Below, in pieces: positions 1 to 64,000 of a DNA stretch of 64,000 nt. The translations under genes were made by a program, and so were the position numbers. This stretch comes from Candidatus Omnitrophota bacterium (lineage in GTDB: Bacteria > Omnitrophota > Omnitrophia > Omnitrophales > Aquincolibacteriaceae). The notes below the pieces were generated by a model, which saw only the letters and a list, made by a program, of their open reading frames with translations, was not told the DNA's origin and did not search any database. Where the stretch lies: assembly GCA_030698625.1 (NCBI GenBank), contig JAUYMS010000017.1, positions 12,962 through 76,961 on the forward strand, in the 5' to 3' direction. How positions within the stretch are numbered: position 1 is the stretch's first letter; the number at the start of each line of letters is the position of its first letter.

Positions 1-253
1 TACCGCCCTCTTCAAACACAGCATTGAATTTGCCCTCGCCCACCGTCAAGACGCTCTCGATTATGCTATCGACTTCGGCCGCGGCATTCAGCCCGAACTC
101 AATGATCGGTTTGTAGGGATGTACGTCAATCATTACACAGTTGATATGGGCGAAAGCGGCATTCAAGGGTTTCAAACTCTGCTCGACAAGGGTTTTGAAG
201 CCGGTGTGATCCCTCATAAAATCACGCTCGACGTTGTCGGCGAGCCAGCGTAA
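1..253 (+). CDS. 3' fragment (C-terminal 83 aa) of an MqnA/MqnD-family menaquinone-via-futalosine protein; the 5' end lies outside the window
   Basis: In-frame translation ...GMYVNHYTVDMGESGIQGFQTLLDKGFEAGVIPHKITLDVVGEPA* ends at TAA 251-253. The YVNxYT(L/V)D(L/M)GExG C-terminal block is typical of MqnA/MqnD (DUF178). Confidence 0.45.
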   Translation, partial: TALFKHSIEFALAHRQDALDYAIDFGRGIQPELNDRFVGMYVNHYTVDMGESGIQGFQTLLDKGFEAGVIPHKITLDVVGEPA

Positions 254-444
254 AAACCCCTCCTAGTATCCCTTAAGAGCAAGCTAACTTTAGGTTCTTA
301 TAAGCACTCTATTGATAATAATAGATATCTAATACTACATATCAAGCTATATCTTCCTTGAATTTACCCCATCCTGTGGTACGCTTTCCCTTATACGTAT
401 TCACACTTTAGAAAAGTCTTTATCTGACCTTTGAGGGAGGGCCA
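254..444 (+). promoter_or_regulatory. AT-rich 5' region of giant gene 1 with a strong Shine-Dalgarno GAGGGAGGG (433-441) ahead of the TTG start at 445
   Basis: GC drops sharply compared with the flanking coding DNA. SD is 3-4 nt upstream of TTG. A TTGATA...(-10-like) element lies near 312-345, but the exact promoter is not resolved. Confidence 0.4.
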
Positions 445-2202
445 TTGAAGACCGGACTTTCTATAACTGGGTTCTGGAAGTTTACTGCTTTCCACACGCT
501 CGTCTTTTTCAGCATGACGACCATTTTGTGGTCCGCGCCCTCGCTCACCGTCAACGACGTCCTCAGGCAGGGCCTCACCAGTGACAACATCGGACTGCCC
601 TCACTCGTTAATCGCATTGAAGTCCCCGAGACAAGCGGCTCCATCCTAAAGCGTTTCGAAGCGAATTCCTCAGGCCCGTCTATCGTTCACATTCAAGATG
701 CCCACACCCATTACGAAGCGCAACAGAATATCCGCCGCATATTGAATCACCTGTCCGAGGAGTATCAAGTTCAGCACATCTTTCTGGAAGGCGCTATGGA
801 TCGCGTTGATCCGGAACTCATGCGCTATTTCAAAGACACAGAAGCCAACCGTGACATCGCTGAGCTTTTGGCAAAAGAAGGCGTTCTTGGCGGTGCCGAG
901 CTTTTCTTGCTGCAGGCGACAGAGAATGCACAGCAATTAAAAACACAAGCACACGGCGTCGAAGACCCCGATCTTTACAGGAGAAATATCGCGCTGTATC
1001 AAACTGTTTATGCCGACAAGGAAATAGCCGACAACTATTTGACATCGGTGAAAGCCCAGATAGTGACGCGAGCATCCCACGTTTTCGGCAAAAAATTGCG
1101 AAACTTCTTTCGCGAATGGCTTTTTTATCAAGACATCCCCAACGAACTGTTAAGGCAGCTGAACACACTGCGCAAGTATGCTGCCGAAGAACTCGGAGTG
1201 GAGCTAGGCGATGCGCGAGAGCAGATAGACTGGCCCCAGCTCGTGAGATTCTTTAGGCTGCAGCAACTGGAAACAGAAATTGATTTCGAGAAAGCCGGTA
1301 CGGACAAAGGAAGACTTATTGCGTGGATTCGCGAGCAGGAAATAGGTGAGAACTTTGCGGAAGAGTTGAGCGCATGGGACATCAAAAAATCATTTCTCGG
1401 CCGCCAACATGCTGATCTCAGAACTTTCTTAGAGGCGTTACATCAATCTTCGAGGGAGCGGAATTTCAGTTTTGAAACCTACGGAGAGTTGAAGCTGGTG
1501 TTAGGAGCAGCCATCTTGAGGAGTGAGATTAGTGCTACGGAGCTTTTTGATGAAAGCGAGCGCCTCACAGCCCGCATGCTGGGGCGGTTGGCCGCCACCC
1601 CCGAAGAAGAGGCGCTTGTTTCTATATATAAGGATTACGTTCTCTCGGAAAAGCTCTTTTCGCTGGAGCTTGTTTCGGAAGACCATAATGAGCTTGAATC
1701 CAGATTCCGCACCCTGAAACCCTCGCAGCTTATCGCCCGAATCGACGGCGAATACGCAAAATCCTTCGAGAGCAGAGAATTAACGGAGCTGGACGGCTTA
1801 TTCGAGCAGGCACGGGATTTTTATCGTGTTGCCGTAGAGCGAGAAGAGGCCATTTTTGAAAATATGACCCGGCGAATGAAAGAACAGGGCATCGAAAGCG
1901 CCGTGCTGATTACCGGAGGGTTCCATGCGACGGGCTTGCACAGGCTTTTTGAAGAACGGGGTTTTTCCTATGCAAATGTTGTCCCGCATATGCTTGAAGT
2001 TGGCGACAGCAAAAGCTATACGGATCTTTTGATGTTACGGGGGGACTCCCTCACGCGGCGCGCTTACCTAAGCGCGCCGCGCCTCCCTGACATCTCCTTT
2101 CAGCACCAGCTGCCCGAGCACTTCGAAAGTTACCTGGTCTATCACGTGCTTCCGGCTCTTTCCCGGGAGCTTCTGAAGCGTCTCAGCTTAGGGCACGATC
2201 TG
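445..2202 (+). other. Shared N-terminal module of the giant-protein family (copy 1); function unknown
   Basis: Hydrophobic N-terminus MKTGLSITGFWKFTAFHTLVFFSMTTILWSAPS. Blocks conserved across all three copies: IVHIQDAHT (about 682-708), GGAELFLL, WPQLVRFFRL (about 1231-1260), ITGGFHATGL (about 1902-1937). Ends at the first RSELR (2203-2217). Confidence 0.6.
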
Positions 2203-5200
2203 CGCAGTGAGCTTCGAAGTCTAAATCAACAGGCAGCTCTCCTTGATCGTGGCGTCTTGGTTGACGAGGTCACCGGTGAAGTTTCTATTGCCGGTGAGTC
2301 ACTCGGGTTACTGTTCACGGATCGCGGATTGAAAAAGGCGCTGACCGCAACCGCCAATTCAGACGCGGTGAATATCGGGCTTTACGGTAAATGGTTAGCG
2401 GTTCACAGCGCGGCAGGAGAACGCTATACGCTGCAAAAATACAGCGCAGCTCGCGGCGAAGTGATAACCACCAACGCTGTCTATCTGAATAAAGGCGGAA
2501 ATGTCGACCGGGCCCTTTATTCGCCCAACCGAAGAGTTAAGCCGAGCGACGGTAATCGATATGTCGCACGCCAGGTCATCATCTCAGAGTTTGCTAAGGC
2601 GCGGGGGCTTTCCTTTGTGCCGCAGATCATAGATGTCAAGCCTGCCGACTCGACGGTCAGTGAAAACGGACTCATTCAGTTCGAGGATCGGAGTGCCGCC
2701 GAAGACTCACGCGATAAGGTCCTGTATGTGCGCAAGAACGCAGCCGGAATTCCCGCAGACGAGCAGATCGGAAAGTTGAATCCCGCCGAGCGGAGCCTGA
2801 TCTTGCTCGACGTGTTTCGTGCAGTCAAAAAGCTCTTTGACAGCGGTCTTGCGATCGAGGATCTAAAGTTCGACAATTTCCTGATTCGGAAGGATTATTT
2901 GGAAATTCTAAATCACAGAAAGGAGCAGCCGCTGGAGGAACCGGAAACTCTGAGTGTCATTCTTCATGACTTGGGAGGGGCGCTATTTGTTGACCCCGAT
3001 AGCCTGGTGCAATGGCTCGAAACGGAGCGTGCGGGCGGCGCTAAACATCCGCTGGCTGATTTGGTCGACGGGGGAAGGCGTTACAGTCTGGATGGGCGAG
3101 ACAACGGCACCATGCACGCAATTCATAAAAACCAGCAAACGAGTTTTCTGCAAGACGCCGGAAATCTAGTTCGCTTTGAAAGCAGGCTTGATAAAGCCTG
3201 GGCAGGAAACGCTTCGCGAAAGGCGCTTCTTGGTTATTTGGTCATTCATCAACTTGCGAAAACCGCGATCAGCTGGATGACCAAAAGCGTTGATCCGAAA
3301 GAATATTCGCGCCGTGCCTTCGCCGGGATGAGCCATCACGCATGGACTTTTAACAACATCATGCAGGACATCGAGGCTTTAACGCAGCCCGATGCATTCA
3401 GGGCGTTAGAATCCGACGATGTGCTTCAAGAGCGAATGAGCGAGACGGGTCCGCTGAGCAATGAATCTCGTCGGGAGCTCCAAGAGCGTCTTATTGAGCA
3501 GCAATTCGCGGCGCTCTACCAAAATTTAACCTGGATTCATTTGCTCATTCGTCAGGCGCGCCAGGAGACCACCGAGACGAAGACGGACTCGGGCGAAGTG
3601 GCAAGCAGTACGTTCGATACGCTCGATGCGTCCATCGAATCTACCGTGACTCCCGGCGGCGCAGGAATAACGGATGTCATGGAAGCCAAGGCCGAGCGCC
3701 CGACGTTGCCGCGCACAGAAGTGATGGATGCGCGCAGTCCCGTACGCTCTGAGCTGCGCATGGACCCGTTTGATAAGGAAAGCCTGACGGCAGAGGAAAT
3801 GGGCGCGCGCTTAAATGAAAAGGCCAGGGGTAATTCCATCGTCGCAAAGTTCAAGGATACGCTCTTAAGTGTCCAAAGAGATCTGCCATTGGGGCAGATG
3901 CTCAAAGAGATGGAGCAGCAAGTCATTCTGGAAATAGGATCGGGTGAGGATATGCAGCTGATCAACTTCTGGGTACGCGACTTGAAGTTCGATCCCGCGA
4001 AAATCTATGCCATTGAGCCTGCGCTAACCACAGGTTCGAATAACCCGCTTGGTCGAGAAAACTTTGCCGCAGGGCTTTTCCGAGAAGACTTGCCGGAATC
4101 ATGGAAATCGATCCGCTTTGATTGGATATTTGCGTACCACGTGGCCGAAGCATTGCATTCGGGTAAGCCCCTGGACGGTATTAATCATGAGGATTTGCAA
4201 ACGGCTTATGGCCTATTACGAACCGGGGGTCAGCTTACGGTACATCCGCTCGATTTTAATCTCGCTATGGACAAACTGATCCCCGAGTTTGGAATACCTT
4301 CCGGAATTCCACTACCCGCTGAAAGATCCGCTGTGGCAAAGTTTCTGGAAAGTGTGAATTTTGAATACCCATACCGTCCGCTGCTACATGGCGGCTTTAC
4401 TTTCGCCAAGGGTGTCCGTTCCGAGCTCCGCTACGAAGTTAGTGATTTGGTGGGAGGCGAGGCGAATCTCGAGTATCTGCGAAACATTGAAGCGGCGGTC
4501 AATCAGGATATGGAAGCGCCTGCTTACGCGCGACTTGCGATCTATCTTGCTTCGGGTGCGGACATTTCGACCGCGCTTCTTGCGACCGATGCGGACGAAT
4601 ACCTCTTTGTAGAGAGAAGACCCTTTATCAATCCCAACTGGACGTGGGATGAATCAACCGAAAAGCACCTGAATCGCTATGTGGAGGGTAAACAATTTTC
4701 CGATTACGGAATGACAGATGACATGGCAGCTGCGGGAGAGACGCGGAGTTATTTGCGCGGGGAATTAGAGGTTCTCGGGGCCGCAAATATTATCGTGCCT
4801 GGCGCAACCCGTGAGGACGGTATCTACGAGATCTTTTTCACCTGGCAGGGTAGAGAGAGGAAGATTACCTATGTCAGCGCGGAGTCAGAAGCGGAAAGAC
4901 GCGTACAAATCGCCCATGTGATGAAAGGGCGTAAAGGCGCAGATTATCTGATCGTGAAAGCCGGTGACTATGGAGCGAATGTGGGAGGCGTAACCACCAC
5001 GGAATTGAATGGCGTGATCAGCCGTTTCGTTGGGGGCGGGGGGCACCTGATTCTCGATTTTCCGCATCGCCGTAACGACACCGAACCTGTGTCCGTGAAA
5101 CAACCATTATCTGCGAAGTTCGGCTACGGTAAGGCAATGCTGATGCAGGACAGGGCTTTTGTTTACCGGATCGTTCTTTCACGGTCTCACCTACCGGATC

Positions 5201-8200
5201 TGAGCGGGGCGATGAGAACGGCAAGAGAGTGGTTGTGGCTGGCAGCACCATATGGCTTGGTCGGCAGCGGACACCGCATGGGCGGACCCGCGCGCTCCGA
5301 ACTGCGTGAAGGCGGGGAGCAGCTTGAAGATCTACAGATTGTACAAATGGTCAGGATGGATCGTGCGCTTACGAGACTGACCTCAGAGGACACAGAGTAC
5401 GGCAATGAATTGGGGATTACCCCTACCCAGGAAGGGGTAGGGTCTACTTACGTCGAAGGAGAAGTGCGTAGGTTCCTCGAATTTGCGGGCCAAAGTGATT
5501 TACGCGATCAATTGAGTTTCGATCCTTCGCTTGAGGGCGCCCGGGTTCATGTTTTTGGATTCGGAATGCAGGGCTATGAGATTCTGGCCTTTCTCCAGGA
5601 ACTGGGTGCCGGGCGTATCGATGCGGTCAGCGCGTTACCTTCAGACTTTCGCGGGCTTGACCGAACGTTGAAGGATAACGGTCTCCAAGACGCCCATGTC
5701 GACGGATATCTTTGGCAGGGGCAAAACTTGATTTCGGAACTCGCAGAACCTGAAAGTCAAGCCGATATTGTTTTTCTGGCGGATGTCGTGGATGAAAGAC
5801 ACTTCACCCCGGAAGAAATCAGAGCTATTGCCGAAAATCTCATCCGCTATGTTAAACCCGGAGGCCTGCTAATCTCGGCAGGGCAGGTTTACCGGCTTCA
5901 CGAGCTGGGTGCCATACATCCCGAAGACCCTATCGTCAGAATCGAGCACCCCGTTGAAACCCCTGAAGTCGCTTTCTTCTTAAAGGAAAAAACAGATCGC
6001 TCCGAGCTGCGTGCGGATAAAGCGGAGTTGGCGAAGTTAACGGCGGCGTTGGAGCGTGTGTATGCAGCCGTAGCGCTTGATGTTGACGGCACCTTGCTGG
6101 ACGGAACCGGCGACGGGTTCATGAAGAATATCCATCATATCATCGGCTTTCTCCGCGAAGGAGTCCCGGTGGCCATCGTTACCGGAAATAATGAAAGCAT
6201 GGTTAAGGCCATTTTGATTCGCACGATCAAGAATCTCCTCACCTCCGCGAAGGACTACAACATGACAGATGCCGATGCTGCCGCCGCTATGGAGAACCTT
6301 CATATCTATGTCTACAACGGGGCCAAGGGGTTCAATGCCGGAACAGGGGAAGTCTACTACAACAGGTTTTTTGACGAACTGACGGGGCACAGCACGCGCC
6401 ACTTCATCGAGGCAATCTCGAGGGACCCGGGTCTCAGAGATATTGCAGAAAACTCTATGGTTCAGGATGCGCGAGCCTATGGATTTCATTTCTTTCCTTA
6501 CGGCCAGACGCCAGACCTGGATGGATATGCCGACAGACTGAACAAATTTTTTGAGCGCGAGGGTTACCCGCTTGAGGCAAAGACGTCTTCGGTCGGTGTC
6601 GACGTTTTCCCGAAGGGTGTTGATAAGGGCTATGCGATCGCCGATCTTGCTTTGCGAATTGGTGCTGAGCCGAATCAGATCGCCAAGATCGCTGACCGCA
6701 TGCAAAAGGGCGGCAACGATGACGCGTTTAATGATGAAAGCAGTTTTGCGGTAAAGTCTTATGATGAAGATAATCCGAGGCAGATTTCTATGGTTAAGGC
6801 GGTCGAACTCACCGGGGCGGCAGCTACCGGCTATCTGCTGGAACGCTTGAAAATAAAGGGCCGCGCCGACCGATCGGAGCTGCGGACCGAAGACGTGCAG
6901 ATTCTGGATGTCGTCTTCGATCCTGAAACGGGGGCCTATGTTTCGCGGGCGGAACTCGATAGGCGGTCCCGGGAAGAAGCGGGGCGGTCGCGCGAAGCGG
7001 CGATCATTGCAAAGGCGGCAGAGCCGCGCACACCGCTCCAGACCGCCGGAAAATTGCTGGATGTCGCGGGATTTGCTTTTATGGTTCTCGGGGCTAACCT
7101 CTTTACGGCGGGCATTGTTGCGGCCCTCCTGTTTAATATTACGTCGGTCATCGGGATTGTTCTCGTAACGTTGGGAATCGCAACTCTTGCGGTGGTCGTG
7201 GGCGAAAGCACCTTTGTCGGCCTTCCGTATCTATTCGGACGTTACGATTTTGCGAAGCTGGTCGGAATCAGCAATGAAGAGGCGGTAGATCGCGCCGAAC
7301 AGGCGTTTGTCGATGTTAAAGAAACGGCCTTGACGAAGGAAGACTGGCATGTACTCGGCGGCTTGCGTCATGTCGGGGAACCGCGCGGCTTCTTCCGTAT
7401 TGCCTATGACATCATTGAAGTGGTGGTAGGCAAAGGCGATACGGTCCATCCGGCTATTGCCTTCGGGCCGGTACTGCGTTATCAGACCGTGCGCCGATTA
7501 GGGCTTGGAAACGACTTTGACAGACTAATGCCGCGTTACATCAAGAATCTGTCGGGAGATCAACCGTCATTATTGGCGCGCTCTTTTTGGTGGGTTTACG
7601 GGGATTATGAGCTCTTGAAACGCGCTTATTCGTACGGCTACCTTTCTATCGTTCCTTTCTACGCGCTGCCGCACTTTCTCCTAAGCAGCACGCTCTTTCT
7701 GGCTTTGACTGCGCTCAGAATTCTTTCACTCCCGCTCACACTCAGGGGCGGTATCAAGGCGTTCCTTGAAAGACTGAGCATGATGAAAGCTTATGCTGCA
7801 ATTACCCTGCTTTACCTCTCAACCGCGGCGGAATCTATGACGGATAAAACCGTGACAAACGAATTGCCCGATGCGATTACGGTCGGTAAGATGACGGTTG
7901 AGGGCCGAGCGCGGTCTGAATTAAGAGATGATGTCGAAGAGGCTATAGCGCAATGGGCGGCAGGCAAGGAGGTCGAACTCTTGCAAACAGTCTCTGTCGA
8001 CGGATCCGAATTCCGATTTGTGCACCGAGCACTTCCCGTCATGGATGCGTATCCGGGTATGCGTGAGACCATCGAGGTTTATGCGGGGCAGACCCGTATC
8101 GGCGGCATTGTCTTTCGCGTGAGGAGTTCGGGGGTTTGGCGCGACACGCTGATCGGCGGCCCGCTGACGGGCGTCGATGACGCCCTTGATGTGGAGGCTT

Positions 8201-11200
8201 TATACCGTGAACGTTATGAAGGCATTGGAAGAACACTGCTTGCGCTTGTGGTCCTTTTAACCCACGCGCGCGGGATTCCGAAAATCAAAGCGGCCAAGCA
8301 GTTGAATATGCAGCAGTATGAAGATCTGGGCTTCCACTATTCCCCTTCGGTGGATGAATATGTGGCCGACTTGACCCATTTACGCGACGACGTGCCGGGA
8401 CGGGCCGAAGGTGCGGTAGGTATCGTGAAGCGCTCCGAGCTGCGCGATGATGAAATGAGCGGCCTTGTTACCGTTCCAGAAGATAATCCTTACGAGACAA
8501 CTTATGCGGCTCGGCCCACTTTTAGCCAGGCCTTTCCGGACTCAAGTCAATTGATCAGAGAACTTGATACCGTTTCCGTCGGGTCCTTTATGTGGTCCGC
8601 TGGAGTTATTGAGAACACGGAGCAGAATGAATCCGTGACGATATTTGATAATGCCATCGCACTGGCGTTAAGCCTTGCGGCGATCGGGGTACTGTCCTTT
8701 TTCTGGTTGGGGATCTTGAGTTCGCCATCAGGCGTGGTTCACGAACTATTTAATGGACTGGTCGATGGCTACTTGTTCCGGATCTTGATGTCGCTTGCGA
8801 TCTCGACGATTCCCGTTGCCCTCTTGACGTTTATCACCGGGCTCTATTTTTCGGGAATACGGGTATCTCATAAGAAAGTCTTCGCTCAGATCCGGGACGA
8901 TCTCACAGAGAATCCGCCTGCAGGGAAGCTGAGATTGATCGGCCTGCTCTTGACCGCTTTAACCGACAGGAACCAAAATATTCGCAAAGCCGCTGAGAGC
9001 GAGCTGAACCGAATTACAAAGCAGGTTCCGAGCGTAAGACAGGCCTTAGACGCCGGCGTAGCAGGTATCGCTCGCTCCGAACTTCGCAGTGATGAAATGA
9101 GCACCGATGAGGTGCGCGAGCTTCTGAGCCGTGTCCCGCCACCGACACCGGTCTTTGAACAACGGGGAGGGGTCACAGAGGAAAATCCTTATGGGGTGCT
9201 TCTGGAGATATGGCCGACAGTGGGGCAGGCGTTTCCCGAGCTTTCGCAGTTACTTCGCGATCTGGATAATATTTCGGCGTTAGACCTTGAGTTCGCAATC
9301 GACGCTGTTGCTGAGACGACTAAGGGGAGATATGAAGGAAAAATCCATAATGTTTTTGTGGCGTGGCTCACGCTGCCAATGCTTTATCTGTTTTCTGTTG
9401 TGGGGGTGTTACTTTGGAGCGAAATGAGCACTTTGCCTCGGATAGCGAAAGATGCCGTGCGTGATTTCGTCGTTGACGGGCCTCTGTTGTGGCTTGCAGT
9501 CGCATCGTTTGCGACGGGTCTAATATTGGCGGTGAGAGTATTATTCTTTGCTGCGCCAAAGGGGTCTCATAAAGAAACCGTTTCGGGCATCAAAAAAAAC
9601 TTATATGAAAATCCCCTAGCGGGGAAACTCGAGGCGCTTCGCTTTCTTTGGAGTCACGCTAATCATAGGGATCAGAAGATTCGCGAAAGTGCGGGCAAAG
9701 CGCTCGAATTTGTAGCAAGTAAAGTCCCGAGTGTGAGACAGGCTTTAGATCGTGGCGTGCAGACCCCCACTCGGTCTGAATTAAGGACTGATGAGGAGCA
9801 AGTCTCGATATTCCTGGGGGCGCTCTTGAGATTAGCGGAGTCGGTGAATATTGAGAGACGCGACTCGCTTTCCGTGGCGCGCGTATTGGACGACGGAACG
9901 CGCCTCTATGAGTTACCTCTCGAAGTTTCTTACCTAAAATCGCGTAACATTCAGCCGGGGAATCCGGTTCCGCTCGAAGAGCTGACCCGTTTCTTTACGG
10001 CGCAGGGCATTGAGGATCTTTCAAATATCTCCTTAGGCTACGGTGCCTCGGAGCTGAAAGGTCCGGCACTCCTCGCAGTGGAAGACCGCGGCGGCGACTT
10101 GCAGTTAATCGGTCTGTCGTTTTACCGTTTCAGCAAAGACTCGGATGACTACGGTCTCGGACTCATCAGTTTTGGAAATGCTGACGATCTCATCCGTCAG
10201 TATCAAGGCTCGCTGGATTATCCCGGGAACCGCGCAGCCGGAATTATTACTCCTCAGGTGGAGTTCATTACGGACGGGATTTCCGTCGAAGCAACTTTTC
10301 AAGCTCAGGGAGCCCGACGGGAAGTCCTGATCAAGCGCCTCCGCTCCAAGGCAAAGATTCGTCAGGTAGATCTCCCGCGGCCGTCTCGCCACATGGCCCG
10401 CTCTGAGCTGCGGGCCGCAACGGTTAAAGGTAAAGATCAGGATTTCTTTGGCCGGGGTCTGGTCAAGGACCATTATGACACGGTAAGGCTTTTGGTGCCC
10501 GAACCGCTGATTCGCGATGTCGCCGGAGAAGGCTTCTTGATTCCGGAGCCGCTTCAGAACCCCGATTTGGTTATGGCGAGCACCGGTGCGCGCGAGTCAA
10601 ACCTCACATTTGCTGCTGATAAGGCCTTTTTCTCGGTAATTTTTAAATCAAAAGACGTCCACCGGCCTTTTCTTAAATCCGATTTCATCTATTACGGAAA
10701 AACGCTCGAGATCTTGCCGGGAACGATGCGGCCATTTCGCGAAGATCAGGAACGAACCGACATTGTCGCGGCGGACAGGACGTTTGCATGGTGGTTCCGG
10801 CATAACGTCGTCCCTTTTGCGCAGGCGCTCGGCTATGAAAAGATCGGGATCACGATCGTGAAAGGCCTCTCTAAGCGTATCAGTCAGTCCACGCTCAGGG
10901 AACTTGGCTTCCGTGAGCCCCGGATAGGAGGGCGCGCGATCTGGATTTACGATCTAAAGCCGGAGCAGCAAGCGTCGCGTTCCGAACTGGGCGTCACACC
11001 GGATCCGCTTAAAGCGCTTCGGCGCCCGGCCCTCCGCCAGTTTATCCGTGATCTTTTAGTGAACAACTACAGCAGGTTCCTTCCGGAATTTTTTCAAACG
11101 AAACCGCAGGGCCCGTATGTGGATATCGAAGCCTGGGTAGACGGTATTCTTCAAGCCGGCGCGGACTTCAGCGGGGATCCGGTTGCCGCGGCGAGGTTTT

Positions 11201-13536
11201 TGAATGACCATCGCGTTACCTTTGATCCCGGCAATATCTTTCGCTGGGGCGGCGCTGTGGAGCTGCGCGCGAGCTTGCGTGATTTTGAGCAGGCCGAGCT
11301 GGAATATGCGGACCGCTTTCATCCGGGTCCGCGGGTATTCGATGTGGGGGGCGGCTCGGGCCGCTGGCTCAGCGGAATCGCAGACCGGCACCCCGGGCGC
11401 TTCACGCACCTGCTTATGTCTGAGCGCTATGCCGAAGGCTATAATGTCACCGACGAGCGCATCGTGCAAATTGCGCAGAGCGGCGAGCGCATTCCGCTGG
11501 ATGAAATCATTGCGGCCGCGGGCGGTGACGGCGTGGAAAGCGCTCAACTGCGTTATGTGCTTCACCACACCTATGGCGAGCTCCAGGACCCCAACGACCC
11601 GGCAGCCGAAGAAAAGGTTGTTGAGTTTCTGAGCGATGTCCGCAGCGCGATCGGCCACGGCGGTCAACTCTTTGTTTATGAAGATACCTATCCTCTCGGT
11701 GACGCTCAGCGTTTTCCGCTTCCGGAAGCTCTCAGCGAAGCCCAGCAGAAGGAATTTACCGAGCGCTTCCTCACGCTGAGCGAAGAAGACAAATACCTCT
11801 ACATGGTTTTTACTGATTGGTACTGGAATGTCTTTCTCGGCCGTCATTATGGCATGTCCATGGCCTACCGTTATTACCCCATGGAGAAGTGGGTGGAGAT
11901 CTTCAACCGGGCGGGCTTTGAGGTCGAACGTGCTGAGTATCTGGGATTTCTCAAGCAGCGTGTTCACGGTGCTACCCAGGGCGTATTCGTCTTACGCAAT
12001 CCCGAACGCTCGGAATTGCGGGCGATGAGCCGGCGCGGCTTTCTCGAGCGGGTTATGAAAACAGCCGTTCTTGCGTCCTTGTCCTTGCCCTCTCTGCCAA
12101 GCGGCCCCGGTTTAGGTGAAACAGCGAGCCTATTATTGGGCTCTCCGCGGGGGTACATGGGGACCCCGGCAGGGTCATTGATCCATGTGATGCGTAGCGG
12201 AGGTGTCATCGTTTTCGACTCGAAGAACATGATGACTCCGGCCACCCTTTTACGTCTGGAGAGGACGTTCAGCGCCAAGTCAGGTCCGTCAGCCAGAGTG
12301 AAAAAGATACCAAGCGAGAGGGACTTAGTGAAGCAAAGACGGCAGGCAATCGAATCTCAAATCGCCGCCGCCAAAGAAGAAATCCAAAATATTGTCTGGG
12401 ACGGTCCTTTTGACGGGATTAGCGGTGACGCCATCGAACTGGTACTGCGCGAACAGGAGATCGAGCAAAGAATCACCCAATTAGAGAAAGAATGGACCCG
12501 TGTGGATACAACCGAGCCTGCGTCGGAAGCGTCGCGATCTGAGCTCCGTGCGATGGATGTTTCTCACCTTTCAGCGGCGGATCAGGCCCTTTTAGCGGAT
12601 CGATTTCCGGATACCGATGCCCTTGAGGCGGTCATTGCGGTTACTTTTGTCGCCGAGAAGACGGTATCTCTTAAATACTATCAAGAACCCGCCCTGGTGC
12701 GGGTCCTTATTGAGGCTGTGGCCCCCGAAATTGCGGTGGTCCAGGCGGATCAAGCCGAGGTCGCTCGAGAGATGGAAGCCTGGGCCAATGTCCTGGCACG
12801 GCTTGTGACCGAAAGAAAACTCCTTAGTGATGGGACCGGGACCGTCGTCTCCACCACGGAAGGTGATTTCGAGAAGAGAAAAGCGGTTACGCTGGCAAAA
12901 CTTCCGCTTATGGCGGCTGTGGCTAAGCGCGACCCCCGCGGCAACTTTCTCCAGAACTTCGTCATCGGGGGACCGCATGCCGAGGCTATCCATAGAACCG
13001 TGTTCAGCCGCAATAATGACCTAGACGCTACGGTGAAAGCCTTTGCCGGAAAATTGAGATGGGGTAAGCAGGAAGAGCCGCTCGGAGACCTGATTACTGA
13101 AGCGATCAAGGAAGAAGCCAGGAGTTCGACGCCCGGATCGGTGATTTCATCAGTCACAGCACAAGAGGCTGACGCCATCCCTGAGGTGATTACCCGGGTT
13201 TTGAGGATGATTCAAGACGAAAGCGAGCTCCGGAACCTTGATCTATGGAATCCCGAAGAAATTGCCGCATTCGCAGCCGCAGATTTAGCGCGTGACTTGA
13301 TGTTACAGGACTTTGCGTCGCGCGAACAAGTGGATCCTGAGCGATTAAAGCTTGATCGGGACTATGCGAATGGTATTGCAGAGCTTCTCAAACAATATAT
13401 TGCAGCCAATTACCCTGATATCGATCTTAACCAGGTTGCTATCCGGGGAGGACGCTTCCATATCTCGTTACAGGAAGTCTCTAAACAGCTACAGAGCTTG
13501 CGCCAGGCTCAGGAAGAGATTAGCAGCGCCGCGTAA
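445..13536 (+). CDS. Giant multidomain protein 1 (4363 aa): signal/TM anchor + conserved N-module, then at least 14 RSELR-delimited modules
   Basis: Uninterrupted 13.1 kb ORF with a TTG start and strong RBS. Its N-terminal 586 aa are paralogous to those of the ORFs at 21986 and 48511. Recognisable domain motifs are listed as separate features. Confidence 0.9.
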   Translation: MKTGLSITGFWKFTAFHTLVFFSMTTILWSAPSLTVNDVLRQGLTSDNIGLPSLVNRIEVPETSGSILKRFEANSSGPSIVHIQDAHTHYEAQQNIRRILNHLSEEYQVQHIFLEGAMDRVDPELMRYFKDTEANRDIAELLAKEGVLGGAELFLLQATENAQQLKTQAHGVEDPDLYRRNIALYQTVYADKEIADNYLTSVKAQIVTRASHVFGKKLRNFFREWLFYQDIPNELLRQLNTLRKYAAEELGVELGDAREQIDWPQLVRFFRLQQLETEIDFEKAGTDKGRLIAWIREQEIGENFAEELSAWDIKKSFLGRQHADLRTFLEALHQSSRERNFSFETYGELKLVLGAAILRSEISATELFDESERLTARMLGRLAATPEEEALVSIYKDYVLSEKLFSLELVSEDHNELESRFRTLKPSQLIARIDGEYAKSFESRELTELDGLFEQARDFYRVAVEREEAIFENMTRRMKEQGIESAVLITGGFHATGLHRLFEERGFSYANVVPHMLEVGDSKSYTDLLMLRGDSLTRRAYLSAPRLPDISFQHQLPEHFESYLVYHVLPALSRELLKRLSLGHDLRSELRSLNQQAALLDRGVLVDEVTGEVSIAGESLGLLFTDRGLKKALTATANSDAVNIGLYGKWLAVHSAAGERYTLQKYSAARGEVITTNAVYLNKGGNVDRALYSPNRRVKPSDGNRYVARQVIISEFAKARGLSFVPQIIDVKPADSTVSENGLIQFEDRSAAEDSRDKVLYVRKNAAGIPADEQIGKLNPAERSLILLDVFRAVKKLFDSGLAIEDLKFDNFLIRKDYLEILNHRKEQPLEEPETLSVILHDLGGALFVDPDSLVQWLETERAGGAKHPLADLVDGGRRYSLDGRDNGTMHAIHKNQQTSFLQDAGNLVRFESRLDKAWAGNASRKALLGYLVIHQLAKTAISWMTKSVDPKEYSRRAFAGMSHHAWTFNNIMQDIEALTQPDAFRALESDDVLQERMSETGPLSNESRRELQERLIEQQFAALYQNLTWIHLLIRQARQETTETKTDSGEVASSTFDTLDASIESTVTPGGAGITDVMEAKAERPTLPRTEVMDARSPVRSELRMDPFDKESLTAEEMGARLNEKARGNSIVAKFKDTLLSVQRDLPLGQMLKEMEQQVILEIGSGEDMQLINFWVRDLKFDPAKIYAIEPALTTGSNNPLGRENFAAGLFREDLPESWKSIRFDWIFAYHVAEALHSGKPLDGINHEDLQTAYGLLRTGGQLTVHPLDFNLAMDKLIPEFGIPSGIPLPAERSAVAKFLESVNFEYPYRPLLHGGFTFAKGVRSELRYEVSDLVGGEANLEYLRNIEAAVNQDMEAPAYARLAIYLASGADISTALLATDADEYLFVERRPFINPNWTWDESTEKHLNRYVEGKQFSDYGMTDDMAAAGETRSYLRGELEVLGAANIIVPGATREDGIYEIFFTWQGRERKITYVSAESEAERRVQIAHVMKGRKGADYLIVKAGDYGANVGGVTTTELNGVISRFVGGGGHLILDFPHRRNDTEPVSVKQPLSAKFGYGKAMLMQDRAFVYRIVLSRSHLPDLSGAMRTAREWLWLAAPYGLVGSGHRMGGPARSELREGGEQLEDLQIVQMVRMDRALTRLTSEDTEYGNELGITPTQEGVGSTYVEGEVRRFLEFAGQSDLRDQLSFDPSLEGARVHVFGFGMQGYEILAFLQELGAGRIDAVSALPSDFRGLDRTLKDNGLQDAHVDGYLWQGQNLISELAEPESQADIVFLADVVDERHFTPEEIRAIAENLIRYVKPGGLLISAGQVYRLHELGAIHPEDPIVRIEHPVETPEVAFFLKEKTDRSELRADKAELAKLTAALERVYAAVALDVDGTLLDGTGDGFMKNIHHIIGFLREGVPVAIVTGNNESMVKAILIRTIKNLLTSAKDYNMTDADAAAAMENLHIYVYNGAKGFNAGTGEVYYNRFFDELTGHSTRHFIEAISRDPGLRDIAENSMVQDARAYGFHFFPYGQTPDLDGYADRLNKFFEREGYPLEAKTSSVGVDVFPKGVDKGYAIADLALRIGAEPNQIAKIADRMQKGGNDDAFNDESSFAVKSYDEDNPRQISMVKAVELTGAAATGYLLERLKIKGRADRSELRTEDVQILDVVFDPETGAYVSRAELDRRSREEAGRSREAAIIAKAAEPRTPLQTAGKLLDVAGFAFMVLGANLFTAGIVAALLFNITSVIGIVLVTLGIATLAVVVGESTFVGLPYLFGRYDFAKLVGISNEEAVDRAEQAFVDVKETALTKEDWHVLGGLRHVGEPRGFFRIAYDIIEVVVGKGDTVHPAIAFGPVLRYQTVRRLGLGNDFDRLMPRYIKNLSGDQPSLLARSFWWVYGDYELLKRAYSYGYLSIVPFYALPHFLLSSTLFLALTALRILSLPLTLRGGIKAFLERLSMMKAYAAITLLYLSTAAESMTDKTVTNELPDAITVGKMTVEGRARSELRDDVEEAIAQWAAGKEVELLQTVSVDGSEFRFVHRALPVMDAYPGMRETIEVYAGQTRIGGIVFRVRSSGVWRDTLIGGPLTGVDDALDVEALYRERYEGIGRTLLALVVLLTHARGIPKIKAAKQLNMQQYEDLGFHYSPSVDEYVADLTHLRDDVPGRAEGAVGIVKRSELRDDEMSGLVTVPEDNPYETTYAARPTFSQAFPDSSQLIRELDTVSVGSFMWSAGVIENTEQNESVTIFDNAIALALSLAAIGVLSFFWLGILSSPSGVVHELFNGLVDGYLFRILMSLAISTIPVALLTFITGLYFSGIRVSHKKVFAQIRDDLTENPPAGKLRLIGLLLTALTDRNQNIRKAAESELNRITKQVPSVRQALDAGVAGIARSELRSDEMSTDEVRELLSRVPPPTPVFEQRGGVTEENPYGVLLEIWPTVGQAFPELSQLLRDLDNISALDLEFAIDAVAETTKGRYEGKIHNVFVAWLTLPMLYLFSVVGVLLWSEMSTLPRIAKDAVRDFVVDGPLLWLAVASFATGLILAVRVLFFAAPKGSHKETVSGIKKNLYENPLAGKLEALRFLWSHANHRDQKIRESAGKALEFVASKVPSVRQALDRGVQTPTRSELRTDEEQVSIFLGALLRLAESVNIERRDSLSVARVLDDGTRLYELPLEVSYLKSRNIQPGNPVPLEELTRFFTAQGIEDLSNISLGYGASELKGPALLAVEDRGGDLQLIGLSFYRFSKDSDDYGLGLISFGNADDLIRQYQGSLDYPGNRAAGIITPQVEFITDGISVEATFQAQGARREVLIKRLRSKAKIRQVDLPRPSRHMARSELRAATVKGKDQDFFGRGLVKDHYDTVRLLVPEPLIRDVAGEGFLIPEPLQNPDLVMASTGARESNLTFAADKAFFSVIFKSKDVHRPFLKSDFIYYGKTLEILPGTMRPFREDQERTDIVAADRTFAWWFRHNVVPFAQALGYEKIGITIVKGLSKRISQSTLRELGFREPRIGGRAIWIYDLKPEQQASRSELGVTPDPLKALRRPALRQFIRDLLVNNYSRFLPEFFQTKPQGPYVDIEAWVDGILQAGADFSGDPVAAARFLNDHRVTFDPGNIFRWGGAVELRASLRDFEQAELEYADRFHPGPRVFDVGGGSGRWLSGIADRHPGRFTHLLMSERYAEGYNVTDERIVQIAQSGERIPLDEIIAAAGGDGVESAQLRYVLHHTYGELQDPNDPAAEEKVVEFLSDVRSAIGHGGQLFVYEDTYPLGDAQRFPLPEALSEAQQKEFTERFLTLSEEDKYLYMVFTDWYWNVFLGRHYGMSMAYRYYPMEKWVEIFNRAGFEVERAEYLGFLKQRVHGATQGVFVLRNPERSELRAMSRRGFLERVMKTAVLASLSLPSLPSGPGLGETASLLLGSPRGYMGTPAGSLIHVMRSGGVIVFDSKNMMTPATLLRLERTFSAKSGPSARVKKIPSERDLVKQRRQAIESQIAAAKEEIQNIVWDGPFDGISGDAIELVLREQEIEQRITQLEKEWTRVDTTEPASEASRSELRAMDVSHLSAADQALLADRFPDTDALEAVIAVTFVAEKTVSLKYYQEPALVRVLIEAVAPEIAVVQADQAEVAREMEAWANVLARLVTERKLLSDGTGTVVSTTEGDFEKRKAVTLAKLPLMAAVAKRDPRGNFLQNFVIGGPHAEAIHRTVFSRNNDLDATVKAFAGKLRWGKQEEPLGDLITEAIKEEARSSTPGSVISSVTAQEADAIPEVITRVLRMIQDESELRNLDLWNPEEIAAFAAADLARDLMLQDFASREQVDPERLKLDRDYANGIAELLKQYIAANYPDIDLNQVAIRGGRFHISLQEVSKQLQSLRQAQEEISSAA
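2400..3150 (+). other. Protein-kinase-like / phosphotransferase-like domain
   Basis: Catalytic-loop-like DLKFDNFLI at 2860-2886 (aa 806-814) and a downstream DLGGALF (DFG-like). Resembles the HxDLxxxNxLI of the ePK/APH fold. Confidence 0.4.
3760..4416 (+). other. Rossmann/SAM-methyltransferase-like module
   Basis: Motif-I-like ILEIGSGED at about 3925-3951, followed by an acidic residue and an IYAIEP pattern. The module is bounded by RSELR at 3745 and 4417. Confidence 0.35.
5308..5997 (+). other. Class-I methyltransferase-like module
   Basis: VHVFGFGMQGYEILAFLQELGAGRIDAVS (G-x-G motif I-like), ADIVFLADVV, and YVKPGGLLISA (post-II PGG motif). Confidence 0.35.
6040..6800 (+). other. HAD-superfamily phosphatase domain (Cof/sucrose-phosphatase-like)
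   Basis: Motif I ALDVDGTLLDG at about 6073-6105, 20 aa after RSELR; the loop K in SVGVDVFPKGVDKG; motif IV-like GGNDDAFND at about 6706-6740. Confidence 0.6.
7065..7745 (+). other. Membrane-embedded module (multiple predicted TM helices)
   Basis: AGFAFMVLGANLFTAGIVAALLFNITSVIGIVLVTLGIATLAVVVGESTFVGLPYLF (7065-7240) and YGYLSIVPFYALPHFLLSSTLFLALTALRILSLPLTL (7630-7745). Confidence 0.5.
8446..9072 (+). repeat. Module 8: two TM helices + HEAT/PBS-lyase-like repeat; paralogous to module 9
   Basis: TM stretch 8655-8865; NPPAGKLRLIGLLLTALTDRNQNIRKAAESELNRITKQVPSVRQALDAGV (8905-9060), then RSELR. Confidence 0.5.
9088..9771 (+). repeat. Module 9: duplicate of module 8 (TM pair + HEAT-like repeat)
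   Basis: TM stretch 9352-9557; NPLAGKLEALRFLWSHANHRDQKIRESAGKALEFVASKVPSVRQALDRGV (9610-9760), then RSELR. About 75% nt identity with module 8 over the VPSVRQALD block. Confidence 0.5.
11250..11750 (+). other. SAM-dependent methyltransferase domain
   Basis: Motif I RVFDVGGGSGRWLSGIADRHPG at about 11331-11396, with a downstream acidic residue and a QLFVYED block. Confidence 0.5.
12022..12120 (+). other. Internal twin-arginine (Tat)-like signal-peptide sequence immediately after RSELRA
   Basis: …RSELRA-MSRRGFLERVMKTAVLASLSLPSLPSGPG: the S-R-R-x-F-L-(K/E) motif plus a hydrophobic h-region, at aa 3861 of 4363. Confidence 0.45.
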
Positions 13537-13554
13537 TAGGCCGCCAATAAAAAA

Positions 13555-13581
13555 GGCCGCTCTTTCCGAGCGGCCTTTTTT
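13555..13581. terminator. Rho-independent, probably bidirectional, terminator downstream of giant gene 1
   Basis: GGCCGCTC-tttcc-GAGCGGCC is a perfect 8-bp GC stem with a 5-nt loop, followed by TTTTTT and preceded by AAAAAA. It is 19 nt after the TAA stop at 13534-13536, and the flanking genes are convergent. Confidence 0.7.
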
Positions 13582-13596
13582 ATGCATTTAAAGGGC

Positions 13597-13626
13597 AGTA
13601 GGGGCACCGCGCGCTGTGCCCCTACT
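13597..13626. terminator. GC-rich 11-bp inverted repeat (AGTAGGGGCAC-N8-GTGCCCCTACT); possible terminator for the minus-strand M24 peptidase gene
   Basis: Perfect 11-bp arms with an 8-nt loop in the convergent intergenic region. Only a weak U-tract on the minus strand. Confidence 0.3.
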
Positions 13627-13759
13627 TTCAGGTCCACGTGGAACTGGGCACGTGAACCTCTGGGATACTTTTATTTCCGCGACCTAATTTTAGTATAGCA
13701 CACACTTTTTTTTGTGCAAAAAATTTCACGAAAAAAATGAAAATAATTTCGACTATTAT

Positions 13760-14896
13760 TTAGATTTCTAAAAATTTCGGCGCGCGTGTTAAATTGATGC
13801 ATCCTTTTTTAGTAATGACCACTACATCTTCTAAACGAACGCCGCCGATGCCCTTATAATAGAGTCCGGGTTCAACCGTAACGACATTACCTGCTTTCAT
13901 AATGTCGCCGCCCGGGCTAACGCGCGGCTCTTCATGAATATCCAGTCCCAAACCGTGGCCGGTCCCGTGGAAGAAGCCCTGCATGCGGCCGTTCATGACT
14001 CCCGTGGTGAATCCCAGTGCTTCAAAGCGCTTGTGAATGGCGTTGTGCACGTCTCCGGAGTTAATCCCTTCACGCAACATAGAAAATCCTATGTCTTGTC
14101 CTTCCCGAACGGCCGCATAGATTTTCTTTAGTTTGGGCGAGGCCTTACCACGCACGACCGTACGGGTAAAGTCGGCAAAATAGCGGCTCGCAGAGTCTCG
14201 CGGAAAGATATCCATGATCAGTGATTGATTGGCGTAGATGGGGCCCGACCCTTCATTGTGAGGATCAACGGCATGTTTGCCGCAGGCAACGATCGAATGG
14301 CTGGCGATAAAGCCCGATTCCATCAGTGAGACATTAATGACCTGTTTGAGGCGTTCAGAGGTAAGGATTTTGCCCTGATAGTAGAGTTTTCCGCGCCTAA
14401 TGAGCGACTTACGCAGGACGGCAATAGCTTTAGCGACGGCCTTTTCGGTGTGCCGAATGGCATTACGGATATACCTGATTTCGGCAGGGGTTTTGACCAG
14501 ACGGCGCGTGAAAAAAGGGTCGGGCCTGACCTGGATTCGCAGCCGGCGCTTCCTAAGGAGATCTGCGTATTCTAAGGGGAAATTGCCGGGAACCGTCAGC
14601 GATTTGACCCGGCGGGATTTCACGAATTCTTCGATGATATCCAGATACCCCGGTTTGCGCTGATACTTACGCACAAAGTCTTTCCTAAGCGCAGAAATGG
14701 AGAAAACGCGGTCAACTTTGGCTTGGGAACGGGCGCGATCGACTTCCAGATCGCTCATGAGGAGATATTTCTTACCGCGTATGACTAAATAAGCAAACGC
14801 GTCGGGCGCAATGAAGCGGGTGGCATAATACATGTTAGCATCCTGCTCGCTTGACGCAATAATTAGAATATTTTCAGATTTTGAAGTCTTCTTCAT
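13760..14896 (-). CDS. M24-family metallopeptidase (Xaa-Pro aminopeptidase/prolidase-like)
   Basis: 378 aa with the pita-bread fold signature FHGTGHGLGLDIHEEP, plus VEPGLYY and GVRLED metal-ligand blocks. Confidence 0.85.
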   Translation of the reverse strand: MKKTSKSENILIIASSEQDANMYYATRFIAPDAFAYLVIRGKKYLLMSDLEVDRARSQAKVDRVFSISALRKDFVRKYQRKPGYLDIIEEFVKSRRVKSLTVPGNFPLEYADLLRKRRLRIQVRPDPFFTRRLVKTPAEIRYIRNAIRHTEKAVAKAIAVLRKSLIRRGKLYYQGKILTSERLKQVINVSLMESGFIASHSIVACGKHAVDPHNEGSGPIYANQSLIMDIFPRDSASRYFADFTRTVVRGKASPKLKKIYAAVREGQDIGFSMLREGINSGDVHNAIHKRFEALGFTTGVMNGRMQGFFHGTGHGLGLDIHEEPRVSPGGDIMKAGNVVTVEPGLYYKGIGGVRLEDVVVITKKGCINLTRAPKFLEI

Positions 14897-14923
14897 TGTG
14901 CAATTGGGGCTCTTGACTATAAT
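14896..14923 (+). promoter_or_regulatory. Candidate sigma70-type promoter for the Rieske-tkt operon (TTGTGC-16-TATAAT)
   Basis: -35 TTGTGC at 14896-14901 and a perfect -10 TATAAT at 14918-14923, about 40 nt upstream of the GTG start at 14965. SD AAGGAG at about 14949-14954. Confidence 0.3.
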
Positions 14924-14964
14924 TGTAAAGCCTTAGCATCACGAAGACAAGGAGTTCATCGAAC

Positions 14965-15279
14965 GTGGCGGAATTTGTAAAGGTCGCGAAGACGGCGGAT
15001 ATTCCCAAAGATACCGGATTCCATGTGGAGTCCGGCGGAAGGGATATCGCTCTTTTTAAAGTGGATGGGAAGGTCTACGCAATTGATGCTGTCTGCGCCC
15101 ATTCCGGAGGACCACTCGCCGAAGGCGGCTTGCACGGTAAAGAAGTCATGTGTCCGTGGCACGGATGGCAATTTGACGTGACGACGGGCGAATGCAGCTT
15201 TAATCCTTCGGTAAAACAGGCAACATTCAAGGTCAAGGATGACGGTGAAGACATTTACATATCGATTGACGCTCCCTAG
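14965..15279 (+). CDS. Small Rieske [2Fe-2S] ferredoxin (NirD/dioxygenase-ferredoxin-like)
   Basis: CAHSGGPL...CPWHGWQF is the canonical CxH-X(15-17)-CxxH Rieske ligand pair. 104 aa with a GTG start. Confidence 0.85.
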   Translation: MAEFVKVAKTADIPKDTGFHVESGGRDIALFKVDGKVYAIDAVCAHSGGPLAEGGLHGKEVMCPWHGWQFDVTTGECSFNPSVKQATFKVKDDGEDIYISIDAP

Positions 15280-15302
15280 GAAAGCAGATAAACTCCAAAA
15301 CT

Positions 15303-16121
15303 ATGAAAAAGCCGTCCATTGATGAGCTAAAATCGGTCGCCAAGCAGGTTCGCCGCGATATTGTGGATATGACGGCCGAGGCCGGTTCTGGGCATCCCGG
15401 AGGGTCGTTATCCGGCACCGAAATCCTTACGGCGCTTTACTTTGAGATCATGAATCACGACCCTAAGAACCCGCAGTCGCCGGATCGAGATCGATTTATC
15501 CTCAGTAAGGGGCATGCTTCACCGCTCCTTTACTCGGTTTTGGCCCGGTCAGGTTATTTTGACCCCAAACTTCTACCGACCTTTCGCAAGCTGGGCAGTC
15601 CGCTACAGGGTCATCCCGACAGACGCCGGCTGCCGGGGGTTGAGGCTTCAACCGGGTCTTTAGGTCAGGGGCTCTCCTTTGGAATCGGCCATGCTTTGGC
15701 GCGCCGTCTGAACAAGCAGTCTTACAACACCTATGTACTTATCAGTGACGGGGAATGCAATGAAGGGCAAACCTGGGAAGCCGCGGCGATGGCCGCCCAT
15801 CATAAACTGGACCATCTTACTGTCTTTCTTGACTACAACAAATTTCAGCTCGACGATGCTACTGCGGTTATTTGCAACATGGAGCCGATGGTTGACAAGT
15901 GGGTGTCTTTCGGCTGGGATGTCCAGGAAATCAACGGCCACGACTTCGAGCAGATTCTTGCCGCAGTCAAAAAGGCCCAGGCGGTCAAAAATCAGCCCAC
16001 CATGATCGTTTGCCATACTATTAAGGGTAAAGGTATTTCCTTCATGGAGAACAACAATCACTACCATGGGGTTGCCCCCACCCAGGCAGAAAGGGAAAAA
16101 GCATTAAAGGAACTTGTTTGA
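15303..16121 (+). CDS. tkt: Transketolase, N-terminal (TPP-binding) subunit of a split transketolase
   Basis: GHPGGSLS and SKGHASP blocks, plus the TPP-binding GDGECNEGQTWEA motif. 272 aa. Confidence 0.9.
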   Translation: MKKPSIDELKSVAKQVRRDIVDMTAEAGSGHPGGSLSGTEILTALYFEIMNHDPKNPQSPDRDRFILSKGHASPLLYSVLARSGYFDPKLLPTFRKLGSPLQGHPDRRRLPGVEASTGSLGQGLSFGIGHALARRLNKQSYNTYVLISDGECNEGQTWEAAAMAAHHKLDHLTVFLDYNKFQLDDATAVICNMEPMVDKWVSFGWDVQEINGHDFEQILAAVKKAQAVKNQPTMIVCHTIKGKGISFMENNNHYHGVAPTQAEREKALKELV

Positions 16122-17080
16122 TGGAAAAAAAACTCGGTAAAGCCACTCGAGACGCCTATGGGCAGGCCCTGGTTGAAATTGGGGAGACTCATCCGGACGT
16201 TATCGTATTGGATGCGGATCTTTCGAAATCAACGAAAACCGTCACGTTTAGCGAAATGTTCCCTGAGCGCTTCTTCAATGTGGGCATTCAGGAAGCCAAT
16301 CTCGTGGGTGTCGCAAGCGGACTTGCGGCGTGCGGGAAAATTCCCTTCGTCTCCAGTTTCGCGTCCTTTCTTGTTTGCAAGGGCTTCGATCAGATGCGTA
16401 TCGGGGCCGCCTATTCGGAGCTGCCCATTAAAATGGTTGCCTCTCACGGAGGAATCTCAGTCGGTGAAGACGGGCCGTCGCAGATGAGCATCGAGGACGT
16501 GGCGCTCGCCTGCACCCTACCCAAGTTTGCCGTCATGGTGCCCTCTGATGAGATTTGCGCGCGCGCTTTAGTGCATGCCGCTGTCGAGTATAAAGGCCCC
16601 ATCTATATGAGAACGGGACGCCCCAAGGCCCCGATCGTCCATACCGAGAAATCAAGCTTTGAGATCGGCAAGGGCATTCGCCTGCGCGAAGGAAATGATG
16701 TGACTCTTGTCGCCAACGGACTGCTTGTATTTGAAGCCTTGCAGGCAGCCGAGACTCTCGCTGAAGAAGGTATCAGCGCGAGCGTCATCGAGTTACATAC
16801 CGTTAAGCCGCTCGATCGCCAACTGCTGATCGAAGAGGCGAGTAAAACGGGACACTTTGTTGTTGCCGAAGAGCATCAAATTTGGGGCGGCCTCGGAAGT
16901 GCCGTTGCTACGTGCCTGGCCCAGGAGGTGCCTTCCAAGATTGAGTTTGTTGCCATTCAGGATACGTATGCCGAATCAGGCACGCCTGATGAATTGCTGA
17001 TCAAGTACGGTCTCTCGGCAGCCAACGTCGTAAAAGCTGCCAAAAAAGTCCTTGGGAAAAGTGTGAAGAGCGAAACCTGA
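16118..17080 (+). CDS. tkt: Transketolase, C-terminal (pyrimidine-binding + C-terminal domain) subunit
   Basis: Blocks FNVGIQEANLVGVASGLA and SHGGISVGEDGPSQM. The start overlaps the upstream stop as ATGA, indicating translational coupling. Confidence 0.9.
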   Translation: MMEKKLGKATRDAYGQALVEIGETHPDVIVLDADLSKSTKTVTFSEMFPERFFNVGIQEANLVGVASGLAACGKIPFVSSFASFLVCKGFDQMRIGAAYSELPIKMVASHGGISVGEDGPSQMSIEDVALACTLPKFAVMVPSDEICARALVHAAVEYKGPIYMRTGRPKAPIVHTEKSSFEIGKGIRLREGNDVTLVANGLLVFEALQAAETLAEEGISASVIELHTVKPLDRQLLIEEASKTGHFVVAEEHQIWGGLGSAVATCLAQEVPSKIEFVAIQDTYAESGTPDELLIKYGLSAANVVKAAKKVLGKSVKSET

Positions 17081-17154
17081 AGACTGTCCTCTTAATTTTT
17101 CTCGCGTTTCTCATCACCTCGAATCAAGCCTTCGCTGCCACCGGTGAGAAGGCG

Positions 17155-18687
17155 ATGGTTGCTACAGCCCATCCTTATGCTACCGACGCCGCTCTGGAAA
17201 TTCTCCGCTCAGGCGGTAATGCCGTTGACGCAGCGATCGCTGCCCAGTGGGTTCTCAATGTCGTGGAACCTTTTTCTTCAGGAATCGGCGGCGGCGGATT
17301 TTTTCTCTTTTATGGTGCGGACAACGGGCGGGTCTATACTTTTGACGGTCGTGAGAAAGCCCCGGCTGCCGCAGATCCTGAAATGTTTCTGGATGCGACG
17401 GGTAATCCCCACCCCTTTTTTCCTGATCGAATCACCGGAGGCTTACCGGTCGGGGTTCCCGGGACATTGAAATTACTCGAGACGGTTCACGCACGATTCG
17501 GAAGCAGAAAAATGACTTTCTCGGAACTCTTTGAGCCGGCAATTCGCCATGCGCGAGAAGGTTTCATGGTCTCGGCACGCATGAACCGGTTTACCGAAGA
17601 GCAACGGGAGCGTCTTTATCTTTTTGACGCGTCGCGACGGATTTTTCTGACGACCGGAGGTAAACCATTGCCCTCAGGAACCGTTTTAAAGCAGCCGGAT
17701 CTGGCGCGCACGTTTGAGGCAATTCGCGACGGGGGAATCGATGTGTTCTATAAGGGTGAGATCGCGGAAGCGATCGTTCAAGCCGTACGAGATGCCCCCT
17801 TTCATCCCGGACGCATGACGAAAGCCGATCTTGCGAACTATGAGGTCCTTGAGCGTGACGCGCTTCGCGGCACATACCGGGGGTATGAAATCGTCGGCAT
17901 GGGCCCGCCTTCATCAGGCGGTACCACATTGCTCGAGATGTTGAATCTCTTAGAGCTTACGAATTTGTCCGGATTAGATACCCTGGAAGAAGCCGCCGTC
18001 ATGGTTGAAGCCCAAAAGCTGGCTTTTGAAGACCGCAATCGTTTTATCGGGGATCCGGATCAAGTGGATGTGCCGGTTGAGCGATTGATATCTAAGGAAT
18101 TTGCCCGCGGACGGGCCGAACCCATTCACACTTCTCATATCTCCATCGTAGACGATTACGGCAATATGGTGGCTTTTACTACGACGATCGAACACACCTA
18201 TGGTTCGGGGCTCGTGGTGCCGGGATGGGGATTTTTACTGAACAATGAACTCACCGATTTTGACGTTGAACCTCTCGCAGACGGCACCCCGCATCCGAAC
18301 GCCCCTGCTGCACAGAAACGGCCGCGCAGCAGCATGACACCAACCTTCGTATTCAAAGAGAGTCGGCCGTATCTGGTCATCGGGTCACCGGGCGGCTCGA
18401 CCATCATCGGAACGGTACTCAATATTATCGTCAATATGATCGATCATGAAATGACGCTCGATGGGGCGCTTACGGCTGCCAAGAAGATTCACCGGGGCCG
18501 CGGCGTGGAACTTGAGACACCTCTCTACGAGTCGGGGGCGATGCGGCAGTTTTTAACAGACCGAGGTTATGCCGTAGGGCATAACGACTCCTTTGGGAAT
18601 GCCCAGGGTATTTGGTTTAACGAAGCCGAACGGGTTTTGGTGGGAGCCAGTGATCCTCGCGGAGAAGGCAAAGCGGAAGGCTATTAA
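17155..18687 (+). CDS. ggt: Gamma-glutamyltranspeptidase (Ntn-hydrolase); the true start is probably upstream at CTG 17077 (see findings)
   Basis: GGT signature HTSHISIVDDYGNMVAFTTTIEHTYGSGLVVPGWGFLLNNELTDF, with the nucleophile Thr in the TTTIE block. An in-frame signal-peptide-like sequence (LLIFLAFLITSNQAFA) lies 5' of the ATG at 17155. Confidence 0.85.
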   Translation: MVATAHPYATDAALEILRSGGNAVDAAIAAQWVLNVVEPFSSGIGGGGFFLFYGADNGRVYTFDGREKAPAAADPEMFLDATGNPHPFFPDRITGGLPVGVPGTLKLLETVHARFGSRKMTFSELFEPAIRHAREGFMVSARMNRFTEEQRERLYLFDASRRIFLTTGGKPLPSGTVLKQPDLARTFEAIRDGGIDVFYKGEIAEAIVQAVRDAPFHPGRMTKADLANYEVLERDALRGTYRGYEIVGMGPPSSGGTTLLEMLNLLELTNLSGLDTLEEAAVMVEAQKLAFEDRNRFIGDPDQVDVPVERLISKEFARGRAEPIHTSHISIVDDYGNMVAFTTTIEHTYGSGLVVPGWGFLLNNELTDFDVEPLADGTPHPNAPAAQKRPRSSMTPTFVFKESRPYLVIGSPGGSTIIGTVLNIIVNMIDHEMTLDGALTAAKKIHRGRGVELETPLYESGAMRQFLTDRGYAVGHNDSFGNAQGIWFNEAERVLVGASDPRGEGKAEGY

Positions 18688-18693
18688 CGTTAT

Positions 18694-19224
18694 ATGGAAC
18701 CGGAGCTTTTATACAAGGGAGATTACTTACAACTCCTACGCAAGGATGACTGGGAGTATGCCGAAAGATTAAACTGTAGCGGAGTTGTCTTTATTATCGC
18801 GATAACCGATGATGAGAAGATTGTTTTGATTGAGCAGTTCCGGGTCCCTGTCGGCAAAAGGTTGATTGAAATCCCTGCGGGCATTGCCGGTGATGATCAT
18901 CACGCCGGTGAAACCAACGAAACCGCGGCGAAAAGGGAACTTGTGGAAGAGACCGGCTATGAAGCAAAAGTCCTGGTCCCGCTTGTCACAGGGCCGGTGG
19001 CTCCGGGATCGTCTTCGATGGTGATGACTTTTTATCTGGCCCAGGGGCTCAAGAAAATCGGCCAAGGCGGCGGAGATCACACCGAAGATATCAAGGTCCA
19101 TGAAGTTCCCTTGAGTGAAGTTGATGAGTGGTTGAAAAACAAGCACGGTGATGACCTGTGGGTGGATCCCCGAGTCTTCATCGCGCTCTATCTATTGAGA
19201 CACCGTATGCCTAAGGACAGGTAA
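18694..19224 (+). CDS. NUDIX hydrolase (ADP-ribose pyrophosphatase-like)
   Basis: Nudix box GETNETAAKRELVEETGYEA (GX5EX7REUXEEXGU). Confidence 0.85.
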   Translation: MEPELLYKGDYLQLLRKDDWEYAERLNCSGVVFIIAITDDEKIVLIEQFRVPVGKRLIEIPAGIAGDDHHAGETNETAAKRELVEETGYEAKVLVPLVTGPVAPGSSSMVMTFYLAQGLKKIGQGGGDHTEDIKVHEVPLSEVDEWLKNKHGDDLWVDPRVFIALYLLRHRMPKDR

Positions 19225-19225
19225 C

Positions 19226-19471
19226 ATGACAAGACGTTGGTATTTGATACCCTTATGTCTGATACTGTTCGCCTCATGTGCAAGCAATCCCGATATCGGC
19301 ATGACGGCTTATGATATCTACGAGCTGCGGGTCGCGGAACTACAGGCGGCGGTCGAAAGCCAAAAGATGACTACAGCGCAAGCCGAGATCGAGCGGAGAG
19401 CGGCGTATAATGAGTACTTACAAGGAGTTAAGGATTATACGATTCAACGTGAAGGGACGCGAAATTGGTAA
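19226..19471 (+). CDS. Small lipoprotein of unknown function
   Basis: Signal peptide + lipobox MTRRWYLIPLCLILFASC|ASN. The start is 1 nt after the NUDIX stop. Confidence 0.55.
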   Translation: MTRRWYLIPLCLILFASCASNPDIGMTAYDIYELRVAELQAAVESQKMTTAQAEIERRAAYNEYLQGVKDYTIQREGTRNW

Positions 19472-19478
19472 GATACGG

Positions 19479-19487
19479 TGGTATAAT
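19479..19487 (+). promoter_or_regulatory. Extended -10 element (TGGTATAAT) upstream of the BI-1 gene
   Basis: TGnTATAAT at 19479-19487, about 30 nt upstream of the ATG at 19517, which carries a perfect SD AGGAGGTGA. Confidence 0.3.
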
Positions 19488-19516
19488 GTCACTGATATCA
19501 TTCTCACAGGAGGTGA

Positions 19517-20212
19517 GTGAACATGGATCAGAATAGAGATAAGTCATTTTCAGGAGCGAGTTCGGAAGCCTTGACCCAGACCTTCATGCAGCGGGTCTAT
19601 CAGTGGATGTCTGCGGGGCTGGCACTTACGGGGTTTATCGCCTATTGGGCTTCAGGTAATGTGAGCCTCATGCGCTCCCTGCACGGCGGTGCCTTTATCG
19701 TTTTGGTTTTAGTGGAGCTGGGCATCGTTTTTTGGCTTTCCTCACAGGCCATGCGTATTTCAGCGACGGCCGCAACAGCCGGATTTTTGATCTATTCGGC
19801 GTTGAACGGGTTAACTCTCTCCTATATTTTTATCATTTACACATCGGCCTCGATTGCCTCGACCTTTTTTATCACGGCCGGCACCTTCGCCGCTGTCAGT
19901 CTCTATGGCTGGACCACTAAGCAGGATCTCACCTCGCTCGGCGGTTTCTTTATCATGGGCCTGATCGGCATTATCATCGCAAGCGTAGTCAACATGTTTA
20001 TGCGCTCACCCCTATTGTATTGGGCCATCAGCTACATCGGCGTGGGGTTATTCATCGGCCTTACTGCCTATGACACGCAAAAGCTGAAGAACATTCATCA
20101 GAGCAACCCCGGGGCTCCGGATCAATTGGCCATTTTGGGCGCGTTATCGCTGTATCTCGATTTTATTAACATGTTCATCTTTCTGCTGAGAATATTCGGG
20201 AGACGCCGTTAA
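19517..20212 (+). CDS. Bax-inhibitor-1/YccA (TMBIM) family membrane protein
   Basis: 231 aa with 7 predicted TM helices and the family C-terminal block GALSLYLDFINMFIFLLRIFG. Confidence 0.85.
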   Translation: MNMDQNRDKSFSGASSEALTQTFMQRVYQWMSAGLALTGFIAYWASGNVSLMRSLHGGAFIVLVLVELGIVFWLSSQAMRISATAATAGFLIYSALNGLTLSYIFIIYTSASIASTFFITAGTFAAVSLYGWTTKQDLTSLGGFFIMGLIGIIIASVVNMFMRSPLLYWAISYIGVGLFIGLTAYDTQKLKNIHQSNPGAPDQLAILGALSLYLDFINMFIFLLRIFGRRR

Positions 20213-20775
20213 TTCGTCTTAGAAAGTCGTCGCCGAACCCGCATGGCTGCCAAGCCACCCAGCATGAGAGCCAGAGTGCCGGCCTCAGGGGTTTGAGGGA
20301 TCTTATCGTAATCGATATCCAGACGCGATCGAATAAGCTCAATTTTTTCTGAGTTGAAAGCCGTCTGCTCTGAGAGCCCAACCAGAAAACTCTCGCTGCC
20401 CGACTCTAGCAAAGTTTTAAGTAAACCCACATCCAAAGACCAGGTATCGGTGCGGCCGGCAGCGTCGCTTTCCAGAAGTGTCCCCAGAAGAGTGCCGCTT
20501 GGGGTCGTCGCGATCCAGATTTCCCGCGTTGGGCCCTCGTTAAGATTTCCCTTGTGGGTGAGACTGAGCTCGACCGAATGGATTTTTGCCGCCTGCGGAA
20601 AGGCCGTCAGATCATGGGCGTAGGTGTAATTGATCTGATTTCCGGACAACGTATCAGTCACGACAAGCGGTCCCGAAAAATCTAAGGCATCGAAGAAAGT
20701 TACGGCGTAAGCCGGTGTAGAGGTAGCTAAAGCCACGGCGGCAAGCAGGGCCGCAAGTGTAAGTGTTCGGTTCAT
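20209..20775 (-). CDS. Secreted PEP-CTERM-anchored protein (exosortase substrate)
   Basis: Signal peptide MNRTLTLAALLAAVALATSTPAYA. C-terminal PEP-CTERM-like sorting signal IPQTPEAGTLALMLGGLAAMRVRRRLSKTN. The ATG at 20773-20775 has an AGGAGG SD; the ORF-track start at 20868 is probably too long. Confidence 0.75.
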   Translation of the reverse strand: MNRTLTLAALLAAVALATSTPAYAVTFFDALDFSGPLVVTDTLSGNQINYTYAHDLTAFPQAAKIHSVELSLTHKGNLNEGPTREIWIATTPSGTLLGTLLESDAAGRTDTWSLDVGLLKTLLESGSESFLVGLSEQTAFNSEKIELIRSRLDIDYDKIPQTPEAGTLALMLGGLAAMRVRRRLSKTN

Positions 20776-20959
20776 GGGGATCCTCCTCATGAGGGGTTGT
20801 GAGGAAGAATCACGATCCGACAGGAATACCCTCAGATGCAAGAAACACGCCATGGTGTATAAAGACAAAATTTTAATTCATTAATTATCATAAGCAACTT
20901 CATCAAACCTACTTAGGGAAAAGCTCAAAATGCCGACAATCGCATAAGGATATGTTTGT

Positions 20960-21706
20960 ATGTCTATGTCGCTAAACACTTTGACGAAAAAAATATACTT
21001 CGGATTCCTGTTGCTCACGGGTCTACTTGCGCTTAATGCTTTACGGGTTCAGGCAGAAACCGCGAAGTCTCCCGAGACGATTGTCATCGCCGGCGTCGAG
21101 CGAGTGCTTGAAAAATTCGAAGACGAGCATCCCAAAGACAAATCAAAAGTCATGTATACCTACTACACGGATGGAGGGAGGCCCGTTTTGCAGGGAACCT
21201 TTATGCGTTGGTCGAGTGGGGGGGAGAAGATATTTGAAGCCCGGTACGAACAAGGGAAACTCAATGGCAGAGTCACTGAGTGGTATGGATTGGGCGAGAC
21301 AAAGTCCGAGGTCGATTACGTCGATGGAGAGAAGCACGGAAAACGGCAGGACTGGTTTCAGGGAGGCGAGAAATCGACGGAAATTGACTATATCCACGAC
21401 GAAGTGCAAGGGAAAGTTGTCCGCTGGTACCGGTCGGGCCAGATGGAGTCCGAGGCCCCCTATGAGCTGGGGCTGTTGAATGGGACATGGACGGGCTGGT
21501 ATGAAAACGGAAACAAGAAATTCGAAAGAAACTTCAAAAACGGCCTCAGGCAGGGAAAATCCATCCGCTGGTACGAGAACGACGATAAGATGTATGAGAC
21601 GGATTATGATAACGACCAGCGTCACGGTAACCACCTCTGGTGGGACGAGAACGGGAACCTCGTCAAGAAGGTTCAGTACAGGGACGGCAAGCTCATATCC
21701 TCCTAA
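20960..21706 (+). CDS. Secreted MORN-repeat protein (YwqK-like)
   Basis: Signal peptide followed by multiple YxxGxxxGxxxxWYxNG MORN-type repeats (WYGLGETKSEVDYVDGEKHG, WYRSGQMESEAPYELGLLNG, WYENGNKKFERNFKNGLRQG...). Confidence 0.8.
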   Translation: MSMSLNTLTKKIYFGFLLLTGLLALNALRVQAETAKSPETIVIAGVERVLEKFEDEHPKDKSKVMYTYYTDGGRPVLQGTFMRWSSGGEKIFEARYEQGKLNGRVTEWYGLGETKSEVDYVDGEKHGKRQDWFQGGEKSTEIDYIHDEVQGKVVRWYRSGQMESEAPYELGLLNGTWTGWYENGNKKFERNFKNGLRQGKSIRWYENDDKMYETDYDNDQRHGNHLWWDENGNLVKKVQYRDGKLISS

Positions 21707-21985
21707 ACACCCCTAGTCATCCCAAAGGTCAGAAGGACCCCAGGACACCCCGAAAAATCCCCACTTTTTTTCAGATGAGTCAAAATGGCAACATTTTAAG
21801 TCGTTTAATTAAAAAGACTTAGAATGTCCTGATTTTCGCCCTCAAATAGTTGTTCCCTCCGATTTGATAAACCTCAAAACGCATGGCACACTTTTATAAC
21901 TCTTGTTTTCGTGGGATTTCCTAGCAATTTATAGCGCTCGGGGATCCTGCAACTACTTTAAATACGACAAGTTAAGGAACTGGGA
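21707..21985 (+). promoter_or_regulatory. AT-rich promoter island upstream of giant gene 2
   Basis: About 280 bp of low-GC sequence with several TTGATA/TATAAC-like hexamers. SD AAGGA at 21974-21978 is 7 nt before the ATG at 21986. Confidence 0.35.
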
Positions 21986-23980
21986 ATGTCTAAAAATACG
22001 TCCATTCTTTATCCCTGGATAAAGTTAATTGCCACAGTGACCGTGTGTCTGTTTACGCTCAACACAGTTGCTTGGTCCGCACCCACAGTCCCACAGGCCA
22101 ATATCACGCTTAGCGCACCGTTCAAGTCTCCCGAAATCAAGGACCTGTCGTTACTCGAACGGTTTACGATTCCGCCTCATCTCGGCAGTATCGAAGCGAT
22201 CCATATTCCGCAAGACATCAGCGAGCGCATGGCTTCGCCGACAATCATTCACATTCAAGACGCCCACACCAGCCTCGAAGCCCAGATCAAGATGAAGGAA
22301 TTGATTCACTACCTCCACGAAAAGCACAATTTTGATCTTATCCTGGTGGAAGGAGGCCAGGGTGCGCTAGACGCAGAACGACTCGATTTCTTTGACAACC
22401 CGGCATTAAACCAAAAGGTCGCAACCGATCTCGCCCAGAAAGGGGAAATCGGCGGCGCGGAACTCTATCTTCTAGAGAACCGTGAACAGGGAGCTGAGGT
22501 CGTCGGTGTTGAAGATGACCGGCTGTACTGGGAAAACCTGGCCGCGTTTCGGCGCGTGCTAGCGGGACGCGATAAGTCAGATGATTTTCTCGACAATCTC
22601 AAAACGAGTTTAGGCTCTTTGAGCTCTCTGTACTTCAGCCCCGAGCTGCGCGATTTTACAAGGGATTGGCTGCTCATCCAAGATTCAACCGAAAAGACGA
22701 TTCAACGTTTAGGCGTTTTGAAGAAAGCCGCCCTCGGCCACCTACAGGTCGATCTCGACAATGCCGCCGAACAGAAATCATGGCCGTATTTGGTGCGCTT
22801 TTTTAAAGTGAGAGAGCTTGAGCGCGCGCTGGATTTTAAGCAGGCCGGTATGGAAAAAGGGCATATCGTAGAATGGCTAGCAACGCAGAAACTCGATAGC
22901 TATTGGGCCGAGGGCCTTCAATTGCTCTTTGATGAGGGCAATCAAAACCCGACAGACCCCAACGATGTCCGCAAGAATCCGCGGCCTTTCTTGGAGCGCT
23001 TTTACCAGGCGGTAAAACCGCTCGGTTTTAACTTTGACAAGTACGAAAACTTTGGGCGATACCTCGCTCTTGTAACCCTTGAGCGTGAGATTGATGCCTC
23101 TGCATTCTTTCGGGAAATCCAAAACCTGACAAAGAAAATTACCGTGAGTCTCGCGCACAGCGACGAAGCCGGTCGCCTGGTTGAGTTGCTAGAAGACTAT
23201 CAGCTATGTAAGAAACTGTTTGGCCTGGAACTTACGCGCTCAGAGTTTTCGGCGATCCAGAAATCCCGGGATAAATACCTCCCCCGCGCCATGGCGGACC
23301 GCGCCCTCGCATTTGATAATGGCAGGACAAAGCTGACGTTTAATTCCCTCTCAGACCTCGACGCGCTTTTCCGGTTGGTACTCCGGTTTTACGAAGGGAC
23401 GATGCAGCGCGATATGGCGATGATCGAAAACGCCATGAGCGTCATGAAAAGCAAGAAGTCGAACAAGGCCATACTCGTGACCGGCGGATTTCACAGCGAA
23501 GGGCTTCGCGGACTCTTTGAAGAAAAGGGATTCGCTTACGCGCAAGTGGCTCCGAGAATCTCAGAACTCAATTCGACCGTGAACTATCACGACGTGATGC
23601 AGGGGAAAATCGATGACGTCCTCCTGCAGAACTCACAATTAAAGAGCGCGTTGTATCTAATAGCGCGTAGTAACGTGCGCCCGGAGCGGGCGATTCGAAT
23701 TCTTCGCGCGGCCGGCTTTCGGCCACAGGACCTACTTAACATCCCCGCTGAAAACATCCTCTCCGATCCGAGAACAAGAGCCCTGCCGAATGGAGCGCAA
23801 CGCGACTTAGCGCTTCATTTTCTTAGACTTCAAGTCGCGCTTTATCAGGAACTCAAACAGGCCGAATCCGTAGCCGCGGTGCTCAGTGGACGCACTCAGC
23901 GCACCGCGGACGGATTCGGTTCCGCAGAACCCAGATTTGCCCGTTCCGTAACAGGTGTGGTCACACAGTGGGTGCGCTCA
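21986..23980 (+). other. Shared N-terminal module (copy 2)
   Basis: Hydrophobic leader MSKNTSILYPWIKLIATVTVCLFTLNTVAWSAPT. Conserved blocks IIHIQDAHT (about 22243-22270), GGAELYLL, WPYLVRFFKV, and VTGGFHSEGL (about 23470-23510). Confidence 0.6.
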
Positions 23981-26900
23981 CGCTCGGAACTACGAGCGTC
24001 GTTGGTTGCGACAGAGATGATGCTCTCCGATATTCTGCCTGCGGGTGAGGTCATCGACCGCGTCATTATCGTTGCGGACAATAGCGGCACTCTTACCGAA
24101 CACCGCAAAAAACCCCTGGAGGGAGAGATGCTCAATGCGCTGCGTGCATTTCTGGGCGAGGCAGGCAATGCGCTGCTAGTTAATTCCGGCGATCCGTTCG
24201 CGATGATCACGACCGTGTCTCAGGAGCCTCTTCTTACCTCACTCGACGCGGAATCGGCCTCCCGCATGCGCCTAATTACCGATGGGGGGAAGACAAAACT
24301 CTCAGTAGGCGCGGGCGGTACCATCGAAAACAAAGTAACGGACCCCGATTGGAGCCGCGACGTACAGATCGCGTACACTCGTGCGCTGATTGAAAGTTTT
24401 TATGATGCGGTTAAGAAAAGACACGGACCGCTCAAAGACATGATCGGTGACATAGCGGACAGTACACTGGAGGATTTCAGGGCAGAGTTGCTTGGAAAAC
24501 TTCGGGATGAGGACGAGCTGGGCCGTTGGGGTATACCGTCCAGCGGGGAGCAGGTTTACGAATTCTCCATTGTTACCGATGCCTTACGTGAAAAGATCGG
24601 CGACGTATTTGTTTATGAAGCCGGCTCCAAGGTAACACTCGAGATGGAAAGCGCCCGAGACGCTTATTCTCTGGCGCTCATCCAGGATATTGAAGCGGGT
24701 TTTAGGGCTAGGCACGTCACCGGTGATGGGAGCTTGTACGTTGCGTCGGGAGATTGGTTCGTTGACATTACAGCGACGACGAAGGCTCTAGCCGTTAAGA
24801 AGACATTGGAAGACATCTTCTCAGAAATAGGGCCGGAAGAAAATGTGGTGATATTTATCATAGGCGACGGCGGCAACGATCTCGATACGCTGAATCTGGA
24901 CCTCTCAGGCCGAGCGCACACGGCAGTCATCCCTGTTTTTCTACAGCATGATGAAATTTACGGCGAAGCCTTGCCGGCGCATGCATGGGTCTCGCGGGAG
25001 ACGAAAATGGATGGCGGTCTTGAGGTGGTCCGTTATGCCTTAGGCCTTGTCGGTAAGAAGGTATCCGAGACAGCCGCATTGCCGCTGCTGAAATGGCAGC
25101 GCTCGGAACCGCGCGCTGATGAAGCCACAGAGGCGATTGATCTAAAAGATAAAACCGTATTGCTGCTTCCGGGAGGCGGCTCCCTTGTTGAGAAGATGGG
25201 CAAAGTCCTCTACGAGGAAGACGAGACTTACCGCAAGGTCATGGACGATGCCGCCAAGATCCTGGGGTATAACCTGGCCGAAAAGATTTTTACGCTTTCC
25301 GAAAAAGAGCTCGAGAACCCGATCTATGATGAACCCGCCATTGTATTGACGCTGTATGCGCTTTATGCGTCGGTTGAAGCAGCACTCGGTTATCCGCCAG
25401 AGGAAGGCGCCATTTACGGTCTCTCACGCGGTGCGATTACGGCCGCGATGATTGCCGGCTCACTTTCATTTGAAGATGGGGTGCGTCTTGCACAGCGGTA
25501 CGGCGAGGCTTTGAGCAAGACGCCTGCGGGTGCCATGATTCAGGTCATGGGGTTGCCCGGTGAAACCGTCGAAGGCATTGCCGCGGATCTCGACCTTGAT
25601 ATCGGTGTAGATCTTGGGGAAACACCGGCCATGGGGCACGTCCTGACGATCTCCGGACCGGCTGAGGTCATTAAGGAGGCGGCCCGCCGCGTTGAAGCAG
25701 CGAAAACGGTTGAACACCCGCATGTTCAGGTTGTCCAACTCGCCAATGGGGGTGTGGCCAGTCACAGCCGTGTCATTCAAGAGGCTGTGGATGATATCGA
25801 AAACTTCATTAAGACGCTCGAGGTGCGGAAGCCCTATGTGCCGCTCGTCAGCAATATTGACGGCAGTTTCCTTACGACTGCCGCGCAAGTTGAAAACGAG
25901 CTCTCCCAACACCTGGCTAACCGTATCCGCTTTCCGGCAGTACAAGAAACACTCAAAGCCGCCGGTGCCAACCGGTTTATGGAACTCGGGACCCGCCGCA
26001 AGGGTGTGCTGTCACGATTCCTCTATAAGACTGACCCGCGGCCGGAATACGTGGACGCACCGGCCGCAGGCGATGCCACCAACTGGGAACGCTTCGTCGC
26101 GAAATTCAAGACACCGGCGATGCCCGAAAGGCTTGTCACAAAGCTGCGCAGCGTCAACCAAGAAGGTGCGGACAATCTCAAAGTATCAGATGAAAACGAG
26201 GAATACCGCCGGCACTGGATCCGTACGAACCAGCTGATACGTCAGGGGCTTGAGGAAGCAGGCGACGGCGGCACGGTCTTATTGTTCGGGCTTGGGAATG
26301 GTAATGAATTCGCAGAACGTTACAAGCGAGAAGATCCGGACTTTTTAACATTGGCGGATCTTGCGCGCCGCGTCGACCGTATTGTTGTCTTTGAGGCCGA
26401 TCCCGAATCCGCACAGCGAACCATTGCCTCGATTGGGGATCCCGCCCTCGAAGCCAAATTCACACTTGAACTCGGAGACGTTACGCGCTTAGGGGCCGCG
26501 TTTGCGCGAAAGGCCGGAAAAGTCATTCAGACATCCTCGCGCGATGATGTGATTGAAGACCTGACCGAGATGATTTCTCAGATTAGGATTCCGGTTATGG
26601 ACTACAGCGAGTACGAAGCCTCGCTGGTGCTTGCACCGACTGTCCTCTCACAGATATTTCTCCATACGCGCAGGGCTCTCTATGAGATGCTCGACGAACA
26701 ATTCGGTGATTTTGGAGGCGTTAACCTTTCGGGTCCCGAAGACGAAAAGCTGCCGCTCGCTGTTGCCATGTCCATGCTGGAGGGAGACATTCACCTCGCC
26801 TTTCTCCGTTCCCTGCGGAGGGGTGTCACCGACGACGGGCGAGCCGTCATTTCGTGGACGAAAGACCGGGTTCAGGGTGTTACGTCAGAAGACGGAGTGT

Positions 26901-29900
26901 TTACGGTGAAACATACGGAATATTTGCTATTCAGTAATTACATTAGAGATGTCATGGAGCTCTTCGAAGGGGAATTCGCTGCTTGGCACTGGATGCTCAT
27001 TTCGGATTTTCAGTCGCCCACCGGCATGAGTGTTGGGTTTAATGTGCAGGGGGCTTTGCTTTCCCCGAAAGCCGTTGATATGAACTCGCTGTCGAAACCC
27101 GGCGCGTTTTTGCCTTTGGTGAGCACTAAGAAAACAAAACAGGCGATGGCGGCGGGAAAGAAACGCGATCCGAACGAACCGCTTCCGCACGGTGCCGAAT
27201 GGCGCTTTGAGCGGGTGCGTGAGCCGGCTGACAGCCGAAAATATCTGCGGTTGGCCGAAAAGGCGCAGCGCTTGAGCCGTGTTTATTCGGCCGATGCGTC
27301 TTCGACCGTCGCTTTCTACTTCATTTCGCGAAGCCTCCGGGAGTTTGAAGAAAGAGGCGAACAGGCCTGGGAGATTTTCGACCACACCGGCCGCACCGTC
27401 GGCTTGAGTGTTCTTTCAAAGCCGAGATCCGATACATTGTCTGCCGAGCTTCGGAGTCTCATCGCCGCAGGCGGGGAGCTTGCCGAGCGGGAAACCGCGA
27501 TTATTCCCGAGTATCAGCGCCGCGGCATCGGGGCAGGTATCGGTATTGAGACCTTGCGCTACCTGCAGGACCATGCCGATGAAGGCATACGTTTTCTTCA
27601 TTCCAGGATTGATTACGGCCATGAGTCGTCTTTTCGCTTTCTGCACCGGGCGGCCCAGGAACTGGGACTGCCGATCCGCCTTGTGCCGGGCCCCGCAGGG
27701 GAAACCGGGGCACATCATCTGCTGGTTGATTTGTATCCGACAGAAGACCGCAGCGATGAAATTAAGACGATCATTAAGGAGTTTGCGGGACTGTCAGCGA
27801 ACATCGACAAGGCGTGGGAACAGTTGCAGAAACTGGAACAGACCGAACGGTCCGAATTAAGAGCCACGCCTATACATGACGAGCGCCTCGGGGAGCGCGC
27901 CTACATCAAAGAGTCCCAGACGGCCCGCTTGCAGGGCAGTGACCGGTTTCCGGCCGGCTATCGATCCCTTTTTATCGGCAACGGTTCCGATCCCTATCCT
28001 GTCGAAGAGGCCCGCTTGGGTGCGGTGAGTGACGCTATCGATACCCGCTATGGCGACGAAATAATGGCAGGCACCGAGAAAGTTTTCCGCGAGGCAGCCG
28101 ATCGCTTTAGTATTCCGATGGTAGGGGAGCAACCTGTTCTCAGATTCCTCCGCGGCGACATCAACGACCGGACAGAGAGTGAGACTCAGGCGCAAACGAT
28201 CGCCAGGCTTCTCGGCCTTCCGTCGGCAGAAGATGCCCTTGACCATATTTCGGTTCTGGATTTCTTTATCGATCCGGGCGATGCCGGTCCCACCGGGTCC
28301 TTTGATTTTCTGCTTCGCAACGCGATGCAGGCACAATTGCTACAGCGCGGAGTTCAGGGAATTGTGGAAGACAGTGTGCGCGCGGAGCCTGCTATCAACC
28401 TTTTCAAGGCACTCCTGGAACTCGTAAAGCCCGGAGGGACGATCGAGTTCAGCGAGGAGCCCCTCGTCCCGGAAGGCCGGTTGCCGGTCACGGCCTTCAG
28501 CGTCTTCGAGACCCTGCTGAAAGACTCTGGTTATCAGGAAGGCCGCGATTACCGGCGCGAGATCGTCGGCACAACCAACATCGAACACAATGGCATCGCC
28601 CTATATACCATTCTCAATAAACCCGAGCTCGGTCCGGCACAGATTGACGTGCAATTCGCCGGGCGAATCGAGAGATGGGGAGCTGAGAGAGGGTCCGATG
28701 AAGATATGGCATCGGCTATCCACGACTTTTTCCTTGGCGGCAGCGAAGACACCCTGGCAGTGGCCGAGCAATTGTTTGGCGAGGCGATACGAATGCGCGA
28801 TATCGAAAAAATCGAAGCCCGTCACTTTGCCCATGACCCCGTTCTCCATATGTTCGATGCGAAGATGACTCTCAAAGACGGAAACAGCCGGGATTTCTCT
28901 CTGATCCTGCCGGTCGAAGTGGGGGATGAGGAGTCCGATTTTGTTCGCGGTTTCAGGAATGTAGAAGAAATGCAGCGGCGCGGTTTTACAAACACAATCA
29001 AGCTGCTGCGGCTAGGCCGCGGGCAGATCGCTGCGCGGCACCCGCAGATGAATGGTAAGCCGCTGGCGATTGCTGCCGTGGAAGATCTCGGGGGCTTTGC
29101 AATCCTCCAGCCCCGCTACTATGCGCGGGCAGATTTTAGCGTACGGGGCCTGGACAATAGTAACCGGGTTCTCAGAGAAGTGAAAGTATTCGAAGAACCC
29201 CTTCCGGTGCAACACGCCATTCTGAGTGAAGTGGGAAAGTATATGACCCTCCTGACCGGGCATGAACCCGATTCGGATGAGATCAGCTATGTGTCGGTCA
29301 ATTTCGGGCTCCGTGATGTGCTCACCCGAATTTATCGCGGCCACGACTTTGATATCAAGACGCTCTTAGTACGCGGCATCGCGGATAATCGTAAGCCTGA
29401 GAATTTCCTGGATTATTTGATGGGCGGTAGGTTCGTCTTGCTCGATGGCCGCGCGCTCTTTCCTGTGGAGCCCCTGCTAAGGGGTATCGCCATGGGGCTT
29501 ATCGAGAAATTCGGCAAACAGGATGGCAGCCGCTACTTCAAAGACTGGATGCAGCGCTACAGAGAAGTTCTTAGCAACCGCGCCGAAGCATTGCGTGCCT
29601 GGCAGTCCAAGCTATACGATGGGGGAGCGAACCCCAGAGATTTTCTGGACGCGGATCTGGTGAGCTGGCTCGAAATGCAAATAGAGGATGCCAAAAAGGA
29701 CGAAGACCTAGCGGTTTTCTATCCGTGGGGCACGGAAAAATTCGAAACCTATCTTGAAACCGGCAAACGTGATTCCGACGGAACGATCGTTAAATTTCCG
29801 GCTGCGATCCTCAAGGTCACAGAGCGCGTCCTCGCGGCCGTGGAGGCCCTGCCGAAAACGCAAAGTGAAATACAAGCATTTGCCGCGGAAAGACCCGAGA

Positions 29901-32900
29901 TTCGCTTTGCCGGACCGGTCGATCAGTTGCCCGAACGATCCGAGCTTAGAGCCGACGATCCGTGGCATGAGACGCAGCTTGCTTATCTTATGCAGCAATC
30001 CGATGAAGCCTACCGCGACGCAAAAATTGGGGAGCTTGTTGAGGCCGGCCAGTTCACTCGGAGTACTCGTGATGCGACCGTTCCCGCAGCCTCCCGTGTG
30101 TTGGAGCAGCAAAAAAGCGAGACAGCGCCTATTGGTTACTTCAGTAGCCTGCTTCGCCTTGCCGGCGGCGACGAGGTCGGTGCATCATTTGAAGCGCGCT
30201 TCGGAACCGAAGGTTCTGTGACCGTCGATGAGGTCTTTCATTACTTCTTGGAACAGATCGATACAATCACCCATGAAGACGGCACCTCAATCGTTAACGA
30301 CTCTCTGCTCGACACCAACGAGAGCAAGAAGAGATTGTTGAACGAAATCTATCCGGTAATCCTGTTCAGTTTTGCCGGAATTACGCGGAAGCATGTCACA
30401 ATTCCGTATATTTTTCACCTGCTCGGTGTTGCCCTGCTGACGGTTCAGACCCTTGCGGAGAGCAACATTACCCACACCCAGCCCCGGAACGAAAGAGAAG
30501 CGTGGGTCATGGATATGCTCATCGCCTCGCTTTACCATGACCTCATTGAAGATACTGCCTTCTCCCCGTTCAACCTCGAGAAGTTCACATCGCGGAAGGC
30601 GCGGTTGCGCATTGAAGCGCTGACGAAACTGGATGTCCTCGAGAATATAGAGGGTATTCCGGCAGAACCCCTGGCGAAGCTCAAGAAACGAATTGAGAAG
30701 ATCAATTATACGGAGCTTAAAAAAGGCCCTAAAACGCTGGTGATCAAATTCGCCGACCGCATGTACAACCTGGCCGACGCGTTTGTGACCGCAAACTTTC
30801 TTCGCGGTACTGACGAGGCTGTGTTCGCGACGGCGGAGGCATTTCGAATCAAGTACGTGACCCAAACTACGGGAGAAGACGGTTTCCTTGCAAATCTTGT
30901 TTATGGGGAGAATCTCCCGACCGGCGAACCGTGGTTCATCGATGTGGCCAATTTTTTTGTCGCGCGTATTAATGAAATTACCGGAGAGAGTAACCCGCAA
31001 TTGGCGCGGGAATCGGAGGCGGCACAGGCGGGGGAATGGATCGATCTGCTGGATCGTGATTATGAGCGTGCCCGTCAGACGCTCATGAGTATGGAAGCCG
31101 ATGAGCGGGACAGAGTTCGTCTCGACGCGATCGAAGCGCTCAGGAATGAAATTGCCAGGATGCATCGAGGCACGATACACCTGGAGCCCGTTACGGCATT
31201 GACTCAGGACCTGAAGGGCGACTATACGGTTCGGCGCCTTACTTCATTGAGGGAAGACCTCGTTGTGAAGGACTTTGACCATGCGGAAACCCCGGGCTAT
31301 GAAGGAGATTATCTTCGGGAATCCCGGCATATCAGTCAACTCGTAGCGCGCCGCGGTACGGAAGAATATCTGATGCGGCTCAAGCTCTTCTGGCTTCAAA
31401 CGCTCCCCGAAGATTTTTCGATCGTGCATGTGGCCAGCGGCGTCAATTATATACCCTCTTACCTCTTTCCCTACACCGCAGTGACTTTGATGACGGTCAA
31501 TGCCAGTGCAGCGAACTTTATCATGTCTTCTGTTACGGGCATTGATGACAGTGCCTGGAACCTCAATCTGATAAAGAATCTCGATTACAGCGACGGCATA
31601 GACGCTCTTGATATTCCGAAGTTGAGGGGTGCGATCGACTCAAGCCCGCAGGCGAAACCGTCGCAGCGCGTTTTCTTTTTTAGCAACTTCGAACCCTGGG
31701 CCCGAAACTCCTGGACCTTTTTCGAAAATCAACGCACCCGTTACCGGACGAAGGAACCGCCGGCCGACCTTGCGGAAACCTGGGCGCGTGAAGCCGACGA
31801 AGGCCTCATTCGAGAGGGCGATACCCTGATTTTTTCAGGCGACGGTGACAGCGCTATCATGGAGGCACTTATCGCGCGAGGGTTTGTGGAGTTGCGCTAC
31901 CCTGCGGGCGTCCAAGAGAGCCTATTGGCAGCCGACGCCGGAGATTACAGCGTCAACTATATTGACGACCAGTATATCGAATGGGCCCGGACATTTCGCG
32001 TTTTGCAGAAACCTTACAGCGATGCGGCTGCAACTGAGACCGATCCTATCTCGAGTGCGCAATGGGTGAAATCCGATCGCTCCGAGCTGCGGGAAGATAC
32101 AGCGGTAGATACGGCAGTCAAAGTGGGGGCGGTGGTCGTTGGAACCGCCGCGGCGGGCACTGCGGGTTACTACCTATTAAGGAAGAAAGGCGACGGCTCA
32201 GGTAAGCCGGAGCCGATTCGGGTTGAGGCGCGCCAGGTCGGCCGGCGCGAATTCATGCAGACAAGTACTGCGGTCATGGCCTCGATGTCGCCGGCGGCGA
32301 AATTGTTTCTCGGCCAAGCGGCGGCTGAAACCGCGGTCGAAACAGTCGCCGGCACATTTAACGCGCAGACGGAAATGATGTTTGCCATTGCGCGGGCGAT
32401 CAACGGGATCGCGCGGGTCGAAGACGGAAGCTCCTCCGGCGCTCCGCTCGTAACTGATATCCTGCCTTGGCATCTGGAAAATAATCCCGACCTTATGCCC
32501 GACCAGGTCGAGGCCTTGAGAGAGAAAATTCTCGTCGCGCAAGATCACGTCAGCAAAAGTGTTTCGAAGCAGATATTCGCGCGGGCGTCCCGAATCCAAT
32601 TACCCGAGGGTATTTCGAATAGTACCGAATTGGATGAGTTCGTCAGGAAGTTTTTGTTGCCGCTCACCCGCACGTTGGGTAATGAGGTCGGCACGATCGT
32701 CAAAGGCCTCAAGACACGCGCCTTTGCGCAGATGGCGCTCCGGAAAGCAGCAGAGACGGCAAAACCGGCAGGGCTCAAAGATTATAATGCTGAGAAAGCA
32801 GCGAAAGCCGAACAGGGACAGCAGTACGCTGACTACGCCAAAGACGAGGCTGCGCGGATTTTCCGTATCGAGACGGCGCTCGAAGATAAGCGCCGGCGAT

Positions 32901-35900
32901 TTTCGGCCGAGTATGACCGCCTGCAGGCAGAACTCAAAATCGTACGTGACGAAGCAGCAGAGCCGCTAATCGGTAGTGACCTCGGCGGTGATCAGGATAA
33001 GCACTATGCCCGCTCTCTTTTGCCGATCCTGGCGGCCGAGGCCAAGGCACTGGCCGCAAAACTCGGGGAATTGAGAACTCTTATCGGGATCAGCCGCAAG
33101 CGCCAGAAGGCAGAAATGTGGTACGACACGGAGTTGGGCAATCTTGCGAATTCGTTCGGCCGGAAGATCGATACTTACCTACAAGGCTTCCGCAGAAGCG
33201 GCGAGGCCGATCCCAAACCGGCACTTCAAATCATTACCGATTTCCTGCGTGAGATCGGACGCGAGGACTTGTTATCCACCCTCGAACTTTACCAATACGA
33301 CAATCCGCAAATCAAGGACAATAAAATGTGGGCCGTGATTGTCGACGGCCATCAGACGTTGGCGTTTCTTCAACTCAGCGGTACCTACCACGTATCCCTA
33401 TTGAATGACCCCGTTTACTACGGCAAGACGACCGAAAAGGGTTTTGAGGCGCGCGGTAACGGAGCCCAGCGGGGTGCGCGGCTCTTCCTGCGGTATTTTG
33501 CACCGCGCTCTCTGTATCCTGAAGAGACGCAAGGCGACGTTTCCGTTGTGAAATTGCCAGACGGCCGTACGATCGAGATCCTCCGCGATCCCCAGCTGCT
33601 GGGCCGCTACCTCAGTCTGACCGTCAAAGACGCAGACGGCAACGAAATCAGCCATAGCGTGGAAACGCTCCATACGGTTGTTGAGCTCGGAGCGCCGGAG
33701 CCAAGGACAAAGTATGAATTTACACGTCGGGACGGCAAGTATGTCCTTCTTCCCGCACGTTCCGAGTTGCGCAGCCAGGGCGCGTTTACGTTTTATGAAA
33801 AAGACGAGCCGATCCTGCATGTGCAGATTAACGTGAGCCCGGGTGGCGACTCAGCCGATTTTAATCTGGCGGCGATCGAATCCGCGCTCTTAGGTCTCAT
33901 GAAGACCAAGAGGGCACTGATCAAGTCGGCGGACCCTAAACCGGAACTTCTGTGGCAGATCAGCAAGGCGGGCCCGAACCTCGCGATCGGTGACGAGAAT
34001 AGAACGATTTACCCCATTGCGGTTGAAGGCGCCCGGCCTTCCCTGCTGCTTAAGATTAAAGATCCCGGAAACGCGAGTAACATTATTGCCACGGCTTATA
34101 TCCATGAAGTCTCGGGCGAAATCGTGAGCGATTCCTTTGCGAAAGAACGCGAAATTGCCCGGGAGGCGGTTGCCAGACTAGACCGCAGGACTAAAAAAAT
34201 AGAACGGGTCCTAATTGTCGATGACGAAAGCAACCGGCGCGCCGTGGTTCGCCGCGTGCTTCGCGATGCCAATAAATCAAGCGAAGAGACCGAATACGGT
34301 GAAGCCGAAAACGGCCGCGATGCCGTGAACGTATTTCGTCATAGCACTTATGACCTGGTGATTACGGATATGGATATGCCGAATGGTAACGGCGACGAGT
34401 TCATCCGGGAGATCCGCCGCACGGCCGGCCCCAAGGTGCCGGTCATTCTCTTGAGCGGCTCACAGTGGGCGCATGAGCAGGTCCGCAAAAAACTCGGCCC
34501 CAACGCGATCAGCCTGGCCAAAAAAGGCTCGGGCTACAACGCCAACCTTGTCCTGCAGTTCGTGATCGAAGAACTTCAAAATCAGGTGCGGCGCTCCGAG
34601 CTGCGCCTCAGTATCGGGGAGATCGAGCAATTTCTCAAAACGAAGCAAGAGGGGCTGATCGCCGGTTATGCGCAACATTTTGTCGACGATATCGCGAGCC
34701 TTTCAGACGAGGATATTCAACAGGGGATCCGGGACTTCTCTTTGGATGAGGAAGTCTATGGCCGGCCGGCGCTTGATGCGGAGCAGTTAGAAGACCGCAC
34801 TCCCGAAGGCCGGTACGCCATTGTGACGGAAGCCCTTTTCCGTTATCTCAGGGCACATCAGGGGCGCGTGGCAAACTATGCGATTGAGTTGGCGCGAATG
34901 GTTTCTGACAAATTCCCCGATGAATTTAATTACAACGATGAAGAAGCCCGGAAGTTATTCAGGGTCTCTGTCCTGGCGCACGATATCGGCAAGGTCAAAG
35001 TCAAACCCTCAATCCTTCTCTTTAGTAAGGGGCTATTGAAAGGCGACGATTTGGAAACGATGCGCTCTCATGCCGCGCTCGGGGCGGATATCGCCCGTGA
35101 TTACCTGAATGAGATAGGCGTGGATCCGGAGGTTCGTGATTCGGTTGTGAATGTCGTCAATTTCCATCACGAGGATTGGAACGGAGAGGGTTATCCGCAG
35201 CGCCTCAAGGGAAAGGACATTCCCTTTTTGGCACGGCTCGTCCGTATTGTCGACACCATGGAAGCGATGCGCCCTCTCATTCCGCGCTTCCACTCCTATA
35301 AGAGTTCCACGGTTGCTCAAGTGATGGGGCTGCTTGAAACAGGCAAAGAAAAGTATTTTGACCCAAGCTTGGTCGACATTCTCTTAGACGGCATCCGCGA
35401 GGATAAGGCCACGGCGCGGCGATTCGCGGGGTTGCTTCTCACGGATTTAGAGACGCTCGATGACGCGCTGGGCATCGAACGCTCCGAACTGCGGAGTTCA
35501 ACAGAAACCGCGGATGATGATTTTGAACAGCAGCTGGCGGACGTTGCCGAAATCGTTCAAAACTTAGTCCGAGGCACGGGAGAAGCCTCAAAGTCAGCCG
35601 TGTCTATCGTCATGAGCCTTGCCGAGAGCGGCTATTTCCATCCGCACCAATCGTGGCTCCAACGTAGACGTCCGTTACAGGGTAGTCAATTGGAAGCGCA
35701 GCGCCGCCGTATAAAGCTCTCCTTTACCGATGCGCCTTACCCGGGCCATACCCCGGAAAATGCTTTTTTTAGCCTGACGATCACGGGAATCCCGAACAAT
35801 GAAAGGCTGCGCAACCTCGCCGCGGCCCTTAAGGAAGCTCATATTGTTTCTGCGACCTCCTCGTTGGATCTGCTGGTCATTTTAGAGGCCCTTGTAAAAC

Positions 35901-38900
35901 AATTGCCCTCAAGTAATTTTGACGCAGAAAAGCTGCAGCAATTGGCGGCTCGCGTACAGGCGGTGAACGAGGAGTCGGGTACGTTGGGATTGTCTCAGGT
36001 ATTGCTTGCATTACGCGAGCTCACGAAGAACCACTTTTTCCATCGCAGGGGATTTAACGATGTCATGCGGGCGATAGACGTTTTGGAGAGTATTGCTGCG
36101 GACGAGCGGCGGGAGCAATTATTCAGTCTATTCTATTATCTCAACAAGGAAGAATTCTTTCTTGAAAGGGGATGGTCGCTCGCCCGAATTTCCCGAGGAC
36201 TCGTGCTGATTGTGTCAAAAATCCCTGTTGTGAATTTTATCCTTGGCCTTTTCCTGCAGTGGTTGTGGATGAGAGCAGAGTGGCTCGTCAGTTTCTTTCT
36301 TGCAGAGAAGCAAAGTGTGTCGAGACTCGAGTGGGCCGGTCTTGCGGCATCGTCGGAAGACCTGCAAGAAATTACTTCTGCGTGGGCGAAACTCTCGCTT
36401 TCTGTAGAAAACAGGGGAATATCGCGCAGATTCTATCTGAATGCCCATTTGTTAAGGCAATTGGGCCCGAAAGGGGCTCGCGCGGCTCTCCCGTCGTGGA
36501 TGAGCAGGTTGGAGGTTTGGGAGAAAGATCACGCAAGGGAATTTTTATCTGAGGCGTTTCTGAGCGGCCCTGTAGATCAACCGGATGCCGCATCCCCGCA
36601 GCCTTCAAGTAGTCGTGCCTTGAGCACAATGATTAACACCAGGCTGTCCGATAGTTTTCTGAACCTGGGTCCCGGGATGCCTGGCGATAGAAAAATCGGT
36701 GTCTATTACGGCTATCTGCTTAACCATATTCTCGCCCAATCGATCGTAGATACGGATAAGGACCCTGCGCACTTAAAGCAGATGGCTTTTGAACTTGCCG
36801 CGCTTCTCATCGCGGATAAGAAGGTCATGCCATGGGTTGTCATTGCGGTGCTGGATGAATTGGAGCTGTTTGAGGCTAAGCAGGAGATTGTAACGGTTGT
36901 CGGCACCGCGGCGGCGATTGCGGCCCATCATGGTGCCGATTTCAAAGAGGAGCTGTATTCAAAATTTCTGACGCACAGCATTCCGAGAATTGCGTTGGAA
37001 TCGCCCGAATTACCCATGGAGTTCAGCGCGCTTCAGCGGGCGGTGGCGGGAATCCTGGGTTTTTATCAGGATGAGCGTTACGCGTTGGATCTGATCAAAG
37101 TGACGGGCCGCTATCTCAGTGATGAAGGCCGTCCCGATGTGATCGCAGATCGCATAGCGGAATTGGACGCAGTGGAGTCGATCCATTTCGAGACGCCGCG
37201 GATTCGAAAACAGGTCATTGACAAACTTGCACGTGTGCACACCCGGGCCCAGGGCAGTCGCTTTTTTGTCAGCGATGAAGTGCAGCAGCGGCGGCAAGAA
37301 GTCCTCGAAAACCTGAGGGCTGAGAAACAGCCCGCGCGTATTGTGACTGCCGGGCTGCTGGCAGAGTTTGAAGAATATATAAGCACGGTTGCCTCTGAGG
37401 ATGAGATCGGTCTTGTGAAGTCGCTAAATCGATACGGGCACTTGCTGCATAGGAACAGGAGAGGGGCCGTACCATTTGGGGCCTTGGGTGTGCTAGGGAC
37501 GCCGGGGTCGCGTTGGCACGACGAGTTCCCGGCCGTGAAGCTGACAAATACGAGTCTCGACGAAGTCGATATCTATGAAGGTTACGATGGCCCGAACTGG
37601 CTTATGGGCGAGGGTTTCAGCAGTCGAGCGGCGTACCGCGCGGTGCAGGAAAAAATCCGTGATGCGGTCAACGCCGGCCGTATTGACTATGCGAATGCTG
37701 CTGCCGTCATGAACGCTCAAGCAAAGCGAATCGAACGCTCCGAACTGCGGCTTCCCGGTGAAAAAGTAGCGGTCATCGGCGGGGCCGGATTTGTGGGTGC
37801 CACCGAGGCGTCCATGCTTTCGGCTCGCTTTGGCCATGATGTCACGGGCGTCGACATCAAAGACGAAAGCGTGAAGTCGCTCAATGGCGGCACATTGGTC
37901 AATTATGCCCCCGGCCTCGAAGAAATTCTCCAGGAGGGATTGAACACGAATCGCCTGCGGTTCACAACACATTTGGAACAGGCGATCAAGGATCGCGAGT
38001 TTATTTTTCTTGCCTTGCCCACACCCTATAAGGAAGACACCGGGGAGGCGGATATAAGTTTTCTCGAGAACGCCGTGCGGGACATTGTCCGCCTTGCGGA
38101 ACCCGGAAAGAGGAAAATCATCATCGGTAAAAGTACGGCCCCTCCTGCCACGGCGAAACGTCTGAAGGAAATTATTGCCGAAGAACTCCCCGAGGGAGCA
38201 GAAGTGCACCTGGCATGGATCCCCGAATTCCTGCGCGAGGGCATGGAAGTCGAAGACGCGTTGGGCGGATCGGGCCGTATGGTGATCGGTGCCGACAGCC
38301 CGGAGATCGCGGAGCGCGTCGCGTCTCTTTATGCGCCGGAGAGAATCAATCCTAAGTACCCGACTCGAAACCCGAATCGACCGGGCGAGCCCATCCCCAT
38401 TGTCAAAATGGGGATTGAAAGCGCCATGCTGGTCAAATACGCCGCGAACGGTTTCCGCGCCACCAAGATTTCCTTTATTAATCTTATCAGTTGGTTTACC
38501 GAAGAGCTCGGTTTCAAAATTGGCGACATCTCGGCAGCGATTGGCGAAGATCCGCGAATTTTGAAACCCTTTTTACAGGCCGGGTGCGGTTGGGGCGGAT
38601 CGTGCTTCCCGAAGGATTCTTTATCCTTTCTGCGCCAAGTCGTAGATGCCGGAATCCCTTACGGATTGATGCTCGATACCTTTGCCGTGAACGAAATCCA
38701 GTGGAGGACCTTTGTCCACCGGATCGATGAGCAGTTAAGCGGCGTAAAAGACAAGACCGTTGTCATCTTGGGAGGTTCCTTCAAACCGGGAACGAGTGAC
38801 GTAAGGGAAGCCCGCTCGATCCTGATTATCAAAGAGTTGTTGAGTCGGGGTGCCCGCGTGCGGGTCTTTGATCCCGTTGCCATTCCCTTTTTGAAGAAGG

Positions 38901-41900
38901 AGTTTCCGGGCGAGGCGGGCATCGAATATTTTGAGGTTTCCGAGGACGGCCTCGAAGCAGCTGATTACGAAAGCATGAAGGGTGCGGATGCCGTCGCGCT
39001 GGTGACCGCATGGGAGACTTTTAAATCCTTGGATTTTGAACACCTCAGAGATGTGACTTTTTCCGGCAGAGCCCTTCCGACGATCTTTGACGGCTTCAAC
39101 GGTTGGAATCCCGAAACCCTGGGGGGTCTCGGTTTTAGTTATACGGGGATCAGCCATAATAAATTTGATAGTGACCTGGTCGGAGAAGCAACCGTCGATA
39201 ACCAGGAGGAGTTTGTGGAGCTTACCAAACAACTCTTTCTCGCCCTTCGAGTCTCGTACACCAATATGCTTGCAGAGATGGCCGAAGCCGCGGGTGCCGA
39301 TATTCGCGAGGTCCTGACGGGAATCGGCTTTGATCCGGTTATCGGTCCCGAGCATCTGAAGCCCGGTCTCGGCTTTGGCGGTTTACACCTTTCCCGTGCC
39401 TTGGAGCGTTTTGAGAGCATGGCGGTGGCACTCAATTTCCGCGCATTCTATTCCGCAGAATACGTCACACGCAGACATCAGATTCAGGACCATTTTGGTT
39501 TTGGAAAGAACGGAATGGGGGATAGCCCGGACCGCATTCCTTTTGTATCCGCGATTCGTGAGGAAAATGAAAGGTCCATCAGGCTACATGTGGATATGAT
39601 ACGAGAGGCAGCGGGGGGTGACTTGACGGGAAAAAAAATCGCGGTTTTGGGGTTGGCATATAAGCCCGGTACCAACGTCATTGACAACGCGCCTTCTGTG
39701 AAATTGATAAATACGCTGCTTGAAGCAGGCGCAATTATTCAGGCGACCGATGAGGATGAGCAGGTCATAGCGAAGATCAAACAGGAGTTCCGTCAGGTTG
39801 AGTCCGGGCGACTTCAGTTTTTCGCGGATGCCCGCGATGCAGTACAAAAGAGTCAGGTTCAGGTTTTGGTGACCGAATGGCCAAGATATCGGGATTGGAA
39901 TGATTTTGTCTTCGAAGCAGCTCAAGTTAATTTTGTCGACGGCCGTCATTTTTACGATCCCGCGGAGTTCAAGAACAGCGGTATTAATTACTATGCCATA
40001 GGTGTTCCCCGCGGCGACCGTGATCGCTCCGAGTTACGTTCAGAAGAAGGTCTGGCGTCCACGGTGTTTAAGATGCTCGAGTCATTCGACAAACCTTTTA
40101 AAGACAACCGGAAGGCCATTACGGATTATATCCGGCCGCTCGGTCGGGAACAGAAGATCGAAGCTTTCAATCTGCTTGTCGATGTTCTCGTGGATGCGAC
40201 GGCCAAGGGGCGGGCGCGCGAACTGGCGGGCCGTGTCCTTCCTAAAGTGATCGAAGATCTCGGCCGGGACGACAAGGTCGACAATGTGGCCGTCATTCTC
40301 CCCGCGCTGCGCAAGGTGATTGCAACGATTGATCAAATCGTGAAAGGCATGCGGCCGAAGACGCGCGAAGAAGGGATTTTCGTTTGGTATGCGATGGACT
40401 TTGTCGAAACCGTTGAAGACTATGCGAGCGGCAAGAATATTCAGCATGTCGTAGACAAGGCGCTGGGGAACAAGCTCAAGAACATCGAAGGCGAACTCGG
40501 CACCATTTTCTGGATCCGTGAAGTAGACAGCCCCTGGTGGAGATTCGAGGGCCAGACCGAAGACCTTGGTTATCTGCATATTTCCGCGCGTCATCATGCC
40601 AAAGAGCTCAAGCGTGTCGCAAAGCGGATCAAACGGCCGGCTGAAGATACAGAAGAACGTGAGACGCCGGAGGAGTTGTGGGCGCGTGCGGTTCGGGCCT
40701 ATGAAGGCATGGGTCTTCTGCGGCAGCAGGCCCTGATCCTGTGGCAGCTGGAAAGCCGCGACATGACCGCAGAGAATCCGCATCAATACGAGATCGAAGA
40801 CAAGATTCATGAGATCGCACGGCTTGCCGCGGAATCTCGGCCCGTCTTTGAAGGCATCACTGCAGATCTAAGAAAAACTTACACAAAGCCCTGGCCGAAG
40901 CGCGACCCAAAGAAAAAGACTCTGTTCCCCGGACTCTCAGCTCTTCCTTCTGAGCAGGTAGCACTCGAAGCGGATGAGCGCATGATCGAGAAGCCGAATG
41001 GCATGAAGCAGGAGCTTGCGAATCAGATCTTTGGGCTCTTCGCCAAAATGAAACGGCATTCGAAAGAGATTGCGCGTTGGGGCGCGATTACTACGGGCAT
41101 CATCAATAAGATTCAGGAAGGCTCCAGCGAAGATCAGGGCGTTGCGATCAAGGAGCTCAGAGAAATCATTCGCGAGCGGGCCTATCCGGAACTCGAAGAA
41201 CTTTCACGGCTTTCGGCGGAGATCATGATGACAATCGGATGGCTCGGGACGACCACTGAAGAAGATCACGCCGCCGAGATTAATGCAGCGCAGGACCTGG
41301 GCCGACAGATTCGAGAAGCCCTGCGATCGGATCCGGATGACGATGGAAAGGACACCGAAGTAAGAGAATATCTCAACTCCGAAGAGTTCCGGGAGATGGA
41401 GCCCAATGACCGCCTGGGAGCCGTTATCGATCAACTCAGGAACAATGGCCTCAATCTCGACGGTGAAAACATGAACGACATCTACAATAAACTGCCCCTG
41501 CAGCTTGGCGACTATGTCAGCCGGGACGACATTACGACCTATGACATGGAAGCTTCCATATATAGAAAGATCCGCGAAGCTGTTGCCGACCCGCAGATTC
41601 AGCGGTTCCTTCTCGCGGAAGATTTCATGAAGCTGGATCCGCTGGAAAGGCTTCCCGCGCTCATTGCCGAAATTCGCCAGGCTCGGCTGCCGCTTGACGC
41701 CGAAAACGTCATGCAGATCCGGCAGGCCCTGCCGCGCGTGCTGGCAGACCATACCGAGGTCACAAGACCTATTAGTGACGACGGCGAACTGGGTGAAGAA
41801 TACGAAAAACGGACTCAGATCTTCAAGCAGGATATTCCGGCCCTCGACCTGCCTTTCAATGTCTTTGTGCAGATGCGGGATCTGGTCGAGATGAGTGAAG

Positions 41901-44900
41901 TTCAATCGTATCTGGATTCTCCGGAATTCCGTGCTGTTCCCGCCGAACGGAAGCTCGCCACATTTGTCGCAAAACTTCAGGACGGAGAGACGGGCATGAA
42001 TTTCATTCTGGAAACCGATGACTTGGAACTTATCCACCGTGCTCTTCCCGAAGATCTCAGTAACAAGACGAAAAAGACGGAGATGCCGTTACCGGTCGCC
42101 GAAGACGCCGAGGCGGAAACCGCCGGCTATCTCGGCTGGGTGCGGCCGTTTCTCGATTTCTTACGCAAATTGTTCCGGGCGGCGGTCGAGTACTTTCCGA
42201 ACCGGATTCAGTTGGGCCGCGACCGCAAGGCCGTGGAACAGGCAACGCGTGTTGCTTTTGAAACACGGGCCATTCACGAAGAGTCCCGCAAATACTATCT
42301 GGATATATTCGAAGAAATCGAGAAGCTTCGCAAAGCGACCGGTCGCAACACCTTTCCGATCGCCGCAGAAGACACTTATGGGCTTAGCCCCGAACCCGCA
42401 TCACCGCCTGCAGTTGACCCTTCCGGTACAGGCCGCTCCGAGCTGCGCAGTGATTTTGAGGTTGCGAGGGCGGCTACGCAAGATCAATTGAAGGAATTGT
42501 TGGGGCAGCACTTTGCGATCGAGGTCCTTGACGATGCGCTGACCGATCGCTTGTCGCCCGACATCTTTACTTTCTGGTATGCCCTTATTAAAGCGGCGCA
42601 CCTCGACAAATCCGCGCTCAGGAGAGTGATTTTTACCCTGTGGGACCGGGCCCATGAAAAGACCCTGGTGTATGAGGGGAAGGAGATTGAGTTAACGGAA
42701 ACCGACAAGCTTCTTTACCATAGCCAAGGCGGTTATCATAAGGATACGAGTTCCGTCATCGTAAATACCTCGGGTACGATGCCCCTTGCGATGATTGTCG
42801 CGCACGAGATCGGCGAAGCGATTGTTAAGGTTTACGGATTCCGCTATTACCTACCCGAATCGCAGCATGAATACCTGGTTCATTATGTCCTCAAAAGTCT
42901 TCTCAAAGAGGTGGATCCGAAATATATCCAGGAATATGACGATGCAACGTCGGGCTCTTTAGGTAAGGTCGGATACGACGTGAGCAGGAGTAGAGTCAGC
43001 ATGATCGAATCCGTAGGGAATGCGATTCTGAAAAACGCGAAATTTGCGAAGGCGAAAAAGAGAGCAGGCTTTTTGCCCGAGCTCGAACGATTCGAAGAGG
43101 ATGTCCCGTGGAGTGCGTTACGCGATAAGGATCCCGCCGCGAGATCCAAAACATATTTCAAGGAGGGCGACCGGGTCGTCATTGACGTAAGGGGACGGGA
43201 GGGGCCGTATATCGGGAGTGGTGTTCTTGCCGTGAAAGGAGTAATAAGCAGTGTGAACCGTGACGGACAGAGTGTCTACGTCAACCTCGTCACCGACAGC
43301 GGTGAAATTCAAAACTCGGTATTCGGAACAAATATTGGCGACGCCAAATTGTGGAAATGGGATGAGGGAAAGGAACCGTTTGTGCCCGAGGGCGGAGAAT
43401 TACGGAAGGAGGAGTATACTTCCGTCTTAGAGCTTCCCGCCGCCATCGCGAAGGCACTCTGGGATGATGCCAGTTTTCTCACCGTCGGTGAGCTGAGAAA
43501 TGCCCTTGGGATGGGCTTGCTGCATCTTATCCCGGGCATTGATTATGAAGCGATTCGCACAATCAGAGAGAAACTTGCGAGTGTCCGCTCCGAGCTGAGG
43601 GCTGAATACGACGCCTACATTGTTTCCGGTGCGGAGAGGGCCTTAAGGCCGGCCGGTGAAGTCAGTCGCAAGGGCGCGAACCTGTTGACGATGGCGTCAC
43701 TCGGTCTTCCGGTTCCTGATTTTGTTATTGTGACGACGGACCTCGCCAAAGACCGGGGCGGCAATATCGACTTTGATGAATTGGCTGCGGCATTGACCGC
43801 CCAATTCGAAGGAAAGCTTGGCGAGGATTACCGCCTGCGTGTCAGACCCGCGGCGATTGAGACTATGCCAGGGGTTCTGGATACTTATGCCGGTATTGCA
43901 TCGGGCACAGATCTCGCGGAAGCGCTTCGTCGGGCCTACGCACAGTGGGAGGACCCTTTTACCTCGGCTTATCGAGACGAATTTGGCATTCCGCATGATT
44001 CGGGAATCGCGATTACTGTGCAGGTCGAAATCAATGTGAGCGGAACTCCGAAAAGTGCTGCAGGTGCTTTTCATACGCGTGACCCGAAAAGCGGAGAAGA
44101 CCGGCTGACGGGAACTTATTATATCGGAGCGCCCGGGGAAAAGACGATGTCGGGGTCTGAAGACCCGGCCTTCCGGACCGTCGAAGACCATTTGCAGACT
44201 GACTTTCCGGATCTTCATACGAAACTTGTCGAAATCAAAGGCATTCTCGAAAAGCATTACGGGTACCCGCAGATCGTGGAGTTCATTATTGAAGACGGCA
44301 AGATTCATCTTCTGCAGACCGATCATATGGACCTGGATGAGGCCGGCATCGGCGAACGCGTCATGGACGACATGTTCCGCCAGAAGCTTACGAGCATCAA
44401 GCGTATCACGGCTGCCCGCAAGGCCCGTGAAGCGCTCAAGGTAGCGATTAGGGCGGTCCGCGAAGACGCCAAAAAGGAAACAGTGCCGGGCTTCGCGCTT
44501 TCGCGCGGAGCTGCTGTGGGAGTCCTGGCTTTCTCACTTGAGGCGGCCGAGCGTTACCGGGCGGACGGCAAGCAGGTAATCTTGCTTGTGCCGGAGCGTA
44601 ACCGCGCAGTGTGGACGGCGATGATACAAAAGAAACTTGACGGTCTTCTGCTCCTTTTCGGTAATTACAATATGCATGAAGCCCGCATTGCACGGCGCAT
44701 CGCCCTGCCCGCGGTTTCCAGTCTGGAAGACCGGGAATTCGACGGCGCATCCTTTCGGGTTGGCAATATCTCGTTAAAGGAAGGCGACCGCATTGCCATT
44801 GACGGAAACACGGGCAAAATCGTGCTGCCCCAGGGCCGGCATGTGCTCGAGACCGTTGCGGAGACTGCGGTTGAGACGGCCTCGGAAGTGGATCCCGAAG

Positions 44901-47900
44901 AAGTCGCTCAGAAGACGCGCGAGGCGTTTGGCGCCCTCTCGTATCAGCAGCTTGTGGTTCTGCATTCGGTACTCGCGGCCAATGTCTCCTATGAAGACCT
45001 GACACACAGCGGGGCTGCCGACGATGCCATTGCCCTCGAGACTGCCCTCGATGAGATTCATATCCTGGTGACGAAGGCCGGCACCGTGCTTGGGCGTACG
45101 GAACTGGAAATTGGGCGCGAACTTCAGACGGTTCGGAACACCTACTGGCAGCATGTGGAGGCGCGTGAGATTCCTGAAGCGATTCGTTTCACTACCCAAG
45201 ATGAACTCATCGCTAACGGGATCGCCAAAACGGGGTTAATTCTTGCCCCTGTGCGCGGACTCAGGATCGAAAGCATCGACAAGCTCAAAGGGTTTGGCAA
45301 AGACCTCGTATTGCGGAGTGCCGATCTGAATCTGCCGATCGAATTTACAGCTACGCTTGCCGGCGACCTGACGGCATTGGAAGCAACGCCGGACCTCTTG
45401 GCCATCGGCATGGCAATTGAGATAGAAGCCGAATACATCAACCTCATCGGTGAAGAGGCTATCGCCTCGTTCTTTTTTGAAAAGGAAAAAGTGAAAAAGA
45501 CGCAACTCGTCAACGTGACGGTAACTGTCGAGGATGCAGCATCGGGAAGGGTCAAGATTCGTGGTGAGTTCCCCTTCGAACAATACATGCCGGTGTTTAC
45601 TGCTCAGATCCGGATTCTAACGGCAGCAGGTGATAAATGGTACTCAGAGTGGCGGGATGACGACCGCGGCGATCTGGTCGGAATTCACTGGGAGAAGCCT
45701 TCGACGGTACGCAGGGAGCGCATCGAACAATTGATTCGCGCAAAAGAATTTAAGGCAGCCTCGGCGGACAGCGATCGGCTGAAGCAGGAGCGCGCCTACG
45801 AACTTGTGCGCGAAGCCCTGAATAACACCACGTTCAGCTATGGCATGGGCAGCGGCTACAGCAACCGGTTGGACGGAATCCTTGAGGAACTCGGCGAGGA
45901 GGGGCATCGCTGGCGCCTCAATTATCAGTTTCTCGGAAACTATGCCAGTGAAGTGACGATCGCTTCGGAGGTGCAGAAGCCTTCGAGAATGCACTTCGAC
46001 GATAGCGAAGCCTATGCGCAGATGCTCAATGAGATGTTCGGCGCCGAACTGAAAACCAGAGCGGGGTCCTGGTCGGAAAACTCGAAACGGGCCGGGGACC
46101 CCATCCACGCCTGGTCATACCATTACATGAACGTTCTGCCGGTCGATGATGCGATTGCGAAACGCCTGGCCGAGGGGCTCGTGGAACTGCAGGATACGAT
46201 CGATGTTCTAGGCCTCACCCGGTATCAAGATAAAGACGCACTGAATTACCTTGATGCCGAGGCCCTTGTCATTGCCCTTTATCTCAAACATCAGGGCCGC
46301 CTGCAACCTCACCGCTCCGAACTTCGAAGCGAACAAGAAGATTTAACGGAACAGGATCTCTCCGCTCTCCTAAGGCCATGGATTGTCCATTTTGATCCCG
46401 ATGCCGGCTATACGGCTTTTACGCGAAACAAAGACGGAAAAATCTATGAAATCGTTCTGTGGGTCAGCACTCCCAAAGACGAGGCAGGCAAGCGTCATCG
46501 CTACCTAAGAACACCGATACATATTATCCAGGGCTTGTACCCTCAGTACAAACTCGACGGCGATATACAAACAGATAAGGTTTCGGTCGGAGGCGGGAAG
46601 CGCAGATTTTATGTGTCGCTGAAGTTTGAAGAGGAGGAGAAAGCCGCGGAGGCGGATGAGTGGGCCCTTGATCTGCAAATCAATGACCGTCCCTTTCGCA
46701 GAAAAAAACCGGCCGCCGTCTGGAAGCTGGAGTTTTGGACCCAACCGTTAGTTGTGGTCCTCGCCGTCGCAGGGTTCCTCATTATGCCGGTACTCATTGT
46801 TCTGTCCTTCTTCGGCACACGACCTTCAGAGGAAGGGGAAAACGCGAAAAGCCGGCGCGATACATCAGGCGGCACAATTACAGTCCCGGGTTCAGCGGTA
46901 CCCGCTGAACCTGAGGCCAAGCTGAAGCCGCCCGCCGCGCCCGCCCGTCAACTCGTGAATCTTTATCCGTCGAAGGAGAACGAGATTGCCAATCTCAGGT
47001 TGCCGGTAAAATATGAAAATAACAGCGTGGTGCTTACGCAGGGAACCGGGTTTGTGGAATGGCGGACGCCTTTGTCGGGTGCGGATATTCATCCCGACAG
47101 CGGGTACAAATACATGACTATTTTCATCGATGCCGACGTTCCCTACGGACTTTTTCTGGAGTTAAAAAATAGTACGGCCGAGCGTCTGGCCGGCCATGAC
47201 CCATTGGATCCTTCAGGGCTCGTAAAGCTTTATATCGGGGGTGACGAAACAGCTCGCGCGCAAGGTTATGTCACGATCCGGCTTCAAGGCAAGCATGTCG
47301 CCAATTTAACGGACTATTTTGTCTCGGCAATTGCCGTATCTGACGTCATGGTGGGTGAAGGCAAGTCAGTTACGATACGCGGCTACCGCTTTCACGATAC
47401 TCCTTCGCCTAACACTGCCGCCGACAGCCGTGGCCGCTCGGAACTTAGGACGGTTTCGGCGAGGCCGGCCTTGAGCACGGAACGCGTCGATCAGGTTGCG
47501 CAGGTGGCTCTTGCGCGTGATCTCCTGTTTGGTATTTTGGCCGTTCGCGTCGCTGCGGAACTGGCAGCGAACATCTATAAGAAGCTGCTCATCGAAATGA
47601 ATGTCTTGGAGCCGGAAGTTGTGTCTGTGCTCAGCGACGATCTGCGGAAGGCGCTCAGCATTCCGGTCGATCCGCGCGAACGTAATGGATTTGGTGTTTC
47701 TGTCGTGCAGGCCGATCAATTCGATGCGGTCGGTTACTATGCCGCCGATATTCTGCTGCGTGAATATCCGAACAAACTTCAGATTGTGATCACCTCAATG
47801 ACGGAGGCCGAAATCGACAGGTTGGAAGGCAGTCTTAAAGAACCGCTTACGGGCCGCCTCTTTCTGGTGCCGGCAAGCGAGGATTATTCTACGACCCTGC

Positions 47901-48319
47901 TGAACCTGTTACGGGGTATTCGCAAAAAAGTCGCGGCTTTGCCCCGTATCATGAGTACCGCATCGCGCCTGGCCGAGAATGCCGGCGATGTCGGTAATGT
48001 GACCTTAGGAAATTTGCATCAGTTCATTAGCGTGGTGGGAACACCTGCGAATGGGATTGATCTCAGCCAAATGCGTTTGAGCCTCTTAAGCTGGCGCTTG
48101 GTGCACGAGCTTCAATTGATTACGGCCGCGCTAACGCTATCGCTTGCGACAGCAGGGATTCTTAGCGCGGATCAACTGGATTTGAACACCGTCCATAGCC
48201 TGGACAATTTGCATCGCGAAGGCTCAAGTCATGTCGCGACCATCTCTCCTCAGCAGGCATTACTTGAGGCCCTGCAACAACTTACGCAAATTGCCCAGAC
48301 CCTTGCCGCCGCTGCATAA
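21986..48319 (+). CDS. Giant multidomain protein 2 (8777 aa; 26.3 kb ORF)
   Basis: Uninterrupted ORF. The N-terminal 665 aa are paralogous to those of giant gene 1. There are 14 RSELR-type junctions, and many enzyme-domain signatures are listed separately. Confidence 0.9.
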   Translation: MSKNTSILYPWIKLIATVTVCLFTLNTVAWSAPTVPQANITLSAPFKSPEIKDLSLLERFTIPPHLGSIEAIHIPQDISERMASPTIIHIQDAHTSLEAQIKMKELIHYLHEKHNFDLILVEGGQGALDAERLDFFDNPALNQKVATDLAQKGEIGGAELYLLENREQGAEVVGVEDDRLYWENLAAFRRVLAGRDKSDDFLDNLKTSLGSLSSLYFSPELRDFTRDWLLIQDSTEKTIQRLGVLKKAALGHLQVDLDNAAEQKSWPYLVRFFKVRELERALDFKQAGMEKGHIVEWLATQKLDSYWAEGLQLLFDEGNQNPTDPNDVRKNPRPFLERFYQAVKPLGFNFDKYENFGRYLALVTLEREIDASAFFREIQNLTKKITVSLAHSDEAGRLVELLEDYQLCKKLFGLELTRSEFSAIQKSRDKYLPRAMADRALAFDNGRTKLTFNSLSDLDALFRLVLRFYEGTMQRDMAMIENAMSVMKSKKSNKAILVTGGFHSEGLRGLFEEKGFAYAQVAPRISELNSTVNYHDVMQGKIDDVLLQNSQLKSALYLIARSNVRPERAIRILRAAGFRPQDLLNIPAENILSDPRTRALPNGAQRDLALHFLRLQVALYQELKQAESVAAVLSGRTQRTADGFGSAEPRFARSVTGVVTQWVRSRSELRASLVATEMMLSDILPAGEVIDRVIIVADNSGTLTEHRKKPLEGEMLNALRAFLGEAGNALLVNSGDPFAMITTVSQEPLLTSLDAESASRMRLITDGGKTKLSVGAGGTIENKVTDPDWSRDVQIAYTRALIESFYDAVKKRHGPLKDMIGDIADSTLEDFRAELLGKLRDEDELGRWGIPSSGEQVYEFSIVTDALREKIGDVFVYEAGSKVTLEMESARDAYSLALIQDIEAGFRARHVTGDGSLYVASGDWFVDITATTKALAVKKTLEDIFSEIGPEENVVIFIIGDGGNDLDTLNLDLSGRAHTAVIPVFLQHDEIYGEALPAHAWVSRETKMDGGLEVVRYALGLVGKKVSETAALPLLKWQRSEPRADEATEAIDLKDKTVLLLPGGGSLVEKMGKVLYEEDETYRKVMDDAAKILGYNLAEKIFTLSEKELENPIYDEPAIVLTLYALYASVEAALGYPPEEGAIYGLSRGAITAAMIAGSLSFEDGVRLAQRYGEALSKTPAGAMIQVMGLPGETVEGIAADLDLDIGVDLGETPAMGHVLTISGPAEVIKEAARRVEAAKTVEHPHVQVVQLANGGVASHSRVIQEAVDDIENFIKTLEVRKPYVPLVSNIDGSFLTTAAQVENELSQHLANRIRFPAVQETLKAAGANRFMELGTRRKGVLSRFLYKTDPRPEYVDAPAAGDATNWERFVAKFKTPAMPERLVTKLRSVNQEGADNLKVSDENEEYRRHWIRTNQLIRQGLEEAGDGGTVLLFGLGNGNEFAERYKREDPDFLTLADLARRVDRIVVFEADPESAQRTIASIGDPALEAKFTLELGDVTRLGAAFARKAGKVIQTSSRDDVIEDLTEMISQIRIPVMDYSEYEASLVLAPTVLSQIFLHTRRALYEMLDEQFGDFGGVNLSGPEDEKLPLAVAMSMLEGDIHLAFLRSLRRGVTDDGRAVISWTKDRVQGVTSEDGVFTVKHTEYLLFSNYIRDVMELFEGEFAAWHWMLISDFQSPTGMSVGFNVQGALLSPKAVDMNSLSKPGAFLPLVSTKKTKQAMAAGKKRDPNEPLPHGAEWRFERVREPADSRKYLRLAEKAQRLSRVYSADASSTVAFYFISRSLREFEERGEQAWEIFDHTGRTVGLSVLSKPRSDTLSAELRSLIAAGGELAERETAIIPEYQRRGIGAGIGIETLRYLQDHADEGIRFLHSRIDYGHESSFRFLHRAAQELGLPIRLVPGPAGETGAHHLLVDLYPTEDRSDEIKTIIKEFAGLSANIDKAWEQLQKLEQTERSELRATPIHDERLGERAYIKESQTARLQGSDRFPAGYRSLFIGNGSDPYPVEEARLGAVSDAIDTRYGDEIMAGTEKVFREAADRFSIPMVGEQPVLRFLRGDINDRTESETQAQTIARLLGLPSAEDALDHISVLDFFIDPGDAGPTGSFDFLLRNAMQAQLLQRGVQGIVEDSVRAEPAINLFKALLELVKPGGTIEFSEEPLVPEGRLPVTAFSVFETLLKDSGYQEGRDYRREIVGTTNIEHNGIALYTILNKPELGPAQIDVQFAGRIERWGAERGSDEDMASAIHDFFLGGSEDTLAVAEQLFGEAIRMRDIEKIEARHFAHDPVLHMFDAKMTLKDGNSRDFSLILPVEVGDEESDFVRGFRNVEEMQRRGFTNTIKLLRLGRGQIAARHPQMNGKPLAIAAVEDLGGFAILQPRYYARADFSVRGLDNSNRVLREVKVFEEPLPVQHAILSEVGKYMTLLTGHEPDSDEISYVSVNFGLRDVLTRIYRGHDFDIKTLLVRGIADNRKPENFLDYLMGGRFVLLDGRALFPVEPLLRGIAMGLIEKFGKQDGSRYFKDWMQRYREVLSNRAEALRAWQSKLYDGGANPRDFLDADLVSWLEMQIEDAKKDEDLAVFYPWGTEKFETYLETGKRDSDGTIVKFPAAILKVTERVLAAVEALPKTQSEIQAFAAERPEIRFAGPVDQLPERSELRADDPWHETQLAYLMQQSDEAYRDAKIGELVEAGQFTRSTRDATVPAASRVLEQQKSETAPIGYFSSLLRLAGGDEVGASFEARFGTEGSVTVDEVFHYFLEQIDTITHEDGTSIVNDSLLDTNESKKRLLNEIYPVILFSFAGITRKHVTIPYIFHLLGVALLTVQTLAESNITHTQPRNEREAWVMDMLIASLYHDLIEDTAFSPFNLEKFTSRKARLRIEALTKLDVLENIEGIPAEPLAKLKKRIEKINYTELKKGPKTLVIKFADRMYNLADAFVTANFLRGTDEAVFATAEAFRIKYVTQTTGEDGFLANLVYGENLPTGEPWFIDVANFFVARINEITGESNPQLARESEAAQAGEWIDLLDRDYERARQTLMSMEADERDRVRLDAIEALRNEIARMHRGTIHLEPVTALTQDLKGDYTVRRLTSLREDLVVKDFDHAETPGYEGDYLRESRHISQLVARRGTEEYLMRLKLFWLQTLPEDFSIVHVASGVNYIPSYLFPYTAVTLMTVNASAANFIMSSVTGIDDSAWNLNLIKNLDYSDGIDALDIPKLRGAIDSSPQAKPSQRVFFFSNFEPWARNSWTFFENQRTRYRTKEPPADLAETWAREADEGLIREGDTLIFSGDGDSAIMEALIARGFVELRYPAGVQESLLAADAGDYSVNYIDDQYIEWARTFRVLQKPYSDAAATETDPISSAQWVKSDRSELREDTAVDTAVKVGAVVVGTAAAGTAGYYLLRKKGDGSGKPEPIRVEARQVGRREFMQTSTAVMASMSPAAKLFLGQAAAETAVETVAGTFNAQTEMMFAIARAINGIARVEDGSSSGAPLVTDILPWHLENNPDLMPDQVEALREKILVAQDHVSKSVSKQIFARASRIQLPEGISNSTELDEFVRKFLLPLTRTLGNEVGTIVKGLKTRAFAQMALRKAAETAKPAGLKDYNAEKAAKAEQGQQYADYAKDEAARIFRIETALEDKRRRFSAEYDRLQAELKIVRDEAAEPLIGSDLGGDQDKHYARSLLPILAAEAKALAAKLGELRTLIGISRKRQKAEMWYDTELGNLANSFGRKIDTYLQGFRRSGEADPKPALQIITDFLREIGREDLLSTLELYQYDNPQIKDNKMWAVIVDGHQTLAFLQLSGTYHVSLLNDPVYYGKTTEKGFEARGNGAQRGARLFLRYFAPRSLYPEETQGDVSVVKLPDGRTIEILRDPQLLGRYLSLTVKDADGNEISHSVETLHTVVELGAPEPRTKYEFTRRDGKYVLLPARSELRSQGAFTFYEKDEPILHVQINVSPGGDSADFNLAAIESALLGLMKTKRALIKSADPKPELLWQISKAGPNLAIGDENRTIYPIAVEGARPSLLLKIKDPGNASNIIATAYIHEVSGEIVSDSFAKEREIAREAVARLDRRTKKIERVLIVDDESNRRAVVRRVLRDANKSSEETEYGEAENGRDAVNVFRHSTYDLVITDMDMPNGNGDEFIREIRRTAGPKVPVILLSGSQWAHEQVRKKLGPNAISLAKKGSGYNANLVLQFVIEELQNQVRRSELRLSIGEIEQFLKTKQEGLIAGYAQHFVDDIASLSDEDIQQGIRDFSLDEEVYGRPALDAEQLEDRTPEGRYAIVTEALFRYLRAHQGRVANYAIELARMVSDKFPDEFNYNDEEARKLFRVSVLAHDIGKVKVKPSILLFSKGLLKGDDLETMRSHAALGADIARDYLNEIGVDPEVRDSVVNVVNFHHEDWNGEGYPQRLKGKDIPFLARLVRIVDTMEAMRPLIPRFHSYKSSTVAQVMGLLETGKEKYFDPSLVDILLDGIREDKATARRFAGLLLTDLETLDDALGIERSELRSSTETADDDFEQQLADVAEIVQNLVRGTGEASKSAVSIVMSLAESGYFHPHQSWLQRRRPLQGSQLEAQRRRIKLSFTDAPYPGHTPENAFFSLTITGIPNNERLRNLAAALKEAHIVSATSSLDLLVILEALVKQLPSSNFDAEKLQQLAARVQAVNEESGTLGLSQVLLALRELTKNHFFHRRGFNDVMRAIDVLESIAADERREQLFSLFYYLNKEEFFLERGWSLARISRGLVLIVSKIPVVNFILGLFLQWLWMRAEWLVSFFLAEKQSVSRLEWAGLAASSEDLQEITSAWAKLSLSVENRGISRRFYLNAHLLRQLGPKGARAALPSWMSRLEVWEKDHAREFLSEAFLSGPVDQPDAASPQPSSSRALSTMINTRLSDSFLNLGPGMPGDRKIGVYYGYLLNHILAQSIVDTDKDPAHLKQMAFELAALLIADKKVMPWVVIAVLDELELFEAKQEIVTVVGTAAAIAAHHGADFKEELYSKFLTHSIPRIALESPELPMEFSALQRAVAGILGFYQDERYALDLIKVTGRYLSDEGRPDVIADRIAELDAVESIHFETPRIRKQVIDKLARVHTRAQGSRFFVSDEVQQRRQEVLENLRAEKQPARIVTAGLLAEFEEYISTVASEDEIGLVKSLNRYGHLLHRNRRGAVPFGALGVLGTPGSRWHDEFPAVKLTNTSLDEVDIYEGYDGPNWLMGEGFSSRAAYRAVQEKIRDAVNAGRIDYANAAAVMNAQAKRIERSELRLPGEKVAVIGGAGFVGATEASMLSARFGHDVTGVDIKDESVKSLNGGTLVNYAPGLEEILQEGLNTNRLRFTTHLEQAIKDREFIFLALPTPYKEDTGEADISFLENAVRDIVRLAEPGKRKIIIGKSTAPPATAKRLKEIIAEELPEGAEVHLAWIPEFLREGMEVEDALGGSGRMVIGADSPEIAERVASLYAPERINPKYPTRNPNRPGEPIPIVKMGIESAMLVKYAANGFRATKISFINLISWFTEELGFKIGDISAAIGEDPRILKPFLQAGCGWGGSCFPKDSLSFLRQVVDAGIPYGLMLDTFAVNEIQWRTFVHRIDEQLSGVKDKTVVILGGSFKPGTSDVREARSILIIKELLSRGARVRVFDPVAIPFLKKEFPGEAGIEYFEVSEDGLEAADYESMKGADAVALVTAWETFKSLDFEHLRDVTFSGRALPTIFDGFNGWNPETLGGLGFSYTGISHNKFDSDLVGEATVDNQEEFVELTKQLFLALRVSYTNMLAEMAEAAGADIREVLTGIGFDPVIGPEHLKPGLGFGGLHLSRALERFESMAVALNFRAFYSAEYVTRRHQIQDHFGFGKNGMGDSPDRIPFVSAIREENERSIRLHVDMIREAAGGDLTGKKIAVLGLAYKPGTNVIDNAPSVKLINTLLEAGAIIQATDEDEQVIAKIKQEFRQVESGRLQFFADARDAVQKSQVQVLVTEWPRYRDWNDFVFEAAQVNFVDGRHFYDPAEFKNSGINYYAIGVPRGDRDRSELRSEEGLASTVFKMLESFDKPFKDNRKAITDYIRPLGREQKIEAFNLLVDVLVDATAKGRARELAGRVLPKVIEDLGRDDKVDNVAVILPALRKVIATIDQIVKGMRPKTREEGIFVWYAMDFVETVEDYASGKNIQHVVDKALGNKLKNIEGELGTIFWIREVDSPWWRFEGQTEDLGYLHISARHHAKELKRVAKRIKRPAEDTEERETPEELWARAVRAYEGMGLLRQQALILWQLESRDMTAENPHQYEIEDKIHEIARLAAESRPVFEGITADLRKTYTKPWPKRDPKKKTLFPGLSALPSEQVALEADERMIEKPNGMKQELANQIFGLFAKMKRHSKEIARWGAITTGIINKIQEGSSEDQGVAIKELREIIRERAYPELEELSRLSAEIMMTIGWLGTTTEEDHAAEINAAQDLGRQIREALRSDPDDDGKDTEVREYLNSEEFREMEPNDRLGAVIDQLRNNGLNLDGENMNDIYNKLPLQLGDYVSRDDITTYDMEASIYRKIREAVADPQIQRFLLAEDFMKLDPLERLPALIAEIRQARLPLDAENVMQIRQALPRVLADHTEVTRPISDDGELGEEYEKRTQIFKQDIPALDLPFNVFVQMRDLVEMSEVQSYLDSPEFRAVPAERKLATFVAKLQDGETGMNFILETDDLELIHRALPEDLSNKTKKTEMPLPVAEDAEAETAGYLGWVRPFLDFLRKLFRAAVEYFPNRIQLGRDRKAVEQATRVAFETRAIHEESRKYYLDIFEEIEKLRKATGRNTFPIAAEDTYGLSPEPASPPAVDPSGTGRSELRSDFEVARAATQDQLKELLGQHFAIEVLDDALTDRLSPDIFTFWYALIKAAHLDKSALRRVIFTLWDRAHEKTLVYEGKEIELTETDKLLYHSQGGYHKDTSSVIVNTSGTMPLAMIVAHEIGEAIVKVYGFRYYLPESQHEYLVHYVLKSLLKEVDPKYIQEYDDATSGSLGKVGYDVSRSRVSMIESVGNAILKNAKFAKAKKRAGFLPELERFEEDVPWSALRDKDPAARSKTYFKEGDRVVIDVRGREGPYIGSGVLAVKGVISSVNRDGQSVYVNLVTDSGEIQNSVFGTNIGDAKLWKWDEGKEPFVPEGGELRKEEYTSVLELPAAIAKALWDDASFLTVGELRNALGMGLLHLIPGIDYEAIRTIREKLASVRSELRAEYDAYIVSGAERALRPAGEVSRKGANLLTMASLGLPVPDFVIVTTDLAKDRGGNIDFDELAAALTAQFEGKLGEDYRLRVRPAAIETMPGVLDTYAGIASGTDLAEALRRAYAQWEDPFTSAYRDEFGIPHDSGIAITVQVEINVSGTPKSAAGAFHTRDPKSGEDRLTGTYYIGAPGEKTMSGSEDPAFRTVEDHLQTDFPDLHTKLVEIKGILEKHYGYPQIVEFIIEDGKIHLLQTDHMDLDEAGIGERVMDDMFRQKLTSIKRITAARKAREALKVAIRAVREDAKKETVPGFALSRGAAVGVLAFSLEAAERYRADGKQVILLVPERNRAVWTAMIQKKLDGLLLLFGNYNMHEARIARRIALPAVSSLEDREFDGASFRVGNISLKEGDRIAIDGNTGKIVLPQGRHVLETVAETAVETASEVDPEEVAQKTREAFGALSYQQLVVLHSVLAANVSYEDLTHSGAADDAIALETALDEIHILVTKAGTVLGRTELEIGRELQTVRNTYWQHVEAREIPEAIRFTTQDELIANGIAKTGLILAPVRGLRIESIDKLKGFGKDLVLRSADLNLPIEFTATLAGDLTALEATPDLLAIGMAIEIEAEYINLIGEEAIASFFFEKEKVKKTQLVNVTVTVEDAASGRVKIRGEFPFEQYMPVFTAQIRILTAAGDKWYSEWRDDDRGDLVGIHWEKPSTVRRERIEQLIRAKEFKAASADSDRLKQERAYELVREALNNTTFSYGMGSGYSNRLDGILEELGEEGHRWRLNYQFLGNYASEVTIASEVQKPSRMHFDDSEAYAQMLNEMFGAELKTRAGSWSENSKRAGDPIHAWSYHYMNVLPVDDAIAKRLAEGLVELQDTIDVLGLTRYQDKDALNYLDAEALVIALYLKHQGRLQPHRSELRSEQEDLTEQDLSALLRPWIVHFDPDAGYTAFTRNKDGKIYEIVLWVSTPKDEAGKRHRYLRTPIHIIQGLYPQYKLDGDIQTDKVSVGGGKRRFYVSLKFEEEEKAAEADEWALDLQINDRPFRRKKPAAVWKLEFWTQPLVVVLAVAGFLIMPVLIVLSFFGTRPSEEGENAKSRRDTSGGTITVPGSAVPAEPEAKLKPPAAPARQLVNLYPSKENEIANLRLPVKYENNSVVLTQGTGFVEWRTPLSGADIHPDSGYKYMTIFIDADVPYGLFLELKNSTAERLAGHDPLDPSGLVKLYIGGDETARAQGYVTIRLQGKHVANLTDYFVSAIAVSDVMVGEGKSVTIRGYRFHDTPSPNTAADSRGRSELRTVSARPALSTERVDQVAQVALARDLLFGILAVRVAAELAANIYKKLLIEMNVLEPEVVSVLSDDLRKALSIPVDPRERNGFGVSVVQADQFDAVGYYAADILLREYPNKLQIVITSMTEAEIDRLEGSLKEPLTGRLFLVPASEDYSTTLLNLLRGIRKKVAALPRIMSTASRLAENAGDVGNVTLGNLHQFISVVGTPANGIDLSQMRLSLLSWRLVHELQLITAALTLSLATAGILSADQLDLNTVHSLDNLHREGSSHVATISPQQALLEALQQLTQIAQTLAAAA
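24050..24960 (+). other. HAD-like hydrolase domain
   Basis: RVIIVADNSGTLTE (motif-I-like, about 24062-24100) and IFIIGDGGNDLDTLNL (the GDGxND motif, about 24845-24900). Confidence 0.45.
25150..26000 (+). other. FabD-like acyltransferase (malonyl-CoA:ACP transacylase fold)
   Basis: LLLPGGGS (resembling LFPGQGSQ), the active-site GLSRGAITAAMIAGSLSFEDGVRLAQRYGEAL (a GxSxG nucleophile elbow), and a downstream VQLANGGVASHS (His of the dyad). Confidence 0.55.
27300..27690 (+). other. GNAT N-acetyltransferase domain
   Basis: Motif A IIPEYQRRGIGAGIGIETLRYL at 27501-27566, with flanking beta-strand pattern. Confidence 0.55.
30380..30830 (+). other. RelA/SpoT-type HD hydrolase domain ((p)ppGpp-hydrolase-like)
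   Basis: HLLGVALLT at about 30410, LYHDLIEDT at about 30521-30550, and IKFADRMYNL at about 30741-30775 (like ADRLHNM). Confidence 0.5.
34200..34560 (+). other. Response-regulator receiver (CheY-like) domain
   Basis: VLIVDDESNRRAVVRRVL... with the phospho-acceptor context DLVITDMDMPNGNGDEFIREIRR, then PVILLSGS. Confidence 0.7.
34880..35400 (+). other. HD-GYP phosphodiesterase domain
   Basis: VLAHDIGKV (HD), FHHEDWNGEGYPQRLKG (HHExxDGxGYP), and ARLVRIVDTMEAM. Confidence 0.7.
37751..39760 (+). other. UDP-glucose/GDP-mannose 6-dehydrogenase family domain with an extra duplicated C-terminal UDP-binding subdomain
   Basis: Rossmann KVAVIGGAGFVGATEAS starts 5 aa after RSELR. Catalytic GCGWGGSCFPKD at about 38582-38618. 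C-terminal domains VILGGSFKPGTSDVREARS (about 38760) and IAVLGLAYKPGTNVIDNAPS (about 39640). Confidence 0.75.
43601..44830 (+). other. Pyruvate-phosphate-dikinase/PEP-synthase-like nucleotide-binding + phosphohistidine domains
   Basis: SRKGANLLTMASLGLPVPDFVIV (like GGKGANLAEMASIGLPVP), VEFIIEDGKIHLLQTDH (like VEFTIE-GKL-LQTR), GNYNMHEARIARRIALPAV (like GGxTSHAAVVAR), and LKEGDRIAIDGNTGKI. Confidence 0.6.
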
Positions 48320-48510
48320 GCGATAGCAATTTATAACAGGGCCCAGTTTATTATCACTTGCTGTCATCCCCCCTATTCTATTAGGCCAGGGCATAATTCC
48401 ACTAAGTCGTTGGGTTGAAAACGGTTAGTTCATGTGCGAACCTTTCTCGATCTTCACATCAAACCAAAATTCCGTCTTACAACGTCAAAGGACTGGGGGG
48501 TTTTTCGACG
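48320..48510 (+). promoter_or_regulatory. Intergenic region between giant genes 2 and 3 (no terminator hairpin seen; SD-like AAAGGACTGGGGGG at 48487-48500)
   Basis: Moderately AT-rich 190 bp. It shares an AAGGA(A)CTGGG element with the region upstream of gene 2. Confidence 0.3.
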
Positions 48511-50253
48511 GTGCAGAAGGACTATAGTTATTTCCAGAGAGTGGTTGCGCTCGTCACGGCGCTTGTCTTCTTTACGACAAGCGTGGTCGAGTGGAGCTAT
48601 GCCTCTGCGGCCCCTACTCCCGAGACCCATCTTCAATTCATTTCCGAGCTCGGCATCCCTGCCGATATTGCGACTGTCCGCGATAGCTTCGGTGACTTCT
48701 CCGAAAAGGGGGATCATGTCTTCGTCATCGAAGACGCGCATACCAACTATGATGCCCAGACCAATACCAAAGCCCTTTTAGAATACCTGCAGACGAAACT
48801 CAATATTCACCACGCCTATGTTGAGGGCGCAGCAGCACCGCTTGCACCTGAGCGCATCCGCTTTTACGAAGACGAGGCCACCAATGTGCGGCTCGCCGGG
48901 GAATTGGCAAAAAAAGGCGAAGTCACGGGCATTGAACTTTTTCTGCTTGAGCATGGAAATCATTTCCAGGCTAACGGTGTTGAAGACCTCGGCATGTACG
49001 CCGAAAACCTGGCACTTTACCGCCGTGTCCTTGGGGCAAAGGCCGAATCCGTAGAGCTTTTGAAAATCCTGCGATCGCAAACGGAGCGCATCATCAGCCG
49101 TCTTTTTGGCGCCCGGCTGCGCGAGATCGTCAGGCAGTGGATGGCCTTTCGTGAGCAGCGCATGGATCTCGACCAGTGGATACCCGAGCTCGAACGCGCG
49201 GCGCGGGATTTAGTGCATGTTGATTTTGAAGATCCTATGGCACAGCTCAAGTGGCCGCAGCTGGTCCGGCTCTATCGGCTGAAGCAATTGGAGCAGGATA
49301 TTGACACGGAGAAAATGGAGCAGGAACTCATCCGCGTCGAGGTCTTGATGAAAGCCGCCGGTCAGGAAGGGCTTGCGCAGGAATTTAGACAGCTGCTGAC
49401 CGTCGAGGGCGAACCGGAGTTACGCTTACGGCGTGCCATGGAAGATCTTTACCGGCGCATGCAACCCCTGGGATTTTCTTTCAACGCCTACCCCGCGCTC
49501 CGGAATTTTACCGCGGTCACTATTTTCCGCCGAGAGATGAACGCCCTCGAGATGATGACGGAACTGGAACGGCTCGTCGATACTCTCATGGAAACACTTG
49601 CCGTAACGGATGCTGAAAAGGAATTCCTGCCGTTCATCAAACGTCTTTACCTTCTCGAGAACGCCCTCACACTGACGCTTACGCGTGAGCAGTGGGATCA
49701 GCTGGGTGACGAAGTCCGTCCCGAGGCCCTGCTCGACGAATTGTCTCGGCACAGCAGAAACCTGGCCATCGAGGGACTTGATGAAGAATCCTTGAACAAA
49801 CGGTATGCACGCGTCTTTAATCTGACGGAGTCGGTCAAACGTTTCTATGAGACGGCGCGCGCGCGTGAAAGAGTTCTGGTTAAAAACACCCTTGCCGGGA
49901 TGAAAAGCGAGGGGATTAACAACGCAGTCATGATTGCCGGGGGGTTTCACACCGACGGCATTGCCGCGCTTCTTCGCGAGGCCGGAGTGTCGCACCTCGT
50001 CCTCAGCCCGAATATTCGCAATATCAAGGATGATGAGCAGGACTACTACTGCATGATGACGGGGCGCTGTGATACGGCGGTGCCCGTGCTGCATACCGGA
50101 TTAAATAGTGCGGCGATTCATCGCGAATCGGCCGGCCTGCGGGCTTACCGCTATCGACTTAGGCGCATCGTGGAGACCATAGTGGGATTAGGAATCGGCT
50201 CGCTTGAAGACGACCGGGAACGCGTTTTGCGCTCTTTCGGACTCCTGGCCGAC
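48511..50253 (+). other. Shared N-terminal module (copy 3)
   Basis: VFVIEDAHT (48714-48743), GIELFLLEH, WPQLVRLYRL (about 49250), IAGGFHTDGI (about 49927-49965). Ends at RSELR 50254-50268. Confidence 0.6.
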
Positions 50254-53200
50254 CGTTCGGAACTGCGGGATCAACCCGTACCTACCGATGCCGTTGAAGA
50301 CCACCTTATTAAACCTGTCCTGAATCGCCTGCAGGCCTCGCATCCGGATGTGGCCGCGAACCTAAAATTGAATATTACTTTTGAAGGAGAAGCGAATATT
50401 TTTTGGGCAAAAAACATGACGAAGCCGGTTGCGATTTACAGTGAGGTCCTCGATATTGGCCCGAGGACCGCCTCGCTCGCCATTGATAGCCGCCTGAGGA
50501 GTGCTTTTATCGAGGCGAGCAACAGCGGAAATCCTCTCTTTGCAGCTGCAGCTGAGGATGCCCTGCTACTGCTCGTGTTGAGAGAAGCGATCGCCTTAAA
50601 CAGTCCCCACGTATCGGATACCCTCAACTTGCCTGTGGCGATCGCTTTCACTTCCTTTCTCGAACAAAGTATGAGCTTTAAAGAATTGAGCAGCCGGCTG
50701 GCTTTAGAACATGTGTCTGATTGGGAAGATTATTTCAAGCAAGTGATAGGAATTCTGGATGCGGCGGCCCCGGAGTTTCGTCTTGCGACTTTACATCGAT
50801 TGTGGATGGAGCAGGCAGCCGGACATCAGACACTGGGAGACATAGACGAGATCATTAACTTCGTCAGTAAAGAAGGCGGTGTCGACATGGGAAGCGATGT
50901 CGTCACGATGACGGTCTCAGAAGGCCTGGCAAGCGCTTCTGCGAACAGAAGGGCCGTGCTCGAATCGCGTAAAAGAATTCTGCTCAGAGAACTCGCGGCC
51001 ATGCAACAGGGGCCTGCGCGGTTCCGAGGAGTCGGTTCTCTGGTTCCGTGGGACCTTCCGGCCGAGGATGGGTATAACCTGGCCGGGGAACCCCAGGGCC
51101 TGTTTTCTCAGGACGGAAAGTATGTCGCCCTCGGTCTGCGCTATGAGCAAGGAGACTCGGGGCTTTCCGGCGTTAGCGATGGTGATCTGGTCACCGAAGG
51201 GGCGAGCAACGGCATCATGAACCAAGTGGTGCTTTACGGCGTTTTGCATGATGCACAAAGCCATATCGTAGACGATGTGCGGGAGTATCGAACGATTCCG
51301 GCGGAAGCACTAACGCGCTTTGCGGAGATCACCGGTCTTGTTATGTCATCTGACAATCAACTCTTGGTCGTCTCCGGTCCTGCGCGCGACGGGGGTAAGA
51401 CTCTCGTTTCCGTTTTTAATATCAGCGGAAAATTGCAACTCAAAGACGGTCAGGCGGTTGATGGTGAGGTCTACGATGAACTCAGAACTTTGGAATTCGA
51501 TGAGACGCCTGATTTTGTCGAGATCGCCGCCGATAACTATGCTCTCTTTGTCGGCCTCGGTAAAGAGCTCAGACGTTATGAATTTATCATGGACGAAGCC
51601 GAGATCAGCGGTTTGAAGGCACCGGTTATCGGTAAGACGGCAACCTATGAGGTTAAGGCGGCGGCGGAGATCCCCGAGGCCGTTCCGCTTCTCGCGCGGC
51701 TAAAATTCGTCGAGGGGAAGAGCCCGGAGCTTTCACTGCGGCACGACGGGAATGTGGCCGAAGCCATGATTCAAATGCTGAGTAGCATTCCGATTGCTGC
51801 GCTTTCGGACGGCAGTGCCGTGCTTGCTGTTTCTGCGAGCAAGGCGCTCATGATGGGACTTCAAGCAGAAACGGTCGGCTCCTTGGCTGTCGCGGAGGCG
51901 ATTCAGGCCCGGGTCCGGGTCATCGAAACCGAGATCGCGGCAATTGATGCGCCTCAGCGCTCGGAGCTCAGGACGGCGGATTTTGATCCCGAAAAGCACC
52001 CTGCGACGATCGAAATCACCTCCTATTACACCTCCCGCGATCATTTGCGTATGGCCTTGGCCATCGGAAATGCCGAGCTCTACACCCAAGCGCTCGGCGA
52101 GTCTATTCACTTTGCCAAAAAGGCTATGGATTTAATCGATCACCGCGGAGAAGTGCAAACCATTGTCAGTTACCTCAGGACCAAACAGGATGTGCCCTTT
52201 CAGCGCGACACAATCGGCGATACCTTTGAGATCACACGAGTGCAGGAAGACAAATTTTCCCGTGAGGAGCAGGAGATGATCGAAGTCGAAACCCAGAAAT
52301 TTCTCAAGGCCCTTGGGTTCCAAGGCAGTGTCGCCGAGGATCTGGCGCGCGAAATCATGCTTGTGAGTTATCCTTTGAGCCTCGCGAACATGATGCCCCC
52401 TACCATTGAGGGTGCGGAGTTTCAGCCGGAAATGACGCGTGAAATCGGCAAGAGTTTGCATCAATTTGTGTTTGCGGAATCCCTAACTTTGGGCGGCGCC
52501 GTCGTCGTTAACCCCTCCCTTGCCAAAGATATCACCATTCAGATTCTGCAAAAGAACGATCCGATTGCTTTCAAAGGGTCCTTTCTTCATGAGGTCGTCC
52601 ACTTTCTGGCGCTTAAGAATGCGCTTCCCTTCGATGTGAGCCGCGAGCTTGTGACGCAGGCAATCACGACCGCCGTTTTTCTTACGGAGGCGGGCAGCCT
52701 GGAGCCCATTCTTTCGCAGATCCCCGAAGACATGCAGGAGTGGCGAATTCTCTATGAAACCGTCGTGAGTTGGGGCGAGACCGCTGCCGAACAGGGGCAT
52801 CGCATCAAGCGGCCGGAAGAACTCGATTCGATGGTGCGTGATTTTATTGAAACCCGCGTCCCGGAGATCATGAATATGCCTTATGCGAAATACAATGACT
52901 TTGTCGATCGTTTGAGCGGTGTCTATCTGGGCGCTTTTGCCGCCAAGACGAAGGCCCTGGATCCTAAAACGAATCTTTATAAATTCATCGTCGACTACGG
53001 CATTCGCCACCTGCCGCGCGTGAGGAACAATGCGTTTACCCGCAGCCTGACGCAGCGCGACCACGCCTTTATTCAAGAAGTCATGAAAACGCTTTCGGCG
53101 GTTGCACAGGTTACGATTCCCGACGGCCGCATTACTTTCAAAGAGCAGTCGATGAAGGAAACGCAGGAAAGAGGGCTCGGCCGTATGGTCTATGATGCTG

Positions 53201-56200
53201 ATAAGCATGTCATCTACTACTTGCCGTGGGATATCGTGGAGTTCGGCAAAGACGCCTCCGTCGGACATCTGCTCCAGGAAATCTTTCGCTATCAGCATAC
53301 CTACGACGGGGAAATAGAAGAGGCCTATGACCATACCGCATTTCGTCTGCTCTTTAGCGTTGCCGAAAGCGCCCGTGTGGTGGCGCTCGGTTTGGCCGAG
53401 TTTCCGGAGCGCCTGATCGACATCGAGGCCTTTTATGAGCGGAAGCTCAGGATTTTGGACTTGGAAATAGAAAAGGACCGTATGGCCGAACAGCCGAAAT
53501 TTGTGCAATACGTCGAGGGGCTCTTTTATGCCCTGGCAAAATCCGGCGATCCGGAGAACCCCGAATGGGATCCGAGAATTGTGACGGACATTGTAAAGGA
53601 AGCTCTGAATGATACTTTTGCGGTGGTCGCCGAAGCCATGGCCGCCGAAGGGCCGACGGCGGGCCGTTATTTTTACGAAGTCATACGCGACCAGGTGTGG
53701 CCCGTCGTTGAAAGACTTCTCGAGCTGGACAAAAAGGAAGCGCTCGAGCAGGAACTCGAAAATCAGACCATGAGTCAGATGATCGAGAACGGAGATTTTG
53801 AAATCGTCGAAGCCCCGCCTTCGGAAGGGGAGCCGAGCCCGATGCCGTTACCCCCGGGCGCAAAACTGAAGATCAACATATCCCCGGGGTCCACAGCCGG
53901 TGCGATCGATATGAAAGATCTCAGTCCCGAGGCTCGAGCCGCACTTGAAGAGGCGATGAAGAAGTTTATGGAAAATATGGATGACGAGCAGAAGAAAAAA
54001 TTCGAGGAAGCGGCCCGCCAAGCCTTGGAAAATTCTCTGGAAGATGCCGTCGACGGCATGGCGCCCATTACTTCCGGCATGGACGGAGAATTGCCGGGGC
54101 AGGGCAAATTCAAGCCCGGCCGGGGATCTCCTCAAGTGCCCGGGCGCGGCGATGTGTCGACGGACGCCCTCGGCGAGCTCTATCAGGATCTCGAAGAGGC
54201 GGAGGATCAAGCCAATAGAATCAGTCAGCAAGCGGATGCGATCGAAGCCGAGGCGGCCAGAGTTATCCAAGAGGCGCTTGATGCGGCACGGCAGGCTGCG
54301 GAGATCGATCGAGAAGGGGAAGGCGATAAAGCAAAAGCCCTCGAGATGGAAAAGGCCCTCGCCGGCTTGGCGCAACAGCTTAAGAACCTGCGTGCTGAAG
54401 CGAACCGGTTTCACGATATGGCCGACGATGTGGAAGCAAAAATCGATGACGTTCGCGACGACCCGGATCTCGATCAGGATCAAGTCCAAGAAATACGTGA
54501 CCGCGTGGATGACCTCCAAGGAAAGGCCCTTGAGATTGACGATGATGCGGCCGGTGCCGACAAGGACGGTCAGCAGGCCGTCAAGAGCGGCGACGAGATG
54601 AAGGACATGATGGAACGCGATCCCGACCGAACCAACTTTATTAAAGGACGCGCCAAGAGAGTTCAAGAGACACTGGAGGACGCGAAAGGGCGCCTCGATG
54701 AGGTGCAGAAAGATGCTCAGGAAGCCGCAGCGCAATCCGGCGATCTGAAAGGCGAAACCCGCGCGATGCGCCAGGGAGTTGTTCAGAATGCCCCCATGGA
54801 AGTGGAGGAAAGTCCGGTGCCGGATATATCGGTGGATGACGGCCTAGAAGATGCCCCGGGTGAAGGGGGTGTCGGCGCAGGCGGCGGAGATCCGGGGGGA
54901 CACATCAAAATCAAGATGCCGAACAGGAGCCGGCCTGGTAAGAAAAGGAGACGTAAGCAAGCGCAAAAGAAGGGCCTACAACCCGAAAAGGTCAGAAAAC
55001 ACACGGTCGATCCGCGCGTCGCGGAATCACTCCGGGAACTTTTGCAGGACGAGGCCTTTCAGGCGCCTGAAAAGCCTTTTGACATTGACGACTTTTATAC
55101 CGCGACAGAGCCCGGAGATGTGAGCCCGGACCAACGCCACATCTATGACATGATTCGCAATCTCTCACGCTCACATGAAGCCACCATTAGGGACGCTATT
55201 CTCAGTGTCCTCGACGAGCTTGAGAGCACCGAAGATATCCCCCGTCAGAAAAAGGGGCGCCTCGACGGGCGCCGTCTTGCGGTGGTCGACAGCGGTATCA
55301 AGGACATCAATAAACGTAAAGTGACACCGGATGCTCCCGTAGTCCGCGTTTCAATTCTGATCGACGTGTCGGGGAGTATGTTTTCGGATGTCAATAACCT
55401 GCAGGTCATCCCGCCCGTTAGTGACGAGTATCTCGAGCAGGCCCTAAAGACAAAAAACAGAATCACGAATGCCGTTCGCACCGCACTCCTTTTCATGGAG
55501 GCATTTCGCAACGAAGAGCGCGTCGAGCTCGAGATCGGGCTCTTTGCGGCCAGGCAAAAAATCATCCTTCGTTTCGGCGAGGAGATCACGGATGCGAAGG
55601 CTTATGAAGTGATACGCACTATTTTAAATCACGGTTTGGGCGGTGATAATACCGATTTGGCAGGTCTTCAGATGATGGTTAACAGCCAGCGTGAACGGGA
55701 GGCCGAAATGGGGCCGGCCTCTAAGATCGTGGTCATTATCGCCGACGGCGGAATTAATTATACGGACGCCCTAGGCTTGCAGACCACGATGCAAAACAAT
55801 ACGGATATGGCATTTCTACCGCGCGGCATCGGCCCGGCATCGGCAAATGTTAAAGGGGCATACGCCCCTTTCGGTAAAGAAGTTGATGATGTGACAAAAC
55901 TGGCCAAAGGGCTTGGCGACGATGTGCTGAACGAGATTGAAAGGCTTCGGCCGACGGGCGGTGACGACCGGTCGGAATTAAGGGTGATGCATCCGGTGAT
56001 TGTGCGGCCCGAGAGGTTCGAGACAGACAATTTTAAAGTTGTGCGGGAAGGTAAAGACGAATTTCTGGTCGTCAAGGGAGGGCGATACCCGACTTTTAAG
56101 GCAAAAGTGGACAAGGGCGGCAGAAATGTGCCGGATGAGGATTTGTATGAGACTGAGACCAACGTCGCCGACGTCGTACAGATTATCAAGCATGTACGAA

Positions 56201-59200
56201 ACCAGGACCTGGATCGCAGTCCGCTTTATATCGAAGGTGAAGCAGGAACGGCGAAGAACAAGAAGGTCTACTATGCCGCAAAACTATTACGCAAAGCCAC
56301 GCGATACATGGCGATGCACGATGACATTCACGATGACGACCTGACGGAAAGACGCGGCGTGAATGAAAAGGAAGAAGGTAAGACCGACTGGATCCCTTCG
56401 CCGTTAGTCGAGGCGATGATGAACGGAGATTGGATTATTCTCGATGAGGTCAACAAGGCGAAGACAACGGTTCTTCAGAAACTGAACCAGATCATTCAAT
56501 CCCGCCGCGTGGTACTCCACGACGGAACAGTGGTGACGGCCAAGCCGGGATTTGCGGTCATCATGATGGCCAATCCGCCGCCGAGTTCCGGGGATGCAAA
56601 GGTTTACAGCGTACAAAAGATCTCAGCCGAGATCATGGACCGCCTCCGTTACATGAAGATCGACTACCTGCCGCGCCACGAAGAACTGCAGTTATTGTTC
56701 CATATCCTCATGAAGAAGCGCGGCTTAAAGACCGCAAGTTCGATCCCCAACGTAGACAAAGAAATGGTGCGGAAATTAGTGGACGCGGCGCGTATCATTC
56801 GCGAGAGATATGAGGATGTCGATCCGGCAACCAACTTGAGCCGCGGTCGGGGAAAAAAAGTGGCCCGTCCGTTTTCGACACGCGCATTGGTCAATATCGT
56901 CGAGCATATTGCGGCATATCCCGAAGAAAGAGACCGGATTCGTTCGGTCATCAAACGCTTTTATTCGTATGAGTGGGAAAAGGACGATCAGGTCAGAAAG
57001 GTCGAAGAGGCCTTGAACAACAAGCTGCCGCGTTTTGACGAGCCGTATGTGTTTTCCGACGGCGATTTGATGGGGCCGAAGTATTCGACAAACGCCGAGG
57101 GAAAGCGCGTGTTGGAATTTGCAGGCGTCCAGGTGGAACTCGGGGAACATGCGCCGCTCGGCATGGACGATGTCCCCCTTGAGATGCGCCTGACATGGAC
57201 TTCGAAAAACCTGGAGTATCTGCGCCACATGATGATGGACCTAAGGGCGGGCAATCACATGCTGTTTATCGGTGAGGCCGGCACGGGAAAAGACACGATC
57301 GCAGAATACGTGACTTACTTGACGCATGGCCCGGTGGTGGAAACCTTCGGGGTGACGAAGAATGCAATGGCCGAGGACTTTATCGCCTATGTCGGTTTGG
57401 GCGAGGGTGAGAAGGTCGCCAAAGACGGGTTGGTCCTTGCCGTGGGTAAAAATGAAACAGGTCTCGTGCCGTCGTATGTGGTGCGCGCCATGTTGGCCGG
57501 ACGGCCGGTGATCTTGAGTGAAATCAACAAAGGGAAACCGGAGGTATTCGCGGCACTCAATAATATTTTGGAATACGGGTGGATCGATCTGGCCAACGGC
57601 CGTCGTGTCCATGCCGAGCCCGGTTTTGTGATTATCGGTACGATGAATCCTCCGAAACGGCAGTACATGGGGAACTACGGGCTCTCGGGAGAATTTATCG
57701 ACCGGTTCTCGACCTATAAATTTGATTATCTGGAGAGGGATCAGGAAGTCGATATCCTGGAAGATTTTAATCAGTATATCAGGACGCTTCCGGACCGGAA
57801 TTTCTACCGGTTAAAACGGGAGTTCATCGAGAAAATTACCGATATGGTGCGGATCCTGCGCAGGAGATACGACGACAACGAACTGCCGCACCCGGTGTCG
57901 ATGCGTGCCCTCAAACGGCTGATCGTGACGTTTGCCGAGTATCCTGAAATCTATAAGGCCGAGAAGAAAGATACCGAAAAACAGACGCCGCTCGAGAAGG
58001 CGATCCTCAGCTCCATTTTCTTCCACGACCCGGTTCATCAGGAAGAGGTGTTGAAGGCGATGAGGGCTGCCAATGTGAAGGGGCTGCGCGACATTGTGGA
58101 GTTTGATGTCTCGACCGGTTCGCAGGTCCTGGATGCCGCTTTTCAGCAATTGCGCTCGAATCTCGGAAGCATCGACTCCATGATCCGCGCCCTGGCCGAG
58201 TTTGACCGGTTGATTGAAGACAATAAGGATAAAATCCCTCCGGCGATTTTCAAGAAGGCACAGCCGGCGTACCGCCATTTGGTGGCTAATGAATTTCCGC
58301 CGAAGTGGGGCGAAAGCCAGCTAGCCGACGCGGTGGTGGTGCATGTGCTCCAGCGCCTTGGCGGTGAATTAGCACTACCGGTACTGCCGCCAATTAACCG
58401 CGAAGTGCTGCGTACGGGGCCACTTGATCTCGCGGCGCATCCGGAATTCGGGGTGAGGTTTATCGGCGACATGGTGCAGGGTATTGCCGAAGTTACAGGT
58501 CAGAAGCAGGACGCCAGGTTCCTGAAGATCGCAGGTAAGGTGTTTTTGGGGTTGAGGAAGGGTTTTTCGGCCAAACAGATCGTGCGGGCCTTCGAACGTG
58601 ACGGCCTGAAACTTTACGGGACCGAGCGTACCGGGGATAGCAAGGGTGGGGAATACTTCGCGGCATTCTTCGGTTTGGCCAAGGATGTGCAGGATGCGGT
58701 GCGCAGCAATACGGCGATTACCGAGGTGGCCAATTACGAGGCACGCATTAAAGTGCTCGGGTTATCTCAGGACTGGGTGGATGTATTCGCCAAGCTGAGC
58801 CGTCCGGCGGTGAACCCGGTTTTGGCGAAGACCTGGCGCGATCAATTGATTACGGCCGTTGATCTCTCCAAACGCGACCGAATAGTCCGTCTTGCGATTC
58901 TCCTGACGCTTCAGATTCTCTTTAAGAATAGCGACCGCGTCTTTATGGATCAAGTGGTCCGTGAACGTATCAAGATTCTCTCGCGGTCCGAATTGCGGTC
59001 TGACGAAGACTCACAGCCCCAACAGCATCTTTCGATTTGGCCCGTTCAAGGGAAGCCGGCTCCGTCATCGGGCTTCGTTCCGGTAGACGAAATTGACGTC
59101 AAGCTGGTCCTATCGGCTGCCCTGAAGGAACTTCGCACTCAACATTTTGCTCTTTATCAAAACCTCTGGACGGAGATCAATGCCGAATGGGGTCCGAATT

Positions 59201-62200
59201 TTCTGTGGGTCGAAGGGCTGCCGGCGCCGGCCATGGTGTACGCACATGAACTGGACGGTGGCGATCGCGCGACGGTTTTTGCGCTTGATGTCGGCCTCAG
59301 AGGCTATCTTGAGAAGGCTTACTCGGAGAAAAACGAAAAGCGCAAAGAAGCGGCGACGGAATTCCTGCTTATGCTCTTAATCGGGGAAGCGGCTTCGCTT
59401 GAGGGACGTCCTATGAAGGAAACCCGCACGCCGGATTTAAAAAATGATTTACTCGCCGCGCTTACTGTTGCTAAGCACTTCTACAGTGTTCCGTCTCAGG
59501 CGCCAGTGCAGCAATCCGCTCTTTTTGCCGTGGTCAAAGAAGGAAACCGGTTTGTCTTTAAGCGAAGCGACGGACCCGCCATTGATTTGTCGCGGGGGCT
59601 CGAGGCGGTAAACGGGGTCCAGTTTACGGTCAACGAAGGCGGAGAGCCGCGGGTCCATTTTCACGGATCAGGCCAGGGCGTTTGGGGTCTCTATGACCAG
59701 TTTGGGAGAAAAGTCGGCCCCTTTGAACAGATCGTGCCGTGGCCTGTTGAATATCCGGTTTCTATGCGTGATGGGAAGGGCGGTATCCAAACCTATTTCT
59801 GGGTATTGCAGGATGGGCAATGGATTTTGTACAACCAGGACGGCGTCATCGGCGACGGCCTAAACGACTTAAAAAATACCTTTGCTCACGTTGAAAGGCC
59901 GAGACTCTATGAGAACGAGAACGGCGATCCGTATATCCTTTTTATAGGGCAACCGGCGGGGAGTAACTGGGGCCTCTATTCGGTAACGCAATCCGAAGGT
60001 CAGGGACCTGTGGTGACTCTTTTTCAAGGTGGTTTTGACAGCCGGCGCCATAGGGACTTTGATGAGAAGGAATCCGGTGTCGGTTATCCACAGCCACTTC
60101 GCCTGCCGGACGGCAGACGCAGTCTCGTCGTGCAGAACAATCTCCAACTGATCTATCGAGGGGCCGCTCTCGGTGAAGAGGCGATCTTTCACAATCGAAA
60201 AACCGTTAAAGCCGGCTTTGAAGAAACCGGGGAACCCCACCCTGCTGCGGATTCAAAAGGCAGGATTTACACCTTCTTCCGGGCTAAAGAAAAGAACCCC
60301 GCGGAACCCAATGAGAAAGGGTTATGGCGTATTTACAATAATGCGGTCCCTGTGTCGGCGCCGCTGGCTGAGATCGGCGAGCCGGAGCCCTTTTTTGACA
60401 AACAGGAAGGAGCGCATGCACTCTATAAAGGAAGGGCTGCCGGAGACGATGCGCCCTGGCACCTTTATCAAGACGGCATGCCCCTAACCAAAGCTTATGA
60501 AGAAATCGGCGATGTACGGGTCGTTGTGACTCCGGATAAAGAGGTGGCGATTATTTTTGCCGCGAGGACTTCGGAATCGTGGGGTGTCTATCAGCAGAGT
60601 CCCGGCGCGGAGCCCGGTACGGAGGTCCTTCATGAAGACGGTTTTAGCAATATCCGCCACTTGACCGTTGCCGTTGATGAGCGGGGCACCCGGCGTATCT
60701 ACTTCACCTCATTGAATGATACGACCTGGGCCGCTCATGTTGACTTTCGCGCTGTGTGGCATGGTCCCGAGGAACCCTCCGCGGCGCGGGTGATGCACAC
60801 CGATGACGGAAATGTGGATTTCTATTTTGAAGCGGCATATTCGGGGCACAGGGCCCTATTTAACGGAGACGGAGAGATCGCAAAATCATTCGGCACGCTG
60901 CTGGATGCCGTCGTGGCCTTTGAAGCCGTGAACTTTGGACGCGAGGAAGGTGCCGTCCAAAAACTGAAACCCGAAGAGCGGGGCAAAAGAAGGCGGGATT
61001 TGCTGGCGGCTCTTCTTAAAGAATTAGGCGAACGGCCCGCGGCAGCGCATATGACCCAGTTACTCCAGGTGTTACGCCGCTTCAGCGGCGAGTCTGTAAG
61101 CGGTGAGGCCGGCATCACGGCGCTCACCGACCATCTTTTCACTCAGCCGGCATATCAGAAAGCATACCAGCGTACCGGGCAGGATGTCATGGCGACTATT
61201 CAAGAGGTTGTCGCTGAGAACCGGAAACGCTCTGAACTCCGATCAGACGGCCCGAAGGAGCCGAAGATTGCGCCTGTCGACGAAATTAATATCGAAATGC
61301 TGCGAGGGGCGCTGGATGTATTGAAGGCCAAGAACCCTGATGTCTATGCCGATATCGACCGTGCCGTCTCTTCGCAGTACGGTAAAAGTTACTTATGGGT
61401 GCAGAACATTCCGGGCATTGCGGCCCTCTATACGGACACCCTGGATGACGGCGAAGTGTATTCTTCGCTCGGGATCAACGTCGCGTGGAGGGGACTCATC
61501 GAAGCGGTGTACGCGTCGTTGAAAGTAGACGCAATGAAGGACTTGGATTATTTCCTCTATCTCGTGCTGCTGCGCGAAGGCCGCAAGCTACGCGGCGGGG
61601 ATTTCAACGAGACGATTACACCGAATCCCGCTCTGGAATTGAGGGCGTTCCTCAGCGCCGCAGACGGGTACTTCACATTGGGTTCCGGAGCGACGGAAAG
61701 GCATATCGTCATGGCTCAGGTCCATGCGGAAAACGGAAAACACTTTATTCGTACGAGCGACGGTCAAACCCTTCAAGTTGAATACAACCTGCAATTGGAC
61801 GACATCAAAAATCTTATGATGGCGATCGATGATGTCGGGAATCCGCATCTTTTTTACACGGGCCAGCGTCCCGACGGAAAAATGAGCCTTTATGACAGCA
61901 ATGAGGCATTAGCCGAGGCATATGATGAGATCAAATTTGCGGCCGGCCCCATCGACCGAACGGGATTCGTACAGGCCTTTTATTTCGGCAAGAGGGACGG
62001 GAAGTGGGCCCTGTTCCGGAACAAAGAACATTTGATCTCGGGGCTTGAGGGTGTCGGGGCTGCACGCATTGCCCTCGATAAACGAGGGGATACGCATCTC
62101 TTTTTTACCGCATTGAAGGGCGGCGTTTGGCGGCTCTATCGTGATGGAGAGCTCTACTTCAAGGATGCCGAAGAGGAGCTCGCCGATACCGATGAGCCGG

Positions 62201-64000
62201 ACATGTCAACGCCGGAGGCGCGGGGGCGCGCGCTGCGGGCCGCCGTTGAAGAAACCGCCGCAGGACGGGTGATAAGAGATGCCCTGGAGAATATGGGCAT
62301 CACCTCACCTAACCCGGGAGAATCCATGCTCGATGAATTTTCGGGCGGCCCTATCGATGATGACCTCGCCTTCCAACTCTTAGAGGACTTAGAGGGCGGC
62401 GCCGCTGATGAGCATATCCTTATCCCATTCGAAGAATTAGACGCGGAGCCCGATTTCGAAGAGGTGCCCGCAGTTACAGGGCCCGAATTGGCCCTTGCGC
62501 AGAGAATGGAAAAACAGATCCTTGCGATTCTGAACATCCCCAGCCCGACTCGGGCGGCCGTTCTACAGGACCTAGTTGAAAAAATCGCAACGCTGCTGAA
62601 CCCGCGCATTATTGCGCGAGTTCCGGAATCGATTCTCATTAACATCTCGGGGCGCTTACAGCGGGCACAGGAAACACCCGGTTTTAAGAAATATAGCCGC
62701 GCGCTTCAGGGCATGGTGGACAAAGTGAAAGCGAGGCTGGAAGAAGTCAAAGCGGCAAAACGGACGGCTGGCGAAAGGAGACCCTCCGCCGGGGCGGTCC
62801 TTGCCGGCGCAAGCGCGGCCCTAACCCGGGGAATCGGTTTGAAGCCGAATCGGCGACACATTTTTGCGGTCGAGACGATGCAGGACGGAGACGACCGCAC
62901 CCAGGTTTTTATTGCTGCCAGGGTGCAGAATGGGAAGGTCAGCCTCTTTCGGGAAACGACGCGCCTCGTTGCGGAAGTCGATAAGGTGCAAGATATGATA
63001 ACCGTCGCCGACGGTGAAGGAAATCCGCACCTCATTTCCGTCGTAAAGCGCGGAGTGAACTCGGTGCTTTATCTGGATTCTGATGAGGTCAAGGGAGACT
63101 TTGAAGAGGTGGGGCATGTCGCACCTCTGGTGGATAAACGAGGCCGAGTGCAGGTTTACTTTACGGCGAAGAAAAACGGGACGTGGGAGCTTTACCGAAA
63201 TGCAGTCAAACTGATGGCGAGCGCCGATGATATTCAAAAACCGGTGGTCCTGCTTGACGGAAACGGCAATGAACATGTCGTTGTGCCGCGCGCCTCCAGG
63301 ACGACTTCCGTCGAGATGATCGATTTTCTCATCCAAACACGGCCGAAAACTGACGAGCCGGCCGAAGAAGAACTCTATAACGAAAAACAGGTCCTCGCGA
63401 GCGGCTTTAAGAGATTCGGAAAACCGGCCGTGGGGCTGGATACGAACGGCAGGATCCGCATTGTCTTTACCGGGACCAAAGAAAAGGGGAGCGGGTCCGA
63501 TCGCACCGAAGTCTGGAGCCTCTTTGACGGTGAAAACGAGATCCTCAAAGGGAGTGCGTTCATCGGTGACCCGGTCGCTGCGAATGATAAAACCGGGAAA
63601 TTTATTTATTATTATGTCGCCAAAGAGACGGGTTTTATAATGAGAAGCGAAACGTATGCCCTCTATAAGGACGAGGGGTACGGCCCCGTGAAGACGGCGG
63701 CGGGATTTTCAGACATGCAACCGCCCGTGCTCATTCCGGCGGCGAGGGGAGGAGTCGAAGGTTATTTTACCGGCCGCAAGAAGAGCGCCTTCGGTATCTA
63801 TGATGAAAGTGGGGCCCTCGCCAGGGGTTTCGGAGAAGGGCTCGTCGAGGTTGCCGGTATGGGTGCGGATGTCGTGACGCGGGATGACACGGATACCCAG
63901 AAAACGGCCGCAGACACGCTCCTGCTGCGGCAGCGCGTGCAATCGTTGATCGGACGTCTAAGACCCAAAGAGATGCACGCAGGCTGGAAGACATTTTTTG
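48511..64000 (+). CDS. Giant multidomain protein 3, 5' partial (more than 5163 aa; continues beyond the window end)
   Basis: Open in one frame from the GTG at 48511 to position 64000; the frame was verified at six widely spaced points. The N-terminus VQKDYSYFQRVVALVTALVFFTTSVVEWSYASAAP...HVFVIEDAHT aligns with genes 1 and 2. The alternative TTG at 48415 is less likely. Confidence 0.85.
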   Translation, partial: MQKDYSYFQRVVALVTALVFFTTSVVEWSYASAAPTPETHLQFISELGIPADIATVRDSFGDFSEKGDHVFVIEDAHTNYDAQTNTKALLEYLQTKLNIHHAYVEGAAAPLAPERIRFYEDEATNVRLAGELAKKGEVTGIELFLLEHGNHFQANGVEDLGMYAENLALYRRVLGAKAESVELLKILRSQTERIISRLFGARLREIVRQWMAFREQRMDLDQWIPELERAARDLVHVDFEDPMAQLKWPQLVRLYRLKQLEQDIDTEKMEQELIRVEVLMKAAGQEGLAQEFRQLLTVEGEPELRLRRAMEDLYRRMQPLGFSFNAYPALRNFTAVTIFRREMNALEMMTELERLVDTLMETLAVTDAEKEFLPFIKRLYLLENALTLTLTREQWDQLGDEVRPEALLDELSRHSRNLAIEGLDEESLNKRYARVFNLTESVKRFYETARARERVLVKNTLAGMKSEGINNAVMIAGGFHTDGIAALLREAGVSHLVLSPNIRNIKDDEQDYYCMMTGRCDTAVPVLHTGLNSAAIHRESAGLRAYRYRLRRIVETIVGLGIGSLEDDRERVLRSFGLLADRSELRDQPVPTDAVEDHLIKPVLNRLQASHPDVAANLKLNITFEGEANIFWAKNMTKPVAIYSEVLDIGPRTASLAIDSRLRSAFIEASNSGNPLFAAAAEDALLLLVLREAIALNSPHVSDTLNLPVAIAFTSFLEQSMSFKELSSRLALEHVSDWEDYFKQVIGILDAAAPEFRLATLHRLWMEQAAGHQTLGDIDEIINFVSKEGGVDMGSDVVTMTVSEGLASASANRRAVLESRKRILLRELAAMQQGPARFRGVGSLVPWDLPAEDGYNLAGEPQGLFSQDGKYVALGLRYEQGDSGLSGVSDGDLVTEGASNGIMNQVVLYGVLHDAQSHIVDDVREYRTIPAEALTRFAEITGLVMSSDNQLLVVSGPARDGGKTLVSVFNISGKLQLKDGQAVDGEVYDELRTLEFDETPDFVEIAADNYALFVGLGKELRRYEFIMDEAEISGLKAPVIGKTATYEVKAAAEIPEAVPLLARLKFVEGKSPELSLRHDGNVAEAMIQMLSSIPIAALSDGSAVLAVSASKALMMGLQAETVGSLAVAEAIQARVRVIETEIAAIDAPQRSELRTADFDPEKHPATIEITSYYTSRDHLRMALAIGNAELYTQALGESIHFAKKAMDLIDHRGEVQTIVSYLRTKQDVPFQRDTIGDTFEITRVQEDKFSREEQEMIEVETQKFLKALGFQGSVAEDLAREIMLVSYPLSLANMMPPTIEGAEFQPEMTREIGKSLHQFVFAESLTLGGAVVVNPSLAKDITIQILQKNDPIAFKGSFLHEVVHFLALKNALPFDVSRELVTQAITTAVFLTEAGSLEPILSQIPEDMQEWRILYETVVSWGETAAEQGHRIKRPEELDSMVRDFIETRVPEIMNMPYAKYNDFVDRLSGVYLGAFAAKTKALDPKTNLYKFIVDYGIRHLPRVRNNAFTRSLTQRDHAFIQEVMKTLSAVAQVTIPDGRITFKEQSMKETQERGLGRMVYDADKHVIYYLPWDIVEFGKDASVGHLLQEIFRYQHTYDGEIEEAYDHTAFRLLFSVAESARVVALGLAEFPERLIDIEAFYERKLRILDLEIEKDRMAEQPKFVQYVEGLFYALAKSGDPENPEWDPRIVTDIVKEALNDTFAVVAEAMAAEGPTAGRYFYEVIRDQVWPVVERLLELDKKEALEQELENQTMSQMIENGDFEIVEAPPSEGEPSPMPLPPGAKLKINISPGSTAGAIDMKDLSPEARAALEEAMKKFMENMDDEQKKKFEEAARQALENSLEDAVDGMAPITSGMDGELPGQGKFKPGRGSPQVPGRGDVSTDALGELYQDLEEAEDQANRISQQADAIEAEAARVIQEALDAARQAAEIDREGEGDKAKALEMEKALAGLAQQLKNLRAEANRFHDMADDVEAKIDDVRDDPDLDQDQVQEIRDRVDDLQGKALEIDDDAAGADKDGQQAVKSGDEMKDMMERDPDRTNFIKGRAKRVQETLEDAKGRLDEVQKDAQEAAAQSGDLKGETRAMRQGVVQNAPMEVEESPVPDISVDDGLEDAPGEGGVGAGGGDPGGHIKIKMPNRSRPGKKRRRKQAQKKGLQPEKVRKHTVDPRVAESLRELLQDEAFQAPEKPFDIDDFYTATEPGDVSPDQRHIYDMIRNLSRSHEATIRDAILSVLDELESTEDIPRQKKGRLDGRRLAVVDSGIKDINKRKVTPDAPVVRVSILIDVSGSMFSDVNNLQVIPPVSDEYLEQALKTKNRITNAVRTALLFMEAFRNEERVELEIGLFAARQKIILRFGEEITDAKAYEVIRTILNHGLGGDNTDLAGLQMMVNSQREREAEMGPASKIVVIIADGGINYTDALGLQTTMQNNTDMAFLPRGIGPASANVKGAYAPFGKEVDDVTKLAKGLGDDVLNEIERLRPTGGDDRSELRVMHPVIVRPERFETDNFKVVREGKDEFLVVKGGRYPTFKAKVDKGGRNVPDEDLYETETNVADVVQIIKHVRNQDLDRSPLYIEGEAGTAKNKKVYYAAKLLRKATRYMAMHDDIHDDDLTERRGVNEKEEGKTDWIPSPLVEAMMNGDWIILDEVNKAKTTVLQKLNQIIQSRRVVLHDGTVVTAKPGFAVIMMANPPPSSGDAKVYSVQKISAEIMDRLRYMKIDYLPRHEELQLLFHILMKKRGLKTASSIPNVDKEMVRKLVDAARIIRERYEDVDPATNLSRGRGKKVARPFSTRALVNIVEHIAAYPEERDRIRSVIKRFYSYEWEKDDQVRKVEEALNNKLPRFDEPYVFSDGDLMGPKYSTNAEGKRVLEFAGVQVELGEHAPLGMDDVPLEMRLTWTSKNLEYLRHMMMDLRAGNHMLFIGEAGTGKDTIAEYVTYLTHGPVVETFGVTKNAMAEDFIAYVGLGEGEKVAKDGLVLAVGKNETGLVPSYVVRAMLAGRPVILSEINKGKPEVFAALNNILEYGWIDLANGRRVHAEPGFVIIGTMNPPKRQYMGNYGLSGEFIDRFSTYKFDYLERDQEVDILEDFNQYIRTLPDRNFYRLKREFIEKITDMVRILRRRYDDNELPHPVSMRALKRLIVTFAEYPEIYKAEKKDTEKQTPLEKAILSSIFFHDPVHQEEVLKAMRAANVKGLRDIVEFDVSTGSQVLDAAFQQLRSNLGSIDSMIRALAEFDRLIEDNKDKIPPAIFKKAQPAYRHLVANEFPPKWGESQLADAVVVHVLQRLGGELALPVLPPINREVLRTGPLDLAAHPEFGVRFIGDMVQGIAEVTGQKQDARFLKIAGKVFLGLRKGFSAKQIVRAFERDGLKLYGTERTGDSKGGEYFAAFFGLAKDVQDAVRSNTAITEVANYEARIKVLGLSQDWVDVFAKLSRPAVNPVLAKTWRDQLITAVDLSKRDRIVRLAILLTLQILFKNSDRVFMDQVVRERIKILSRSELRSDEDSQPQQHLSIWPVQGKPAPSSGFVPVDEIDVKLVLSAALKELRTQHFALYQNLWTEINAEWGPNFLWVEGLPAPAMVYAHELDGGDRATVFALDVGLRGYLEKAYSEKNEKRKEAATEFLLMLLIGEAASLEGRPMKETRTPDLKNDLLAALTVAKHFYSVPSQAPVQQSALFAVVKEGNRFVFKRSDGPAIDLSRGLEAVNGVQFTVNEGGEPRVHFHGSGQGVWGLYDQFGRKVGPFEQIVPWPVEYPVSMRDGKGGIQTYFWVLQDGQWILYNQDGVIGDGLNDLKNTFAHVERPRLYENENGDPYILFIGQPAGSNWGLYSVTQSEGQGPVVTLFQGGFDSRRHRDFDEKESGVGYPQPLRLPDGRRSLVVQNNLQLIYRGAALGEEAIFHNRKTVKAGFEETGEPHPAADSKGRIYTFFRAKEKNPAEPNEKGLWRIYNNAVPVSAPLAEIGEPEPFFDKQEGAHALYKGRAAGDDAPWHLYQDGMPLTKAYEEIGDVRVVVTPDKEVAIIFAARTSESWGVYQQSPGAEPGTEVLHEDGFSNIRHLTVAVDERGTRRIYFTSLNDTTWAAHVDFRAVWHGPEEPSAARVMHTDDGNVDFYFEAAYSGHRALFNGDGEIAKSFGTLLDAVVAFEAVNFGREEGAVQKLKPEERGKRRRDLLAALLKELGERPAAAHMTQLLQVLRRFSGESVSGEAGITALTDHLFTQPAYQKAYQRTGQDVMATIQEVVAENRKRSELRSDGPKEPKIAPVDEINIEMLRGALDVLKAKNPDVYADIDRAVSSQYGKSYLWVQNIPGIAALYTDTLDDGEVYSSLGINVAWRGLIEAVYASLKVDAMKDLDYFLYLVLLREGRKLRGGDFNETITPNPALELRAFLSAADGYFTLGSGATERHIVMAQVHAENGKHFIRTSDGQTLQVEYNLQLDDIKNLMMAIDDVGNPHLFYTGQRPDGKMSLYDSNEALAEAYDEIKFAAGPIDRTGFVQAFYFGKRDGKWALFRNKEHLISGLEGVGAARIALDKRGDTHLFFTALKGGVWRLYRDGELYFKDAEEELADTDEPDMSTPEARGRALRAAVEETAAGRVIRDALENMGITSPNPGESMLDEFSGGPIDDDLAFQLLEDLEGGAADEHILIPFEELDAEPDFEEVPAVTGPELALAQRMEKQILAILNIPSPTRAAVLQDLVEKIATLLNPRIIARVPESILINISGRLQRAQETPGFKKYSRALQGMVDKVKARLEEVKAAKRTAGERRPSAGAVLAGASAALTRGIGLKPNRRHIFAVETMQDGDDRTQVFIAARVQNGKVSLFRETTRLVAEVDKVQDMITVADGEGNPHLISVVKRGVNSVLYLDSDEVKGDFEEVGHVAPLVDKRGRVQVYFTAKKNGTWELYRNAVKLMASADDIQKPVVLLDGNGNEHVVVPRASRTTSVEMIDFLIQTRPKTDEPAEEELYNEKQVLASGFKRFGKPAVGLDTNGRIRIVFTGTKEKGSGSDRTEVWSLFDGENEILKGSAFIGDPVAANDKTGKFIYYYVAKETGFIMRSETYALYKDEGYGPVKTAAGFSDMQPPVLIPAARGGVEGYFTGRKKSAFGIYDESGALARGFGEGLVEVAGMGADVVTRDDTDTQKTAADTLLLRQRVQSLIGRLRPKEMHAGWKTFF
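53690..54800 (+). other. Long acidic coiled-coil region followed by a Gly-rich and highly basic stretch (KKRRRKQAQKKG, about 54930-54965)
   Basis: Heptad-like, E/D/A/K-rich sequence with low complexity (…DAIEAEAARVIQEALDAARQAAEIDREGEGDKAKALEMEKALAGLAQQLKNLRAEANRFHDMADDVEAKIDD…). Confidence 0.5.
55320..55900 (+). other. von Willebrand factor A (vWA) domain with a MIDAS motif
   Basis: VRVSILIDVSGSMFSD (the DxSGS MIDAS at 55363-55377) and a later IVVIIADGG strand. Confidence 0.6.
56180..56640 (+). other. AAA_5 / MoxR-like ATPase domain 1
   Basis: Walker A IEGEAGTAKN (about 56236-56262); Walker B-like WIILDEVNKA (about 56436-56460); VVLHDGTVVTAKPGFAVIMMANPP. Confidence 0.6.
57200..57700 (+). 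other. AAA_5 / MoxR-like ATPase domain 2
   Basis: Walker A FIGEAGTGKDT (about 57271-57300); Walker B VILSEINKG (about 57508-57534); HAEPGFVIIGTMNPP. Confidence 0.65.
59600..64000 (+). repeat. Array of at least 15 degenerate repeats of about 45-50 aa, each ending in a G-x-W-x-L-Y(R/N/Q) motif (putative beta-propeller blades); interrupted by RSELR at 61228 and an acidic linker at about 62180-62480
   Basis: Examples: DKRGDTHLFFTALKGGVWRLYRDGELYF; DKRGRVQVYFTAKKNGTWELYRNAVKL; DTNGRIRIVFTGTKEKGSGSDRTEVWSLFDGENE; QGVWGLYDQFGRK; SNWGLYSVTQSEG; ESWGVYQQSPGAE. Confidence 0.55.

Follow-up and report, generated by a model that had tools for sequence, protein, structure and literature searches.

R-S-E-x-R motifs bound the cargo modules of giant leader proteins in Omnitrophota and suggest polyprotein processing

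Introduction

Are the giant proteins encoded by Omnitrophota kept whole, or are they polyproteins that are cut into separate enzymes, and at which points would such cuts fall? This question is raised by the 64,000-nt stretch of an Omnitrophota genome analyzed here (the window), which carries three giant ORFs on the forward strand, separated by housekeeping genes (Table 1). Cleavage of such giants has been suspected, information on cleavage points was said to be lacking, and the proteins were accordingly left unsplit for structure prediction (West-Roberts et al., 10.1101/2023.11.21.568195), while a 2024 survey of huge proteins named the lack of protease motifs as the obstacle. An initial annotation of the window had proposed that the recurrent pentapeptide RSELR coincides with native N-termini of recognizable enzymes, and that the modules between its copies were once, or still become, separate proteins. 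Our literature searches yielded no searchable paper on an RSELR motif, none joining Omnitrophota with polyproteins, and no relevant one joining Omnitrophota with TraB, Tiki or PrgY.

Results

Each giant ORF combines a leader with a series of cargo modules (median length 273 aa), and the residues -SA or -AA form the terminus of most proteins of the leader family, as in ORFs A and B. The cargo includes whole enzymes, signalling domains, membrane segments and many modules of unassigned type. In motif-bounded modules Pfam and NCBIfam identified UDP-glucose dehydrogenase (Ugd), HAD, FabD, a hexokinase (in relative L066), a 2-hydroxyacid dehydrogenase and a PLP enzyme, so that, as in a polyprotein, a single ORF is built of units equivalent to proteins that exist on their own. 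The ORFs also belong to the class of giant multi-enzyme proteins of Omnitrophota by their host, their length of several thousand residues, their membrane anchor and their many unrelated Pfam domains. Their closest relatives come nearly all from Omnitrophota MAGs, a database protein (P0131) has the same length as ORF A, and the gene order of the window recurs in an independent Logan assembly. A homologue search with modules A13 and A14 found no match in a database of 5.8 billion proteins.

Table 1. Giant ORFs, leaders, RSELR/RSEPR junctions and selected cargo in the window (nt positions within the 64,000-nt stretch).
Feature	Position	Strand	Remarks
Giant ORF A	445..13536	+	4,363 aa; leader, then 13 cargo modules delimited by RSELR; ends in ..ISSAA
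Leader A01	445..2202	+	hydrophobic N-terminal anchor, predicted TIKI/TraB/EreA-fold domain, disordered tail to first RSELR
RSELR	2203..2217	+	end of leader A01
RSELR	3745..3759	+	then M
RSELR	4417..4431	+	
RSELR	5293..5307	+	
RSELR	5998..6012	+	before HAD module A06 (6013-6885, 291 aa); Cof-type HAD match begins 19 aa downstream
RSELR	6871..6885	+	HAD end, extrapolated, 14 aa upstream
RSELR	7912..7926	+	
RSELR	8431..8445	+	
RSELR	9073..9087	+	between paralogous A09 and A10
RSELR	9772..9786	+	
RSELR	10399..10413	+	
RSELR	12007..12021	+	then A-M-SRRGFLERVMKTAVLASLSL; Tat-like N-terminus of module A13
RSELR	12535..12549	+	then AM
ORF A C-terminal tail	13513..13533	+	..EEISSAA; family-wide -[SA]A ending
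Giant ORF B	21986..48319	+	8,777 aa; leader, 13 RSELR + 1 RSEPR, tail ..LAAAA
Leader B01	21986..23980	+	A01 paralogue, 33% identity
RSELR	23981..23995	+	end of leader B01; aligned with RSELR in L077
RSEPR	25100..25114	+	fits RSExR; aligned with RSELR in L077; FabD position 1 at +11
FabD-like malonyl-CoA:ACP transacylase	25151..25993	+	B1056-1336; TIGR00128 E 1e-35; Pfam Acyl_transf_1
RSELR	27848..27862	+	
RSELR	29936..29950	+	
RSELR	32078..32092	+	
RSELR	33758..33772	+	
RSELR	34592..34606	+	REC (nt 34202-34456)/HD-GYP (nt 34808-35413) linker; domain boundary, not typical protein N-terminus
RSELR	35480..35494	+	22 aa past HD-GYP match
RSELR (focal)	37736..37750	+	B5251-5255; directly upstream of Ugd module; conserved in L044
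UDP-glucose/nucleotide-sugar dehydrogenase	37763..39157	+	B5260-5724, in module B09 (37751-40039); Pfam, TIGR03026
RSELR	40025..40039	+	
RSELR	42434..42448	+	
RSELR	43586..43600	+	before PPDK-like module B12
RSELR	46313..46327	+	
RSELR	47435..47449	+	
ORF B C-terminal tail	48296..48316	+	..QTLAAAA; family-wide -[SA]A ending
Giant ORF C	48406..64000	+	>5,198 aa, past window edge; leader + at least 5 RSELR
Leader C01	48406..50253	+	A01 paralogue, 30% identity
RSELR	50254..50268	+	end of leader C01
RSELR	51958..51972	+	
RSELR	55969..55983	+	then VM; VWA end, extrapolated, 12 aa upstream; AAA_5 module C04 downstream
RSELR	58984..58998	+	
RSELR	61228..61242	+	

The exact pentapeptide occurs 31 times in the window, alongside one RSEPR, whereas composition alone predicts about 0.04 copies, and every RSELR lies in the frame of a giant ORF, with none in other frames. 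Synonymous codons differ between the copies at all five positions, including CGN/AGR, TCN/AGT and CTN/TTR alternatives, and it is therefore the peptide that is under selection; this codon variation rules out a motif at the RNA or DNA level. In the window plus 80 related loci RSE.R was observed 297 times against 4.9 expected, and 143 further leader proteins contained 514 copies (8 expected) together with 170 copies of RAE.R (11 expected); the motif is in roughly 60-fold excess in three independent sets. In its generalized form, R-[S/A]-E-x-R, it is found in thousands of Omnitrophota proteins, with x being specific to the genome: x is L in 31 of the 32 sites here, with the three leaders sharing only 30-33% identity, and S in 17 of the 23 sites of another genome, a specificity that a shuffle control never attained. 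A second junction motif, [GA]x-SLG, is present in 8 of 159 long leader proteins, whose leaders group together, and is mutually exclusive with RSExR; neither motif was found in 25 of the 159, which counts against a polyprotein reading. Outside leader ORFs RSExR stays at background level, except in the tails of upstream giants whose 5' part is cut off and in one ORF with the look of an interrupted continuation. The leaderless second ORF in locus L068 was set aside as probably such a continuation of an interrupted polyprotein, the first ORF having no -[SA]A ending. The position directly after the motif (+1) shows a preference for T, S, A and E and a strong depletion of P, C, W, Y, F and R, and a disorder-prone polar stretch extends about 30 aa upstream of the motif and only about 10 aa downstream.

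The relation of the motif to enzyme boundaries was assessed by randomization over 96 sites and the 17 recognizable enzyme units of the window and five related polyproteins, the number of units being limited to 17 as Pfam recognized only 1-3 domains in each of six further polyproteins. No site fell inside an enzyme, as against 13.2 expected, which contradicts the condition that the initial annotation had named as fatal to its proposal, namely that the motif lies inside homologous cores as often as at their edges. Six enzyme starts lay within 25 aa of a site where about 1.0 was expected (P = 3e-4), and the same values (6 versus about 1.0, P = 3e-4) were obtained for enzyme ends, so that both parts of the proposal are non-random. 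The hexokinase of L066 illustrates both, starting at +2 after one site and ending 5 aa before the next. Homology boundaries were examined on cargo alignments only, since leader-to-leader alignments confound this test; 26 of 126 alignments spanned a site, compared with 66.5 expected, and for 25 of the 32 spanned sites the partner has a site at the aligned place. The motif is kept at aligned junctions whose flanks have fallen to 30-45% identity, and in the paralogous pair A09 and A10 homology extends to the motif in both. These data show protein-level selection on a motif that sits at module borders and accompanies the leader. Module termini therefore map to the motif, with no site inside an enzyme and homology units bounded by it, whereas the stronger statement that every junction is a native N-terminus does not hold: REC, SpoT-type HD and AAA_5 domains start at +138, +149 and +79, respectively, deep within their modules, and the RSELR at B4203 lies in the linker of a REC/HD-GYP pair that a NosR-family model treats as one protein.

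All coordinates and sequences quoted in the initial annotation were correct, and its individual examples fared differently when compared with free-standing homologues. At the focal junction RSELR is followed by LPGE-KVAVIGGAGFVG, with KVAVIGGAGFVG starting at nt 37763, and the downstream enzyme matches the N, central and C domains of the Ugd family (PF03721, PF00984 and PF03720; E 6e-42 to 5e-37, 127-144 bits) as well as TIGR03026 (407 bits, cut-off 189.8), while its score of 394.6 against the TuaD equivalog lies below the threshold of 700. Position 3 of the NCBIfam TuaD profile corresponds to the fifth residue after RSELR, and in 107 free-standing homologues (400-480 aa) the first residue falls at a median of +1 after the motif (0 to +4 in 87 of them), in agreement with the view that the Rossmann motif of this module sits near a native N-terminus. 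A partial second Ugd copy follows at B5751-5916, and the Ugd copies of two relatives (L055 and L042) are fused without a preceding motif, which again counts against a polyprotein reading. Likewise, the offset reported for the FabD-like module, with LLLPGGGS (nt 25160) 15 residues past the RSEPR at 25100, was borne out, since position 1 of TIGR00128 extrapolates to +11 after the motif. In the HAD module, whose 291 aa are about the size of a free-standing HAD protein, ALDVDGTLL (nt 6073) does lie 20 residues past the RSELR at 5998, but this distance, taken to be usual for a HAD N-terminus, is about 12-15 residues longer than is typical, position 1 of the Cof model extrapolating to +18 and that of PRK01158 to about +14.

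The Met residues that had been read as retained ancestral start codons are real, with RSELRM at 3745 and RSELRAM at 12007 and 12535, and a fourth case, RSELRVM at 55969, had been overlooked. The four Met at +1 or +2 in the window compare with 1.3 expected; however, at 768 sites outside the window there is little excess, with 22 Met at +1 (15.1 expected, P = 0.054) and 16 at +2 (15.1 expected), and as a general explanation retained start codons find little backing. Only junction 12007 has the look of a preserved N-terminus, M-SRRGFLE, which is Tat-like; A13 gave no match to TIGR01409, the SRRGFLE-plus-hydrophobic pattern being all that is present. Tat-like RRxFL plus hydrophobic signals within 12 aa of a junction amounted to 4-5 of 20 loose candidates, compared with 0.36 expected. 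The candidate in L041, directly after a junction, reached 14.5 bits against TIGR01409, below the cut-off of 16.7, and that in L036 reached 19 bits but is located 179 aa from a junction.

The leader is N-terminal in all family members listed, and the family comprises 9,885 cluster representatives. An AF2 model (pLDDT 79) assigns it a TIKI/TraB/EreA/ChaN alpha/beta core fold, with a large helical insert in this domain in A01 and with D85-x-H87, E115, R466 and H494 as marked residues. PF04187 (Tiki superfamily) matched homologue P0009 at E 2.6e-5 and 24.7 bits, below its cut-off of 27.7, and homologue P0010 at E 6.5e-3, and did not match the three leaders of the window. A Foldseek search of the leader against PDB gave nothing significant (best E 0.33; BcR135, EreC and HopBA1 only at E 1-4), a leader profile against PDB sequences returned only coiled-coil noise, and phmmer with the whole of ORF A found no match among PDB sequences. 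HIQ[DN]AH, EG and TGGFH are conserved across the leader family; in a set of 13 sequences D85-x-H87, E115 and H494 (GGFH) show little or no variation, and every class has these motifs, the first acid being D, N or E and not always E. All 116 N-terminal segments analyzed obey the positive-inside rule, and leader and cargo are therefore predicted on the outer face of the membrane, a topology that suits NAD/ATP-dependent cargo and Tat-like signals poorly. TIKI-fold proteins also include esterases and haem binders, and for this reason the fold is no proof of peptidase activity. Judging from its conserved residues, the leader keeps the 2His/2acid catalytic set of the superfamily, of which a 2His/2Glu version has been described for TIKI enzymes (PMC6254334). 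By motif order and position, rather than by residue-level superposition, these residues would correspond to E3900/H3902/E3930/H4030 of RRSP and H85/E113 of BcR135 (PMC6254334).

Discussion

Taken together, these results are best explained if the giants are leader-cargo polyproteins that are processed after the final Arg of RSExR, possibly by their own leader domain, a reading to which we assign a probability of about 0.6. A hydrophobic anchor and a domain of about 500 aa with a predicted TIKI/TraB/erythromycin-esterase/ChaN fold would head a train of unrelated cargo, in which short polar linkers with R-S-E-x-R (x being Leu in this genome) would join neighboring modules up to the -[S/A]-A end. 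A site-specific endopeptidase would recognize RSExR at the peptide level and cleave behind its last Arg, leaving near-native N-termini on downstream modules and an RSExR tag on upstream ones, and the most economical candidate for this enzyme would be the TIKI-like domain of the leader itself, acting in cis or in trans. We infer that cleavage takes place, which bond is cut and which enzyme is responsible; a scissile bond after the last Arg would fit the median of +1 for Ugd, the +2 of the hexokinase, the preferences at +1 and the asymmetry of disorder. It is plausible that the modules are still turning into separate proteins, and the genome-specific x together with the exclusive second motif suggests a recognition machinery that is tuned per genome. 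A cut after Arg would resemble a tryptic cut in standard proteomics.

Which enzyme would cut is the point at which the first alternative enters. The enzyme that cuts RSExR could be a subtilase, a trypsin-like enzyme or another protease with its own gene at a different place in the genome, with the leader providing anchoring, esterase activity or help in secretion. The uniform x across such divergent leaders would follow as easily from one trans-acting enzyme per genome, the leader fold found no significant Foldseek support, a Peptidase_S8 cargo module is present in L022, and C39 and S8 domains have been reported in Omnitrophota giants (West-Roberts et al., 10.1101/2023.11.21.568195). However, Pfam and NCBIfam revealed no endopeptidase domain in the giants of the window, the only peptidases near them are an M24 aminopeptidase-type gene and GGT, and the leader alone accompanies the motif invariably and retains a catalytic set; we regard a separate protease as unlikely.

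Somewhat less likely still is that RSExR is not cut at all and is a linker signature, for instance a hinge or a docking element for a chaperone, kinase or secretion factor, the giants being intact scaffolds. Nielsen and Lui (10.64898/2026.06.07.730766) view them as intact membrane-anchored multi-enzyme clusters, and both the splitting of a REC/HD-GYP pair that normally acts as one protein and the tolerance of RAExR, by which the Ser hydroxyl is not essential, are in line with this view. On the other hand, the scarcity of P and aromatic residues and the surplus of small ones at +1 are typical of a scissile bond, native N-termini lie within 1-3 residues of the motif, Tat-like signals, which need a free N-terminus, sit straight after junctions, and two exclusive motif dialects with a genome-specific x suggest co-tuning of enzyme and substrate. 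A nucleic-acid or translational signal, that is an RNA processing site, internal initiation or a 2A-like stop-go element giving separate chains without proteolysis, could account for the Met at +1 or +2 after four window junctions but is very improbable, given the synonymous variation in all five codons with no nucleotide motif conserved, the missing flanking conservation, which 2A peptides need, and the lack of Met enrichment after the 768 sites elsewhere. A neutral relic of gene fusion, chance or an assembly artefact is scarcely credible in view of the excess in three independent sets, the retention of the motif between diverged flanks, the same gene order in the Logan assembly and the size of the family.

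Should the giants indeed be processed at RSExR, the system may extend well beyond this locus. We tentatively suggest, at somewhat less than even odds, a phylum-wide cellular polyprotein system in Omnitrophota, in which thousands of genes would combine a membrane-anchored TIKI-fold endopeptidase with a changeable train of cargo (ordinary enzymes, membrane proteins and exported proteins) that is released by cuts at R-[S/A]-E-x-R, tuned to each genome, with [GA]x-SLG taking its place in some lineages and the -[SA]A tail as a further signal. Giant ORFs are a hallmark of Omnitrophota, and the junction motif offers a concrete, testable answer on whether and where they are cut. It also provides an in silico cutting rule, by which annotation and structure prediction can work on pieces of about 270 aa. 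Together with the leader it supplies a biochemical hypothesis open to direct testing, with a defined peptide as substrate and a candidate enzyme whose catalytic residues are named, and leader, motif and tail form a genome marker for locating and counting the whole class. Should processing prove real, bacteria, like viruses, would express many unrelated enzymes from one gene as polyproteins, a mode of gene organization and co-expression with one promoter, one mRNA and stoichiometric products. To our knowledge, such a strategy is known so far from viruses and not from bacterial housekeeping metabolism.

Among known systems, the Omnitrophota giants described previously (West-Roberts et al. 2023, 10.1101/2023.11.21.568195; Nielsen and Lui 2026, 10.64898/2026.06.07.730766; Seymour et al. 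2023, PMC10066038) come, as judged by homologues, from the same phylum and are likewise very long, membrane-anchored and mostly unannotated, with a shared scattered domain content (HAD, PPDK_N, AAA_5, HEAT, REC, HD); the ORFs of the window (4-9 kaa) represent the small end of this class. Those papers describe neither RSExR nor the TIKI-like leader nor the -[SA]A tail, and Nielsen and Lui (2026, 10.64898/2026.06.07.730766) make no mention of cleavage, motifs, proteolysis or junctions. MARTX toxins (PMC6254334) are likewise giant bacterial proteins of modular build that free their modules by autoprocessing. There, the releasing enzyme is a cysteine protease domain, RRSP cuts host Ras and not the toxin, the junction motif is unlike RSExR, and RTX repeats and the C80 peptidase had no Pfam match at E <= 0.01 in any chunk of the three ORFs analyzed here. 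In the TIKI/TraB/PrgY/GumN/ChaN/erythromycin-esterase superfamily the order [DE]xH, E, GxxH matches that of the leader; the leader differs in that a helical insert of some 300 aa separates the core halves, in its N-terminal place in polyproteins and in a similarity below curated thresholds.

Viral polyproteins are processed by cis-encoded site-specific proteases such as picornavirus 3C and potyvirus NIa. They resemble the giants in having many units per ORF, a short junction motif mostly on the P side and a candidate protease in the same polypeptide, but here the genome is cellular, the cargo consists of ordinary metabolic and signalling proteins and each genome holds many paralogous polyproteins; moreover, the viral enzymes have a chymotrypsin-like fold, whereas here the candidate has a predicted TIKI fold and cleavage is a proposal. 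In the gingipain/adhesin polyprotein of Porphyromonas gingivalis a protease belonging to the polyprotein itself separates catalytic from adhesin parts by cleavage after Arg or Lys, much as the proposed cut would follow the final Arg of RSExR; gingipains, however, belong to family C25, comprise few modules with no defined five-residue motif and act in an extracellular virulence context.

Distribution of the junction motif

The pentapeptide RSELR occurs 31 times in the window, with every copy in the frame of one of the three giant ORFs and none in other frames, compared to a chance expectation of about 0.04 calculated from the amino-acid composition. The DNA of these copies shows synonymous differences at every codon (CGN/AGR for Arg, TCN/AGT for Ser, GAA/GAG, CTN/TTR), and what is conserved is therefore the peptide and not a nucleotide motif. 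The RSEPR preceding FabD in ORF B was found to align with an RSELR in the related locus L077 and thus represents a genuine junction. Three single near-matches within ORF A may be decayed junctions; one of these, RSELG, lies about 90 aa upstream of a weak methyltransferase match.

When a genome collection was searched with a profile of the leader, the first module of each giant ORF, at least 434 loci were obtained, nearly all from Omnitrophota, and a search of a protein library returned 9,885 cluster representatives, with the leader always N-terminal among the matches listed. The generalised motif RSExR was found 297 times in the leader ORFs of 80 loci and the window (4.9 expected), and 143 further leader proteins contained 514 copies of RSExR (8 expected) and 170 copies of RAExR (11 expected). 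Away from leader ORFs the motif does not rise above background, except in the 5'-truncated tails of upstream giants and in one leaderless ORF of locus L068; the latter lies directly behind a leader ORF without a -[SA]A tail, and the two probably belong to a single polyprotein broken by a stop or frameshift.

Beyond the five residues no conservation was observed except at the first residue after the final Arg (+1), where T, S, A and E are preferred and P, C, W, Y, F and R are strongly depleted. The fourth residue of the motif is genome-specific (L in 31/32 here, S in 17/23 in one metagenome-assembled genome, L in 7/7 in another, mixtures of A, V and M elsewhere), and the within-genome share of its commonest form (0.535) was never attained in 2,000 shuffles (maximum 0.392). 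Among 159 long leader proteins, eight without R[SA]ExR (from loci L060, L024, L033, L034 and L059, and database proteins P0257, P0258 and P0262) use a different junction 'dialect', carrying 4-13 copies of [GA]x-SLG at a similar, module-like spacing from the leader end onward. The two motifs never co-occur in this set, 25 of its members contain neither, and the nearest neighbour of an SLG-type leader is also SLG-type in six of the eight cases.

Features of the window and of related loci (nt positions in the window unless stated; +n, nth residue after the final Arg of the motif)
Feature	Position	Strand	Extrapolated start	End before next junction	Remarks
Giant ORF A	445-13536	+			4,363 aa; 13 RSELR
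Giant ORF B	21986-48319	+			8,777 aa; 13 RSELR, one RSEPR
Giant ORF C	from 48406, open to window end	+			>5,198 aa; 5 RSELR
N-terminal hydrophobic segments	445-540, 21986-22080, 48520-48600				signal-anchor-like, N-in topology
Tail, ORF A	13513-13533				..ISSAA
Tail, ORF B	48296-48316				..LAAAA
RSYLR	4744-4758				near-match, ORF A
RSELG	10978-10992				near-match, ORF A
ESELR	13219-13233				near-match, ORF A
A09 and A10	8446-9786				paralogous cargo, 34% identical, two hydrophobic segments each
C02, C05, C06	within 50269-64000				paralogous cargo of one polyprotein, N-terminal regions in common
Creatinase_N + Peptidase_M24 gene	13760-14896	-			Xaa-Pro aminopeptidase-type, between ORFs A and B
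Second, partial Ugd in B09	39236-39733 (B5751-5916)				central and C-terminal domains, after the complete Ugd
FabD	window, after RSEPR		+11		
Cof-type HAD	window		+18 (PRK01158 model: about +14)	14 aa	
Hexokinase	L066		+2	5 aa	
2-Hydroxyacid dehydrogenase	L049		+17		
2-Hydroxyacid dehydrogenase	L070		+21		
Subtilase (Peptidase_S8)	L022 ORF, aa 1348-1525		about 31 aa past a junction		cargo module
Leaderless ORF	L068, nt 16775 to end				1,570 aa; two RSExR

Junctions and domain boundaries

The initial annotation, whose quoted sequences and coordinates all proved exact, had proposed that RSELR junctions coincide with native enzyme N-termini. In a domain-boundary test on the window and five related polyproteins, which together provided 96 sites and 17 recognisable enzyme units, sites did not fall in enzyme cores as often as at their edges: none was located inside an enzyme unit (13.2 expected), a result not attained by any of 20,000 random placements. 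Six units started within 25 aa past a site (1.04 expected, P = 3e-4) and six ended within 25 aa ahead of one (1.03 expected, P = 3e-4). Cargo-to-cargo alignments between polyproteins spanned a site in 26 of 126 cases compared to 66.5 expected (minimum of 50 in 300 randomisations), and for 25 of 32 spanned sites the partner carried one in the corresponding position of the alignment. Around 702 sites, disorder propensity is raised and hydropathy lowered over about 30 aa upstream and about 10 aa downstream. In paralogous cargo modules homology begins 3-27 aa from the junction, and in A09/A10 it extends to the motif. Most cargo modules gave no detectable homologue in Pfam searches of the giant ORFs, in a comparison of ORF A with PDB sequences or in a homologue search for A13 and A14. 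We regard RSExR as a functional, peptide-level inter-module signal with a probability of about 0.9.

At the focal junction at 37736 RSELR is followed by LPGE-KVAVIGGAGFVG, and module B09 contains all three Pfam Ugd domains (E 6e-42 to 5e-37) and matches TIGR03026 with 407 bits, position 3 of the full-length TuaD model falling on the fifth residue past the motif. When the closest homologues were aligned to this module, residue 1 of the free-standing Ugd proteins (400-480 aa, n=107) mapped to a median of +1 (mode +1) and to 0 to +4 in 87 of 107, in agreement with the proposed N-terminus. The junction is kept in L044, the L038 site sits 22 aa upstream of its Ugd, and no motif was found ahead of the Ugd of L055 and L042. 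At 291 aa, the HAD module corresponds in size to a complete HAD protein plus a short additional N-terminal stretch.

However, some domains in the window start far from a junction (REC at +138, SpoT-type HD at +149, AAA_5 at +79), and the RSELR at B4203 (nt 34592) falls in the linker of a REC/HD-GYP pair (34202-35413), both domains of which are spanned as one protein by a NosR-family model. REC and HD-GYP normally form one RpfG/NosR-type response regulator, and a cut at 34592 would uncouple receiver and phosphodiesterase. The initial reading thus finds partial support: module termini do map onto the motif, significantly although not generally, and the separation of the modules is what we infer. 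Its suggestion of retained start codons was not borne out as a general feature. A fourth case (RSELR-VM at 55969) joins the three originally listed, giving four Met at +1/+2 in the window compared to 1.3 expected, but 768 sites outside it have 22 Met at +1 (15.1 expected, P = 0.054) and 16 at +2 (15.1 expected).

Proposed processing and the leader module

The genes between ORFs A and B (M24 peptidase, Rieske protein, split transketolase, gamma-glutamyltranspeptidase, NUDIX hydrolase, Bax1-I protein, MORN protein) are ordinary housekeeping genes and therefore indicate a cellular genome. The gene order recurs on an independent Logan assembly contig (run SRR13727534), and the closest relatives of the giant proteins are nearly all from Omnitrophota metagenome-assembled genomes.

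The giant ORFs most likely represent leader-cargo polyproteins in which RSExR would be recognised by a site-specific endopeptidase, and RSExR is probably a cleavage site. The cut would be placed after the last Arg, since native N-termini map to +1 to +3, residue preferences past the motif are P1'-like and the linker is asymmetric. Tat-like signals directly behind junctions, including RSELR-AM-SRRGFLERV in A13, suggest that modules may really be released (4-5 of 20 loosely defined candidates compared to 0.36 expected); a curated Tat model gave no confirmation of the A13 signal. As pure speculation, the Ugd module would after a cut start with L-P-G-E, a possible substrate for N-terminal trimming by the M24-type gene product.

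The leaders A01, B01 and C01 are mutually paralogous (30-33% identity). A01 was modelled with AlphaFold2 from 13 sequences (mean pLDDT 79, pTM 0.71), and its final 58 residues, through the first RSELR, are disordered in the model; Foldseek with this model against the PDB gave no significant match, the comparison probably being dominated by a large helical insert. The window's own leaders have no Pfam match, and a stand-alone homologue matches PF04187 ('Tiki superfamily, ChaN') with E 2.6e-5, slightly below the curated cut-off. Besides site-specific peptidases (Tiki, RRSP), the TIKI superfamily contains esterases and haem binders, and peptidase activity of the leader is therefore plausible, not established. 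Conserved in the family are HIQ[D/N]AH, EG, an R...N pair and TGGFH, which agree in order and position with the 2His/2Glu set on which the TIKI-family endopeptidase RRSP was shown to depend and with the H85/E113 pair of BcR135 (PMC6254334). As the motif's only constant partner, with its catalytic set retained, the leader would be the most economical candidate for the endopeptidase, an assignment that we hold tentatively, at somewhat less than even odds. A separate trans-acting protease cutting RSExR would account equally well for the identical site common to three divergent leaders. The Peptidase_S8 cargo module of L022 is an alternative candidate protease for that genome.

In 116 of 116 family members the charges flanking the N-terminal hydrophobic segment follow the positive-inside rule (net charge +3.6 before, -0.6 after), and the leader and a large part of the cargo are thereby predicted to lie beyond the cytoplasmic membrane. 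This predicted location is hard to square with NAD- or ATP-dependent cargo and with the Tat-like signals, a conflict also met by a 2026 complete-genome preprint (Nielsen and Lui, bioRxiv 10.64898/2026.06.07.730766).

At the opposite end, 105 of 153 leader-bearing database proteins (P0001-P0010, P0131-P0273) terminate in -SA (53) or -AA (52), compared to 1 of 120 control Ugd proteins, as do 23 of 35 related ORFs reaching a stop (loci L008-L081). Approximately, these C-termini follow A-x-x-[RKA]-[ILTV]-A-x-[SA]-A, and the ending is absent from stand-alone short leaders. A role as a signal for degradation or for C-terminal processing is possible.

Comparison with known systems

Giant Omnitrophota ORFs are already known (West-Roberts et al. 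2023, bioRxiv 10.1101/2023.11.21.568195; Nielsen and Lui 2026; Seymour et al. 2023, PMC10066038). Cleavage, motifs and junctions are unmentioned in the 2026 preprint, and a 2024 huge-protein survey names unknown protease motifs as an obstacle. Our literature search found no paper describing RSExR or tying Omnitrophota to TIKI/TraB domains, and neither the motif nor the leader assignment nor the tail has been described within the searchable literature. The proposed arrangement, a polyprotein whose candidate protease is encoded in cis, is of the kind found in viruses and partly in MARTX toxins. The Omnitrophota setting and the candidate enzyme family are both new.

Follow-up and report, generated by a model that had tools for sequence, protein, structure and literature searches.

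A conserved vWA and tandem AAA_5 cassette in giant open reading frames of Omnitrophota, probably a diverged MoxR/midasin-class remodelling engine

An earlier note on this locus had likened part of its third giant open reading frame (ORF) to a miniature midasin, in which a vWA domain and two MoxR-like ATPases are fused in cis, and the question arises what kind of machine this ORF encodes. The window, i.e., the whole stretch of 64,000 nucleotides that was analyzed, stems from a Candidatus Omnitrophota MAG and contains three giant ORFs. Giant ORF 3 (P0005; 48511..64000, + strand, as are all features below) corresponds to MDP3919639.1, an 'AAA family ATPase' of 5,493 aa, which starts with a GTG codon at 48511 and extends 330 codons beyond the end of the window. 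The reading frame itself opens at 48406 and holds every motif quoted earlier (DVSGSM, two Walker A motifs, RSELR and KKRRRKQAQKK), all of them located as described. The order of parts is HExxH region, acidic linker, basic patch, MIDAS vWA, separator, AAA_5 and AAA_5. Since the whole protein contains exactly two AAA units and the vWA domain lies N-terminal to them, the idea of a miniature six-unit midasin had to be abandoned.

The vWA/MIDAS domain (55228..55968) comprises a pre-MIDAS element of the midasin/VWA8-like type (55249-55329), DVSGSM (55363-55380), the Thr motif GGDNTD (55639-55656) and the Asp motif IIADGG (55735-55752). The generic Pfam models scored below their cut-offs (VWA_2, 21.3 bits vs 27; VWA, 19.4 vs 23.8), and to this extent the assignment as vWA is less secure than first assumed. 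However, a profile built from nine orthologous vWA regions retrieved solved vWA and integrin I-domains from the PDB with E=1.4e-7 to 5e-4 (PTMP1, 1.4e-7; integrin alpha-M I-domain, ~5e-4; the midasin MIDAS 6qt8 followed at 0.036), and DxSGSM and xDG are invariant across the nine orthologues, which supports homology. A local vWA HMM matched the C-terminal MIDAS domains of VWA8 (2.5e-16), of a Methanosalsum 6xAAA protein and, at 3.5e-30, P0009, as well as the C-termini of about 40 of the midasin-sized proteins (~4,000-5,500 aa) among its hits. As for the downstream MIDAS residues, the Asp motif is invariant and the Thr is present, but displaced by one position, as in VWA8, and missing in one orthologue (L003, GGGNAD). 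As judged by sequence, the domain is thus a diverged MIDAS-type vWA and kin to the midasin/VWA8 type.

The ATPase region was recognized by the Pfam model AAA_5 (PF07728) in two stretches with E=1e-39 (136.1 bits vs a cut-off of 22), confirming two AAA_5/MoxR-like domains and their P-loop family. Unit 1 with its lid (56032..57045) contains Walker A GEAGTAKN (56236-56259), Walker B ILDEVN (56431-56460), sensor 1 MANP (56563-56583), the Arg finger DRL (56623-56652) and sensor 2 STR (56866-56895). The corresponding elements of unit 2 (57208..58086) are GEAGTGKD (57271-57294), ILSEIN (57505-57534), TMNP (57634-57654), DRF (57685-57714) and SMR (57889-57918). The module therefore ends near 58086 and not at 57700 as previously given, and is followed by the helical tail of the ATPase segment (58087..58998), which ends at an RSELR motif (58984-58998). 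A hydrophobic helix is found at the equivalent position of the orthologue P0006.

The two units had also been called complete, which holds for the sensors, Arg finger, Walker Lys and catalytic Glu, but not for the P-loops. The canonical GxxGxGK[ST] is absent from both units; the Lys is retained and is followed by N in unit 1 and D in unit 2, and this GK[ND] form is the rule across ~18 orthologues. While Walker B of unit 1 fits hhhhDE, unit 2 has Ser in place of the Asp and retains the Glu; the nearest orthologues carry S or T at this position. The sensor-1 Asn, the Arg finger and the sensor-2 Arg are conserved in both units in the orthologue alignment. The residues predicted to act in catalysis are thus kept in both units, but given AKN/GKD in Walker A and SE in Walker B of unit 2, ATPase activity is no more than predicted. 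The nearest solved relatives of a cassette profile were midasin (E ~1e-85), NorQ (3.5e-23), CbbQ and CobS, and the top named match was VWA8 (E=1e-68); the NorQ-NorD/CbbQ-CbbO class was also recovered among the fold matches to the ATPase region. The proposed midasin-like or CbbQ/NorQ-like character thus stands with respect to kinship, but not to a six-unit architecture.

Upstream of the vWA domain, HEVVH with a Glu 15 residues past the second His (52588..52647) is metallopeptidase-like at the level of the motif only. HExxH+E recurs without exception in the orthologous cassettes, where it precedes the MIDAS motif by ~760-930 residues. Pfam, PDB and fold searches with this region gave no match, and when its profile was compared with that of the HExxH region in the two-gene relatives described below, the probability was only 2%. 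The acidic coiled coil of ~370 aa reported earlier was recovered as a partly coiled-coil linker (53803..54915; frame residues 1800-2170) with 23.5% D+E, a net charge of -41 and weak SMC/Rad50-like matches. It is followed by the basic patch KKRRRKQAQKK (54940..54972), around which K+R account for 45% of 31 residues.

The vWA-AAA-AAA order was found in more than 12 giant ORFs (P0006, P0010, P0011, P0013, P0017, L002-L008, L011-L013, L019, L020 and L023) from MAGs labelled Omnitrophota, Elusimicrobia, Ratteibacteria or Planctomycetes. The ~18 orthologues share only 25-50% identity, yet keep the Walker Lys, catalytic Glu, sensor-1 Asn, Arg finger and sensor-2 Arg. Housekeeping genes adjoin the giant ORFs that hold the cassette. 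In other phyla, a two-gene operon was found in which a tandem AAA_5 gene is followed by a HExxH...C-terminal-vWA gene (L021 in Bacillota; L024/L025 in UBP9; L030 in Vulcanimicrobiota; also L026). These relatives are recognized by Pfam (AAA_5, 189 bits, with midasin-type lids; VWA, 56-64 bits), and no description of such operons was found in the published literature. In single-chain six-unit relatives, unit-1-type and unit-2-type domains alternate, suggesting that a ring of three pairs is likely. Taken together, our results indicate that the conserved cassette is probably a diverged MoxR/midasin-class remodelling engine inside giant multi-module ORFs of Omnitrophota and neighbouring candidate phyla.

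The separator between the vWA domain and the ATPases raises the question whether the parts of this engine stay in one chain. As proposed, the RSELR at 55969..55983 sits exactly on the vWA/AAA junction; the distance from the end of the vWA domain to RSELR is 1-15 residues, and in the monomer structure model, which is weak overall (pLDDT 59, pTM 0.33), the motif falls in a low-confidence linker. Another RSELR (51958..51972) opens the 1,337-residue segment that ends in the vWA domain. In the three giant ORFs of the window, RSELR occurs 31 times vs 0.047 expected and is located at domain boundaries, always in the coding frame and with varied codons, and shows an extended preference for RSELR-[AST]-[DE] (position +1, p=4e-9). 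The segments between the motifs comprise 173-1,337 residues, and the Pfam domains recognized in the other two giant ORFs (HAD, acyltransferase, REC, HD) are each confined to a separate RSELR-bounded segment. RSE[LVI]R was also found in L003 (10 copies), L005 (4) and L007 (3), again at the vWA/AAA junction. Since RSELR occurs at domain boundaries far above expectation, the supposed cis fusion may be a polyprotein precursor. Likewise, the junction separator and the vWA domain ending at most ~5 residues from the C-terminus in every non-giant relative suggest that the vWA and ATPase parts may act separately.

A possible refinement of the remodelling engine, which we hold only tentatively, is therefore that the ORF product is cleaved at RSELR, in front of a small residue, and that the HExxH...vWA and tandem-AAA products work in trans, similar to NorD/NorQ and the two-gene relatives. 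The predicted products would be a 1,337-residue HExxH...vWA protein with a free C-terminus just past the vWA domain and a 1,005-residue tandem-AAA protein. Beyond the frequency, frame, codon usage and spacing of the motif, its recurrence at the equivalent junction of orthologues and the position of the vWA domain in all non-giant architectures, this reading is consistent with the requirement of NorD for a free C-terminus in NorQ binding (PMC13036017), and cleavage would explain how cytoplasmic ATPase, REC and HD modules come to stand behind an N-terminal signal-like helix. However, no protease for RSELR was identified, and RSELR might just as well serve as a hinge or binding site. Furthermore, the vWA/AAA junction of orthologues has RSE[LVM]R in some cases and a hydrophobic hairpin in the others, and in P0006 and L002 the RSELR-type motif is wholly absent, with hydrophobic segments in its place. 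The wider form of the proposal, that all three giant ORFs are polyproteins processed at 32 RSELR-[AST] sites to ~35 protein-sized products, with the vWA and tandem-AAA products forming a trans MoxR-type engine, possibly with a HExxH site, appears somewhat more doubtful.

The remaining explanations concern the location and the activity of the cassette. The protein had been regarded as a giant surface protein, and a related view sees in the vWA domain an extracellular adhesin of a surface coat protein, with the ATPases as unrelated passengers. A signal-like hydrophobic helix is indeed present at the N-terminus (residues 11-26 of MDP3919639.1; 48541-48588); it reads N-in/C-out, so that most of an uncleaved protein would be extracellular, and giant proteins of Omnitrophota have been proposed as adhesins (PMC10066038). 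However, the junction hairpins of orthologues are bordered on both outer sides by basic residues, an argument for a cytoplasmic position of vWA and ATPase alike, and the surface location is unsupported. Moreover, ATP is not available outside the cell, the vWA domain is of the midasin/VWA8 type, and vWA and tandem AAA are co-inherited in fixed order across phyla, also as an operon, making the adhesin barely plausible. That both AAA units are inert scaffolds that do no more than support the vWA domain structurally is suggested by their Walker A sequences and by the SE in Walker B of unit 2, but appears unlikely, as the GK[ND] P-loop is family-wide rather than a local decay and the catalytic positions are kept by ~18 orthologues despite their low identity. 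A vWA-MoxR 'ternary' conflict or defence system as catalogued by Kaur et al. (2020) would share the core of MoxR-class ATPase and vWA, and peptidase partners are common in such systems (PMC7159879). We consider this very unlikely, since the ATPase segment matched nothing in PADLOC and the vWA segment gave just one hit there, a coiled-coil match to LmuB. Moreover, neither VMAP or iSTAND nor any effector domain was recognized, the cassette lies inside giant ORFs with housekeeping genes alongside, and its units are in tandem while the MoxR of ternary systems has a single unit.

For the remodelling engine, we infer a mechanism in which three tandem AAA_5 pairs would assemble into a six-domain ring, on which the MIDAS domain may dock as in NorQ-NorD and midasin and hold an acidic residue of the target via its metal ion. 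ATP turnover would then twist or pull the long acidic linker, a movement that would remodel the target and perhaps bring it to the HExxH site; all of this would probably take place at the cytoplasmic face of the membrane. For NorQD, it has been described that a finger of the vWA domain occupies the AAA pore and that a linker is stretched (PMC13036017). A logic in which vWA recruits, the MoxR ATPase unfolds and a peptidase cuts near the membrane has also been proposed (PMC3495828).

The giant genes of Omnitrophota are largely unannotated, and this locus adds a recognizable conserved machine with HExxH, MIDAS and a tandem AAA_5 pair, which the stand-alone operon relatives make open to biochemical study. 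RSELR is a precise and testable candidate boundary motif. The cleavage points of these giant proteins were stated to be unknown by West-Roberts et al. (bioRxiv 10.1101/2023.11.21.568195), and the polyprotein reading, if true, would provide the first defined ones. For the AAA+ field, the family represents a lineage in which proteins with two, four and six units are built from a heterotypic AAA_5 pair instead of from single units, and in which a GK[N/D] P-loop is family-wide; the prokaryotic single-chain 6xAAA+MIDAS proteins bear on the origin of midasin-like architectures.

Among known systems, midasin (Rea1/MDN1) resembles the cassette in its AAA_5 units, for which it is the top solved relative, in a MIDAS domain with a similar pre-MIDAS element and in an acidic region directly upstream of MIDAS. 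In contrast, the single chain of midasin runs from six AAA units through a linker and a D/E-rich region to its C-terminal MIDAS, whereas here two units with GK[ND] P-loops follow a vWA domain and a separator, in a bacterium and hence without a pre-60S ribosome context. The mitochondrial VWA8 (AAA_5 with a C-terminal vWA) likewise has GDNT in its MIDAS Thr motif and, in one unit, a GKN P-loop, but is eukaryotic, has its vWA at the C-terminus and lacks both HExxH region and separator. NorQ-NorD and CbbQ-CbbO, the source of the likely docking and twisting mechanism (PMC13036017), have an AAA_5-class ATPase and a partner whose vWA ends a long N-terminal domain and linker. However, they are single-unit homohexamers from separate genes with the AAA first, while the cassette is a heterotypic tandem pair in one ORF with the vWA first, and no metal-enzyme client is evident here. 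The arrangement shared by NorQD, CbbQO and RavA-ViaA, a single-unit protomer and a separate vWA gene, is thus not that of the cassette; L021, L024-L026 and L030 do have separate genes, but still tandem units, and a C-terminal vWA of the NorQD type is matched here only per RSELR-bounded segment, i.e., in a putative product. The MoxR-vWA-transglutaminase-like (TGL) peptidase operons (Zhang and Aravind, 2012; PMC3495828) share the proposed recruit-unfold-cut logic, but the candidate peptidase here is a HExxH motif region without a detectable family instead of a TGL domain. The two-gene tandem-AAA_5/HExxH...vWA operons contain the same three parts, but have canonical GKT P-loops, the reversed gene order, a low-complexity Q/G/S-rich linker and two AAA units that apparently arose by a separate duplication. 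The cis fusion emphasized earlier is real in that all parts lie in a single ORF, but there is a separator at the junction and the fusion is not new, as MoxR and vWA are sometimes fused (PMC3495828) and midasin and VWA8 also combine them. The cassette is a variation on the known MoxR/midasin-vWA pairing.

Three giant ORFs lie on the + strand of the window. The first occupies positions 412-13533 (445-13533 for the protein; 4,374 codons between stops) and the second 21986-48319 (8,777 aa), while the frame of the third opens at 48406, has a GTG start at 48511 and runs past the window end. The third ORF encodes P0005 (MDP3919639.1, named 'AAA family ATPase'; 5,493 aa), found in a Candidatus Omnitrophota MAG on an 80-kb contig; its residue numbers are those of the 48406 frame minus 35. 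Ordinary chromosomal genes (M24 peptidase, split transketolase, gamma-glutamyltranspeptidase, NUDIX, Bax1-I) are found between ORF 1 and ORF 2. The N-termini of all three giant ORFs (445-2211, 21986-24001 and 48511-50265) begin with a hydrophobic helix and WSAP-like residues, and the helix is followed by a paralogous head of ∼500 aa (30% identity), which also occurs in the related proteins P0006 and P0015. IxDAHT..AQ, EG, GVED and GGFHxxG are invariant in this head. Pfam and PDB searches with the head gave no match, and a TIKI/TraB-like protease, the type of enzyme that we presumed it to resemble, was dropped since neither database supported it.

The earlier note had described a vWA domain fused in cis to two complete AAA_5 units of the MoxR class in ORF 3, and all motif positions quoted in it are correct: the basic patch KKRRRKQAQKK at 54940, DVSGSM at 55363-55380, RSELR at 55969, and the Walker A motifs GEAGTAKN at 56236 and GEAGTGKD at 57271. 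Pfam HMM scoring placed AAA_5 in two stretches (E=1e-39), and the second unit with its lid reaches to ∼58086 rather than ending at 57700. Both units are thus present, but neither P-loop is canonical. An N or D at the end of Walker A is the rule in ∼18 orthologues and is also seen in one VWA8 unit. Walker B reads ILDEVN in unit 1 and ILSEIN in unit 2, and the replacement of its Asp by Ser/Thr was found only in unit 2 of the nearest relatives. A compensatory GKD/[ST]E swap was rejected as a rule because units combining GKD with DE exist in P0009, L002, L003 and L006. At 25-50% overall identity, both units keep the Walker Lys, the catalytic Glu, the sensor-1 Asn, the Arg finger (DRL/DRF) and the sensor-2 Arg (STR/SMR), which argues for two working nucleotide sites. 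The top NCBIfam match of the region, below cut-off, is GvpN, another MoxR-class ATPase. Counting over the whole of P0005 gave exactly two AAA_5 units, so that the resemblance to midasin does not extend to unit number. In the six-unit relative P0015, odd-numbered units are like the first unit of the pair proteins and even-numbered ones like the second, and six-unit P0009 shows a KD/KS alternation three times over; this alternation points to the heterotypic pair as the evolutionary building block.

The vWA domain was less securely assigned, since VWA_2 (21.3 bits) and VWA (19.4 bits) both scored under the Pfam thresholds in P0005, and profiles were therefore built from orthologues. Against solved structures, a nine-sequence vWA profile matched PTMP1 (1.4e-7), integrin alpha-M I-domains (∼5e-4) and the midasin MIDAS domain (0.036), while a local HMM matched the C-terminal MIDAS domains of VWA8 (2.5e-16) and of a Methanosalsum six-AAA protein (3.5e-30) as well as the C-termini of ∼40 of the midasin-sized hits. 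All nine orthologues keep DxSGSM and the xDG aspartate; the MIDAS threonine lies one position off (GGDNTD), the same as in VWA8, and is missing in one orthologue. The acidic stretch reported to precede the domain was also recovered (frame residues 1800-2170; 23.5% D+E, net charge -41), with weak SMC/Rad50-type matches. Since the motifs are in place, Pfam recognizes AAA_5 and the orthologue-based profiles recover the vWA domain, the original observation is confirmed, with caveats on the P-loops and the extent.

Every orthologue has, ∼760-930 residues ahead of the MIDAS motif, an invariant HExxH (in the window HEVVH at 52588, + strand) together with a Glu 15 residues past its second His. The surrounding region had no match in Pfam in any of 9 members and none by sequence in the PDB; its AlphaFold model (pLDDT 65) retrieved nothing better than E=0.15 in Foldseek, and a comparison by hhalign with the HExxH-bearing part of the two-gene relatives described below gave 2% probability. 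The peptidase assignment therefore remains at the level of the motif, which is metallopeptidase-like and does not amount to a demonstrated peptidase. In locus L003, an Omnitrophota-type giant ORF of 7,661 aa, with neither end complete, has an additional HExxH (residue 6392) and an additional vWA (7127-7400), showing that all or part of the cassette can be duplicated inside one ORF.

A word-indexed homology search returned 4 distant matches (2 when run with the profile) and missed the true orthologues, so that an exhaustive search was needed, which gave 2,483 matches including these orthologues. The nearest are not midasins but prokaryotic giant proteins that have the entire block in common with P0005. 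Collinearity spans P0005 residues 1163-3681 for P0006 (5,634 aa; 35% identity) and residues 1603-3184 for P0010 (Ratteibacteria) and P0013, and P0011 and P0017 cover the vWA and both ATPase units. A single-protein scan of genome contigs found no match, while a profile scan of the same collection, with each species represented by one genome, gave 34 loci. At least 12 of these (L002-L008, L011-L013, L019, L020, L023) hold giant ORFs ordered vWA-AAA-AAA, in MAGs labelled Omnitrophota, Elusimicrobia, Ratteibacteria, Auribacterota or Planctomycetes. Taken together, the orthologues show a predicted MIDAS-type vWA domain and a heterotypic AAA_5 pair co-inherited with the HExxH region. The MoxR/midasin/NorQ/CbbQ assignment made earlier was right, as the cassette profile matched the solved structures of midasin (∼1e-85, many units summed), NorQ (3.5e-23), CbbQ (1.9e-15) and CobS (2.4e-11), and VWA8 was the best named match (1e-68) in the indexed search.

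Two further architectures were recovered. Five loci of other phyla carry a two-gene operon (L021, Bacillota, 9608-14488; L024, 9542-14182, and L025, both UBP9; L026, 9593-14184; L030, Vulcanimicrobiota, 9623-14615), of which no description was found in the literature searched. Gene 1 (730-790 aa) encodes two AAA_5 units (189 bits) with midasin-type lids and a canonical GKT P-loop, and gene 2, directly downstream, encodes the HExxH and a long low-complexity Q/G/S-rich linker and ends in a vWA (56-64 bits) at its very C-terminus. In single-chain relatives from Methanosalsum (L016, L017, P0009) and an Elusimicrobiota MAG (L018), several AAA units precede a C-terminal vWA. In all of these non-giant proteins, the vWA ends within ∼5 residues of the C-terminus. 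Two of the single chains, from M. natronophilum (L016, 9086-19021) and M. zhilinae (P0009, WP_013897510.1), consist of six AAA_5 units of alternating type that are followed by a MIDAS vWA at the C-terminus; they are midasin-like in architecture, yet come from methanogenic archaea.

As the earlier note had it, RSELR at 55969 separates the vWA from unit 1, in a low-confidence linker of the AlphaFold model. The motif occurs at 31 sites in the window (2203-61242; e.g., 2203, 23981, 50254, 55969, 61228) vs 0.047 expected from composition, with 13, 13 and 5 copies in ORFs 1, 2 and 3 and a sixth ORF 3 copy past the window end. It is confined to coding frames with varying codons, is directly followed by A/S/T at 22 of 32 sites (p=4e-9), with D/E frequent at the position after that, and delimits segments of 173-1,337 residues. 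Arrays of RSE[LVI]R are also present in three Omnitrophota loci, L003, L005 and L007, and a literature search for 'RSELR' matched only the software name varSelRF. A role as MIDAS ligand was judged unlikely because orthologues without the motif retain the vWA. Each Pfam domain of ORFs 1 and 2 lies within its own RSELR segment. These are cytoplasmic-type enzyme domains: a HAD hydrolase in ORF 1 (residues 1876-2084), and an acyltransferase, a response-regulator receiver and an HD domain in ORF 2 (residues 1061-1316, 4075-4160 and 4291-4462), with one RSELR between the last two. Three RSELR sites of ORF 3 are directly followed by a short module, L..L...HP..Y and then hydrophobic-W-[AV]-x-N-hydrophobic-P (50300-50500, 59090-59200, 61300-61420), and W-x-L-Y beta-type repeat regions follow the module in the last two segments.

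The vWA/AAA junction is RSE[LVM]R in L003, L004, L005, L007 and P0017, and one or two short hydrophobic helices in L002, L006, L008, L011, L013 and P0006; at the next site, 58984, P0006 again has a hydrophobic helix. In ORF 1 (frame residues 2215-3040), seven strongly hydrophobic helices alternate with RSELR sites, so that both kinds of separator coexist in one protein. Read directly from the sequences, the junction hairpins are flanked on both outer sides by basic residues and have a short loop that is neutral or acidic, which by the positive-inside rule would place the domains on either side in the cytoplasm.

By analogy with NorQD, CbbQO and midasin, three AAA_5 pairs of the two-unit proteins would naturally assemble into one ring. 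The AlphaFold model of the cassette (pLDDT 59, pTM 0.33) is too poor to test this, and its Foldseek matches (dynein, NorQ) confirm the AAA class only. The MIDAS domain would dock on this ring and grip an acidic residue of a client via a metal ion, and ATP turnover would twist or stretch the long acidic linker and thereby remodel the client. More speculatively, the client might then be cut at the putative HExxH site, a step with an analogue in the MoxR-vWA-peptidase logic proposed in PMC3495828. That the AAA units are an inert scaffold is less likely than the working sites predicted from their conserved residues. A defence system is likewise less likely, PADLOC being negative, as is a surface adhesin built on the vWA, a domain whose junction hairpins predict a cytoplasmic position.

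A possible refinement of this model is that RSELR is a processing site and the ORF a polyprotein, the engine acting in trans. Such processing would reconcile the signal-like N-terminal helix with modules that require the cytoplasm (ATP-dependent, receiver and HD). The fusion in cis holds in that the cassette lies in one ORF, but its two RSELR-bounded segments, residues 1155-2491 (HExxH region, linker and vWA at the very end) and 2492-3496 (tandem AAA pair and tail), each have their own counterpart among the two genes of the operon relatives. We give processing real but minor weight because of this correspondence and because, in NorQ-NorD, ATPase binding needs a free C-terminus of the vWA protein, whose vWA finger enters the pore (PMC13036017). 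Against cleavage, no protease was identified and some orthologues do without the motif. For Omnitrophota giant proteins, cleavage points are explicitly noted as unknown (West-Roberts et al.).

The cassette is described neither by West-Roberts et al. nor by Seymour et al. The AAA_5-vWA partnership and its cis fusions are already known: midasin and VWA8 are examples, and fused MoxR-vWA genes are mentioned in PMC3495828. The core claim therefore concerns a variant of a known partnership. New relative to these systems are that the order is permuted, that the pair serves as building block, that the P-loop is GK[N/D] throughout the family, that an HExxH companion is always present, that the cassette is embedded in giant ORFs and that a separator stands at the junction.

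Follow-up and report, generated by a model that had tools for sequence, protein, structure and literature searches.

A rare repeat of about 42 residues predicted to form beta-propeller-type domains in a giant Omnitrophota protein

The window, that is, the whole 64,000-nucleotide stretch of DNA that was analyzed, has three giant open reading frames, one of which, gene 3, carries a long array of degenerate repeats. The frame holding the array is a single ORF on the + strand that runs uninterrupted from nt 48406 as far as the end of the window (5,198 codons), and its deposited counterpart is MDP3919639.1 (P0001), a protein of 5,493 aa from a Candidatus Omnitrophota MAG. The translation and P0001 are identical at 5162 of 5163 residues, the sole mismatch being the GTG start. 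At its N-terminus the protein has a hydrophobic signal or anchor, which is its only hydrophobic segment. Two MoxR-type AAA_5 modules (Pfam E 7e-39, two stretches at about aa 2605-3120) and weak matches to VWA and VWA_2 (E 0.0035, under their Pfam cut-offs) lie upstream of the array and its associated domains on the same polypeptide. The array itself occupies the last quarter of the protein; this region is currently labeled either 'AAA family ATPase' or 'hypothetical', and no Pfam model spans the array.

The array consists of about 20 units of 40-49 aa each (mode 41-43), a count that includes degenerate units recognized by eye and from AF2 strands, and the units are grouped in three blocks of about 10 (A), 3 (B) and 6-7 (C). 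All of the features described here are on the + strand, with nucleotide coordinates given in the window and aa positions in the open-frame numbering. The first module begins with an RSELR pentapeptide (58984-58998), which opens the second copy of a head domain (58984..59508, aa 3527-3701; BLASTP and two-sequence HMM). The starter hairpin of block A, QQSALFAVVKEGNRFVFKRSDGPAIDL..., follows at 59509..59616 and was recognized by a motif shared with the starters of the relatives and by AF2 strands (E13-18 and E21-26). Block A (59617..60900; HMM, AF2 and Foldseek) has nine clear units and one degenerate long unit, and unit starts were placed at aa 3738, 3784, 3832, 3873 (degenerate), 3944, 3993, 4037, 4085 and 4127. 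A non-repeat linker of 109 aa (60901..61227, aa 4166-4274), which has no repeat-HMM match, leads from module 1 to module 2, and its start turns helical in the AF2 model (H471-480).

The second module begins at the RSELR of 61228-61242 with head copy 3 (61228..61695; BLASTP and HMM). An earlier, sequence-only reading of this DNA had correctly placed an RSELR at 61228 and described it as interrupting the repeats; it actually opens a 197-aa non-repeat head that comes after the 109-aa linker. Next are the starter hairpin of block B, ERHIVMAQVHAENGKHFIRTSDGQTLQV... (61696..61818), which is alignable with the starters of the other blocks, and block B itself (61819..62181), with three units at aa 4472, 4512 and 4553 that were found by both the own-sequence and the independent profiles. 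Block B is followed by a non-repeat insert (62182..62847; 237 aa) without repeat-HMM and Pfam matches. The acidic linker that had been proposed here is real (27 D/E vs 5 K/R in 98 aa at 62182-62475), but it makes up only the first part of the insert, the rest of which is non-acidic. Block C (62848..63840; HMM and BLASTP) has its own starter, NRRHIFAVETMQDGDDRTQVFIAARVQNGKVSLF..., and 6-7 partly degenerate units, with starts at aa 4868, 4905, 4946, 5007, 5056 and 5104. HMM matches in this block are at aa 4905, 5007 and 5114-5117, with weaker ones at 4827 and 5069, and its BLASTP matches to the blocks of two other proteins, P0002 and P0006, have an E-value of 2e-16. Blocks B and C lie inside one RSELR-delimited segment, and one could imagine that they form a single ring like block A across the acidic insert. 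This arrangement was rejected because block C carries its own starter hairpin and so looks autonomous.

The last repeat ends at about nt 63840, about 160 nt short of the window edge, and a post-repeat linker begins there (63841..64000, from full-length P0001). Therefore, the repeats do not reach the window edge, as had been claimed, and the 330 more codons that gene 3 has past the window contain zero repeats. The linker is followed by a sixth RSELR and a distinct C-terminal domain of about 270 aa ending in -TAIAA, so that about 350 aa of P0001 lie C-terminal to the array.

As indicated above, a head domain of about 200 aa that begins at an RSELR stands before block A and before block B, and block C lies in the segment of block B; consequently, the array is part of repeated head-plus-propeller modules. 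Head copy 2 and aa 4275-4405 share 28% identity (BLASTP E 1e-17), the homology between the modules covers aa 3527-3820 and aa 4275-4548, each opening with RSELR, and the two-sequence HMM detects a further head copy at aa 625-767. Head homologues are also present in P0003, P0004, P0005 and P0007, and Pfam and PDB sequence searches with the head domain gave no match. Each of the three window blocks has its own N-terminal starter hairpin, and the element seen before block A, P-N-x-h-Y-x-F...G-k-a-h-h-x-g-S-D-G, also stands before every block in P0002/P0008, P0006 and L004. The RSELR pentapeptide occurs 31 times in the three giant ORFs of the window. An element acting at the DNA level was considered and rejected, the 31 sites being spelled by 28 different 15-mers. 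A literature search for RSELR as a protein motif found none, the only text match being the varSelRF software.

The tandem repeats are genuine. An HMM built only from the repeats of two other proteins, P0002 and P0006, matches gene 3 with an E-value of 7e-32 in 15 stretches, eight of which have E<0.01, while one such match was obtained with this HMM among 200 composition-preserving shuffles. In the reciprocal search, an HMM from gene 3 only recognized 14 units of P0002 and about 15 of P0006 (E<=0.01). An HMM iterated on the gene 3 protein itself found 14 units, and 9 of 11 seed units score positive when left out. The last ~1,440 aa contain the motif W-x-[LIVAM]-[YFH] 11 times, compared with a single occurrence among the first 3,700 aa. 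In block A the BLOSUM autocorrelation has its peak at lag 49 (z 4.7), and blocks B and C together give peaks at 41 and 83 (z 6.0 and 5.8). The sequence-only reading had counted at least 15 degenerate repeats, and periodicity was detected as it had expected; the period of 40-49 aa is slightly below the 45-50 aa that it gave. The family consensus is P-x-L-I-V-D-G-x-G-x-V-Q-V-Y-F-x-G-K-x-x-x-K-W-G-I-Y-D-x-x-G-x-x-L-x-x-G-F. Gly, Asp and aromatic residues occupy the conserved positions, and no catalytic-looking set of conserved residues is apparent in the unit.

The rarity of this repeat family is notable: the searches revealed only three other carrier proteins. In an exhaustive search of 1.84 billion protein representatives, just two further clusters contained the repeat, and a scan of metagenome contigs added one more carrier. 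Each of these carriers is a giant protein; a source organism is named for one of them, and it too is from Omnitrophota. A scan of viral contigs found nothing, and neither did a search of genome and metagenome contigs for relatives of the window's last 400 aa. The giant protein L004 also bears AAA+ modules (ClpA/B-like AAA and AAA_2), which means that AAA+ modules accompany the repeat in two independent giants, gene 3 (two AAA_5) and L004. P0003 and P0007 have the same head domain, but it is followed by WD40-type repeats instead (n=7 in P0003, Pfam WD40 E 3.5e-21), which by analogy of position speaks for a propeller fold of the window array.

We predict that the units adopt a beta-propeller-type fold. 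The AF2 model of window block A is all-beta with 3-4 strands per unit by DSSP (pLDDT 72.4, pTM 0.65), and its confidence is best at aa 3944-4150 (pLDDT about 90). The model of block 2 of P0002, a cleaner relative, has a pLDDT of 84.9, a pTM of 0.83 and strictly four strands in 8 of 8 units; the input alignments for AF2 had 7 rows only. Four-stranded blades are characteristic of propellers, and the unit length (40-49 aa; autocorrelation at 41, 49 and 83) also agrees with that of propeller blades. In Foldseek searches against the PDB, the best 50 matches of either model are all beta-propellers (probability 0.99-1.00). However, neither model superposes closely on a solved propeller (TM-scores of at most 0.29 for window block A and 0.43 for P0002). 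Consequently, the propeller-type fold is supported at the level of prediction, and a closed ring with a given number of blades is putative. The earlier suggestion of two or more propellers is supported to the same extent: the three blocks with their own starters speak for more than one domain, the all-beta structure and the propeller matches speak for the fold, and closure of the rings is again putative. In the P0002 model the strand total is 36, that is, 8x4 plus 3 from the starter and 1 terminal strand (=9x4), which suggests nine blades in the model. The unit would be a four-stranded antiparallel meander, in which s1 (P-x-h-h-h-D) leads through a D-x-x-G turn to s2 (x-h-x-h-Y-F-x-G), followed by the predicted strands s3 (x-W-G-h-Y-D) and s4 (G-x-x-h-x-x-G-F). 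Presumably the starter hairpin and the last strand of the block shut the ring.

Several other explanations of the array deserve consideration. Units that are just 15-35% identical to each other, several of them discernible by eye alone, might raise the suspicion that the periodicity arose by chance or from composition, or that the stretch is non-coding or read in the wrong frame. The chance of this is negligible, and we regard it as refuted: in addition to the independent profile, its shuffle control and the concentration of the motif in the array, the repeat recurs in three proteins that come from other samples, and the frame, open over 5,198 codons, encodes a protein that is deposited with the identical sequence. 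The units could also stack as an open, non-toroidal array of four-stranded meanders, superhelical or solenoid-like, rather than as closed propellers. The low global TM-scores to every solved propeller would fit such an array, as would the number of units per block, which varies across the family (3, 6-7, 8, 9 and about 10), is unusual within one propeller family and, with the three units of block B, is too small for a standard ring alone; moreover, the nearest motif family, WG_beta_rep, was among the repeat families without a known structure in a 2021 survey (PMC8078820) and offers no guide to the topology. We think that an open array is unlikely, since the best 50 fold matches of both models are all propellers, a pTM of 0.83 for an 8-unit block indicates one compact domain, the 36 strands divide exactly into fours, with a 3+1 distribution at the ends that is typical of velcro closure, and the highest TM values are to 8-bladed rings. 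About equally improbable is a secreted surface protein with the array as its terminal tip for adhesion or binding, an idea close to the binding or adhesion end envisaged in the sequence-only reading. Propellers often bind ligands, and gene 3 has the N-terminal signal or anchor. Giant proteins of Omnitrophota have been proposed to mediate prey attachment (bioRxiv 10.1101/2023.11.21.568195). Nevertheless, the ~350 aa that follow make the array non-terminal, no adhesin, lectin or carbohydrate-binding family was matched in Pfam or NCBIfam, and two AAA_5 modules and a weak VWA match are on the same polypeptide; AAA_5-type ATPases need ATP, and a cytoplasmic location would be expected for them.

It is even less likely that the repeat is merely a divergent member of the catalogued families WG_beta_rep (PF14903) or DUF7055 (PF23157), with nothing new at the family level. 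P0002 and P0008 score 44.2 and 28.9 bits with DUF7055 (whole-protein cut-off 27.6), an artificial six-fold concatenated consensus scores 58 bits with DUF7055 and 30.7 bits with WG_beta_rep, and by eye the half K-W-G-h-Y-D-x-x-G-x-x-h-x-x-G-F resembles the WG hairpin. However, the relatives match only model positions 10-29 of DUF7055 (20 of 66) with no individually significant stretch, and the consensus scores are inflated by repetition because the unrelated families Caleosin, CT021 and tRNA_anti-codon were matched as well. Furthermore, the window protein matches neither model at E<=10, WG_beta_rep (cut-off 25.6 bits) has no match in blocks A-C or the P0006 block at E<=10 or in full-length P0002 and P0006 at E<=1, and the half P-x-L-I-V-D-G-x-G-x-V-Q-V-Y-F has no counterpart in either family. 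A literature search on DUF7055 found none. As for the established propeller families, blocks A-C have no Pfam match at E<=10 to WD40, YVTN, PQQ, Kelch, BNR, SBBP, PD40/TolB, NHL or FG-GAP, the 1,467-aa C-terminal region has none to these families at E<=1, and no NCBIfam propeller family was matched at E<=1. This agrees with the earlier statement that the motif does not obviously match the WD40, YVTN, PQQ or Kelch signatures, and the comparison with BNR, SBBP and TolB that had been called for gave the same result. When the region, the repeat profile, P0002 and the head profile were compared with PDB sequences, only chance matches were returned (a lipocalin hairpin, AGR3 and UCH-L3). Since no propeller family was matched, the repeat is effectively an uncatalogued sequence family. 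The claim of a new repeat family is accordingly to be softened: the faint DUF7055 match and the likeness of the consensus to the WG hairpin indicate that the repeat is probably a distant cousin of WG-type repeats, and not unrelated to all known families.

Taken together, we consider it probable that the array represents three beta-propeller-type domains made of a rare, uncatalogued blade repeat of about 42 residues, which would act as docking platforms. As rigid platforms for partner proteins or ligands, and not enzymes, the propeller domains may be client or adaptor modules of the AAA+/VWA remodeling part, although AAA+ modules may accompany them by coincidence in such multi-domain giants. 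Should RSELR be a processing site, the head-plus-propeller parts may come free as separate proteins. An extended version of this idea is that the three giant ORFs are operon-like polyproteins cut at a strictly conserved RSELR and that the propellers of the two freed head-plus-propeller segments (aa 3527-4274 and 4275-5255), with lineage-restricted blades, are clients or adaptors to which the VWA/MoxR AAA+ part just upstream on this polypeptide docks. We offer it tentatively and think it is rather doubtful, but, if true, it would define a processing signal for the giant proteins of Omnitrophota for the first time; their processing points have been described as unknown (bioRxiv 10.1101/2023.11.21.568195). 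On its own, the repeat would be another sequence family among the many that build beta-propeller blades. For annotation, it names a region that no Pfam model covers, and the RSELR-started modules beside AAA+ machinery give concrete domain boundaries for Omnitrophota giant proteins.

Finally, the array can be compared with some known systems. WG_beta_rep and DUF7055 are, like the window family, bacterial tandem beta repeats of unknown function, and they have in common with it the hairpin K-W-G-(I/L)-(Y/I)-D-x-x-G-x-x-h-x-x-(G/Y)-(F/D). The window unit is longer than that of WG_beta_rep (about 42 vs 35 aa) and would add two more strands through its P-x-L-I-V-D-G-x-G-x-V-Q-V-Y-F half, which is absent from both models. 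The WD40-type propeller of P0003 and P0007 is found in the same place, with a junction motif followed by the head and then by beta repeats of about 42-50 aa, and its blades are also predicted to be four-stranded. However, the number of units per block differs, and there is no detectable sequence kinship to the window array (hhalign probability 0.6% between the window repeat and the P0003 repeats). The closest structures to the 8-unit relative model are the 8-bladed domains of cytochrome cd1 nitrite reductase and NirN, and EMC1 (1h9x, 6rtd and 8s9s; TMq 0.41-0.43, probability 1.0). The identity is 10-14%, the model is without the haem d1 ligands, and because the TM-scores are below 0.5, the blade number or geometry is probably different.

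A looser comparison, by analogy only, is with Midasin/Rea1, which works with the UBL-WD40 clients Ytm1 and Rsa4; MoxR AAA+ proteins likewise work with VWA partner systems. In these terms, gene 3 would resemble Midasin/Rea1 in having AAA_5 (dynein-related or MoxR-type), VWA/MIDAS, an acidic stretch and modules that consist of a small domain plus a propeller. It differs in that the VWA match is weak, the head has no detected UBL similarity, there are two rather than six AAA modules, and all of these elements are on one bacterial polypeptide.

The tandem repeat near the 3' end of the giant gene g3, which the sequence-only reading had picked out by its 'G-x-W-x-L-Y' pattern, is confirmed as genuine. 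The gene lies in a single plus-strand frame that has no stop codon between nt 48406 and the window end (5,198 codons). When 1.84 billion representative proteins were searched exhaustively with HMMER, its product was recovered as P0001 (5,493 aa; NCBI MDP3919639.1, 'MAG: AAA family ATPase [Candidatus Omnitrophota bacterium]', encoded on an 80-kb contig); counted from the GTG at 48511, 5162 of 5163 residues of the window translation are identical to it. Since P0001 is longer than the window frame, g3 is cut by the window 330 codons before its stop. Residues are numbered here along the open frame, where residue n begins at nt 48406 + 3(n-1) and is n - 35 in P0001.

The motif W-x-[LIVAM]-[YFH] occurs 11 times in g3 after aa 3700 and once before. 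Iterating an HMM seeded at these sites over the protein gives 14 units, and leave-one-out scores are above 0 for 9 of the 11 seed units. A non-circular test used an HMM made from the repeats of two related proteins, P0002 and P0006, alone; it matched 15 stretches of g3 (E 7e-32) and, at an equal threshold, gave one match in 200 shuffles of the g3 region. In the reverse test, an HMM from g3 only, at E<=0.01, recognized 14 units of P0002 and about 15 of P0006. Repeat block A has its autocorrelation peak at lag 49, and blocks B and C together have theirs at lags 41 and 83. The repeat was not found in the other giant genes, g1 and g2, or in any other window frame. Two minus-strand ORFs lie within the repeat-coding region (62154-62645, 163 aa, and 62821-63336, 171 aa); comparable antisense ORFs are numerous inside g1, g2 and g3, and these two are taken to be spurious.

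The array is modular, and all of its elements are on the plus strand. Module 1 opens with the peptide RSELR at 58984, followed by a non-repeat head domain of ~175 aa, a starter hairpin from 59509 and block A (59617-60900), made up of nine clear units and a long degenerate one. After a linker of 109 aa, module 2 opens with RSELR at 61228 and head copy 3, and continues with a starter at 61696 and the three units of block B (61819-62181). An insert of 237 aa, the first 98 of them strongly acidic (27 D/E vs 5 K/R), leads to block C (62848-63840), with its own starter and 6-7 partly degenerate units. The two modules are homologous across the head and first units (aa 3527-3820 vs 4275-4548, 28% identity, E 1e-17). 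This layout therefore corrects the earlier description on three points. The repeats do not run to the window edge but stop at 63840; they are not the end of the protein, as a downstream linker leads on to a sixth RSELR and a C-terminal domain of ~270 aa, all in the window's last 160 nt or past it; and RSELR opens a repeated module rather than interrupting the array.

There are three copies of the head domain (~150-200 aa) in g3, all directly after RSELR (50278-50706, 58984-59616 and 61228-61818). A W, a G and E...L are invariant in the domain, which matches nothing in Pfam or PDB. The heads of the relatives contain L-L-V-H-E-x-x-E-L, the His of which is lost in g3.

That the g3 units would be propeller-type blades is well supported by structure prediction. 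The AF2 model of block A, built on a 7-row alignment (pLDDT 72.4, pTM 0.65), consists of beta strands throughout, 3-4 to a unit, with a pLDDT of about 90 across aa 3944-4150. The 8-unit block of P0002 (pLDDT 84.9, pTM 0.83) is modeled with 36 strands: each unit contributes four and the starter three, and one is terminal. For both models, beta-propellers made up 50 of the 50 top Foldseek matches in the PDB (probability 0.99-1.00), including GH43, prolyl oligopeptidase, sialidase, TolB, WD40, YVTN, NHL and cd1/NirN; the TM-scores are low (<=0.29 for block A and <=0.43 for the P0002 block), the highest being to the 8-bladed cd1/NirN domains and EMC1. Nine blades are suggested for the P0002 block by its strand number, and about ten for block A and about seven for block C by the counts; block B is anomalous in having three units.

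The window region has no Pfam match at E<=1 and no NCBIfam match, blocks A, B and C match no propeller family in Pfam at E<=10, and PDB sequence searches matched nothing. Two proteins, P0002 (44.2 bits) and its longer cluster mate P0008 (28.9), exceed the whole-protein cut-off of DUF7055 (27.6 bits), with scores that are sums of weak matches confined to positions 10-29 of 66. The consensus concatenated six-fold scores on DUF7055 and WG_beta_rep and also on unrelated families; therefore, these values are inflated. A W-G-h-Y-D-x-x-G hairpin is probably common to the g3-type and WG-type repeats, and a 2021 survey placed WG_beta_rep among the repeat families without known structure (PMC8078820). 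The whole unit lies outside every catalogued model, and the faint DUF7055/WG link is the only one. The g3 repeat is a new sequence variant within a well-known fold class. Of the earlier interpretation, the propeller-type, multi-domain and uncatalogued nature of the array has held up, and its terminal position has not.

Relatives are few. With aa 3527-4600 as the query, only seven proteins were found at E<=0.001 among the 1.84 billion representatives. Two of the seven have the repeat: P0002 (JGI metagenome, as is its cluster mate P0008) and P0006 from an Omnitrophota MAG (HNV87195.1 / JAKQXH010000066.1). Their unit is much cleaner, with a period of 42 (P-x-L-I-V-D-G-x-G-E-V-Q-V-Y-F-x-G-K-K-x-x-K-W-G-I-Y-D-K-T-G-R-P-L-A-E-G-F), and their blocks have 8-9 units each, in tandem pairs, with the same starter element before every block. 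A pattern scan of metagenome contigs added locus L004 (Ga0209515_10000824, 1-10309), a giant ORF of at least 3,436 aa, open over the whole locus, in which ClpA/B-like AAA and AAA_2 modules are followed by a starter hairpin, three repeat units and the contig end. Independently of g3, the repeat is thus associated with AAA+ machinery a second time. Within what the searches covered, it is confined to a few giant proteins, of which at least two come from Omnitrophota.

The other four hits, P0003, P0004, P0005 and P0007, have the head domain or protein core in common with g3 and nothing more; for example, P0005 is a true g3 homologue (35% identity over 2,643 aa) without the repeat. WD40-type units come after the head in P0003 and P0007 (seven in P0003, Pfam WD40 E 3.5e-21); compared with those of P0003, the repeat profile has an hhalign probability of 0.6%. 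Therefore, the 'head then propeller' module is conserved and the blade family swapped. In P0003, P0005 and P0007 the junction motif before the head is (V)SSR(L/I/A)G.K, not RSELR.

The RSELR and giant-ORF context is more surprising than the propeller repeat itself. The exact peptide occurs 31 times in the window (13 in g1, 13 in g2 and five in g3, the sixth g3 copy being past the window), from 2203 to 61242 (e.g., 2203, 23981, 37736, 50254, 58984 and 61228), vs 0.05 expected by composition. Near variants are essentially absent from the giant ORFs, and the other frames have no RSELR. The 31 sites use 28 different codon 15-mers, so it is the peptide that is conserved. Two more copies of RSELR are in P0008, from a different sample. 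The window sites fall at module boundaries, and the protein-sized segments between them (173-1,337 aa) often contain one recognizable enzyme. The peptide is a candidate signal for processing or docking; according to the literature, the cleavage points of Omnitrophota giant proteins are unknown (bioRxiv 10.1101/2023.11.21.568195). An HExxH motif, S-F-L-H-E-V-V-H-F-L-A (52588-52602, g3 aa 1395), falls within the 1,337-aa segment bounded by the RSELR copies at aa 1185 and 2522 and has no Pfam match. It could mark a putative zincin-type protease, and is therefore a candidate for processing.

The three giant ORFs have other features in common. Each begins with a hydrophobic signal or anchor (445-800, 21986-22350 and 48511-48800), followed by a shared 'IQDAHT..EAQ.N' type domain with the motif (I/V)(H/E)(I)QDAHT.(Y/L)(E/D)AQ, and each ends in an amphipathic helix closing with -AA (SSAA in g1, 13450-13536; AAAA in g2, 48230-48319; IAA in g3, past the window), as do the complete relatives P0002/P0008, P0004 and P0005. 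HAD hydrolase is the sole match in g1 (445-13536, 4,363 aa). Whole enzyme-like units are embedded between the RSELR sites of g2 (21986-48319, 8,777 aa): an acyltransferase, a response-regulator receiver with an HD domain in the segment that follows, a UDP-glucose dehydrogenase complete with N, central and C domains that begins 9 aa past an RSELR, and PPDK_N with a PEP-utilizers domain. Ordinary genes fill the g1-g2 interval (13760-21706): an M24 peptidase and an unknown 219-aa ORF, both on the minus strand, a split transketolase (N and C halves), gamma-glutamyltranspeptidase, NUDIX, Bax1-I and, immediately upstream of g2, a MORN_2 repeat protein.

As for function, the sequence-only reading had proposed a binding or adhesion end. 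A putative adhesion role is possible, g3 having no hydrophobic segment apart from its N-terminal signal or anchor; none of the observations favors adhesion in particular. The conserved repeat positions look structural (Gly, an Asp turn and aromatics), with no catalytic-looking set among them, which points to docking platforms as the most plausible role of the array domains. In g3 a weak VWA match and two AAA_5 modules lie upstream of the array, two of its three blocks are preceded by the repeated head, and the co-occurrence of AAA+ modules and repeat is similar in L004. As docking platforms, the array domains could serve the AAA+ part of g3 as clients or adaptors, by analogy with the MoxR/VWA systems and with midasin and its UBL-WD40 clients.
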